Shown here: positions 1 through 64,000 of the stretch, piece by piece
How the letters are laid out: each line of letters starts with the position of its first letter
Numbering within the stretch: the stretch's first letter is position 1
Origin: Squalus acanthias
Lineage: Eukaryota
Length of the DNA stretch: 64,000 bases
Assembly (NCBI GenBank): GCA_030390025.1
Contig: JASTWF010000033.1
Location: 1,056,001 to 1,120,000, forward strand
Direction of reading: 5' to 3'
Notes under the pieces: model-generated
Database searches by the model: none
What the model was told of the DNA's origin: nothing
What the model saw: the letters and a program-made list of their open reading frames with translations, nothing else
Program-made: the position numbers and the translations under genes

Positions 1-3000
1 AGAGAGTGAGTCTGAGAACGACAGTGTGTGAGAGTGAGTCTGAGAGAATATGTGAGAGAGTGAGTCTGAGAGAGACAGTGTGTGAGAGTGAGTCTGAGAG
101 AGAGACAGTGTGTGAGAGAGTGAGTCTGAGAGAGACAGCGTGTGAGAGAGTGAGTCTGCGAGAGACAGTGTGTGAGAGCGTGAGTCTGAGACTGACGTTG
201 TGTGTGAGAGAGAGAGTCTGAGAGAGACAGTGTGTGAGAGACTGAGTCTGAGAGAGACAGTGTGTGAGAGAGTGAGTCTGAGAGAGTGAGTGAGTGAGAG
301 AGTGAGTCTGAGAGAGACAGTGTGTGAGAGACTGAGTCTGAGAGAGACAGTGTGTGAGAGAGTGAGTCTGAGAGAGTGAGTGAGTGAGAGAGTGAGTCTG
401 AGAGAGACAGTGTGTGAGCGAGTGAGTCTGAGAGTGTGTGAGAGAGTGAGTTTAGAGAGACGGTGTGTGAGAGAGCGAGTCTGAGAGAGACAGTGTATGA
501 GAGAGTGAGTCTGAGAGAGACGGTGTGTGAGAGAGTGAGTCTGAGAGAGTGTGTGAGACAGTGAGTTTGAGAGAGACAGTGTGTGAGAGAGTGAGTCTGA
601 GAGAAAGTGCATGAGAGAGTGAGTCTGAGAGAGACAGTGTGTGAGAGTGTGATTCTGAGAGAGACAGTGCGGGAGAGAGTGTGTCTGAGAGAGACAGTGC
701 GTGAGAGAGTGAGTCTGAGAGAGACAGTGTGCGAGAGTGAGTCTGAGAGAGACAGTGTGAGAGAGTGAGTGAGAGAGACAGTGTGTGAGAGAGTGAGTCT
801 GAGAGACAGTGTGTGAGAGAGTGAGTCTCATAGAGACTGTGAGAGATTGAGTCTCTGAGAGATGTGTGTGAGAGAGTGAGTCTGAGAGAGAGTGTGTGAG
901 AGAGTGAGTCTGAGAGACAATGTGTGAGAGAGTGAGTCTGAGAGAGACAGCGCGTGAGAGAGTGAGTCTGAGAGAGACAGTGTGTGAGAGAGTCTGAGAG
1001 AGACAGTGTGTGAGAGAGTGAGTCTGAGAGAGACAGTGTGTGAGAGAGTGAGTCTGAGAGAGACAGTGTGTGAGAGAGTGAGTCTGAGAGAGACAGTGTT
1101 TGAGAGAGTGTCTGAGATAGACAGTGTGTGAGAGAGAGAGTCTGAGAGAGACATTGTGTGAGAGAGAGAGTCTGAGAGAGACAGTGTCTGAGAGAATGAG
1201 TCTGAGAGAAAGTGTGTGAGAGCGTGAGTGAGTCAGAGAGATAGTGTGTGAGAGAGAGAGTCCGAGAGAGACAGCGTGTGAGAGAGTGAGTCTGAGAGAG
1301 ACAGTCTGAGAGAGAGTGAGTCTAAGAGAGACAGTGTGGGAGAGAGGGAGTCTGAGAGAGACAGTGTGTGAGAGAGTGAGTCTGAGAGAGACAGTGTGTG
1401 AGAGAGTGAGTCTGAGAGACACAGTGTGTGAGAGAGTGAGTCTGAGAGAGACTGTGTGAGAGAGTGAGTCTGAGAGAGACAGTGTGAGAGAGAGAGTGAG
1501 TCTGAGCGAGACAGTGTGTGTGATAGTGAGTCTGAGAGGGACAGTGTGTGAGAGAGTGAGTCTGAGAGAGATAGTGTGAGAGAGAGAGTGAGTCTGAGAG
1601 AGACAGTGTGTGAGAGATTGAGTCTGAGAGAGTGTGCTTGAGAGAGTGAGTCTGAGAGTGACAGTTTGTGAGAGAGTGAGTCTGAGAGAGACAGTGTGTG
1701 AGAGTGAGTCTGAGAGAGACAGTGTGTGAGGGAGTGAGTCTGAGAGAGTGAGTGTGAGAGAGTGAGTGTGTGAGAGAGAGTGAGTCTGCGAGAGGCAGTG
1801 TGTGAGAGAGTGAGTCTGAGAGAGAGAGTGTGTGAGAGAGTGAGTCTGAGAGACAGTGCGTGAGAGAGTGAGTCTGAGAGAGACAGTGTGTGAGAGAGTC
1901 TGAGAGAGACAGTGTGTGAGAGAGTGAGTCTGAGAGTGACAGTGTGTGAGAGAGTGAGTCTGAGAGAGACAGTGTCTGAGAGAATGAGTCTGAGAGAGAG
2001 TGTGTGAGAGAGTGAGTGAGTCAGAGAGACAGTGTGTGAGAGAGAGAGACTGAGAGAGACAGTGTGTGAGAGAGTGAGTCTGAGAGAGACAGTGTGTGAG
2101 AGAGTGAGTCTGAGAGTGTGTGAGAGAGTGAGTTTTAGAGAGACGGTGTGTGAGAGAGCGAGTCTGAGAGAGACAGTGTATGAGAGAGTGAGTCTGAGAG
2201 AGTCGGTGTGTGAGAGAGTGAGTCTGAGAGAGTGTGTGAGACAGTGAGTTTGAGGAGATCGTGTGTGAGAGAGTGAGTCTAGAGAGACAGTGTGTGAGAG
2301 AGTGAGTCTGCGAGAGACAGTGTGTGAGAGCGTGAGTCTGAGAGAGACAGTGAGTGAGAAAGTGAGTCTGAGAGAGACATATTGTGAGAGAGTGAGTCTG
2401 AGAACGACAGTGTGTGAGAGTGAGTCTGAGAGAATATGTGAGAGAGTGAGTCTGAGAGAGACAGTGTGTGAGAGTGAGTCTGAGAGAGAGACAGTGTGTG
2501 AGAGAGTGAGTCTGAGAGAGACAGCGTGTGAGAGAGTGAGTCTGCGAGAGACAGTGTGTGAGAGCGTGAGTCTGAGACTGACGTTGTGTGTGAGAGAGAG
2601 AGTCTGAGAGAGACAGTGTGTGAGAGACTGAGTCTGAGAGAGACAGTGTGTGAGAGAGTGAGTCTGAGAGAGTGAGTGATTGAGAGAGTGAGTCTGAGAG
2701 AGACAGTGTGTGAGAGACTGAGTCTGAGAGAGACAGTGTGTGAGAGTGTGAGTCTGAGAGAGTGAGTGAGTGAGAGAGTGAGTCTGAGAGAGACAGAGTG
2801 TGAGCGAGTGAGTCTGAGAGTGTGTGAGAGAGTGAGTTTTAGAGAGGCGGTGTGTGAGAGAGCGAGTCTGAGAGAGACAGTGTATGAGAGAGTGAGTCTG
2901 AGAGAGACGGTGTGTGAGAGAGTGAGTCTGAGAGAGTGTGTGATACAGTGAGTTTGAGAGAGACAGTGTGTGAGAGAGTGAGACTGAGAGAGACAGTTTG

Positions 3001-6000
3001 TGAGAAAGTGAGTCTGAGAGAGACTGTGTGTGAGAGTGAGTCTGAGAGAGACAGTGTGTGAGAGATTGAGGCTGAGAGAGACGGTGTTTTTGAGAGTGAA
3101 TCAGAGAGTGACAGAGAGAGTGAGTTGTGAGAGACAGTGTGTGAGAGAGTGAGTCTGAGAGAGATGGTGTGTGAGAGAGTGAGTCTGAGAGAGAAAGTGA
3201 GCGAGAGAGTGAGTCTGAGAGAGACAGTTTTTGAGACAGTGAGTCTGAGAGAGACAGTGTGTGAGAGAGTGAGTCTGAGAGTGTGTGAGAGAGTGAGTTT
3301 TAGAGAGACGGTGTGTGAGAGAGCGAGTCTGAGAGAGACAGTGTATGAGAGAGTGAGTCTGAGAGAGATGGTGTGTGAGAGAGTGAGTCTGAGAGAGTGT
3401 GTGAGACAGTGAGTTTGAGAGAGATCGTGTCTGAGAGAGTGAGTCTCAGAGAGACAGTGTGTGAGAGAGTGAGTCTGCGAGAGACAGTGTGTGAGAGCGT
3501 GAGTCTGAGAGAGACAGTGAGTGAGAAAGTGAGTCTGAGAGAGACATATTGTGAGAGAGTGAGTCTGAGAACGACAGTGTGTGAGAGAGTGAGTCTGAGA
3601 GAATATGTGAGAGAGTGAGTCTGAGAGAGACAGTGCGTGAGAGTGAGTCTGAGAGAGAGACAGTGTGTGAGAGAGTGAGTCTGAGAGAGAGTGTGTGAGA
3701 GACTGAGTCTGAGAGAGACAGTGTGTGAGAGAGTGAGTCTGAGAGAGACAGTATGTGAGAAAGTGAGTCTGCGAGAGACAGTGTGTGAGAGAGTGAGTCT
3801 GAGAGAGACAGTGTGTGAGAGAGTGAGTCTGAGAGAGACAGTGTGTGAGAGAGTGAGTCTGAGAGTGTGTGAGAGAGTGAGTTTTAGAGAGATGGTGTGT
3901 GAGAGAGCGAGTCTGAGAGAGACAGTGTATGAGAGAGTGAGTCTGAGAGAGATGGTGTGTGAGAGAGTGAGTCTGAGAGAGTGTGTGAGACAGTGAGTTT
4001 GAGAGAGACCGTGTCTGAGAGAGTGAGTCTGAGAGAGACAGTGTGTGAGAGAGTGAGTCTGCGAGAGACAGTTTGTGAGAGCGTGAGTCTGAGAGAGACA
4101 GTGAGTGAGAAAGTGAGTCTGAGAGAGACATATTGTGAGAGAGTGACTCTGAGAACGACAGTGTGTGAGAGAATGAGCCTGAGAGAATATGTGAGAGAGT
4201 GAGTCTGAGAGAGAGACAGTGTGTGAGAGAGTGAGTCTGAGAGAGACAGCGTGTGAGAGAGTGAGTCTGCGAGAGACAGTGTGTGAGAGCGTGAGTCTGA
4301 GACTGACGTTGTGTGAGAGAGAGAGAGAGTGAGAGAGACAGTGTGTGAGAGACTGAGTCTGAGAGAGACAGTGTGTGAGAGAGTGAGTCTGAGAGAGTGA
4401 GTGAGTGAGAGAGTGAGTCTGAGAGAGACAGTGTGTGAGAGACTGAGTCTGAGAGAGACAGTGTGTGAGAGAGTGAGTGAGTGAGAGAGTGAGTCTGAGA
4501 GAGACAGTGTGTGAGAGAGTGAGTCTGAGAGAGTGAGTGAGTGAGAGAGTGAGTCTGAGAGAGACAGTGTGTGAGAGACTGAGTCTGAGAGAGACAGTGT
4601 GTGAGAGTGTGAGTCTGAGAGAGTGAGTGAGTGAGAGAGTGAGTCTGAGAGAGACAGAGTGTGAGCGAGTGAGTCTGAGAGTGTGTGAGAGAGTGAGTTT
4701 TAGAGAGACGGTGTGTGAGAGAGCGAGTCTGAGAGAGACAGTGTATGAGAGAGTGAGTCTGAGAGAGACGGTGTGTGAGAGAGTGAGTCTGAGAGAGTGT
4801 GTGATACAGTGAGTTTGAGAGAGACAGTGTGTGAGAGAGTGAGACTGAGAGAGACAGTTTGTGAGAAAGTGAGTCTGAGAGAGACTGTGTGTGAGAGTGA
4901 GTCTGAGAGAGACAGTGTGTGAGAGATTGAGGCTGAGAGAGACGGTGTTTTTGAGAGTGAATCAGAGAGTGACAGAGAGAGTGAGTTGTGAGAGACAGTG
5001 TGTGAGAGAGTGAGTCTGAGAGAGATGGTGTGTGAGAGAGTGAGTCTGAGAGAGAAAGTGAGCGAGAGAGTGAGTCTGAGAGAGACAGTTTTTGAGACAG
5101 TGAGTCTGAGAGAGACAGTGTGTGAGAGAGTGAGTCTGAGAGTGTGTGAGAGAGTGAGTTTTAGAGAGACGGTGTGTGAGAGAGCGAGTCTGAGAGAGAC
5201 AGTGTATGAGAGAGTGAGTCTGAGAGAGATGGTGTGTGAGAGAGTGAGTCTGAGAGAGTGTGTGAGACAGTGAGTTTGAGAGAGATCGTGTGTGAGAGAG
5301 TGAGTCTCAGAGAGACAGTGTGTGAGAGAGTGAGTCTGCGAGAGACAGTGTGTGAGAGCGTGAGTCTGAGAGAGACAGTGAGTGAGAAAGTGAGTCTGAG
5401 AGAGACATATTGTGAGAGAGTGAGTCTGAGAACGACAGTGTGTGAGAGAGTGAGTCTGAGAGAATATGTGAGAGAGTGAGTCTGAGAGAGACAGTGCGTG
5501 AGAGTGAGTCTGAGAGAGAGACAGTGTGTGAGAGAGTGAGTCTGAGAGAGACAGTGTGTGAGAGACTGAGTCTGAGAGAGACAGTGTGTGAGAGAGTGAG
5601 TCTGAGAGAGACAGTATGTGAGAAAGTGAGTCTGCGAGAGACAGTGTGTGAGAGAGTGAGTCTGAGAGAGACAGTGTGTGAGAGAGTGAGTCTGAGAGAG
5701 ACAGTGTGTGAGAGAGTGAGTCTGAGAGTGTGTGAGAGAGTGAGTTTTAGAGAGATGGTGTGTGAGAGAGCGAGTCTGAGAGAGACAGTGTATGAGAGAG
5801 TGAGTCTGAGAGAGATGGTGTGTGAGAGAGTGAGTCTGAGAGAGTGTGTGAGACAGTGAGTTTGAGAGAGACCGTGTCTGAGAGAGTGAGTCTGAGAGAG
5901 ACAGTGTGTGAGAGAGTGAGTCTGCGAGAGACAGTTTGTGAGAGCGTGAGTCTGAGAGAGACAGTGAGTGAGAAAGTGAGTCTGAGAGAGACATATTGTG

Positions 6001-8122
6001 AGAGAGTGACTCTGAGAACGACAGTGTGTGAGAGAATGAGCCTGAGAGAATATGTGAGAGAGTGAGTCTGAGAGAGAGACAGTGTGTGAGGAGGTGAGTC
6101 TGAGAGAGACAGTGTGTGAGAGAGTGAGTCTGAGAGAGACAGTGTGTGAGAGCGTGAGTCAGAGAGTGTGTGAGAGAGTGAGTCTGAGAGAGAGTGTGTG
6201 TGAGACTGAGTCTGAGAGAGACAGTGTGTGAGAGAGTGAGTCTGAGAGAGTGAGTGAGTGAGAGAGTGAGTCTGAGAGAGACAGTGTGTGAGAGAGTGAG
6301 TCTGAGAGAGGACAGTGTGTGAGAGGAGTGAGACAGAGAGAGACAGTGTGTGAGCGAGTGAGTCTGAGAGTGTGTGAGAGAGTGAGTTTTAGAGAGACGG
6401 TGTGTGAGAGAGTGAGTCTGAGAGAGACAGTGTATGAGAGAGTGAGTCTGAGAGACGGTGTGTGAGAGAGTGGTCTGTGATTGACCGTTGTGTAAAATCT
6501 GAAGAGAGACAGTGTGTGAGAAGTGAGTCTGAGAGAGACATGTGTGAAAAGAGAGTGAGTCTGAGAGAGGCAGTGTTTGAGAGACTGAGTCTGAGAGAGA
6601 CAGTGTGTGAGAGAGTGAGTCTGAGAGAGTGAGTGAGTGAGAGAGTGAGTCTGAGAGAGACAGTGTGTGAGAGAGTGAGTCTGAGAGAGATGGTGTGTGA
6701 GAGAGTGAGTCTGAGAGAGACAGTGTGTGAGAGAGTGAGTCTGAGAGAGACAGTGTGTGAGAGAGTGAGTCTTAGAGAGACAGTGTGTGAGAGAGTGAGT
6801 CTGAGAGAGACAGTGTGTGAGAGAGTGAGTCTGAGAGAGACAGTGTGTGAGAGAGTGAGTCTGAGAGAGACAGTGTGTGAGAGAGTGAGTCTGAGAGAGA
6901 CAGTGTGTGAGAGAGTGAGTCTGAGAGAGACAGTGTGTGAGAGAGTAGTCTGAGAGAGACAGTGTGTGAGAGAGTGAGTCTGAGAGAGACAGTGTGTGAG
7001 AGAGTGAGTCTGAGAGAGACAGTGTGTGAGAGAGTGAGTCTGAGAGACAGTGTGTGAGAGAGTGAGTCTGAGAGAGACAGTGGGTGAGAGAGTGAGTCTG
7101 AGAGAGACAGTGTGTGAGAGAGTAAGTCTGAGAGAGACAGTGTGTGAGAGAGTGAGTCTGAGAGAGACAGTGTGTGAGAGAGTGAGTCAGAGAGTGTGTG
7201 AGAGAGTGAGTCTGAGAGAGAGAGAGATTGTGAGAATGAGTCTGAGAGAGAAAGTGTGTGAGAGAGTGAGTCTGAGAGAGTGAGTGAGTGAGAGAGTGAG
7301 TCTGAGAGAGACAGTGTGTGAGAGAGTGAGTCTGAGAGAGTGAGTGAGTGAGAGAGTGAGTCTGAGAGAGACAGTGTGTGAGCGAGTGAGTCTGAAGAGT
7401 GTGTGAGAGAGTGAGTTTTAGAGAGACGGTGTGTGAGAGAGTGAGTCTGAGAGAGACAGTGTGTGAGAGAGTGAGTCTGAGAGAGACGGTGTGTGAGAGA
7501 GTGAGTCTGAGAGAGTGTGCGAGACAGTGAGTTTGAGAGAGACAGTGTGTGAGAGAGTGAGTCTGAGAGAGATAGTGTGTGAGAGACACATTCTGAGAGA
7601 GACAGTGTGTGAGAGAGAGAGACTGAGAGAGACAGTGTGTGAGAGAGTGAGTCTGAGAGAGACAGTGTGTGAGAGAGTGAGTCTGAGAGAGAGAGTGTGT
7701 GAGAGAGTGAGTCTGAGAGAGACAGTGTGTGAGAGAGTGAGTCTGAGAGAGACAGTGTGTGAGAGAGTGAGTCTGAGAGAGTGTGTGAGACAGTGAGTCT
7801 GAGAGAGAGAGTGAGTGAGAGAGTGATTCTGAGAGAGACAGTGTGTGAGAGAGTGAGTCTGAGAGTGTGTGAGAGAGTGAGTTTGAGAGAGTCAGTGTGT
7901 GAGAGATTGAGTCTGAGAGAGATGGTGTGTGAGAGAGTGAGTCTGAGAGATACAGTTAGTGAGAGAGTGAGTCTGAGAGAGACAGTGTGTGAAAGAGTGA
8001 GTCTGAGAGAGACAGTGTGTGAGAGAGTGAGTCTGAGAGATGGTGTGAGAGAGTTAGTCTGAGAGAGACAGTGTGTAAGAGAGTGAGTCTGAGAGACAGT
8101 GTTTGAGAGAGTGAGTCTGAGA

Positions 8123-8242
8123 GGGGGAGGGGGAGAGGGGGGGAGGGGGGCTGAGGGGTGGAGGGGGGCAGAGGGTGGGGGAGGGTGGGAGGGGGGTGGA
8201 GGGGGGGAATGGGTGGAGGCGGGGGGAGGGGGGGAGTGGGGG
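8123..8242 (+). repeat. G-rich island 1 in the satellite (G-quadruplex-forming potential)
   Basis: Many G4-G7 runs; near-identical to 10488-10609. Confidence 0.85.
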
Positions 8243-10487
8243 AGTTTCAGAGAGACACTGTGTTTGAGAGAGTGTGTGAGAGAGAGAGTGAGAGATAAAG
8301 TGAGCGTGTTAGAGAGAGCGTGAGAGAGAGTGTGAGAGAGAGTGTGAGAGAGAGACAGTGAGAGAGACAGTGAGTCTGAGAGAGTGAGTGAGTCAGAGAG
8401 AGTGTCTGTGAGAGAGTGAGTCTGAGAGAGACTGTGTGTGAGTGAGTCTGAGAGAGAGAGTGTGTGAGAGACACATTCTGAAAGAGACCGTGTTTGTGAG
8501 AGTGATTCTGAGAGAGACAGTGTGTGAGAGAGTGAATCTGAGAGAGACGGTGTTTATGAGATTGAGTCAGAGAGTGTCAGAGAGAGTGAGTTGTGAGAGA
8601 CAGTGTGTGAGAAAGTGAGTCTGAGATAGATGGTGTGTGAGAGAGTGAGTCTGAGATAGACAGTGAGTGAGAGAGTGAGTCTGAGAGAGACAGTGTGTGA
8701 GAGAGTGAGTCTGAGAGAGACAGTGTGTGAGAGAGTGAGTCTGAGAGAGACAGTGTGTGAGAGAGTGAGTCTGAGATTGACGGTTTGTGAGAGAGAGAGT
8801 CTGAGAGAGACAGTGGGTGAGAGAGTGAGTCTGAGAGAGACAGTGGGTGAGAGAGTGAGTCTGAGAGAGACAGTGTGTGAGAGAGTAAGTCTGAGAGAGA
8901 CAGTGTGTGAGAGAGTGAGTCTGAGAGAGACAGTGTGTGAGAGAGAGAGTGAGAGAGTATGTGAGAGAGTGAGTCTGAGAGAGAGAGTGATTCTGAAAAT
9001 GAGCCTGAGAGAGAAAGTGTGTGAGAGAGTGAGTCTGAGAGAGATGGTGCGTGAGAGAGTGAGTCTGAGAGAGACAGTGTGTGAGAGAGTGAGTCGGAGA
9101 GAGACAGTGTGTGAGAGAGTGAGTCTGAGAGTGTGTGAGAGGGTGAGTCTTAGAGAGACAGTGTGTGAGAGAGTGAGTCTGAGATTGACGTGTGAGAGAT
9201 GGAGATTCTGAAAGAGACAGTGTGTGAGAGAGTGAGTCTGAGAGAGACAGTGTGTGAGAGAGTGAGTCTGAGAGAGACAGTGGGTGAGAGAGTGAGTCTG
9301 AGAGAGACAGTGTGTGAGAGAGTAAGTCTGAGAGAGACAGTATGTGAGAGACTGACTCTGAGAGAGACAGTGTGTGAGAGAGTGGGTCAGAGATTGTGTG
9401 AGGGAGTGAGTCTGAGAGAGAGAGTGATTGTGTGAATGAGTCTGAGAGAGACAGTGGGTGAGAGAGTGAGTCTGAGAGAGACAGTGTGTGAGAGAGTAAG
9501 GCTGAGAGAGACAGTGTGTGAGAGAGTGTGTCTGAGAGAGACAGTGTGTGAGAGAGCGAGTCAGAGAGTGTGTGAGAGAGTGAGTCTGAGAGAGAGAGTG
9601 ATTGTGAGAATGAGTCTGAGAGACAAAGTGTGTGAGAGTGTGAGTCTGAGAGTGAGAGAGTGAGAGAGTGAGTCTGAGAGAGACAGTTTGTGAGAGAGTG
9701 AGTCTGAGAGAGTGAGTGAGTGAGAGAGTGAGTCTGAGAGAGACAGTGTGTGAGCGAGTGAGTCTGAGAGTGTGTGAGAGAGTGAGTTTTAGAGGGACGG
9801 TGTGTGAGAGAGTGAGTCTGAGAGAGAGTGTGTGAGAGAGTGAGTCTGAGAGAGACGGTGTGTGAGAGACTGAGTCTGAGAGAGTGTGCGAGACAGTGAG
9901 TTTGAGAGAGACAGTTTGTGAGAGAGTGAGTCTGAGAGAGATAAGGTGTGAGAGACACATTCTGAGAGAGACAGGGTGTGAGAGAGAGAGACTGAGAGAG
10001 ACAGTGTGTGAGAGAGTGAGTCTGAGAGACAGTGTGTGAGAGAGTGAGTCTGCGAGAGACAGTGTGTGAGAGAGTAAGTCTGAGAGAGACAGTGTGTGAG
10101 AGAGTGAGTCTGAGAGAGACAGTGTGTGAGAGAGTGAGTCTGAGAGAGTGTGTGAGACAGTGAGTCTGAGAGAGAGAGTGAGTGAGAGAGTGAGTCTGAG
10201 AGACAGTGTGTGAGAGAGTGAGTCTGAGAGTGTGTGAGAGAGTGAGTTTGAGAGAGACAGTGTGTGAGAGAGTGAGTCTGAGAGAGATGGTGTGTGAGAG
10301 AGTGAGTCTGAGAGAGACAGTGAGTGAGAGAGTGAGTCTGACAAAGACAGTGTGTGAGAGAGTGAGTCTGAGAGAGACAGTGTGTGAGAGAGTGAGTCTG
10401 AGAGAGTGTGTGGGAGAGTTAGTCTGAGAGAGACAGTGTGTGAGAGAGTGAGTCTGAGAGACAGTGTTTGAGAGAGTGAATCTGAGA

Positions 10488-10609
10488 GGGGGAGGGGGAG
10501 AGGGGGGGAGGGGGGCTGAGGGGTGGAGGGGGGCAGAGGGTGGGGGAGGGTGGGAGGGGGGTGGAGGGGGGGAAATGGGTGGAGGCGGGGGGAGGGGGGG
10601 AGGGGGGGG
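10488..10609 (+). repeat. G-rich island 2
   Basis: Near-identical copy of 8123-8242 with the same flanks. Confidence 0.85.
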
Positions 10610-11747
10610 AGTCTCAGAGAGACACTGTGTTTGAGAGAGTGTGTGAGAGAGAGAGTGAGAGATAAAGTGAGAGTGTTAGAGAGAGCGTGAGAGAGAGTGT
10701 GAGAGAGAGTGTGAGAGAGAGAGAGTGAGAGAGACAGTGAGTCTGAGAGAGTGAGTGAGTCAGAGAGAGTGTCTGTGAGAGAGTGAGTCTGAGAGAGACT
10801 GTGTGTGAGAGTGAGTCCGAGAGAGAGAGTGTGTCAGAGAGAGAGTCTGAGAGAGACAGTGTATGAGAGAGTGAGTCTGAGAGAGACAGTGTGGGAGAGA
10901 GTGAATCTGAGAGAGATAGTGTGTGAGAGACACATTCGGAAAGAGACCGTGTGTGTGAGAGTGAGTCTGAGAGAGACAGTTTGTGAGAGTGTGAATCTGA
11001 GAGAGACGGTGTTTATGAGAGTGAGTCAGAGAGTGTCAGAGAGAGTGAGTTGTGAGAGACAGTGTGTGAGAGAGTGAGTCTGAGAGACATGGTGTGTGAG
11101 AGAGTGAGTCTGAGATAGACAGTGAGTGAGAGAGTGAGTCTGAGAGAGACAGTGTGTGAGAGAGTGACTCTGAGAGAGACAGTGTGTGAGAGAGTGAGTC
11201 TGAGATTGACGGTGTGTGAGAGAGAGAGTCTGAGAGAGATAGTGTGTGAGAGAGTGAGTATGGGAGAGACAGTGGGTGAGAGAGTGAGTCTGAGAGAGAC
11301 AGTGTGTGAGAGAGTGAGTCACAGAGTGTGTGAGAGAGTGAGTCTGAGAGAGAGAGTGATTGTGAGAATGAGTCTGAGAGAGACAGTGTGTGAGAGAGTG
11401 AGTCAGATAGTGTGTGAGAGAGTGAGTCTGAGAGAGCGTGATTGTGAGAATGAGTCTGAGAGAGAAAGTGTGTGAAAGAGTGAGTCTGAGAGTGTGTGAG
11501 AGAGTGAGTTTGAGAGAGACAGTTTGTGTGAGAGTGAGTCTGAGAGAGATGGTGTGTGAGAGAGTGAGTCTGAGAGAGACAGTGAGTGAGAGAGTGAGTC
11601 TGAGAGAGACAGTGTGTGAGAGAGTGAGTCTGAGAGAGACAGTGTGTGAGAGAGTGAGTCTGAGAGAGTGTGTGAGAGAGTGAGTCTGAGAGAGAGAGTG
11701 TGTGAGAGAGTGAGTCTGAGAGAGACAGTGTTTGAGAGAGTGAGTCT

Positions 11748-12141
11748 GGGAGGGGGGAGGGGGAGAGGGGGGGGAGCGGGGGAGGGTGAGGGGGGGAGGG
11801 TGAGAGGGGGGGATGGGATTGGGGTGGGGTGGTGGGTGGAGTAGGGTGGAGTTGGGGAGGGGGGTGGGGTGGATGGGGCGAATGGGGGTGGCGGAGGGAG
11901 GGGGAGCGGAGGAGAGGGGTGAGGGGGAGGCGAGGGTTGGGGAGGGGGGAGGGGTGGGGGAGGGGGATACGTGGAGGGATTAGGGGGGAGCGGATGAGGG
12001 GGGAGTGGGGGAGGGGGTGGTGGGGAAGGTGTGGGGGAGGGGGTGGGGGGAAGGGGTGGAGGCGGGGGGGAGGGGGAGGGGTGAAGGGGGGAGGTGGTGG
12101 GGGGGAAGGGGTGCTGGCAGGGGGAGGGGGTGAGGGGGGGG
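11748..12141 (+). repeat. G-rich island 3 (expanded)
   Basis: About 390 bp of G runs with flanking satellite variants like those of islands 1 and 2. Confidence 0.85.
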
Positions 12142-12924
12142 AGTCTCAGAGAGCCACTATTTGTGAGAGAGAGTCTGAGAGAGAGAGTGTATGAGAGAGT
12201 GAGTCTGAGAGAGACGGTGTATGAGAGAGTGAGTCTGAGAGAGACGGTGTGTGTGAGAGTGAGTCAATGAGTGTCAGAGAGAGTGAGTTTAAGAGAGACA
12301 GTGTGTGAGAGAGTGAGTCTGAGAGACATGGTGTGTGAGAGAGTGAGTCTGAGAGAGACAGTGAGTGAGAGAGTGAGTCGGAGAGAGACAGTGTGTGAGA
12401 GAGTGAGTCTGAGAGTGTGTGAGAGGGTGAGTCTGAGAGAGACAGTGTGCGAGAGAGTGAGTCTGAGATTGACGTTGTGTGAGAGAGAGAGAGTCTGGGA
12501 GAGACAGTGTGTGAGAGAGTGAGTCTGAGAGAGACAGTGTGTGAGAGACTGAGTCTGAGAGAGACAGTGTGTGAGAGTTTGAGTCTGAGAGAATAAGTGA
12601 GTGAGAGAGTGAGTCTGAGAGAGACAGTGTGCGAGCGAGTGAGTCTGAGAGTGTGTAAGAGAGTGAGTTTGAGAGAGACAGTGTGTGAGAGAGTGAGACC
12701 GAGAGAGATGGTGTGTGAGAGAGTGAGTCTGAGAGAGACAGCGACTGAGAGAGTGAGTCTGAGAGAGACAGTGTGTGAGAGAGTGCTTCTGAGAGAGACA
12801 GTGTGAGAGAGAGTTAGTCTGAGAGAGATGGTGTGTGAGAGAGTGAGTCTGAGAGAGACGGTGTGTGAGAGACTGAGTCTGAGAGAGACAGTGTGTGAGA
12901 GAGTGAGTCTGAGAGAGTGTGTGA

Positions 12925-13198
12925 GGGAGCGGGCGGGAGAGGGGGGGAGAGAGGGGTGGGGAGTGGGCAGGGGGGAGTGGGGGAGGGGTGTGGGGGAGGG
13001 GGGTGGAGGGGGGAGCGGGGGAGGTGGGTGTTGGGGGCGAGGGGGGAGAGGGGGGTGAGGGGGGGGGAGGGAGTAGGGAGGGAAGGGGGGGAGGCGAGGG
13101 GGGAGAGGGGGTGTGAGGGGGGATAGGGGGGGTGACGGGGGGAGGGGGAAAGGAAGGGAAGTGGGCGAGGCAAGGGGGGGTGGAGGGACGGGGGGAGA
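12925..13198 (+). repeat. G-rich island 4 near the end of the satellite
   Basis: G runs, followed by degenerate (GA)n to about 13450. Confidence 0.8.
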
Positions 13199-13330
13199 GA
13201 AGCTGTGCATACAAGAGTGAGAAGAGAGACTACGGGCGACAAAGGGGAGAAACAGTTTTAATGATAAGGAGAGAGAAAAGGGGTGAAGAGTCTGTTTGTG
13301 TCCGAGAACTAAGAACATGAGAGGTTGGAA

Positions 13331-13367
<37 letters not shown>

Positions 13368-13454
13368 ACACAGAGAGAGAGTGTGAGAGAGCGAGCGAGA
13401 ATGAGCGCGAGAGAGAGAGCGAGTGAGAGAGAGAGAGAGTGAGAGAGCCAGACA

Positions 13455-14235
13455 GGATGGGTAAACAACAAAAAACTGAGAGTTGTGGTTAACAGCTATT
13501 TTTTGCACTGGAATGATTTACACAGTGGTGATCCCCAGGGGTCAGTGTGGGCACCATTGGTTTTCTCAATATATGTGGTTATGATTGACCTGAATTTGTG
13601 TTTTGAGGTCACAATAACAAGCATTGCAGCTTTCACAAAGATAAGGAGTGAGGTTAACCATGAAGAGGACTGTAGAGAACTACAGGAGGAGAGAGACAGA
13701 TGAGCAGATTGGACAGGTAGATGTCAGATGGAAATTAATGCAGAGAGATGTGAGGTGAGAAGAATAAGGAGAGGAAATAGAGACTATACGATAAAACTGT
13801 AAAAGGAGTGGAGGAGCAGAGAGATTCAGGGATTCAGATAGACAAATCTTTAATTGTGGGAGGCAAGTTGATAAAGCTGTTTTACAAAATTCCACATGGG
13901 ATCCGACGAATTATAAATAAGGACACAGAGTATAAAAGCAGAGTTAAAGCTACACCTGGACAAATCATTGGTTCGGCCACAGTCAGAATATTGTCTCCAG
14001 TTTTTGGTGCATTGTTTTAGTAAGAATGTCAAAACCATGGAGAGGTGCAGAAGAGATTCACTAAGATGATCCCAAGGACGGGAGTCTTCACATAACTTTT
14101 CTTAAGAGTAGAGAAGTTGAAAAGGGGATCAGATAGAGGGGGTCAACATTTTGAGGGGGCTTTTAATGAAGTAACAGAAATAAACTATCCCCACTGGTTA
14201 GTGAGTCGGTAACTAGAGGATATCAATTTAAGACC
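13455..14235 (+). mobile_element. Old degenerate CR1 LINE RT fragment
   Basis: Translation SGDPQGSVWAPLVF resembles the CR1 RT motif SGVPQGSVLGP; many stops. Confidence 0.8.
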
Positions 14236-14249
14236 AAAATAATTGAGTG

Positions 14250-14440
14250 ACAGGTTGATTTTTCCTTTTCTGCACAATGTCTTCCTGAACACATTTACAA
14301 TCTCATTACTGTTTGTCAAACCTCCTACTTTTGTGCCATCAGCAAATGTTCAGATTGTGCTCCTGATTCCTAAATCCGAACAGTCTCTGTATATGGAGAA
14401 GAAAAGTGGGCCCAGCACTGGCCCCTGGGATCTCAGGATT
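14250..14440 (-). mobile_element. Degenerate CR1 RT fragment
   Basis: Reverse complement contains PQG.VLGP- and FADxTK-like coding sequence. Confidence 0.65.
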
Positions 14441-14459
14441 GCTACCAGTGCCATGTGCT

Positions 14460-17400
14460 AGTCAGAGTAGAAATTGGAGGATATTTCAAATGAATACGTG
14501 GCGAGAGGAATGGTGCAAGGTCGAGGGATTCAAATTCCTGGGACATCGGAACCGGTTCTGGGGGAGGTGGGACCAGTACGAACCGGACGGTCTGCACCTG
14601 GGCAGGGCTGGGACCGCTGTCCTAGGGGGAGTGTTTGCTAGTGCTGTTGGGGAGGATTTAAACTAATGTGGCAGGGGTTTGGGAACCTGAGCAGGGAGAC
14701 AGAGGAAAGCATGTCAGGATGGGACAGAAGGTATGCAGTAAAAGGTAAAGTGTTAAATAAGGAAAAAGCAGGAAGTAAGTGTCGCAAAACACATTTGAAA
14801 GTTCTTTATCTGAATGCACGTAGCATTCGTAACAAAATTGACGAGTTAACGGCACAAATAACTATGTATGGGTATGATCTTGTGGCCATTAGGGAAACAT
14901 GGCTGCAGGGTGACAACGTCTGGGAATTAAATATGCCAGGGTATTTAACAATCAGGAAGGACAGGCAGGAAGGAAGGGGAGGGGGGGATGGCTATGTTAA
15001 TAAAGGAAGGAATCACTGTAAAACAGAGAAATTATATTGGGTCAAAAGATCAGGATAATGAAAGAGTTTGGGTAGAGATTAGGAATAATAAGGGGAAAAA
15101 AACACTGGTGGGCGTAGTATATAGGCCTCCTAATAGTTGCAACTCTGTTGGAAGAAGTATTAATCAGGAAATAGTTGGGCCATGTAATAAGGGAACAGCT
15201 ATAATTATGGGGGATTTTAACTATCATATTAACTGGACAAATCAAATTGGGCAGGGCAGCCTTGAGGAAGAGTTTATTGAGTGTCTTAGGGATGGATTTC
15301 TTGAGCAGTATGTAACTGATCCTACAAGGGGGCAAGCAGCCTTGGACCTGGTACTGTGTAATGAGTCTGGATAAATTAAAAAGTCCTAGTTAATGATCCC
15401 CTTGGAATGAGTGACCATAACATGGTTGAATTCCATATCCAATTAGAGGGTGAGAAGGTTGGTTCTCAAACAAGCATACTGAGCTTGAATAAAGTAGACT
15501 ATGATGGCATGAGAGCAGAATTGATTAAAGAGGACTGGGAAAATAGATTAAAGGGTAAGACGGTACATGAGCAGTGGTGTTCATTCAAGGAGTTATTTTA
15601 CAACTTTCAAAATAAATACATTCCACTGAGGAAAAAAGGGTGTAAAAGAAATGACAGCCATCCATGGCTAAGTAAAGAAATTAAAGAAAGTATCCAACTA
15701 AAAACAAGGACATATAAGGTAGCCAAAGTTAGTGGGAGGATAGAAGATTGGGAAGTCTTCAAAAGACAACAAAAAGTAACTAAAGGATTGATTAAGAAAG
15801 GGAAAATAGACTATGAAAATAAATTAGCAAAAAATATAAAAACAGATAGCAAGAGTTTCTATAGTTATATAAAAAGAAAAAGGGTGGTTAAGGCAAACGT
15901 AGGTCCCTTAGAGGATGAGACCGGAAAATTAATGGTGGGAAACATGGAGATGGCAAAAATGCTGAACAAATATTTTGTTTCAGTCTTTACGGTAGAGGAC
16001 ACTAAGAATATCCCAACACTGGACAAACAGGGGGCTCTAGTGGGGGAGGAGCTAAATACGATTAAAATTACTAAGGAATTGGTACTCAGTAAAATAATGG
16101 GACTCAAGGCGGATAAATCCCCTGGACCTGATGGCTTACATCCTAGGGTGTTGAGGGAAGTGGCAGTAGGAATTGTGGATGCTTTGGTAATAATTTTCCA
16201 AAACTCCCTGAACTCAGCAAAGATCCCGGCAGATTGGAAAACTGCTAATGTAACACCCTTATTTAAAAAGGGTTGTAGGCAGAAGGCTGGAAATTATAGA
16301 CCAGTTAGCCTAACATCTGTGGTGGGTAAAATTTTGGAGGCTATTATTAAGGAGACAGTAACGGAACATTTAGATAAACATAATTTAATAGGACAAAGTC
16401 AGCATGGCTTTATGAAGGGGAAGTCATGTCTGACAAATTTACTCGAGTTCTTTGAGGACATAACGTACAGGGTGGATAAAGGGGAACTAGTGGAAGTAGT
16501 GTATTTAGACTTCCAGAAGGCATTCGACAAGGTGCCACATAAAAGATTATTACTCAAGATAAAAAATCACTGAATTGGGGGTAATATTCTGGCATGGGTG
16601 GAGGATTGGTTATCTAACAGGAAGCAGAGAGTTGGGATAAATGGTTCATTCTCGGACAGGCAACCAGTAGCCAGTGGTGTTCCGCAGGGGTCGGTGCTGG
16701 GTCCCCAACTCTTTACAATCTATATTAACGATTTGGAGGAGGGGACCGAGTGTAACATATCAAAGTTTGCAGATGATACAAAGATAGGAGGGAAAGTAGA
16801 GAGTGAGGAGGACATAAAAACCCTACAAGGGGATATAGACAGGCTGGGTGAGTGGGCAGAGATTTGGCAGATGCAATACAATATTGGAAAATGTGAGGTT
16901 ATGCACTTTGGCAGGAAAAATCAGAGAGCAAGTTATTATCTTAATGGCGAGAAACTGGAAAGTACTGCAGTACAAGGTGATCTGGGGGTCTTGGTGCAAG
17001 AAAACCAAAAAGTTAGTGTGCAGGTGCAGCAGGTCATCAAAAAATCCAATGGAATGTTGGCTTTTATTGCTAGGGGGATATAATATAAAAACAGGGAGGT
17101 ATTGCTGCATTTGTATAGGGCATTGGTGAGACCGCACCTGGAGTACTGCATACAGTTTTGGTGTCCATACTTAAGATAAGACATACTTGCTCTCGAGGCA
17201 GTACAAAGAAGGTTCACTCGGTTAATTCGGGGATGAGGGGGTGGAATACGAGGAGAGGTTGAGTAGATTGGGACTCTACTCATTGGAGTTCAGAAGAATG
17301 AGAGGCGATCTTATTGAAACATATAAAATTGTGAAGGGGCTTGATCGGGTGGACGCGGTGAGGATGTTCCCAATGATGGGTGAAACTAGAACTAGGGGAC

Positions 17401-17810
17401 ATAATCTTAGAATAAGGGGCTCCTCTTTCAAAACTGAGATGAGGAGAAACTTTTTCACTCAGAGGGTAGTGGGTCGGTGGAATTTGCTACCCCAGGAAGC
17501 TGTGGAAGCTACTTCATTAAATAAATTTAAAACAGAAATAGACCGTTTCCTAGAAGTAAAGGGAATCAGGGGTTACGGGGAGCGGGCTGGAAATTGGACA
17601 TGAGTTTGAGTTCGGATCGGTCAAGGCCCTGTGGTTGGCGGAGCGGGCCCATGGGCCGAGTGGCCTGGTCCTGCTCCTGCTTCATGTGTTCTTTAGAGTT
17701 CAGGTTGGATCAGATCAGCCATGATCTCATTGAATGGCGGAGCAGGCTCGAGGGGCCGATTGCTCTACTCCTGCTCCTATTTCTTATGTTCTTATGTTCT
17801 TATGTTCTTA
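14460..17810 (+). mobile_element. CR1 (HER1-like) LINE, 5'-truncated: end of ORF1 (SGNH esterase-like), disrupted ORF2 (APE endonuclease + RT), 3' UTR and (TTCTTATG)n tail
   Basis: DGLHL esterase motif (ORF 14406-14666); LNARSIRNK, ETWL, GDFN, SDH endonuclease motifs; PGPDG, QHGF, YLDFQKAFD, PQGSVLGP, FADD RT motifs; ORF2 split by frameshifts and stops (16571, 17081). Confidence 0.95.
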
Positions 17811-18221
17811 TAACCACTTCCAACCCTTCACCAATCTGAGCAACTCCCATTAACGCTGACCCTCTGTTTCCTGTCCTCCGCCAACTTTCTCCCCGCACTG
17901 TTCCACTTCCTTTTAACCTGCCCACCTGAACAGAGTGGCCATTACCCCGGGGATCCCCCAGTTACCTTCAGACCGTTGCTCGCCATGTCCCTGATTTCAC
18001 TGGACGTCCTTCACAGTCTCATCGAATTGTCTCGATGTCTCCCGGCCATGTGATCATCCAAAGCAGTTTCCAGTCGGAATGAAGTATTCTCCGGAACATT
18101 TCATCTCCGCTCAAAATTCCTTCTCAAAATTCCTGGAAGTTCCGGCACGATTTCTCCTGTGGAAGAAAGACACATCGGGTTAGGGGACGGAAGAATTAAG
18201 GACCATTCTGATGTACTCGGT

Positions 18222-18762
18222 GTCGGCCTTGGCTCATTGGTAACTCTCGCTTCTAGAATCATAAAGGTTGTGTGTTCAAGCCCCCCTCCAGAGAGTTAAG
18301 CACAAAATCCAGGCTGAAACTGCAATGGAGTGCTGAGGGAGTGCCGCTCTGTCGCAGGTGCCGTCTTTTGGATGGGACTTTAACCCGAGGCCCTGTCTGC
18401 ACTCTCAGGTGGACGTAAAAGATCCCACGGCACTATTTCGAAGAAGAGTGGCCGAGTTCCCCCCGGGGCCCGGGGCCAATATTTCTCCCTTGACCAATAT
18501 CACTGAAGCGATTATTTGGCCATTGCCCACAGTGCTGTGTGTGGGATCTTGCTGTGTCGACAGTGCTGTGTGTGGGATCTTGCTGTGCCCACAGTGCTGT
18601 GTGTGGGATCTTGCTGTGTCCACAGTGCTGTGTGTGGGATCTTGCTGTGCCCTAAGTGCCTGCCGCTTTTCCTGGAGTGAGCTCCCTTCACAAGCCCCCC
18701 ATTGTGTGTGAGGCTCTGGGCCGGGCTGAGGCCTGTGAAAGGCGCTGGGGAAATGCAGGTTG
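18222..18762 (+). mobile_element. tRNA-headed DeuSINE (SacSINE1-like) with an internal 30-bp tandem expansion
   Basis: A/B-box head (TGGCTCATTGG...GTTCAAGCC), Deu-domain-like AAAGATCCCACGGCACTATTTCGAAGAAGAG, L2-type tail GTGAAAGGCGCT...AAATGCAGGT. Confidence 0.75.
18528..18650 (+). repeat. Four copies of a 30-bp minisatellite CACAGTGCTGTGTGTGGGATCTTGCTGTG(T/C)
   Basis: Directly visible tandem copies inside the SINE. Confidence 0.9.
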
Positions 18763-18849
18763 CCCCGGGCTCGCTCTAATCTCAGCGCCCGCCCGCTCTC
18801 TCTGGCCGGAGCCTAGAGCCGCCCCCTGACCCCTGACCCTCGCCCCCTG

Positions 18850-19000
18850 GTCAAACCGCCAATCAGGGCCCTCTGATGTCATCGAGCATTGTTGGCGGCA
18901 CCGGGCGACCGACCGCCATCTGGTGTGACCCAGCTCACTGCGCATGCGCGCTGTTTACGGCCATGAAACCGCGCAATTAAAAGGAAAAGTGACGTCATTT
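18850..19000. promoter_or_regulatory. CpG-rich promoter-like motif cluster (CCAAT, YY1-like, NRF1-like, CRE); duplicated at about 20215-20365
   Basis: CCAAT 18859-18863, CGCCATCT 18914-18921, TGCGCATGCGC 18939-18949, TGACGTCA 18990-18997. Confidence 0.45.
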
Positions 19001-19054
19001 TCCAGCAAAATCACCGCTCGCTCTGAACCGAGAGACTGAAAGTTTGTCCCGCGC

Positions 19055-19400
19055 CACTGTCTGTGTGGAGTTTGCACATTCTCCCCGTGTCTGCGTGGGT
19101 TTCCTCCGGGTGCTCCGGTTTCCTCCCACAGTCCAAAAATGTGCGGGTTAGGTTGATTTGGCTATGATAAATTGACCCTTAGTGTTAGCGGGGGATTAAA
19201 TATGTGGGGTTTGGGGATAGGATGGGATATGTTAGGGGGAATTAAATACATGGGGTTGCGGGGGTAGTGTGGGATGTGGGGATTAAAGCAGGGACAGGGT
19301 ACTGGATTTGGATGATCAGCCATGATCGTATTGAATGGTGGAGCAGGCTCGACGGGCCGAATGGCCTACTCCTGCTCCTGGATTCTATGTTTCTATGTTT
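19055..19400 (+). mobile_element. 5'-truncated HE1 V-SINE
   Basis: V-domain CTGTGTGGAGTTTGCACATTCTCCCCGTGTCTGCGTGGGTTTCCTCCGG plus CR1-derived tail ending TTCTATGTTTCTATG; absent from the paralog near 20420. Confidence 0.9.
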
Positions 19401-19533
19401 GAAGCGGCGGCTCATCGGGTGCGTGAGGTGCGCATGTGCGAACTCTGCTCCCAGAATGCAGCGCGGCCTGTGTCACAGAGATAGGGGCCTTTCCCTGGCG
19501 CTCTGCATTGTGGGACCTGCAGCCGCCATGGCA

Positions 19534-19606
19534 GCCCGGTTACAAATATTTCAAGAGCGTTCGACTGATGATCTGAAGGTCCCTGGTTCAATCCTTGGTT
19601 TCGCCA
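19534..19606 (+). pseudogene. tRNA-Phe-derived pseudogene (anticodon GAA to GAT, A box lost)
   Basis: 3' two-thirds match tRNA-Phe (AGAGCGTT.GACTGA.GATCT.AAGGTCCCTGGTTC.ATCC..GGTTTCG.CA); 73 nt. Confidence 0.8.
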
Positions 19607-19714
19607 ATTTTGTTTAATTTGTTTTTCCTTCACTATAAGGGGAGAGAATCAGGAGAGATGTTCCGCTCTTGAACCCACGCCTCCCAGACCAATGGCAGTG
19701 AACTTGGTCCCCTC

Positions 19715-20190
19715 ATCTATGATTTGGGAGTGGGGACCAAATGTAATATATCCAATTTGCTGACGATACAAAGCTTCGTGGGAATGTAACTTGTGAGGAG
19801 GATGCAAGGAGTCTTCAAGGGGATATAGACGGGCTAAGTGAGTGGATAAGAACATGGCAAATGGAATATAATGTAGACAAATGTGAAGTTATCCACTTTG
19901 GTAGGAAAAACAGAAAAGCAGAGTATTTTTGAAATAGTGAGAGATTGGGAAATGTTGTTATTCAGAGGGACCTGGCTGTCCTTGTACAAGAATCATTGAA
20001 AGTTAACATGCAGGTACAGCAATCAATTAGGAAAGCAAATGCTATGTTGGCCTTTATTACAAGAGGATTTGAATTTAGGAGTAAAGACTTCATACTGCCA
20101 TTATATGGGGCCCGGGTGAGACCACACCTGCACTCCATCTATGGCAAGTATATCTTTCCTTAGATGAGGAGACCAAAACTGTGCACAATT
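19715..20190 (+). mobile_element. CR1 RT fragment with short inverted pieces at both ends
   Basis: FADDTK...DIDGLSEW...QRDL coding remnants; 20130-20190 is CR1 on the minus strand. Confidence 0.8.
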
Positions 20191-20561
20191 CTCGCCTGAC
20201 CCTCGGCCCCTGGTCAAACCGCCAATCAGGGCCGTCTGATGTCATCGAGCATTGTTGGCGTCACCGGGCGACCGACCGCCATCTTGGTGTGACCCAGCTC
20301 ACTGCGCATGCGCGCTGTTTACGGCCTTGAAACCGCGCAATTAAAAGGAAAAGTTACGTCAGTTTCCAGCAAAATCACCGCTCGCTCTGAACCGAGAGAC
20401 TGAAAGTTTGTCCCGCGCCGCAGAGATAAAGCGGCGGCTCATCGGGTGGGTGAGGTGCGCATGTGCGAACGCTGCTCCCAGAGTGCAGCGCGGCTTGTGT
20501 CACAGAGATAGGGGCCTTTCCCTGGCGCTCTGCATTGTGGGAGCTGCAGCCCGCCTTGGCA

Positions 20562-20634
20562 GCCCGGTTACAAATATTTCAAGAGCGTTCGACTGATGAT
20601 CTGAAGGTCCCTGGTTCAATCCTTGGTTTCGCCA
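20562..20634 (+). pseudogene. tRNA-Phe-derived pseudogene, duplicate of 19534-19606
   Basis: Same sequence as the first copy, within a local duplication. Confidence 0.8.
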
Positions 20635-20799
20635 ATTTTGTGTAATTTCTTTTTCCTTCACTATAAGGGGAGAGAATCAGGAGAGATTTTCCGCTCTTGA
20701 ACCCACGCCTCCCAGACCAATGGCAGTGAACTTGGTCCCCTCATCTATGATTTGGAATTGGGGACCAAATGTAATATATCCAAGTTTGCTGACGATACA

Positions 20800-21215
20800 A
20801 ATTATAAGAATGAGAGGTGATCTCATTGAAACATACAACATTCTTACAGTGCTTGACAGGTTGTATGCAGGGATAATGCTTCCCCTGGCTGGGGAGTCTA
20901 GAACCAGGGGTAAAAGTCTCAGAATAAGGGGTTGGCCATTTAGTACTGAGATGAGAAGAAATTTATTCACTCAAAGGGTGGTGAATCTTTGGAATTCTCT
21001 ACTCCGGAGGCCTGTGGAAGCTCAGTACTTGAGTATATTCAAGGCAGAGATCGACAGATTTTTCAATATTAAATGAATCAATTATGTTCTTATGATATGG
21101 GGATAGTGCAGGAAAGTGGAGATGAGGTAGAAGATCAGCCATGATTGTATTGAATGGAGGAGCAGCTTTGGAGGCCAAATGGACTACTCCTGCTTCTTTT
21201 CTTATGTTCTTATGT
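20800..21215 (+). mobile_element. CR1 3' end with (TTCTTATG)n tail
   Basis: RMRGDLIETY...FTQRVVNLWNSL and a typical 3' UTR. Confidence 0.9.
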
Positions 21216-21568
21216 GTAAACCACATCTGACCCTCTGGATCCAGCTCCAGCCGCCCGCTGCGGGTTCGAGTCCGGTTGTGGTGACAGCGGCTCAGGGTCC
21301 CACCAACTGGTTTTATATCGGGACAGTGTTTGATGGAGGGGCTGTTCAGCGGTGGTGTGAGAATAGTTTTTAGAATGAGGTTTGTTAGATTAAAGAGCTC
21401 TTTTTCTGTTACTTTCGCTTTACGTTCTGCCCAGTTGTATATACGAACAGTTGACAATGTTTAAGCGATGTCGGGTGTTCAATGTTTGTGCAGTAACTCT
21501 GTCACCCAGTGTGAGCCTGAAAGACAATCCCCCAGCCTGTGTCCGAACCTATCCAACGGGTGCTTTGT

Positions 21569-21642
21569 GGGCGATTACCTCAGTTGGTGAGAGCGTGGTG
21601 CAAATAACGCCAAGGTCACGGGTTTGATCCCAGTACGGGCCA
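21569..21642 (+). tRNA. tRNA-Ile(AAT)-derived gene, probably a pseudogene
   Basis: 74-nt match to tRNA-Ile AAT with substitutions including U33 to A and B-box TTCG to TTTG. Confidence 0.75.
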
Positions 21643-21784
21643 TCCGAATATTTTCATAATTTTAAGGCTATCGTAACATTTAAAATACAAACTTTATTAG
21701 GAAACAATTCCACACCGAATCTCACGGGGGAATTATTTGGATTAACATCCATTGCACCTTTGACACCGGGGCGGAGAGACACAT

Positions 21785-22250
21785 AGACCATAGAATCATA
21801 GATTGATACGTCACAGAAGGAGGCCATTCGGACCATCAAGTCAGCGCTGGCATTTTGAAAGAGCTCTCCAATTAGTCCCACTCCCCTGCTCTTTCCCCAC
21901 AGCCCTGCAAATTTCTCCGATTCAATTATTTATCCATTTCTCTTTTGAAAGTTACTATTGAATCTGCTTCCACTGCCCTTTCAGGCAGCGCATTCCCAAT
22001 CAGAATAACTCGCAGCGTAAAACATGTTTTCTCATCTCCCCTCTCATTCTTTTGCCGGTTATCTTCAATCGGTGTCCTTTGGTTACCGAACCTCCTGCCA
22101 CTGGAAAAAGTTTCTGCTTATTTACTCTATCAGAACCCCTTGTAATTTTGAAAACCTCTCTTAAATTTCCTCTTAATATTCTGAGGAAAACAATACCAAC
22201 TTCTACAGTCTCTCCACATAACTGAAGTCCCTCATCCCTGGGACCACTCT
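21785..22250 (-). mobile_element. CR1 3' end
   Basis: CATAGAAT tail repeats, 3' UTR AGAAGGAGGCCATTCGG, RT C-terminal remnant. Confidence 0.85.
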
Positions 22251-22274
22251 GTGATACGTCAAACTGAGGCTCTC

Positions 22275-22410
22275 GCTCTGTGTGTCTGTCTCTGTTTCAG
22301 TGTCGCTATCTGTCTCTCTCTTTGTCTCTGTCTCTCTCTTTGTCTCTTTCTCTCTTTTTGTCTCTGTCTCTCTCTACGTCCTTCTCTACTCTCTCTTTCT
22401 CACTCTGTTC
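22275..22410. repeat. Degenerate (TC/TG) microsatellite
   Basis: Visible CT-rich low complexity. Confidence 0.75.
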
Positions 22411-22451
22411 ACAGCTCGACTGTTCCTCTGACAGATTCTACATCTGTTAGT

Positions 22452-22508
22452 TCCTCGTTAGTATAGTATCCCCGCCTGATCACGCGGGTTCAATTCCCCG
22501 ACGGGGAA
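22452..22508 (+). pseudogene. tRNA-Asp(GTC) pseudogene with two internal deletions
   Basis: TCCTCGTTAGTATAGT-ATCCCCGCCTG(A)TCACGCGGG-TTCAATTCCCCGACGGGGA. Confidence 0.85.
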
Positions 22509-22654
22509 GACGCTTTTTAACATCCCCAATTTTAAACCTTTGGACAGCTCTTTAAAATGCTTCTTGGAAAAGGTGAACAGAAAAAAAGTAACTAAAAGAA
22601 TGTTAAATTATGTACTGGCATATGAAGATATGTAAAACAACTTCCTGCACCAAT

Positions 22655-22671
22655 TCCTCGTTACTATAGTG
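22655..22671 (+). pseudogene. tRNA-Asp 5' fragment
   Basis: TCCTCGTTACTATAGTG, with an upstream flank similar to that of the 22973 copy. Confidence 0.5.
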
Positions 22672-22972
22672 CTCCCTCTCTGTTTCCCTCTCCCTTTTGT
22701 GTGGGGCACGGAGGAGGGAGAGAGTGACAGAGATAATGAGATTAACAGGGTTACTCACAAAAAGCTGGGGTTTGGGGCTAAGCACGACTGCTCTTTCAAA
22801 GAGACAGCACAGGTATGACGGGCCGAATGGCCTCCCTCTGTGCTGCATGAATCCATGAAACTCAGATGGATATCTGAGACATACACACACAAAGAGAGCA
22901 CACACACATGTCTGTCTCTTTGTGTGTTTGAGCATTTGTCTCAAGCACTGCATAACTACTTCCTGAACCAGG

Positions 22973-23012
22973 TCCTTGATAGTATAGTGGTGAGTATTCA
23001 ATTCCCCGACGG
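22973..23012 (+). pseudogene. tRNA-Asp pseudogene lacking the anticodon arm
   Basis: TCCTTGATAGTATAGTGGTGAGTA joined directly to TTCAATTCCCCGACGG. Confidence 0.75.
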
Positions 23013-23418
23013 CTACTCTCTGTCTGTCTCTCTCTGTCTGAGAAAAGCACAGAAGGAAACAGATTTCAAGTGGATGCCTACCCGCACTTGTTGCTGTGGT
23101 TTCGCAAACATGTCTTTTGTGTTCTCACCTAAAAAATGTCATTTTGTACGAAAAGTTTGCCTGGCGTGAAAATTACCGTAATTTCACAAATGCTCATCCT
23201 TGCCTTCTGTAAAATTCCTGCTGTTTCAAAGTTAGCAGCAAATGACTCAACCTTTCTGTCAACATTTGGAACTAGACACTTTAGATGTTGCCCACATTTA
23301 ACTGCAGCTCACAGTGTCAGAACAGTCACAGTTATCAATAGTCTTTCATGTATCTTCTTGCCCACTACATCTCCCTAAAAAACTTAGCTTATCACAGCAC
23401 GGCTGTCAATCAATTCTT

Positions 23419-23892
23419 GAACTCATCGAGCAGAAACTGATAGCCAAGTTCCGCACCCATGAGGACGGCCTCAATAGGGATCTCGGGTTCATGTCACGCT
23501 ACAGAACATGACTCGACATCGTTGTCTGTCTTTCCAGTTTGAAAAAAAACACAAGAAAAACCAACCAAAAAAAAAAACCAAAAAAATTTAAAAGCTCAAC
23601 AGCAGAAGGCAACATTTGACACGTTGGACCCCCTGTGACCCACCTGATTGTCTTAGCTGTACTCTGATGTGTCTTTGATGTAATGCCTCCCTAACAGATT
23701 GTATCTCTGCAGACAAATCGCTCTCTGTGTATATATATTGTGTATTAGATTTCCTCACTCTACCTCTACCTGACGAAGGGGCAGCATCTCCGAAAGCTCG
23801 TAATTTTAAATAAAACTGTTGGACTATAACCTGATGTTGTGCGACTTCTCATTTTTGTCCACCCCAGTCCAACACCGGCATCTCCGCATCAT
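23419..23892 (+). mobile_element. 5'-truncated Penelope-like element (GIY-YIG C-terminus, 3' UTR, pLTR) with an 11-bp TSD
   Basis: IEQKLIAKFRTHEDGLNRDLGFMSRY; TSD AATCAATTCTT at 23408-23418 and 23893-23903. Confidence 0.9.
23767..23802 (+). ncRNA. Minimal hammerhead ribozyme motif in the Penelope pLTR
   Basis: TAC-CTGACGA-A-GGGG[CAGCAT]CTCC-GAAA-GC-TC-GTA. Confidence 0.7.
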
Positions 23893-24167
23893 AATCAATT
23901 CTTTGTCAGTGTGAAAAATGCAACATTTGAAACTTAGCAACGTGTGGAATCAGAGAGTGCCTTGGTCGCGGGCAGTGATAACTTATCCTGAGCATGAAGA
24001 TATTCATTAGGCCTGAGCCCTTCCTGTATTGCTCAGCAGCCCAATAAGTTAGGAACTAAGAGACCACAGGCTGGGGTTGGAGGCTGACCATTTTCATTTC
24101 TGTGTTGGGCTCAGCACCATACCAGCTGCTGAAGAATGAACTTAACATAATTTCAGGTTGGCTCGAG

Positions 24168-25072
24168 ATCATAGAGTCATAACGGCACAGAAGGAGGCCA
24201 TTCGGCCCATCGAGTCCGTGCCAGCTCTCTGCAGAGCAATCCAGTCAGTCCCATTCCCCCGCTCTATCCCAGAAGCCCTGTAAGTTTATTTCCCTCAAGT
24301 GCCTATCCAGTCTCCCTTTGAGAACATTGAGTTTCTCCGCTTCCAGCACTTCTGTCGGAAGCGACTTCCAGGTCCTCACCACTCGCTGCGTAAAATAGTT
24401 TTGTCTCACATCCCCCCTGTACCTCTTGCCCAAATCCTTAAAACTGTGTCCCCTCGTCCTTGTACCAAAACTAGTGGGAACAGCCTTTCCCCGTCTAGCC
24501 TATCCAAACCCGTCATAATCTTGTACACATCTGTCAAATCCCCCCTCAACCTCCATTCCTCTAATGAAAACAAATCCAGCTTCTCCAACCTGTCCTTTTA
24601 GCTAAGATCCCGGAACCATTCTGGTAAATCTCCTCTACACCCTCTCAAGGGCCTTCACATCCTTCCTATATTGTGGTGACCAGAGCTGGACGCAATACTC
24701 CAGTTGTGGCCTAACCAGCACTTTTAAAGGTTCAGCATAACTTACCTCTATTTATGAAGCCCAAGATCCCATATGCTTTGTTCACTACTCTCTCAATATG
24801 TCCTGCCACCTTCAGGGACCTATGCACATTAACTCCCAGGTCCTTCTGTCCCTGCACATTCTTTAAAACTGTGCCATTAAGTGTGTATTGCCTCTCCTTG
24901 TTCCTTCTGCCAAAATGCATCACCTCAGACTTGGCTGCATTAACTTCCGTCTGCCCATTCTGTTCGCTTTCCTATGTCCTGTTGCAGTCGATTGGTATCA
25001 TCCTCACTGTTTGCCACACCCCCACGTTTGGTGTCATTGGCAAAATTAGAAATTCTACTCTGTATTCCCCAA
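24168..25072 (-). mobile_element. CR1 3' portion, (ACTCTATG)n tail subfamily
   Basis: RT C-terminal translations (MEKLDLFSLEEWRLRGDL; FTQRVVRTW). Confidence 0.9.
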
Positions 25073-25119
25073 ACCTTGAATCTGTATCCCCTATTGCTTG
25101 TACCATTAGCAATTACAAA

Positions 25120-36355: not shown

Positions 36356-36409
36356 GCCATGCGAGTTCAATCGGCAGCAGGTTCGTGGGTTCGGACCCCA
36401 AGTTTGGCG
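36356..36409 (+). pseudogene. tRNA-Lys pseudogene lacking the anticodon arm
   Basis: 54 nt versus 73; same flanks as the 50174 and 56991 copies. Confidence 0.75.
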
Positions 36410-36954
36410 AAGGTTATTGTTAAACTTTTTGTTTGTTGCTTTCACGGCAAATCATCATGAATTCACCGGTAATTTTCTTTGGCACAATGAAAGAAATGCT
36501 AACTGAGGGAGAGTCGATACTTCAATCATTTTAATTGTGCTTTGCACGTTAACTGTTACCCAGATCTCCTTTTACACACGGTACTTTAGGAGTCTGGTTT
36601 AAAGTGTTCATTGCTGATGACACCAGGAATCTGGAGCAATATTTGTCAAATTGAACAGCACCGGTTATTTCCACCGTGCTCAGAAAATAGAATCAGCAGT
36701 GAACATGAAATCCCATTGTGCTGACATTCAGATTAAACGCAGACAGCTTTGAAATAAGGTGAAATAATTTTACACTGAAAAGATTTGTAAGTAAGTATTT
36801 GGGCCTTTAAAAAAGTTTGTAGCATCTGATTCCTGTTCATGTCACTTCTTCCTCTGTTGAATAAGAAAGGAGGGGTTTGACGTTGACCAGACTGCACTGC
36901 GCCTGATATTTATGAGCTCATCCTTTATATTGAGCGTTTTCTCGCCCTTTGGTC

Positions 36955-37046
36955 GGTGTCATCTTTAGCTCAGCGGTTACCTCGCAGCACCAACTTAATT
37001 CTAATTTCGACCCCTGTCTCATCGCGGGCGCTGCCTCGCGTGTTTT
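36955..37046 (+). ncRNA. Vault RNA-like gene, degenerate copy
   Basis: CTTTAGCTCAGCGGTTACCTCG ... TTCGA[insert]CGCGGGCGCTGCCT ... T7; B box interrupted. Confidence 0.75.
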
Positions 37047-37170
37047 TTTGTCATTTTCAATCCCCTTATTTTACAATGAAACAAATTGTAGCCGTGATTT
37101 TAATTTAGCAGTGTGAGATTTTTCGAGGACACCTTTAACTGATTCAATAACCTATTCTTATCAGTAAGTG

Positions 37171-37199
37171 TGACCCGTGTTCGATTCCCGGTTAGGGAA
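37171..37199 (+). pseudogene. tRNA-Glu 3' fragment
   Basis: GACCCGTGTTCGATTCCCGGTTAGGGAA versus consensus GGCCCGGGTTCGATTCCCGGTCAGGGAA. Confidence 0.7.
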
Positions 37200-37559
37200 G
37201 TAACTTTGACATCACCGTTTTTAATTAATTAAATCGAATAAATAACATGCAACTAATGTGAAAAAGTTAAGAAATGTTTCAATCACCATTAATTAACTGA
37301 TAACCTTCTTTTGCAGAATGATAAATAATATAATAAGGTGACTGAGGGACAGTCGAAACTTCAGTCATTTATTTTGCTCTTTGCATGTGCTGAACTGTTA
37401 ACCCATATCTCATTTTACACATTGTAATTTAGGAGAATGGATTAAAATGTTCATTGCTTGTAAGAGCAGGGATCTGGGACAACTTTTGTTAAATTTAAAA
37501 GGACCGGCTATTTCACAGAACAAAAATGCTCTGACATAATGTTTTCAGACCACACACTG

Positions 37560-38530
37560 ACCGATCTTTCTTAGGCCCAAAGTGGATGATCTGACACTTG
37601 CCCACGTTGAACTCCATTAATCACAGTTCCGGGGAGATGTAATAGAACTGTTCAAAATTATGGGGGAAACTGTTTCCACTGGCAAGAGGGTCAGTAGGGC
37701 TGTGGGGGAAGAGCAGCGGAGTGGGACTAATTGGATAGCTCTTTCAAAGATGCTGCATCAATTGTTCATTTTAATCTGTGATTGATAGATTTTTTTTAAC
37801 CACAGGTATTAAGGAATAATTCAAGTCTGTGAGACATTTTATAATTGTTTCAATCATCATTAATCAACCAACAACATTGCGTTGCACACTGCAGGAATTG
37901 TTAACAAGTTTACTGGGTGACAGACAAACTGCAATAACTTATTATAGAATCGCAGAATCATACAGCACAGAAGGAGGCCATTGCGCCAATAGTGCCTGTG
38001 CCGGCTCTTTGAAAGAGAGATCCAATTATTTCCACTCCACAGCTCTTTTCTCGAAGCCCAGCAAGTGTTTCTTTTTCAACTTATTTCCCTTTTGAAAGTT
38101 AATATTGAATCTGCTTTCACCACCATGTCAGGCAGAATATATATGTACATCAATATTATCCAAGTCCCATTTCACACAGTGATTTCCCTGCTCTGCATGT
38201 CATGAAATGTTATCCCTTCTCATTTTACAAACTCTATTTTAGGAGTTTGTTTAAAAATGTTCGGTGCTTGTGACATCCACCATTGTTAGAATTAAAAAGA
38301 TTGTAGGTCCTTTCCTTGGAAATCGCTGCCCCAAAGTACTGTTGATGCTCATTCGTTGAGTATATTCCATGCTGAGATCAATGATTTTTCGACTGTAGTG
38401 GAATCAAGGGATATGGGGATAGGCAGGAAAGTGGAGTTCAGGCCCAAGATCAGCCATAACCTGATTGAATGGCGGAGCAGGCTCGGGGGGCCATAAGGCC
38501 GACTCCTGCTTCTAATTCTTTCGTTCATAT
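37560..38530. mobile_element. Mosaic of short CR1 fragments and tails in both orientations (paralog at about 51390-52340)
   Basis: Tail and 3' UTR motifs at about 37945-38135 (-) and 38355-38530 (+). Confidence 0.7.
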
Positions 38531-38770
38531 GTCCTTTCACAGCAGAGCAAACTCGCCCCTGGACATGCATGAGGAGCAAGTTCCAACAAAATGTTTCCGT
38601 GAACGTGATAGCTCCTACACTGCAGAACCGTCTCCACTTTCAGTACCAGGTCAGATGGAAATGTTCAGCGAGCAGGTGAACCGCTGAATCCCACTTTTCA
38701 GGGATGTCCCAAAGCGCTTCACAGTGGCGTGAAAAGAAATCAGTTGCACTTAGTAATTAAATATAGGGAA

Positions 38771-38855
38771 TTTCAGAAGGATGATTCGAACCCACAGCCT
38801 ATCAAATGAAACTGCGACGTGAACGCAGCGCCTTCGACCACTCGGCCATCCTGAC
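38771..38855 (-). pseudogene. tRNA-Leu(CAG)-derived pseudogene (anticodon now CAC)
   Basis: Reverse complement GTCAGGATGGCCGAGTGGTCGAAGGCGCTGCGTTCACGTCGCAG...GTGGGTTCGAATC. Confidence 0.85.
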
Positions 38856-39495
38856 AGCTCCCAAACTACATTGCAAGTTATCACTTCCACATTTAGAAAG
38901 TTTCAGTCCGGATGCTTGTTCGATGCTACTCGAAGGCTCAGTGACCGGGATATCATCTCCCCCGGGGTGTTTCTGAGCCTGTGCTCGGTGTATGGGGAGG
39001 TTTGGCCCGGGTCAGTGGTATCTCGCAGCCCAGGATGGACAATAACCCTCTGAGCTCTGGAGCTGGGGAAGAGCGAGTAATTAACGGGTTTGTTTCCGCG
39101 TCTGAAATGCGGCTTAGATCTGATGATATTAACCGAGGCCGGGGCTGCGAGATGTTGCATTTTGTTTAGGTTTAATCAGAGGAATATCCGCAGTCAGGAG
39201 CTGAAAAGGACTAAGAGCTGAAAAAACACAAGAACATTGATAAGAAATGTAAGCAATTGTGATAAACTCGAAAAGTTTTTTCTGGTAGTTTAGTGTTTTA
39301 ATTGTTTTAATTCATTAACCGATAGAGTTGTTTTTCCAGAATGAAAGAGATGCTCACACTGAGGGAGAGTCGAAACTTCAATAACTTAAATTTAATAATT
39401 TGCGAAACTTTATTCATTGATGAAGTTTTATCACCGATCTGATTTTACACACTGTGTATTAATTTATTTCACAGAAATAATACTCTCGAACATAA

Positions 39496-39569
39496 TGTTT
39501 CCGCCCGGGATCAAGCCGGATGCTTTTTCGAGTGCAAGGCGAACGTGATAACCGCAACACTACGGAAAC
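39496..39569 (-). pseudogene. tRNA-Val-derived pseudogene (anticodon reads TGC)
   Basis: Val acceptor stem and D arm recognisable; T arm mutated. Confidence 0.82.
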
Positions 39570-40024
39570 CATTGGTTCACACTGCCTCCGGAAAGATCTG
39601 TTCAGCGAGAAGGTGAAATGCTGAATCCCAGATTCAGGATTAATTTCCCATCACTAACATTTCTCTGATAGAAACTGCACAAGTCAAAAATGTTCATTTC
39701 AAACTCATTAAAGTCCCGAAATTCCTTCTCCCGAATCTTCTGAATCAGAAGTCTTTGATTTTGTCCACTCAATCTATGTCCCTTTGCAATTTCTGCTCCC
39801 ATCCACACGACTTCCTGCGTAACTAATTAGTGTCGTTAAACTTGGGAATATACGCCTATAGAAGACTCTTGGATTACCTTTTATGTTAGCTGTCATTCTA
39901 TTCTCACACACTCTCTTTTCCCTCTTATTTTCCTTTTCACATCTCAAATGAACTTTCTATATTTAGCCTGATTCTCAGATATATTAGGACAGTTGAAGTC
40001 TCCCATTACCACTGCTCTATAGTT

Positions 40025-41295
40025 CATAGTCATAGAGTCAAAACGGCATAGAAGGAGGCAATTCGGCCCATCGAGTTCGTGCCGGCTCTCTGTAGAGCAA
40101 TCCAGTCAGTCCCATTCCCCCGCTCTATCCCCGCAGCCCTGCATGTTTATTTCCCTCAAGTGCCTATCCAGTCTCCACTTGAAAACATTGAGTGTCTCCG
40201 TTTCCACCACTTCCGTCAGCTGCGAATTCCAGGTCCTCACCAGTCGCTGCGTAATTTTTTTTTTCCTAACCGCCCTCCTGTATCTCTTGCCCAAGAACTT
40301 AAATATGTGTCCCCTAGTCCTTTTAACATCAACTAGTGGGAACATCCTTTCCCCGTTTAGCCTATCGAAACTCATTATAATGTTATACACCTGTATCAGA
40401 TCACCCCTCAACCTCCTTTGTCTTAAAATACTCCTGTGCTGCGCCTTGGGACGTTTTATTATGTCAAAGGCGCTATATAAATGCAAGTTGTTGTGGTTGT
40501 AATGAAAACAAATGCAGCTTCTCCAGCCTGTCCTTGTAACTAAGATCCCCCATCACCGCGACCATTCTGGTAAATCTCCACTGCAACCTCTCAAGGTCCT
40601 TCACATCCTTCCTAAAATGTGATGATCAGATCTGGATGCAGTACTCCAGTTGCGGCCTAACCATAACTTTATAAAGGTTCAGCATCACTTCTCTACTTTT
40701 GTACCCCATACCTCTATTTATGAAGCCCAAGATCCGATATGTTGTGTTAACCACTCCCTCCATATGTCCTGCCACCTTCAAGGACCTATGCACATTAAAT
40801 CCCCGGTTCCTCTTTCCCTGCACACTCTTTAAAACTATGCCATTAAGTGTATATTGCGTCTCACTGTTCCTTCTGCCAAAATGCATCACCTCACACTTCT
40901 CTGTATTAAATTCCATCTGCCACTTGTCTGCCCATTCTGCTAGTCTTTCTCTGTCCTGCTGCAGTCGATTGGTATCATCCTCACTGTTTGTTACACCCCC
41001 AAGTTTGGTGTCGTCGGCAAATTTAGAAATTCTACTCTGTATTACAATATCCAGGTCATTTATAAATATCACAAAAGCAATGGCCCCAGCACTGACCCTT
41101 GGGGATCAACACTGTCTACCATCCTCCAGTGTGAAAAACAGGCATTTACCACAACTCGCTGTTTTCTATCCTTCAGCCAATTCCTTATCCAAGCTGCCAC
41201 TGACCCTGCTATTCCATCAGCCTCAATATTGTAAACCAGCCTTCTATGTGGTACTTTGTCAAACACCTTTCTAAAATCCATGTAGACAACATCCA
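40025..41295 (-). mobile_element. CR1 3' portion containing a short L2/SINE tail insertion at about 40430-40500
   Basis: RT ORFs 40626-41072 and 41069-41302; (ACTCTATG) tail; paralog at 54447-56285. Confidence 0.9.
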
Positions 41296-44160
41296 TTTGC
41301 ATGAATTAGCTGCGCAAATAGATGTAAACAGATATGATATAATTGGGATTACGGAAACATGGATCCAGGGTGACCAAGGCTGGGAATTCAACATCCAGGG
41401 GTATTCAATATTCAGGAAGGACAGACAAAAAGGAAAAGGAGGTGGGGTAGCATTGATGGTTAAAGAGGAGATTAACACAATAGTAAGGAAGGATATTAGC
41501 TCTGATGATGTGGAATCTGTATGCGTAGAGCTGAGAAACACCAAGGGGCAGAAAACGTTAGTGGGAGTTGTATACAGACCCCCAAACAATAATGCTGAGG
41601 TTGGGGATGGCATTAAATGGGAAATGAGAGATACGTACAATAAGGGCACAGCAGTTATCATGAATGACTTTAATCTACATATAGATTGGGCTAATCAAAT
41701 TAGTAACAATACTGTGGAGGAGGAATTCCTAGAGTGTATACGGGATGGTTTCCTGGACCAATATGTCGAGGAACCAACTAGAGATCAGGCCATCTTCGAC
41801 TGGGTATTATGTAATGAGAAAGGATTAATTAGCAATCTTGTTGTGCGAGGCCCTTGGGGAGGAGCGATCATGATATGATAGAATTCTTCATTAAGATGGA
41901 GAGTGAAGTAGTTGACTCAGAGACTGGGGTCCTGAATTTAAATAAAGGAAACTACGATGGTATGAGGCGCGAGTTGGCTCGGGGTGGATTGGGGAGCGTT
42001 ACTTAAAGGGTTGACGGTGAATAGGCAATGGCAAACATTTGAAGATCGCATGGATGAACTACAGAAATTGTTCATCCCTGTTTGGCATAAAAACAAAACA
42101 AAAAAGGTGACTCAAACGTGGCTAACAAGGGAAATTAGGGATAGCATAAGACCCAAGGAGAGGACATATAAATTGGCCAGAAAAAGCAGCAAACCTGAGG
42201 ATTGGGAGCAGTTTAGGATTCAGCAAAGGAGGACAAAGGGATTAATTAAGAGGGGGAAAATAGAATATGAGAGTAAGCTTGAAGGGAACATAAAAACTGA
42301 CTGTAAAATCTTCTATAGATATGTGAAGAGAAAAAGATTGGTGAAGTCAAGCGTAGGTCCCTTGCAGTCAGAATCAGGGCAATGTATAATGGGGAACAAA
42401 GAAATGGCAGACCCATTAAATACTTACTTTGGTTCTGTCTTCAAAAAGGAGGACACAAATAAACTCCCAGAGCTGTATTGGAACATAGGGTCTAATGAGA
42501 GGGTGGAATTGAATGAAATCAGTATTTGTAGGGAAATGGTGTTCGGGAAATTGACAGGATTGAAGGCCGATAAATCCCCAGGGCCTGATAATCTACATCC
42601 TAGGGTACTTAAGGAAGTGGCCTAGAAAAAGTAGATGCATTGCTGCTCATCTTTCAAAATTCTATAGACTCTGGAACAGTTCCCATGGATTGGAGGGTAG
42701 CTAATGTAATCGCACTATTTAAAAAAGGTGGTAGAGAAAAAAACGGGGAATTTTCGACCGGTAAGACTGACATCGGTAGTGGGCAAAATGCTGGAGTCCA
42801 TTATAAAAGATGTAATAGCAGAGCACTTGGAAAACAGTGAGAGGTTCGGACAAAGTCAACATGGATTTACAAAAGGTAAATCATGCTTGACTAATCTACT
42901 GGAATTTTTTGAGGATGTAACTGGTAGAATAGATAAGGGAGAAACAGTGGACGTGGTGTATTTGGACTTTCAGAAGTCTTTCGATAAGGTCCCGCATAAG
43001 AGATTAACGTGCAATGTCAAAGCACAAGGGATTGCAGGTAAGGTACTGACTTGGATAGAGAACTGGTTTGCAGACAGGAAGCAAAGAGTTGGAATAAATG
43101 GGTCTTTATCTGAGTGGCAGGCAGTGACTAGTAGGGAACTGCAGGGATCGGTGCTATGACCCCAGCCATTCACAATATATATTAATGATCTAGACGAGGG
43201 AATTAGATGTAATATTTCTAAGTTTGCAGACGACACAAAGCTTGGTGGGCGTGTGTTCTGTGAGGAAGATGCAGAGAAACTCCAGTATGATTTGGACAGG
43301 TTGGGTGATTGGGCAGATGCATGGCAGATGCAGTATAATGTGGATAAAGGCGAGGTTATCCACTTTGGTGGCAAAAACAGGAAGACAGATTATTATCTGA
43401 ACGGCAATAGATTGGGAAAACGGGAAGTGCAACGAGATCTTGGAGTCCTTCTGCACCAATTGCTGAGGGTAAGCATGCAGGTGCAGCAGGCGATTAAGAA
43501 GGCAAATGGTATGTTGGCCTTCATAACGAGAGGATTCGAGTACAGGAGCAAGGATGTCTTGCTGCAGTTGCACAAGGCCTTGGTGAGACTGCACCTTGAG
43601 TATTGTGTGCAGTTTTGGTTGCCTTATCTGAGGAAGGATGTTCTTGCCATGGAGGGAGTGCAGCGAAGATTTACCAGACTGATACCTGGGATGGCACGAA
43701 TGACGTATGAAGAGAGATTGGGTCGATTAGGCTTATATTCGCTAGAGTTTCGAAGAATGAGAGGGGATCTCATTCAAACTTATAAAATTCTAACAGGACT
43801 AGACAGACTAGATGCAGGAAGGATGTTCCTGATGGCAGGGGAGTCCAGAACCAGAGGTCACAGTCTAAGGATAAGGGGTAAGCCATTTAGGACTGAGAGG
43901 AGGAGGAATTTCTTCACCCAGAGAGTGGTGAACCTGTGGAATTCTCTACCACAGAAGGCAGTTGAGGCCAATTCAATAAATATATTCAAGAAGGTGATAG
44001 TAATATTTCTTTTGGCTAAAGGGATTCAGGGATATGTGGAGAATGCAGGGACAGGGTACTGAATTTGGATGATCAGCCATGATATCATTAAATGGCGATG
44101 CAGGCTCGAGGGGCCGAATAGCCTGCTCCTGCTCCTATCTTCTATGCTTCTATGCTTCTG
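41296..44160 (+). mobile_element. CR1 LINE ORF2 (endonuclease + RT), disrupted, with (CTTCTATG)n tail
   Basis: ORFs 41246-41878, 41984-42625, 42728-43159 and 43253-44062 carry EN and RT motifs. Confidence 0.95.
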
Positions 44161-44218
44161 TGCAGACTTCAGCGAACATCCCCATTTCTGACCTTATTTT
44201 GGAGGGAAGGTCATTGAT

Positions 44219-44657
44219 GGCAACACGGTGGCATAGTGGTTAGCACTGGTGCCCCACAGCGCCAGGGACCCGGGTTCGAATCTGGCCTCGGGCGACTGTC
44301 TGTGTGGAGTTTGCACATTCTCCCCGTGTCTGCGTGGGTTTCCTTCGCGTGCTCCGATTTCCTCCCACAGTCCAAAAATGTGCGGGTTAGGTTGATTTGG
44401 CTATGATAAATTGACCCTTAGTGTTAGAGGGGGATTAAATATGTGGGGTTACGGGGATAGGATGGGATATGTTAGGGGGAATTAAATACGTGGTGTTACG
44501 GGGATAGGGTGGGATATGTGTTGGTGAAGGCTCGATGGGGATTCTGTGTGAGAAAGCAGGGACAGGGTACTGCATTTGGATGATCAGCCATGATCGTATT
44601 GAATGGTGGAGCAGGCTCGACGGGCCGAATGGCCTACTCCTGCTCCGAGTTTCTATG
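44219..44657 (+). mobile_element. Full-length HE1 V-SINE inserted in a minus-strand LINE RT fragment (about 44165-44695)
   Basis: tRNA-derived head (TGGCATAGTGG, GGTTCGAATC), V-domain and CR1-like tail. Confidence 0.92.
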
Positions 44658-44970
44658 AATCAACTGAAGATGGTTGGGCCTCGGACACTGCCCTGTCTAG
44701 AACCCTCGTGATTTTGAACACCTTTATCAGATCTCCTCGCAAACTTCTCTGCTCCAAGGAGAACAACGACAGCTTCTCCAGTCTATCCACGTAAATATAG
44801 AAACATAGATGAAGTCCCTCATCCCCCGAAACATGCTTGTGAAACTTTTCTGCCTTCACATCCTTCCTAAAATGTTGTGCCCAGAATCCTCCACCTGAGG
44901 CAGAACCAATGATGTATAAATGTTTAGCATTACTTCCTTGCTTTTGTACTCTATGACTCTATTAATAAAG

Positions 44971-45190
44971 ATGATTTGGAGATGCCGGTGTTGGACTGGG
45001 GTGGACAAATGTGAGAAGTCGCACAACACCAGGTTATAGTCCAACAGCTTTATTTGAAATCACAAGCTTTCGGAGCGCTGCTCCTTCGTCAGGTGAAGAA
45101 GGTCACCTGACGAAGGAGCAGCGCTCCGAAAGCTTGTGATTTCAAATAAAGCTGTTGGACTATAACCTGGTGTTGTGCGACTTCTCACAT
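44971..45190. mobile_element. Palindromic non-autonomous Penelope element with perfect 88-bp arms and a 13-bp TSD
   Basis: Arms 45009-45096 and 45103-45190, 6-nt loop; TSD TCTATTAATAAAG at 44958-44970 and 45190-45202. Confidence 0.92.
45103..45139 (+). ncRNA. Minimal hammerhead ribozyme motif (mirror copy on the minus strand at 45060-45096)
   Basis: TCAC-CTGACGA-A-GGAGC[AGC]GCTCC-GAAA-GC-TT-GTGA; helix III region is the palindrome AAGCTT. Confidence 0.75.
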
Positions 45191-45711
45191 CTATTAATAA
45201 AGCCAAGGATCCCGTATGCTTTTTAACAGCCTTCTCAACTTGTCCCGCCACCTTCAAAGATAGATCAATCTTTTGTAAATCCAGGTCTCTCTGTTCCTGC
45301 ACACGATTTAAAATTGTACCATTTAGTTTATATCGCCTCAGTTCAATCTTCCGCCCAAAATGGATCACTTCACACTTCTCTGTTAAATTCCATCTGCTAT
45401 TTCTCTGCCCATTTCACCATTCTGTAGATGTCCTCATGAAGTCTGTTACGTTCTGTCTCATTATTTAGTACATTTCTGAGTTTCCTGCCATTTGCAAACT
45501 TTGAAATGATGCCCAGTATTCCCAAGTCCAGGTCATTAATATATATCAAAAAGAGCAGTGATCCTAAAACCGACCCCTGGGGAACACCACTGTATACTTC
45601 CTTCATGTCTGAAAACTAACCGTTCACCCCTATTTACAATTAATACACGTGCACAGCATCGCACTCATTCTATAAACACCCATTTTATATATAAACACCA
45701 CACCCATATAC

Positions 45712-45940
45712 ACAACAACAAAAACAACTTGCATTTATATAGCGCCTTTAAAGTAGTAAATCGTCCCAAGGTGCTTCACAGGAGCGATTATCAGACAGAA
45801 TTTGACACCAAGCCACATAAGGAGATATTAGGAAAGAGGAATGAAAGCTTGATCCACGTGAAAGATTTTAAGCAGCGTCTTAAAGGAGGAAAGAGAGGCG
45901 GAGAGCTTTAGGGAGGAAATTCCAGAGCTTAAGGCCTGGC
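45712..45940 (-). mobile_element. L2-type LINE 3' end
   Basis: (CAA)n-CTTGCATTTATATAGCGCCTTT tail on the + strand. Confidence 0.75.
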
Positions 45941-46314
45941 TCACACACCAACAGTTTATATTTTTACATGGCCTTCTTTGCAGTTCTGAATATTGTTTCC
46001 CGCCGCAAGTTTAATTGATTTTCAGAAGCTGCTCGGCCTGTTGTGTATTTTGAGCAGTTTCCCAGTTTATTTCCCTGTGATGTGATGATTGTGGGGGCTC
46101 GGTGCGTGTCATTGGATTTACTGTAGTCCGCCGGCAGCAGGTGGTGAAAGCGGGCGTGAGACGGTGACTGACAGGTGAGCGCTGCTTCTGATGCTGTCTG
46201 ACACTCGGTGGGAGTGGGCGGGGATTTTAAAGCCCTTTCATTCGTCCAAGGCAGGAGAAATGAAACAGTGTTTGAGGAAGGTGCATATATACAAACATCC
46301 CCGTTTTCACTGTG

Positions 46315-46386
46315 GACCTCGTGTCGCTACGATAGCACGTCTGACTCCAGCTTAGAAAGCTGCGTGTTCAAATCACGGCGGGGTCA
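46315..46386 (+). tRNA. tRNA-Trp(CCA)-derived gene, probably a pseudogene
   Basis: 72-nt match with several substitutions including D-loop GG; TATA-like CATATATAC about 30 nt upstream. Confidence 0.75.
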
Positions 46387-46889
46387 CTGCTCTATTGGAT
46401 AATCCCGGAGTTAATATTTTCTTTGCTGTTTCACAATAATCAGATCCTTGCTCTAAAGTTTGTCTCGCTGTTTCCCCAATGTCAGGGAGAGAAGCGCCTG
46501 ATGCCCTCATGTATTTAATTTTACTAATCACAAATACAGTTATTCGTTCAAAATCAACCTGCAGGTGGCCACACATAGAATAAACAGAGCCAGATAGACA
46601 GACAGAATCGGGAAACACCGGGAAATAGGCAAGAGATATTGAATAGCAGATGTTTCCGAGACCAGAACCTGTCATCATTGATGAAGTACTGGTGCCTGTC
46701 CCAAAAACTATCAACACAGACCTGGATATACTGGGGTTTATAAAGATTGCTTATATTGCCAGCCCACCTGTCCGCTCTCGGCACTTGCTTCTACCCAAAG
46801 CCCTGAATAAAGAAGGTAATGACCTGGGGAGTGGATTACCTGAAGCAACTGAAGATGAGAACTCTGCTTCACAGATTGCTGGAAAGATC

Positions 46890-49800
46890 GAAACATAGAA
46901 ACATAGAAAATAGGTGCAGGAGTAGACCATTCGGTCCTTCGAGCCTGCACCACCATTCAATGCGTTCATGGCTGCACATGCTACCTCAGTACCCCATTCC
47001 TGCTTTCTCGCCATACCCCTTGATCCCCCTAGTTGTAAGTATTATATCTAACTCCCTTTTGAATATATTTCGCGAACTGGCCTCAACAACCTTCTGTGGT
47101 AGAGAATTCCACAGATTCACCACTCTCTGGGTGAAGAAGTTCCTCCTCATCTTAGTCTTAAATGGCTTCCCCTTTATCCTTAGACTGAGACCCCTGGTTT
47201 TAGTTTACCCTAACATTGGAAACATTCTGCCCGCATCTAATTTGTATAAACCAGTCAGAATTTTAAACGTCTCTATAAGATCCCCCCTCATTCTTCTGAA
47301 CTCCAGAGGATACAAGTTCAGTTGATCCAGTCTTTCTTCATATGTCAGTCTGGCCATCCCAGGAATCAATCTAGTGAACCTTCGTTGCACTCCCTCAATA
47401 GCAAGAATGTCCTTCCTCAAGTTAGGAGACCAAAACTGCACACAATACTCCAGGTGTGGCCTCACCAAGGCCCTGTACAACTGTAGCATCACCTCCCTAC
47501 TCCTGTACTCAAATCCCCTTGCTATGAAGGCCATCATGCCATCTGCTTTCTTGACTGCCTGCTGCACTTGCCTTCCCACCTTCAGTGACTGATGTACCAT
47601 GACGCCCAGGTCTCGTTGCACCTCCCCTTTCCCTAATCTGCCACCATTCAGGTAATAGTCTGCCTCCCTATTTTTACCACCAAAGTGGATAACCTCACAT
47701 TTATCCACATTGTACTTCATCTGCCATACATTTGCCCATTCACCCAACCTGTCCAAGTCACTCTGTAACCTCCTAGCATCCTCCTCATTGTTCACACTGC
47801 CTCCCAATTTAGTGTCATCCGCAAATTTGGAGATATTACAATTAATCCCTTCGTCCAAATCATTAATATATAATGTAAACAGCTGGGGCCCCAGCACCGA
47901 ACCCTGCGGTACCCCGCTGGTCACTGCCTGCCATTCTGAAAAGTACCCATTTACTCCTACTCTTTGTTTCCTGTTTGCCAACCAGTTCTCAATCCACGTC
48001 AACACATTACCCCCAATCCCATGTGCTTTAACTTTGCACACCAATCTCTTATGTGGGACCATGTCGAAGGCCTTCTGAAAGTCCAAATACACCACATCTA
48101 CTGGTTTCCCCCCCCCGCCCCCGTCCACCCTATTGGAAACATGCTCAAAAAATTCCAGAAGATTTGTCAAGCATGATTTCCCTTTCACAAATCCATGCTG
48201 ACTTGGACCTATCATGTCGCCACTTTCCAAATGGTCTGTTATGACATCTTTAATAATTGATTCCATCATTTTACCCACCACCGATGTCAGGCTGACCGGT
48301 CTATAATTCCCTGCTTTCTCCCTCCCTCCTTTTTTAAAAAGAGGGGTTACATTAGCCACCCTCCACTCCTTCGGAACTGATCCAGAGTCTAAGGAATGTT
48401 GGAAAATGATCGTCAATGCATCCACTATTTCCAAGGCCACCTCCTTAAGTACTCTGGCATGCAGACCATCAGGCCCTGGGGATTTATCAGCCTTCAGTCC
48501 CATCAATTTCCCCAACACCTTTTCCCGACTGATAAGGATTTCCCTCAGCTCCTCCCTCTTACCAGATCCTTTGCTCTCTTTTATTTCCGGAAGGTTGTTT
48601 GTGTCCTCCACAGTAAACACCGAACCAAAGTACTTGTTCAATTGATCTGCCATTTCTTTGTTCCCCATTATAACTTCCTCTGTTTCTGACTGCAGGGGAC
48701 CTACGTTTGTTTTTACTAACCTCTTTCTTTTTACATATTTATAGAAGCTTTTGCAGTCCATTTTAATGTTCTCCGCAAGCTTCCTTTCATATTTAATTTT
48801 CCCTGCCCTAATCAAACCCTTCGTCCTCCTCTGCTGAGTTTTAAAGTTCTCCCAGTCCCCGGGTTTGCTGCTACTTCTGGCCAATTTGTATGCCACTTCC
48901 TTGCTTTTAATACTATCCCTGATTTCTCTTGCTAGCCATGGTTGAGCCACCTTCCCTTTTTTATTTTTACGCCTGACAGGGATGTACAATTGCTATAGTT
49001 CATCCATGCGATCTCTAAATGTCTGCCATTCCCCTTCCACTGATAACCCCTTAAATATCGCTTGCCAATCTAACCTCGCCAATTCACACCTCATACCCTC
49101 AAAGTTGCCCTTATTTAAGTTCTGGACCATGGTCTCTGAATTAACTGTTTCCTTCTCCATCCTAATATAGAACTCCACCATACTCTGCTCACTCTTCCCC
49201 AAGGGGCCTCGCCCCACAAGATTGCTGATTAGTCCTTCCTCATTACACAACACCCAGTCCAGGATGGCCTCCCCTCTAGTTGGTTCCTCAACATATTGGT
49301 TTAGGAAACCATCCCTTAAACACTCCAGGAAATCCTCCTACACCGTATTGCTTCCAGTTTGAGTAGCCCAATCTATATGCATATTAAAGTCACCCATGAT
49401 AACTGCTGCGCCTTTTTTCCATGCACCTCTGATTTCCTGTTTCATACCCTCCTCCACCTCACTACTACTGTTTGGAGGTCTGTACACAACCCCCACTAAC
49501 GTTTTCTGCCCTTTGGTGTTCTGCAGCTCAACCCATATTGATTCCACATCCTCCAAGCTAATGTCCTTCTTAGCTATTGCATTAATCTCCTTTTTAACCA
49601 GCAATGCTACCCCACCCCCTTTTCCTTTTATTCTATCCTTCCTGAATGTTGAATACCGCTGGATATTCAGTTCCCAGCCTTGATTGTTCTGGAGCCACGT
49701 CTCTGTAATCCCAATCACATCATATCCGTTAACATCAATTTGCACAGTCAATTCATCCACCTTATTACGGATACTCCTTGCATTAAGACACAGAGCCTTT

Positions 49801-49945
49801 AGGCTTGTTTTATTAACACCCTTTGACCTTTTAGACTTATGATTTAGTATGGCCCTTTGTGTTTCTTGCCTTTGTTTACTCGGATTTCCCTTATTGTTTC
49901 TCGCCCTTCTAACTTTTGTTTCTGACTGCATATTACTTCCCCCTG
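46890..49945 (-). mobile_element. CR1 LINE with near-complete ORF2 (EN + RT), disrupted, (TTTCTATG)n tail
   Basis: ORFs 49338-49931 (EN), 48993-49253 and 47205-48989 (RT, 594 aa); absent from the paralog at about 56790. Confidence 0.95.
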
Positions 49946-50173
49946 TTTCGCTACATGCCGTAGATGCCGTAGTTTTGTGTCTAAAAGCGCGTTGCGATCA
50001 GAACATTGCCGGAAGCCCTGTGGTTAATGAAAGGGCTTTTGATGCTTGATTTTCTTATGCACCTTGGAATTCAGGAGAACCTGGTTCGTGGTTTGCAGAA
50101 CAAGTTAAACCCCTGGAGCGGAGCCACCAGGCGCCTGGCTGCAACCAGCGACAAAGACGTTCAAAGTGATCAG

Positions 50174-50246
50174 ACCCGGCGAGCTCAGTCGGCAGAGTGT
50201 GAGACTCTCAATTTCAGGCTCGTTTGTTCGAGCCCCACGTTGGATG
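50174..50246 (+). pseudogene. tRNA-Lys(CTT)-derived pseudogene (anticodon reads CTC)
   Basis: 73-nt alignment to tRNA-Lys CTT with many substitutions. Confidence 0.82.
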
Positions 50247-50720
50247 ATAGCATTTTGTTAAAATTTTATGTTGCTTTCACGGGAAAGCTTCATTCATTAA
50301 CCGATAATCTTCTTTTGCACAATGAAAGAAATGCTAACTGAGGGAGAGTCGATAGTTCAATAATTTGTTTTGCACATTGCAAGTTAACTGTTGCCCATAA
50401 TCCATTTTACACACTGTACTTTAGGAGTCTGGCTTAAAATGTGCATTGCTGATGACACCAGGCATCTGGGGCAACTATTGTCAAATTTAACAGGACCGGT
50501 TATTTCTACCGTGTACAGAAAATAGAATCAGTAATGAACATAAAACCTCATTGTGCTGATTTTCAGATTCAACGCAGTCACCTTTGAAATAAAGGGGAAT
50601 TGCTTTACAGTGAAAAGATTTGGAAGTAAGTGTTACTCGTATTTGTGCCTTTAATTAAAGGTTGTGGCGTCTGACTCCCGTTCAGGTTTCTTCTTCCTCT
50701 GTTGAATAAGAAAGTGGGAA

Positions 50721-50773
50721 TGACGTTGACCAGACTGCACTCGCCCAGATGTGTGTGAGCTAAACCTTATATT
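50721..50773 (+). promoter_or_regulatory. Putative external vault RNA promoter elements: CRE-like TGACGT (-76) and TATA-like TTATATT (-30)
   Basis: Same motifs and spacing upstream of the other copy (36878-36883 and 36925-36931). Confidence 0.55.
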
Positions 50774-50796
50774 GAGCGGTTTCTCAACATTTGCTC

Positions 50797-50875
50797 GACG
50801 TAAGCTTTAGCTCAGCGGTTACTTCGTAGTACCAACTTAATTCTAAGTTCGAACGCGGGCGCTGCCTGGCGTTTT
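50797..50875 (+). ncRNA. Vault RNA-like gene (Pol III)
   Basis: GCTTTAGCTCAGCGGTTACTTCG (A box, as in human vtRNA1-1), GTTCGAA-CGCGGGCGCT (B box and 3' stem), pairing termini GACGTAAG/CTGGCGTT, TTTT terminator. Confidence 0.85.
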
Positions 50876-50992
50876 ATTGTCATTTTCAACCCCCTTTTAC
50901 ACCGAAACAAATTGTTACCGTGATTTCAATTCAGCTGTGTGAGATTTTTAGAGGGCAACTGTAAACGATTCATTGCCGATTCCTGTCAGCAT

Positions 50993-51023
50993 CGCGACCC
51001 GTGTTCGATTCCCGGTTATGGAA
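50993..51023 (+). pseudogene. tRNA-Glu 3' fragment
   Basis: CGCGACCCGTGTTCGATTCCCGGTTATGGAA; paralog of 37171. Confidence 0.7.
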
Positions 51024-52577
51024 TTAACTTTGATATCAACGTTTTTAATTAATTAATGCGAAGTAATTTTATTAAATTACTAACATGCATCTAATGTGAA
51101 AAATAAGAATTGTTTTAATGACCATTATTGAACCAATAACTTCCTTTTGCAGAATGAAATATATTATAATATGGTTACTGAGGAACAGTCAAAACTTCAC
51201 TCATTTAATTTGCTCTTTGCCTGTGCAAACTGTTAACCTATATCTCATTGTATACATTGTATTTTGGGAGAATGGTTTAAAATGTTTATTGCTTGTGAGA
51301 GCAGGGATCTGGGGCAACTTTTGTTAATTTAACAGGACCGGCTATTTCACAGAAAAAAAAATTCTCTGACATAATGTTTTCAGACCATACACTGACCGAT
51401 CTTTCTTAGGCCCAAAGTGGATGATCTGACACTTGCCCACATTGAACTCCATTAATCGGTGTTCAGGGGAGATTTAATAGAACTGTTCAAAATTATGGGG
51501 GAAACTGTTTCCACTGGCAGGAGGGTCAGCAGGGCTATGGGGGAAGAGCAGCGGAGTGGGACTAATAGGAAAGCGCTTTCAAATATGTTGCATCAATTGT
51601 TCATTTTAATCTGCGATTGATAGATTTTTGTTAACGAAAGGTATTAAAGGATAATTCAAGTCTCTGAGTCTCCTTATAATTTTTTCAATGATCAGTAATC
51701 AACACACAACATTGTGTTGCTCGCTGCAGGAATTGCTAACAAGTTTACTGAGTGACAGCCAAACTTGAATAACCTTTTATAGAATCATAGAATCATACAG
51801 CACAGAAGGAGGCCATTCGGACAATTATTACCACTCCCCAGCTCTTTTTCCAATGCCCTGCAAGTGTTTCCTTTTCAATTTCTTTCCCTTTTGAAAGTTA
51901 ATATTGAATCTGCTTTCACCACCATGTCAGGCAGAAATATATTTACATCAATGTTATCCAAGTCCCATTTCACACAGTAATTTCCCTGCTCTGCATGTCA
52001 TGAAATGTTCTCCCTTCTCATTTTACAAACTCTATTTTAGGAGATTGTTTAAAAATGTTCGATGCTTGTGACGTCAGCCATTGCTAGATTGAAAAGGATT
52101 GCAGCCCCTTTCCTTGGAAATCTCAACCCCAAAGTGCTTTTGATGCTCATTCGTTGAGTATATTCAAGGCTGAGATCGATAGATTTTTGGACTGTAGTGG
52201 AATCAAGGGATATGGGGATAGGCAGGAAAGTGGAGTTGAGGTCCAAGATCAGCCATTATCTGATTGAATGGCGGTGCAGGCTCGCGGGGCCATAAGGCCT
52301 GCTCCTGCTCCTAATTATTTCGTTCTTATGTTCTTATGTCCTTTCACAGGAGAGCAAACTCGCCCCTGGACCTGCATGAGGAGCAAGTTCCAACAAAATG
52401 TTTCCGAGAAAGTGATAACTCCTACACTGCGGAAACGTCTCCACTTTCAGTATCAGGTCTGATGGAAATGTTCAGCGAGCGGGTGAACCATTGAATCCCA
52501 CTTTTGAGGGACTTACCAAAGCGCATCACAGTGGCGTCAAAAGAAATGTGTTGGCCTTAGTAATTAAATATAAGCAA

Positions 52578-52660
52578 TGTCTGAATTGGGATCCGAACCA
52601 ACGCCTTCAGCGAAGGCTGTGACCTGAACGCAGCGCCTTAGACCGCTCGGCCAACCTGAC
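52578..52660 (-). pseudogene. tRNA-Leu(CAG) pseudogene
   Basis: 83 nt; reverse complement GTCAGGTTGGCCGAGCGGTCTAAGGCGCTGCGTTCAGGTCACAG...; B box mutated. Confidence 0.85.
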
Positions 52661-53307
52661 TGTTAAACAGTTCACTTGTAACTTGTCACTTCCGCATTTA
52701 GAAATTTTCAGTTCGGGTGCTTGTTCAATGCTGCTCGAAGGCTCAGTGACCGGGATATCATCTCCCCCGGGGTGTTTCTGAGACTGTGCTCGGTGTATGG
52801 GGAGGTTTAGCCTGGGTCCGTGTTATCTTGCAGCCCAGGGATGGACAATAACCCTCTGAGCTCTGGAGCTGAGGAAGAGCGAGTAATTAATGGGTTTGTT
52901 TCCGCGTCTGAAATGCGGCTTCGATCTGCTGGTATTAACCGAGGCCGGGGCTGCGAGAAGTTGCATTTTGTTCACGTTTAATCAGAGGAATATCCGCAGT
53001 CAGGAGCTGAAAAGGACCGAGAGCTGAAAAAACACAAGAAAAAAGATAAGAAATGGTAGCAATTGTGATAAACTGTTTAAAGTGTTTTCTGGTAGTTTCG
53101 TGTTTTAATTGTTTTAATCACCATTCATTAACCGATAGCGTTGTTTTTGCAGAATGAAGGAAATGCTCACACTGAGGGACAGTCGAAACTTCAATAACTT
53201 AACTTTACCAATGTGCGCAACTTTATTCATTGATGAAGTTTTATCCCCTATCTCAATTTACACACTGTGTATTAATTTCTTTCACAAAAAATATGCTCTC
53301 GAAAATT

Positions 53308-53909
53308 GGGCCGAATATTCCGATCCCTTCGGGTGAGTACGCGTTGTGTACACACCCGCAGGGACATCAAAAAATGTCGGGGTCAGGCATGCGAAGCGCA
53401 TGCGCTGAAAACCGGCATTTCCGATCTGATCACTTAACAATACTTAAAAAAATTAAGTTTATTTTTAGCCGCGTAAAAAGCTTTAATTATTTTGTTCAAA
53501 AAATTAAATTTTTGTTAAAATATTTAATTTATTGTAATTTCAAATAATTTAAAAAATGTGATTTAAAAAAATTTTTTAACGTGATTTAAAAAAATATATT
53601 TAACGTGATTTAAAACAAATATTTAACTTTTTACAGTGTTTTTGGGCTGATCTCCATACCTATATTTGTCAGGTCTGTCTGTCACGTGCATGAAGGGAGA
53701 TTCTCTTCTTTGATGAGTTCCCCAAGATCCCAGGGTCGCTTGGAAACCGCATGAACCTCTGGGATACATGGGCCCTGCACATTTCGAGTTGGCAGAGGCC
53801 CAGGAGCGGAAATGTCCGGACCTCCCGAGCTCTGAGGTAAGTCTGTAGATTTGATTTCCCGATTGGAGTTCTCCACACGTAGGAACTCTCCGATCGGGAA
53901 ATTGGGCCC
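53308..53909. mobile_element. PIF/Harbinger-like MITE related to 32448-33171, in the opposite orientation
   Basis: TIRs GGGCCGAATATTCCGATC / GATCGGGAAATTGGGCCC; flanks ATT/AAT; absent from the paralog at 39490. Confidence 0.78.
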
Positions 53910-53911
53910 AA

Positions 53912-53984
53912 TGTTTCCGCCCGGCATTGAACCGTGGACTTCTTGCGTGTAAGGTAAACGTGATAACCGCTACATTACGTAAAC
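53912..53984 (-). pseudogene. tRNA-Val(TAC)-like pseudogene
   Basis: 73-nt alignment; paralog of 39496. Confidence 0.82.
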
Positions 53985-54446
53985 CTCTGATGCACATAGC
54001 ATCCAGAAAGATCTGTTCAGCGACAAGGTGACATGCTGCATCCCAGATTCTGGATTAATTTCCTATCACTAACATTTCTCTGACCGAAACTGCACAAGAC
54101 AAAAATGTTCCTATCAAACTCATTAAACTCCCGAATTTCCTTCTCCCGAATCTTCTGAATCAGATGCCTCTAGTTTTGACCACGGAATCTATGTGCCTTT
54201 GCAATTTTCTGCTCCCAGTCACACTACTTACTGTGCCACTAACTTTGTGTCGTTAAACTTGGTAATATACACCTATAGAAGACTTTTGGATTACCTTTTA
54301 TGTTAGCAGCCATTCTATTCTCATACCCTCTCTTTCCCCTCTTATTTTCCTTTTCAATTCTCCTCTGAGCTTTCTATATTTAGACTGATTATCAGATTTA
54401 TTAGGTTAGCTGAAGTCCCCGATTATCACTGCTCTATAGTTCACAG

Positions 54447-56285
54447 TCATAGATTCATAACGGCACAGAAGGAGGCCATTCGGCCGATCGACTCGGTGCT
54501 GGCATTCTAAGAACATAAGAACATAATAAATAGGAGCAGGAGTAGGCCAATCGGCACCTCGAGCCTGCTCCTACATTCAATGAGATCATGGCTGATCTGA
54601 TCCTCACCTCAACTCTAAAGAACACAAGAACTAGGAGCAGGACACGGCCACTCAGCCCGTGGGCCCGCTCCGCCACCCACAGGGCCTCGACCGATCCGAA
54701 CTCAGCCTCATGTCCAATTTCCTGCCCGCTCCCCGTAACCCCTAATTCCCTTTACTTCTAGGAAACTGTCTATTTCTGTTTTAAATTTATTTAATGATGT
54801 AGCTTCCACAGCTTCCTGGGGCAGCAAATTCCACAGACCTACTACCCTCTGAGTGAAGAAGTTTCTCCTCATCTCAGTTTTGAAAGAGGAGCCCCTTATT
54901 CTAAGATTATGCCGCCTAGTTCTAGTTTCACCCATCCTTGGGAACATCCTCACCGCATCCACCCGATCAAGCCCCTTCACAATCTTATATGTTTCAATAT
55001 GATCTTCAGAATTCCAATGAGTAGAGACCCAATCTACTCAACCTCTCCTCATATGTCCACCCCCTCATCCCTGGGATTAACCGAGTGAACCTTCTTTGTA
55101 CTGCCTCGAGAGCAAGTATGTCTTTTCTTACGTATGGACACCAAAACTGTATGCAGTATTCCAGGTGCGGTCTCACCAATACCTTATATAACTGCAGCAA
55201 TACCTCCCTGTTTTTATCATCTATCCCCCTAGCAATAAAAGCCAATATTCCGTTGGCCTTCTTGATCGCCTGCTGCACCTGCATACTAACTTTTTTATTT
55301 TCTTGCACTAGGACCCCCAGATCCCTTTGTACAGCAGTACTTTCCAGTTTCTCGCCATTAAGTTAATAACTTACTCTCTGATTTTTCCTGCCAAAGTGCA
55401 TAACCTCACATTTTCCAATATGGTATTGCATCTGTCAAATCTCCACCCACTCACCCAGCCTGTCTATATCCCCTTGTAGGTTTTTTATGTCCTCCTCACA
55501 TTCTACTTTCCCTCCCATCTTTGTATCATCTGCAAACTTTGATATGTTACACTCGGTCCCCTCCTCCAAATCGTTAATATAGATTGTAAAGAGTTGGGGA
55601 CCCAGCACAGACACCTGTGGAACACCACTGGCTACTGGTTGCCAGTCCGAGAATGAACCATTTATCCCAACTCTCTGCTTCCTGTTAGATAACCAATCCT
55701 CCACCCATGCCAGAATATTACCCCCAATCCAGCGATTTTTTATCTGTAGAGCAATCCAGTCAGTCCCATTCCCCCCGCTCTGTCACCGTAGCCCAGCAAG
55801 TTTATTTCCCTCAAGTGCCCATCGAGTCTCCAGTTGAAAACATTGAGCGTCTCCGTTTCCACCACTTCCGTCGGCAGCGAGTTCCAGGTCCTCACCACTC
55901 GCTGCGTAAAAAAATTTCCTCACATTCCCCCTGTATCTCTTCCCCAAAACCTTAAATCTGTGTCCCCTAGTCCTTGTGCCATCAACTAGTGGCAACAGCC
56001 TTTCCCCGTCTAGCCTATCCAAACTCATCATAATCTTGTCCGCCTCTATCAAATCACCCCTCAACCTCATTTTCTTATAATACTCCTGTAATGCGCCTTG
56101 GGACGTTTTACTACGTTAAAGGCGCTATATAAATACAAGTTGTTGTTGTAATGAAAACAAATGCAGCTTCTCCAACCTGTCCTTGTAGCAAACATCCCCC
56201 ATTCGCGGAAACAATCTGGTAAATGTCCACTGCACCCTCTCCAGGGCCTTCACATCCTTTCTAAAGTGTGGCGACCAGAACTGCA
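54447..56285 (-). mobile_element. Older CR1 3' end (54447-54505 and 55745-56285), paralog of 40025-40630, split by a younger CR1
   Basis: Sequence resumes at GTAGAGCAATCC; shares the L2-tail insertion at about 56075-56150. Confidence 0.85.
54508..55744 (-). mobile_element. Nested CR1 3' portion, same subfamily as 14460-17810
   Basis: Near-identical proteins (MEDWLSNRKQRVG...GERAGNWT) and the same doubled 3' UTR. Confidence 0.93.
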
Positions 56286-56464
56286 AGCAGGTGGTGAAAG
56301 CGGGCGTGAGACGGTAACTGACAGCTAAGCGCTGCTTCTGTTGCTGTCTGACACCCGGTGGTAGTGGGCGGGGATGTTAAAGCCCTTTAATTACTCCAAG
56401 TCAGGAGAAATCAAACAGTGCTTGAGGAACGTGCATATATACAAACATCGCCGCTCGCATTGTG

Positions 56465-56536
56465 GACGTCGTGGCGCAACGGTAGGGCGTCTGACGCCAG
56501 ATTTGCAGGCTGCGTGTTCAAATCACGGCGGGGTCA
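56465..56536 (+). pseudogene. tRNA-Trp(CCA) pseudogene
   Basis: 72-nt alignment; U33 to G and a broken anticodon stem; paralog of 46315. Confidence 0.82.
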
Positions 56537-56990
56537 TTGCTCTATTCGATAATCCCGGAATTAATATTTTCTTTGCTGTTTCACAATAATCAGAACCTTG
56601 CTCCAAAGACTATCTCACTGTTTCCCCATTGTTAGGGAAAGAATCGCCAGAATGCCTCATTTATTTAATGTGACAAGACACAAGCACAGGTATTCGTTCA
56701 AAATCAAACAGCAGGTGGCCACACATCGAATAAACAGTGCCAGAGAGACAGACACAATCGGGAAACACCGGGAAACAGACAAGAGATATTGACAAGGAAT
56801 AAAAGCGCTTTGCGATCAGAAAATGCCTGAATCCCTGTGGTTAATGAAACGGCTTTTGATGCTTGATTTCCTTGCACACCTTGGAATTCAGGAGAACCTG
56901 GTTCGTGGTTTGCAGAACAAGTTAAATCCCTGGGGCGGAGCCAGCAGGCGCCTGGCTGCAATCAGAGACAAGGACGCCCGAGCTTATCAG

Positions 56991-57063
56991 GCCCGGCTAG
57001 CTCAGTCGGTAGAATATGAGACTCTTAATCTCAGAGTCGTGGGTTCGAGCCCCACCTTGGGCG
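56991..57063 (+). tRNA. tRNA-Lys(CTT), best-preserved full-length tRNA in the window
   Basis: About 4 substitutions from consensus; A and B boxes and anticodon arm intact; mismatches in the D and acceptor stems. Confidence 0.8.
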
Positions 57064-57282
57064 AATGCTCTTTGTTAAACATGTATGCTGCTTCCACGGA
57101 AAAGCGTCATTAATTAACCGATAACCTTTATTTGCTCTATAAAAGAAATGCTACCTGAGGGAGGGTCGATGTACAATAATTTTATTTGTGCTTTGCATGT
57201 TACCCATATCTCATTGTGTCTAATTGAACAGGACCGGATATTTCTACCGTGCACAGAAAATAGAATCAGCAGTGAACATCCA

Positions 57283-57863
57283 AAGCACAGAAGGAGGCCA
57301 CCGGCCCATCGAGCCCATGCCTGCTCGCTGCAAAACACTTCAGCTAGTCCCACTCCCCCGCCCTTTCTCCGTAGCCCCGCAACATATTTTTCCTCCGGGT
57401 ACTTATCCAATTCCCTTCTGAAAGCCACGATTGAATCGGTCTCTACCACGCTTTCAGGCAGTGCATTCCAGATCCTTATCACTCGCTACGTAACGTTTTT
57501 TTTCCTCATGTCGCCTTTGGTTCTTCTGCCAATCACCTTAAATCTTGATCCTCTGGATTTCGACCCATCCACCAATGGGAACAGTTTCTCTCTATCTACC
57601 CTGTCTAGACCCCTCGTGATTTTGAACACCTCTATCAGATCTCATCGCGAACTTCTCTGATCTAAGGAGAACAACGACAGCTTCTCCAATCTATCCACGT
57701 AACTGAAGTCCCTCATCCCCCGAAACAAGCTTGTGAATCTTTTCTGCCTTCACATCCTTCCTAAAATGTTGGGCCCAGAATCCTCCACCTGAGGCCTAAC
57801 CAATAATGTATAAAGGCTGAGCATTACTTCCTTGCTTTTTAAATCTATGACTCTATTAATAAA
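57283..57863 (-). mobile_element. CR1 3' portion; 57599-57863 paralogous to 44691-44970
   Basis: MIRIWNALPESVVETDSI translation; shared deletions. Confidence 0.85.
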
Positions 57864-57864
57864 A

Positions 57865-58967
57865 TTGAGAGGTCGCACAACACCAGGTTATAGTCCAACA
57901 GTTTTATTTGAAATCACAAGCTTTCGGAGTTACTATTCCTTCGTCGGGTGAAGTAAAGAGATACAGAATCGCCAAAGCATATATAGATAGACAACAATGC
58001 ATGTGTACCTTACAATTGCAGACAACTAAATTAAATCATCCTGACTGTTTATCTGCCGAGGTGTGATAAAGTTAATCAGGTCAGCCAAGAAGGTAGCACA
58101 TCAAAGACATAGCAAGATACAACTGAGACAATGAGGTGGAGTCGCAGGGGGTCTAACGTGTCAAAAGCTGCCGTCTGTATGTAAAATGATAAGCTTTAAA
58201 ATTTTTACTTTTTTACTGGGAATCACATCTGTGAACAAGCCAACGACGACTCGAGTCCGGATCACGTCATGTACCGTGACATAAACCCAAGATCCCGGTT
58301 GAGACCGTCTTCATGAGTGCAGAATTTGGCTATCAGTTTCTGCTCGATGATTTTGCGTTGTCGTGTGTTCCTAAGGTCGCCTTGGAGAACGCTTTCCCGC
58401 AGATCCGAGGCTGAATGTCCTTGACTGCTGAAGTGTTCCCCGACTGGGTGGTAACAAGCCTGCCTGGCGATTGTTGCGCGGTGCTCGTTCATACGTTGTC
58501 TCAGTGTCTGCATGGTCTCGCCGATGTACCATGCTGCAGTGCATTCTTTCCTGCAACGTATGAGGTAGACAACGTTGGCCGAGTCACATGAGTATGTACC
58601 ATGTACCTGGTGGGTAGTGTCCTCACGTGTGATGGTGGTATCTGTGTTGATGATCTGGCATGTCTTGCAGAGTTTGCCGTGGCAGGGTTGTGTGGTGTCG
58701 TGGTCGAAAAATCGCATAGACCTCCGCAGAAGGCAAACACGGGACACAACCAACAGGGTACCCTACGTCGTCCAGTACTTCCCCGGAGCGGAGAAACTAC
58801 GCCATGTTCTTCGCAGACTTCAACATGTCATCGATGACGACAAACACCTCGCTAAGGCCATCCCCACGCCTCCACTACTTGCCTTCAAACAGCCGCCTAA
58901 CCTCAGAAGTACCATCGTTCGCAGCAAATTACCCAGCTTTCAGTATAACAGCGACCACGACACCACA
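57865..58967 (-). mobile_element. Penelope-like element: pLTR, 3' UTR and GIY-YIG endonuclease (58262-58704, -) with an inverted 5' segment (58705-58967, +)
   Basis: C..C..C linker, NVVYLIRC...WYIGET.QTLRQRMNEH, GLNRD; the inverted part encodes RVPYVVQYFPG...FKQPPNL; hammerhead core mutated to CCGACGA near 57945. Confidence 0.92.
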
Positions 58968-58988
58968 AATAAAGGTTATCGGTTAATT

Positions 58989-60245
58989 TATTGGAGTTCT
59001 TTTAGGAAGTAACATATGCTGTTCATAAATGGGAATCGGTGGATGTACTGTTCTTAGATTTCCAGAATGCATTTGATAAGGTGCCACATCAAAGTTTATT
59101 GCGGAAAATAAAAGTTCATGGTGTAGGGGGTAACATATTGGCATGGATAGAAGATTGGCTAGCTAACAGGATACAGAGAGTAGGCATAAATGGGTCATTT
59201 TCTGATTGGCAAAATGTAACAAGTGGTGTGCCACAGGAATCAGTGCTGGGGTCTCAACTTTTTCCAATTTATATCAATGACTTGGATGAAGGGACCGAAG
59301 GTTGGGTTGCTAAATTTGCTGATGACACAAAGATTGGTAAGAAAGTAAATTGTGAAGAGGACATAAGGAGACTACAAAGGGATATAGATAGGTTAAGTGA
59401 GTGGACAATGAACTGGCAAATGGAGTATAATATGGAAAAATGTGAAATTGTCCATTTTGGCAGGAAGAATAAAAAATAAGCATATTATCTAAATGGTGAG
59501 AGATTGCAGAGCTCTGAGATGCAGAGGGATCTGGGTGTCCTAGTGCATGAATCGCAAAAGGTTACTATGCAGGTAAAGCAAGTAATTAGGAAATCTAATA
59601 AAATGTACTCGTTTATTGAGAGGGGTATTGAAGACAGAAGTAGGGAGGTTATGTTTCAGTTATACAGGGCATTGGTGAAACCACATTTGGAGTACTGTGT
59701 ACTGTATTGGTCTCCTTATTTAAGGAAGTATATAAATGCTTTGGAAGCAGTTCAGTGAAGGTTTACTAGACTAATACCTGGAATGGGCAGGTTGTCTTAT
59801 GAGGAAAGGTTGGACAGGCTAGGTTTGTATCCGCTTGAGTTTAGAAGAGAAAGAGGTGGCTTGATTGAAACATATAAGATCCTAAGGGGTCTGGACAGGG
59901 TGGATGTGGAGAGGATGATTCCTCTTGTGGAAGAATCTAGAACTAGGGCTCACAGATTAAAAATAATGGGTCGCCCAGTTAAGACAGAGATGAGGAGAAT
60001 TTTTTTCTCACAGAGGGTCGTGAGTCTTTGGAACTCTTTTCCTCAGAGGGCGGTGGAAGCAGAATCTTTGAATATTTTTAATGCAGAGTTAGATAGATTC
60101 TTGGTAAGCAAGGGCTGAAAACTTATCGGGGGTAGGCGGGAATGTGGAGTAATCGGATCAGCCATGATCTTATTAAATGGCGGAGCAGGCTCGAAGGGCC
60201 GAGTGGCCTACTCCTGCTCCTAATTCGTATGTTCGTATGTTCGTA
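58989..60245 (+). mobile_element. CR1 3' portion with (TTCGTATG)n tail
   Basis: RT ORFs 59039-59479, 59504-59758 and 59783-60118. Confidence 0.93.
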
Positions 60246-60395
60246 ATAAACATACTTGGCACAATAACAACAAATGGGTCAGGTTATACATATCAGTCCA
60301 ATGGAACACCTGTGAGGTAAAAAGTTGTGTTTGATTGTTACGTTATATTAGCTTCAATTATTTCCTTTTTAATCTAGTTTTAAACCGGGACAACC

Positions 60396-61200
60396 ATAGA
60401 GTCATAGAGTCATAGAGTTATACAGCACAGAAAGAGGCCCTTCGGCCCATCGTGTCTGCGCCGGCCATCAAGCCCTGTCTATTCTAATCCCATTTTCCAG
60501 CACTTGGTCCGTAGCCTTGTATGCTATGGCGTTTCAAGTGCTCATCTAAATGCTTCTTGAATGTTGTGAGGGTTCCTGCCTCTACCACCCTTTTAGGCAG
60601 TGAGTTCCAGATTCCAACCACCCTCTGGGTGAAATTTTTTTTCCTCAAATCCCCTCTAAACGTCCTGCCCCTTACCTTGAAACTATGCCCCCTGGTTATT
60701 GACCCCTCTACTAAGGGGAAAAGTTCCTCTCTATCTACCCTATCTATGCCCCTCATAATTTTGTACACCTCAATCAGGACCCCCTCAGCCTTCGCTGCTC
60801 CAAGGATAACAACCCCAGCCTGTCCAGTCTCCCTTCATAGCTGAAACGCTCCAGCCCAGGTAACATCCTGGTGAATCTTCTCTGCACCCTCTCCAATGCA
60901 ATCACATCCTTCCTATAGTGTGGCGACCAGAACGGCACACAGTATTCCAGCTGTGGCCTAACTAGCATTTTGTACAGCTCCAACATAACCTTCCTGCTCT
61001 TATATTCTATGCCATGGCTAATGAAGGCAAGTATCCCATAAGACTTCTTAACCACCTTATCTACCTGTCCTGCTGCCTTCAGGGATCTATGTACATGCAC
61101 ACCAAGGTCCCTCTGATCCCCTGACCTTCCTAGGGTCCTACCATTCATTGTGTATTCCCTTCCCTTGCCTTGCCCCTGCAATCTTCTCCCTTGCCAGAAT
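60396..61200 (-). mobile_element. CR1 3' portion with (ACTCTATG)n tail
   Basis: ORFs 60484-60768 and 60774-61208. Confidence 0.92.
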
Positions 61201-61274
61201 AACGTCATCTCCTACACAAAGCCATGGGAAAATTACAAATTGATGTGGTAACTTTTCTTACATTGAATAGGAAT

Positions 61275-61430
61275 ACACAGGATTACATAGGATATACAGC
61301 ACATAAACAGGCCATTCGGCCCAATCAGTCCATGCCGGCGTTTATGCTCCACTAGAGGCTCCTCACGTCTTTCCACATCTAACTCTGTCAGCAGAACCCA
61401 CTATTCCCTTCTCCTTCATATGACTATCAA
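61275..61430 (-). mobile_element. CR1 3' UTR/tail fragment
   Basis: ACAGGCCATTCGGCCCAA motif with CATAGGAT-like repeats. Confidence 0.65.
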
Positions 61431-61817
61431 CCAACTCTCCCGCAACCGGCGCGGTCTCCCTTCGAGCCTTTCGGTGCCTTGTCTGTGAGGAAGTATTCTG
61501 ATTGTCCCGAAGCCGGTATTAGGTTTATATTCCTGATCTGCAGTAACGAGAATCTTTCACTTGGCTCCGATCAGTTAAATTCACCGGTAACATCAGAGTA
61601 AATGTTTCAGTGTCTTAAGCCAGGGAAAGGTGCCTGGACCGCCTCTGGACAGTCGGGCAGTTCAGCTCTTCATTCTCCTCTCATTCCGTTTCCAAAAGCG
61701 TTTCTAAAGATTCACAAAACTGTTCACTGTATTTTCTTTTTGGGCTCTTTTCGAATTTTCCCGCTCCCAACTGGCAATATTTTCCAAATGTCGTCGCAAT
61801 CCTCCGCCTTACATCAT

Positions 61818-62281
61818 GTCCAGGGATGAGGGACTTCAGTGATGTGGAGAGGCTGGAGAAGCTGGGATTGTTCTCCTTATGGCAGAGAAGGTTAACGGGA
61901 GATTTAATAGAGGTGTTCACCATTATGGGGCGGGTGGGGGCGTTGACGGAGCAGACAGAGAGAAACTGTTTCCACTGGCAGGATGGTCGGTTACCAGAGA
62001 ACACAGATTTAAGATAATCGGTAACACAAAAAGCCAGGGAGGAGGCGAGGCGATTTTTTTTTTACGCAGCGAGTTGTTATGATCTGGAATGCACTCCTTG
62101 AAAGGTCGGTGGAAGCTGATTCAATAGTATCTTTCAAAAGGGAATGTAAAAAGTAAAACATTGCAGGGCTAAGGGAAGAGCAGGAGAGTGGGACTAATTG
62201 GAAAGCTCTTTCAAAGAGCCGGCACAGGCACGATGGGCCGAATGGCCTCCTTTAGTACTGTGTGATTCTATGATTCTATGT
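61818..62281 (+). mobile_element. CR1 3' end with (ATTCTATG)n tail
   Basis: ERLEKLGLFSL.QRRLTGDLIEVF. Confidence 0.88.
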
Positions 62282-62486
62282 CCCATCCTTGACAGCAGCC
62301 CCTACCCACCTGAAGCGTTTCCCCACCTCTCCCGTGTGTGAGCTGTAAAATGTAGTGGAGGAGAAGGATTGTGAGCTTTTAGTGTGAGACACAAGTGATG
62401 TTGTTTAAGGTGAACCAACACATTCCCGATCAGCACAGAGGGAGTTCACTGGTCAGTTCCGCTCTGATGTAGCTATATCGCCAGCG

Positions 62487-62559
62487 GTTTCCGTGGTGTG
62501 GTGGTTATCACGTTCGCTTTACACGTGTAAGTTCTCCGGTTCGATTCCAGGTGGATTCA
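62487..62559 (+). tRNA. tRNA-Val(TAC)-like gene, probably a pseudogene
   Basis: 73 nt with A and B boxes recognisable, several stem mismatches, T5 terminator. Confidence 0.72.
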
Positions 62560-62869
62560 TTTTGTTTTAACTTGTTGTGGATGAACATCTCGTGGCGAGT
62601 TTATTCTCCTGTCAAAAGGGCTACAGTGGCTGCTCCCTTATCCTTTTATTGCTCTTTATTTCACTTCACTATATAGATAACTTTGAGTGAGAGAATACTG
62701 ATCAACAGTGACGCCCATTTCATCTTTTGATCGCTTTGGGAATCTCCGAATCCCTCCCCGGTAAAGTTCAGAAATGTAATTCATAAATCTGCACGGTGGC
62801 CGTCAGTAAGAAGCCTTTTCTGTCAGAATCCGGGAGCGGAGCTGGTTTGAGGCTGAAGATTACCGCTAC

Positions 62870-63010
62870 TGTCGATAGATTTTTGTTGGTTAAGGGTATT
62901 ATGGGTTACGGAACCTAAGTAGGTAGATGGAGTTCAGATGCAGATCAGCCCGTGATCTAATTGAATGGCGGAACAGGCTCGAGGGGCTGAATGGCCTCAT
63001 CCTGTTTCTA
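62870..63010 (+). mobile_element. CR1 3' tail fragment
   Basis: GATCAGCC...TGAATGGCGGAACAGGCTCGAGGGGCTGAATGGCC. Confidence 0.75.
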
Positions 63011-63042
63011 TTGAGTCGCTGCAATGCACCCGAGTGCTGAGG

Positions 63043-63115
63043 GTTTGCGGTGTGTTGTGGTTATCGCAGTCCGCTAACACTCGACAACTCAACGGTTCGA
63101 AAGTGTGCAGAGGCA
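63043..63115 (+). pseudogene. Highly degenerate tRNA-Val(AAC) pseudogene
   Basis: 73-nt alignment; 3' flank resembles that of 25773. Confidence 0.65.
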
Positions 63116-63499
63116 ACCTGATGGCTTTTCTCCATTCAAGTTTAGTAAATATGAAAACTGGAATCAATTACATGTTTCGTTAAGTATGAATAAAATACGC
63201 ATTGAACGGCGAATTATGCCACTCAAATGGCATAGTTACAGTGAGCGAAGTAATTCTCAATGATATTTCCCATATAGGACACAGTTTTGGTTGCGTACTA
63301 TAAGGTTTTTTGGGGAAAGTTGGCGCTGATTTAGGGAATCTCATCCTCGCGTGTCGTTACTGAAGATGTGGACTTATTTTATTTAAAAATTGAGGCTCGG
63401 AACCTTGTCGTTGAGAATGTGGGAGCAGAACAACACAGATTAATAGGATAACACAGGGTCAGCGATATGATTCAAATTGCAGTTTCAATCGGTCTGTAT

Positions 63500-63600
63500 G
63501 GCTATCTTTTTAATAAGTTGGTCTCGGGTTGTGATTCTCGCTTCGGGGTTGTTGGTTAAATTTTGCCGGAAGTTCCCGGATTCAAATCCCGGAGGTGCCC
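63500..63600 (+). pseudogene. tRNA-Pro(CGG)-derived locus with a ~16-nt insertion after position 37
   Basis: GTTGGTCT.GGG.T.TGATTCTCGCTTCGGG[GTTGTTGGTTAAATTT]TGC...TCCCGGATTCAAATCCCGGA.G.GCCC; 5' acceptor strand disrupted. Confidence 0.75.
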
Positions 63601-63875
63601 GCGTTTTGAAATTGCAGTTGAAACTTTTGCAAGAAAGACTTGTCTTTCTGCAGCGCCTTTCACCCACTCAGGACGTCACAGCTGTTTCTCGTCGAAATTG
63701 ATCCCAACGAGAGTGATGTGATTCGGCGAGGGAAATCACGGAGCTTTTCAGGAGGTTACTCACTTTGGAATGCAATATGTTCCCATATATTCGATTGGGG
63801 AAATGTTAGTGAAAGAGTCAGTGGAGAGAGAGAGAAAGAATCAACAATTCAACCTCGCCTTTGACACGTTCTTTC

Positions 63876-63947
63876 CTGTTTGTGGTGTAACGGTGAGCGC
63901 TCCAGACTCTGAATCCAGCGCTCTGAGTTCAAATCTCGGTGGAACTT
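63876..63947 (+). tRNA. tRNA-Gln(CTG)-derived gene with a degenerate 5' acceptor strand
   Basis: TGGTGTAACGGTGAGCGCTCCAGACTCTGAATCCAGCGCTCTGAGTTCAAATCTCGGTGGAACTT. Confidence 0.75.
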
Positions 63948-64000
63948 GTTTTGTGTCAATCTCTATGATTCCCATGGAAATGGCGACACTTTTTAAAATC

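Follow-up and report, generated by a model that had tools for sequence, protein, structure and literature searches.

A vault RNA gene copy in a duplicated tRNA cassette of the spiny dogfish, probably a decaying member of an amplified family

Background

In the literature cited here, the functional vtRNA-1 gene of jawed vertebrates is located upstream of the protocadherin cluster, most mammals having one copy and a few having small local clusters (PMC10491885, PMC7058938, PMC7904556). The Rfam vault counts given are 9 for human, 2 for chicken (PMC4378963) and 12 for the killifish Nothobranchius (PMC5584509), and human vtRNAs are given as 88-150 nt long (PMC10491885). The vault promoter is described as the combination of internal A and B boxes with CRE-like and TATA elements, the CRE-like element being reported as missing in the human vault pseudogenes (PMC7058938). 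Sharks are described as having expanded clustered tRNA loci, with 37 copies of tRNA-Sec in the spiny dogfish versus one in non-sharks (Squalomix preprint, 10.1101/2025.06.08.657570); the word "vault" occurs 0 times in the main text of that preprint. No report of a shark vault RNA amplification was found in literature titles and abstracts, and several vault loci of sharks may be listed already in the main vault survey, the preprint supplements or automated annotations.

The DNA analysed here, called the window throughout, is a stretch of 64,000 nucleotides of Squalus acanthias (GCA_030390025.1, contig JASTWF010000033.1), in which a compact vault RNA gene amid tRNA genes had been predicted. We consider it probable that this copy was duplicated, together with its upstream promoter motifs, along with the tRNA genes, and that it is a likely decaying member of a cassette family which has likely been amplified to tens or hundreds of copies.

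Vault RNA gene copies and their promoters

The features of the two gene copies are as follows (window positions and strand):

50798..50876, + strand: vault RNA gene, copy A (Rfam RF00006; 79 nt by Rfam model, folding test)
50808..50818, + strand: internal A box, identical in copies A and B
50847..50855, + strand: internal B box, with G at the ninth position in place of the C of the Rfam tRNA and Vault consensus lines
50872..50875, + strand: T4 run, Pol III terminator-like
50721..50726, + strand: CRE-like hexamer TGACGT at -77, conserved in copy B
50767..50773, + strand: TATA-like element TTATATT at -31, conserved in copy B
36956..37049, + strand: vault RNA gene, copy B, with a T7 run at 37043-37049

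The proposed vault identity of copy A was confirmed with the Rfam covariance models: by cmscan it matched RF00006 (Vault) over the full model (1-99) with 47.9 bits (E 1.4e-07), above the gathering cut-off of 34 bits. Copy B was matched over 36956-37045 in an E-value search, with 33.2 bits, just under the cut-off. In the alignment to the Rfam consensus the conserved 5' and 3' blocks surround a variable loop, and the blocks listed in the original prediction were all found (23-nt 5' block at 50804-50826, 20-nt loop at 50827-50846, 3' block from 50847). The 19-nt vault core occurred twice in the window with up to 3 mismatches, versus 0.01 expected from 100 shuffles. Judged from its sequence, copy A genuinely descends from a vault RNA gene, and its score places it in RF00006. 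The original prediction mentioned neither copy B nor the degenerate state of the tRNA genes nearby.

Eight of the nine B box consensus positions are present in each copy, with the last C missing in A and the first G changed in B (the consensus being that of the Rfam tRNA and Vault lines), and the Rfam alignment places a 3-nt deletion at the B box of copy A. Copy B is 11 nt longer than copy A after the B box. Both genes end in a Pol III terminator of four or more T (T4 at 50872 in copy A, T7 at 37043 in copy B).

The CRE-like and TATA-like elements expected upstream were present, one base away from the predicted positions of -76 and -30: with +1 at 50798 they lie at -77 and -31 in copy A, and they lie at -78 and -31 in copy B. 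Both copies thus carry the upstream elements as defined in PMC7058938, and the composite anatomy that had been proposed (internal A and B boxes with CRE-like and TATA-like elements) is borne out in the sequence. The joint chance of TGACGT and TTATATT falling in such slots was roughly estimated at 6e-5.

Further upstream, the stretch 50632-50709 (90-165 bp before copy A) had the top contig depth in both public DNA runs described below (15,000-55,000, summed), exceeding that of the gene. Within the window it is found only ahead of the two vault copies; it could serve as a distal promoter element, or it could be a spacer that is repeated more widely.

Genomic setting in a duplicated tRNA cassette

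The cassette and its neighbours comprise the following features:

50146..53306, + strand: duplicated cassette, unit A (Lys-like remnant, vault, tRNA-like remnant, Val and Leu remnants, spacer modules)
36327..39493, + strand: duplicated cassette, unit B
46315..46386, + strand: degenerate tRNA-Trp, with a LINE insertion between gene and cassette
46890..49794, - strand: LINE (endonuclease and reverse transcriptase frames) inserted in the cassette
50174..50246, + strand: degenerate tRNA-Lys-like gene (Rfam 22.8 bits), about 550 bp upstream of copy A
50291..50506, + strand: 216-bp spacer module, with 10 matches in the window, all within cassette units
50945..51023, + strand: tRNA-like remnant (T-arm and acceptor end), found by ARAGORN at threshold 70 only, about 70 bp downstream of copy A
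52577..52661, - strand: degenerate tRNA-Leu(CAG) (ARAGORN; Rfam 22.4 bits)
53912..53984, - strand: degenerate tRNA-Val (Rfam 33.8 bits, five non-standard pairs)
56286..57279, + strand: third, truncated cassette copy (Trp-like, Lys, start of spacer)
1..12917, no strand assigned: 30-bp satellite array of 439 copies, bordering the region

Co-duplication of the vault RNA with tRNA genes, as originally suggested, is demonstrated within the window by a 3.2-kb duplication that carries both. Units A and B are colinear and 84.4% identical by blastn (390 mismatches in 3100 aligned columns), and share the order Trp-like tRNA, LINE insertion (unit A only), Lys-like tRNA, about 550 bp of spacer, vault, about 70 bp and the tRNA-like remnant, followed on the opposite strand by the Val and Leu remnants. 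The Lys-like gene is 84% identical to the Lys(CTT) gene called by ARAGORN at 56991, within the third cassette copy, whose homology stops about 250 bp before the vault position. Copies of the 216-bp module follow several of the cassette's Pol III genes (36456-36671, 37287-37514, 50291-50506, 51123-51348, plus six partial copies); the arrangement suggests that the cassette grew through internal duplication of gene-plus-spacer units. Between the two units, transversions (225) outnumber transitions (165), and CpG-to-TpG changes are no commoner than other CpG changes (31 versus 31).

Twelve tRNA matches were obtained with Rfam at E up to 5 (22.8-46.9 bits). At the Rfam cut-off, all nine matches had at least two non-standard pairs and two of the nine had no T-arm; judged by these defects, the tRNA cassette in the window is decayed. 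One non-standard pair in tRNA-Val may be natural. The tRNA-like remnant at 50945..51023, which may be of Glu origin, had no Rfam match at E up to 10, and it was the only ARAGORN match retained from thresholds 70-80, the others being mostly noise.

Both vault copies share their upstream promoter motifs and the 3.2 kb of colinear flanks. Since the upstream elements travelled along, and neither a poly-A tract nor a target-site repeat accompanies the copies, the vault gene would have entered the tRNA cassette by duplication at the DNA level and not by retroposition. A SINE head derived from a vault RNA, or a retroposed pseudogene family dispersed through RNA, is very improbable here, even with a LINE-rich region that could supply reverse transcriptase and with dispersed vault pseudogenes known in humans (PMC7058938). 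No A-run exceeds 3 nt, the 60-nt flanks share no word of 6 nt or more, and contigs from public runs X5 and X10 (below) bridge promoter, gene and downstream flank. The dispersed SINE head, named beforehand as one finding that would count against the prediction, was accordingly rejected: no poly-A, target-site repeat or unrelated flanks occur at either copy.

The rest of the window is rich in repeats. Among the 22 frames of at least 150 aa, Pfam matches were to reverse transcriptase or endonuclease (8 frames) and weakly to GIY-YIG (1 frame), 13 frames being without match; none of the 22 matched cadherin or zinc-finger families, which would be expected beside a canonical vtRNA-1 locus adjoining ZMAT2 and the protocadherin cluster, the window spanning 13 kb downstream of copy A. 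For one LINE frame the best named relatives among the 120 listed were from Chiloscyllium (74%), Hypanus (68%) and Mobula (59%), with birds and turtles at most 53%, as fits an elasmobranch and probably a shark. The LINE frames 29549-31768 (- strand, 740 codons) and 47208-48992 (- strand, 595 codons) are stop-free and carry reverse transcriptase domains. The GIY-YIG match at 58265-58762 (- strand; 22.1 bits, cut-off 22.6) is perhaps the remnant of a Penelope-like element.

The 30-bp satellite is purine-rich, with a GC skew of about 0.7, and is followed by G-rich low-complexity DNA; its array possibly marks a chromosome-end or centromere-flank setting. A 78-bp tandem repeat (8.6 copies, 94% match in the core) lies at 27109-28020, and two 95%-identical copies of a 220-bp near-perfect inverted repeat, MITE-like, lie at 26202-26421 and 44971-45190. 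Matches to MIR396 at 45031 were rejected, being due to this inverted repeat and far under the family cut-off.

Copy number estimated from public contig depths

Contigs of four of the 20 public runs that hold part of the cassette were aligned on positions 50450-51200 (751 bases) at 80% likeness. Runs X1 and X5 are from the same organism in two studies and X10 is from a second organism; no RNA run was listed among the 20. X10 and X13 are guessed to be RNA runs, the X13 contigs do not cover the gene, and neither run was counted for or against expression. X1 and X5 gave 205 contigs each, mostly 80-95% alike to the window, with 149 (X1) and 128 (X5) under 95%. The fraction of cassette words present was only 0.37 in X1 and 0.32 in X5, and both may come from a close relative rather than from the same species.

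Depths of single contigs were used, because summed contig depth double-counts overlapping contigs and is not a copy number. A few low-depth contigs served as the assumed single-copy level, which could be wrong by a factor of two or more: the lowest depths among the X1 contigs listed were 8.8, 10.7 and 13.9, and a low-depth contig shared by both studies had 10.7 in X1 and 13.3 in X5. Position 50802, in the vault 5' stem, is covered by 20 X1 contigs with a combined depth of 8873; the deepest of them must therefore reach at least 444, about 40 times the low-depth baseline; the corresponding lower bound at 50830 is 237. Single X1 contigs in the flanks reached 443 (50867-51070, 8 differences, 3 gaps), 630 and, just upstream of the CRE-like site, 3088. 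A 117-nt contig shared by the two studies had a depth of 189 in X1 and 154 in X5.

The second run was shallower over the gene. At 50802 the 11 X5 contigs together had a depth of 399, with a mean of 36; this is about 3 times the baseline per contig and about 30 times when summed, and over the vault body its depth was ten-fold below that of X1. Only about 55% of X5 was read, and contigs resembling human DNA are filtered out, which might account for the gap.

The contig tables contained four or more additional versions of the vault region, and further cassette versions were visible as joints and insertions. Contigs bridging promoter, gene and downstream flank were found in X5 (363 nt) and X10 (540 nt), so the vault-in-cassette arrangement is not an assembly accident of the window. 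The X10 contig, with promoter, gene and more than 300 nt downstream, is hence not a mature RNA and may be DNA; over the aligned part it has 14 more letters than the window, 1 of which is listed.

From these depths we estimate the cassette at tens to a few hundred copies. The expectation of a raised vtRNA copy number is supported by the contig depths of one DNA run and weakly by those of the second, as an inference from depth rather than a count. An alternative, in our judgement improbable, is that local segmental duplication produced just a few copies and that the deep contigs reflect overlapping short contigs, library bias or repeats shared with other tRNA cassettes. Such an account would fit the low vault-body depth of X5 (mean 36 per contig at 50802), the double-counting in the summed depths and the position of the deepest bins upstream (50632-50709), off the gene. 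The figure of at least 444 for a single X1 contig at 50802 is, however, independent of summing, the depth ratios of shared contigs are concordant across the two studies (189/10.7 and 154/13.3), and the further versions of the vault region also speak against it.

Matches to an 18-nt vault core in metagenomes (n=6) were discarded as chance, 0/6 matching any Rfam family, and scans of metagenomes with a lineage-specific vault pattern gave 0 matches.

Terminal stem and condition of the two copies

The complementary termini that had been noted hold for 6 of 7 pairs in copy A, the exception being an A-G mismatch at 50802/50868; in copy B at most 5 of 7 pairs form. The paired termini (panhandle) of a functional vault RNA are therefore incomplete in both. 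For copy A the terminal pairs had an ensemble probability of at most 0.02, and the forced fold was 3.2 kcal/mol worse than the best one. With C placed at 50802 in silico, the panhandle became the best fold, with pair probabilities of 0.70-0.98. C stands at this position in all depth of the listed contigs of X1 (20 contigs), X5 (11) and X10 (1), 50802 being without coverage in run X13. Unconstrained folding of either copy was no better than that of shuffles (z about 0).

A working, "compact" vtRNA, as originally envisaged, is thus unsupported for copy A, whose terminal stem is broken by a base absent from all listed contigs and whose B box is without its last consensus base. Because the predicted panhandle does not form, copy A is not classed as a functional vault RNA.

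The shortness of copy A is likely due to deletion, since copy B and a public contig are both 11 nt longer at the same point. The contig concerned, from X5 with a depth of 71.7, has 11 more bases than copy A after the B box, like copy B, and two other contigs (X5 depth 37.5, X1 depth 13.9) have just one extra C, which would restore the B box. The order of events may have been a long form, then a 10-nt deletion, then the loss of one C in the lineage of copy A.

Over the gene, copies A and B are identical at 68/79 positions; the median of equal windows of the duplication is 70/79, and 67% of such windows match or beat the vault identity. This comparison gives no sign of selection on the gene, with little power from only two copies, one dead copy being sufficient for the result.

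Both vault copies are likely decaying. Some features point the other way: copy A keeps the CRE-like and TATA-like elements, the A box and the T4 run, and CpG is not depleted (observed/expected 1.0-1.2 at its locus versus 0.35 in the adjacent LINE). Since X1 and X5 may stem from a related species, bases that seem "private" to the window could reflect divergence between species.

On these grounds copy A might be an active vault RNA gene of about 78-79 nt, strong upstream elements offsetting a weak B box; we regard this as unlikely. Besides the score above the Rfam cut-off and the retained elements and CpG content, it would accord with the deep contig family (443) about 95% like the downstream flank, and with an X1 depth of about 480-530 over 50840-50853 with no listed insertion, by which the short form may itself be amplified. 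It is opposed by the terminal stem that fails to form, the B box without its ninth consensus base, A/B conservation not in excess of the surroundings, the broken neighbouring tRNA genes, and a base at 50802 that is found in no listed contig.

Proposed history of the family

In the history that we favour, a vault gene duplicated into a tRNA cassette would have multiplied with the cassette by unequal exchange, and the family would have turned over by birth and death. [quoted passage not shown] The two copies in the window, beside a satellite and among LINE insertions, would no longer have that fold, nor a complete B box.

More tentatively, sharks may possess a high-copy vault RNA family, of about a hundred or more, that is housed in tRNA arrays at a distance from the protocadherin locus and includes intact, expressed long and short forms, as a dosage amplification parallel to that of tRNA-Sec.

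Tens to hundreds of copies in tRNA arrays would, if true, break the rule that vault RNA genes are few and protocadherin-linked, and would show that other Pol III genes are carried with shark tRNA arrays as these expand. The versions, whether intact or decayed and whether long or short, would then form a natural allelic series, showing which parts of RNA and promoter are kept by selection. If only dead copies were amplified, the matter would be a minor annotation point.

Comparison with known systems

With the vertebrate vault RNA genes (RF00006; human VTRNA1-1/1-2/1-3 and VTRNA2-1) the window copies share the 5' and 3' blocks, variable loop, A box, B box (at eight of nine positions), CRE-like and TATA-like elements and T-run. 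According to PMC10491885 those genes are few in number and mostly adjoin the protocadherin cluster, whereas the copies in the window lie among tRNA genes and are apparently amplified. At 79 nt, copy A is also shorter than the human vtRNAs (88-150 nt in PMC10491885), likely through deletion.

The human pseudogenes VTRNA2-2P and VTRNA3-1P are alike in their vault homology and likely loss of function. They are described as lacking the CRE-like element and as lying on other chromosomes (PMC7058938), whereas the window copies keep their upstream elements and were duplicated as DNA in a cassette.

The shark tRNA clusters and multicopy tRNA-Sec, as presented in the Squalomix preprint, offer the same picture of a low-copy Pol III gene multiplied amid large clustered tRNA arrays; the vault RNA differs in not being a tRNA and in bringing its own upstream promoter. 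A vault RNA gene has likely been drawn into the tRNA arrays of sharks, in line with what is reported for tRNA-Sec. The RNA family is a known one; new are its genomic setting and its likely amplification, for which shark tRNA-Sec provides a precedent.
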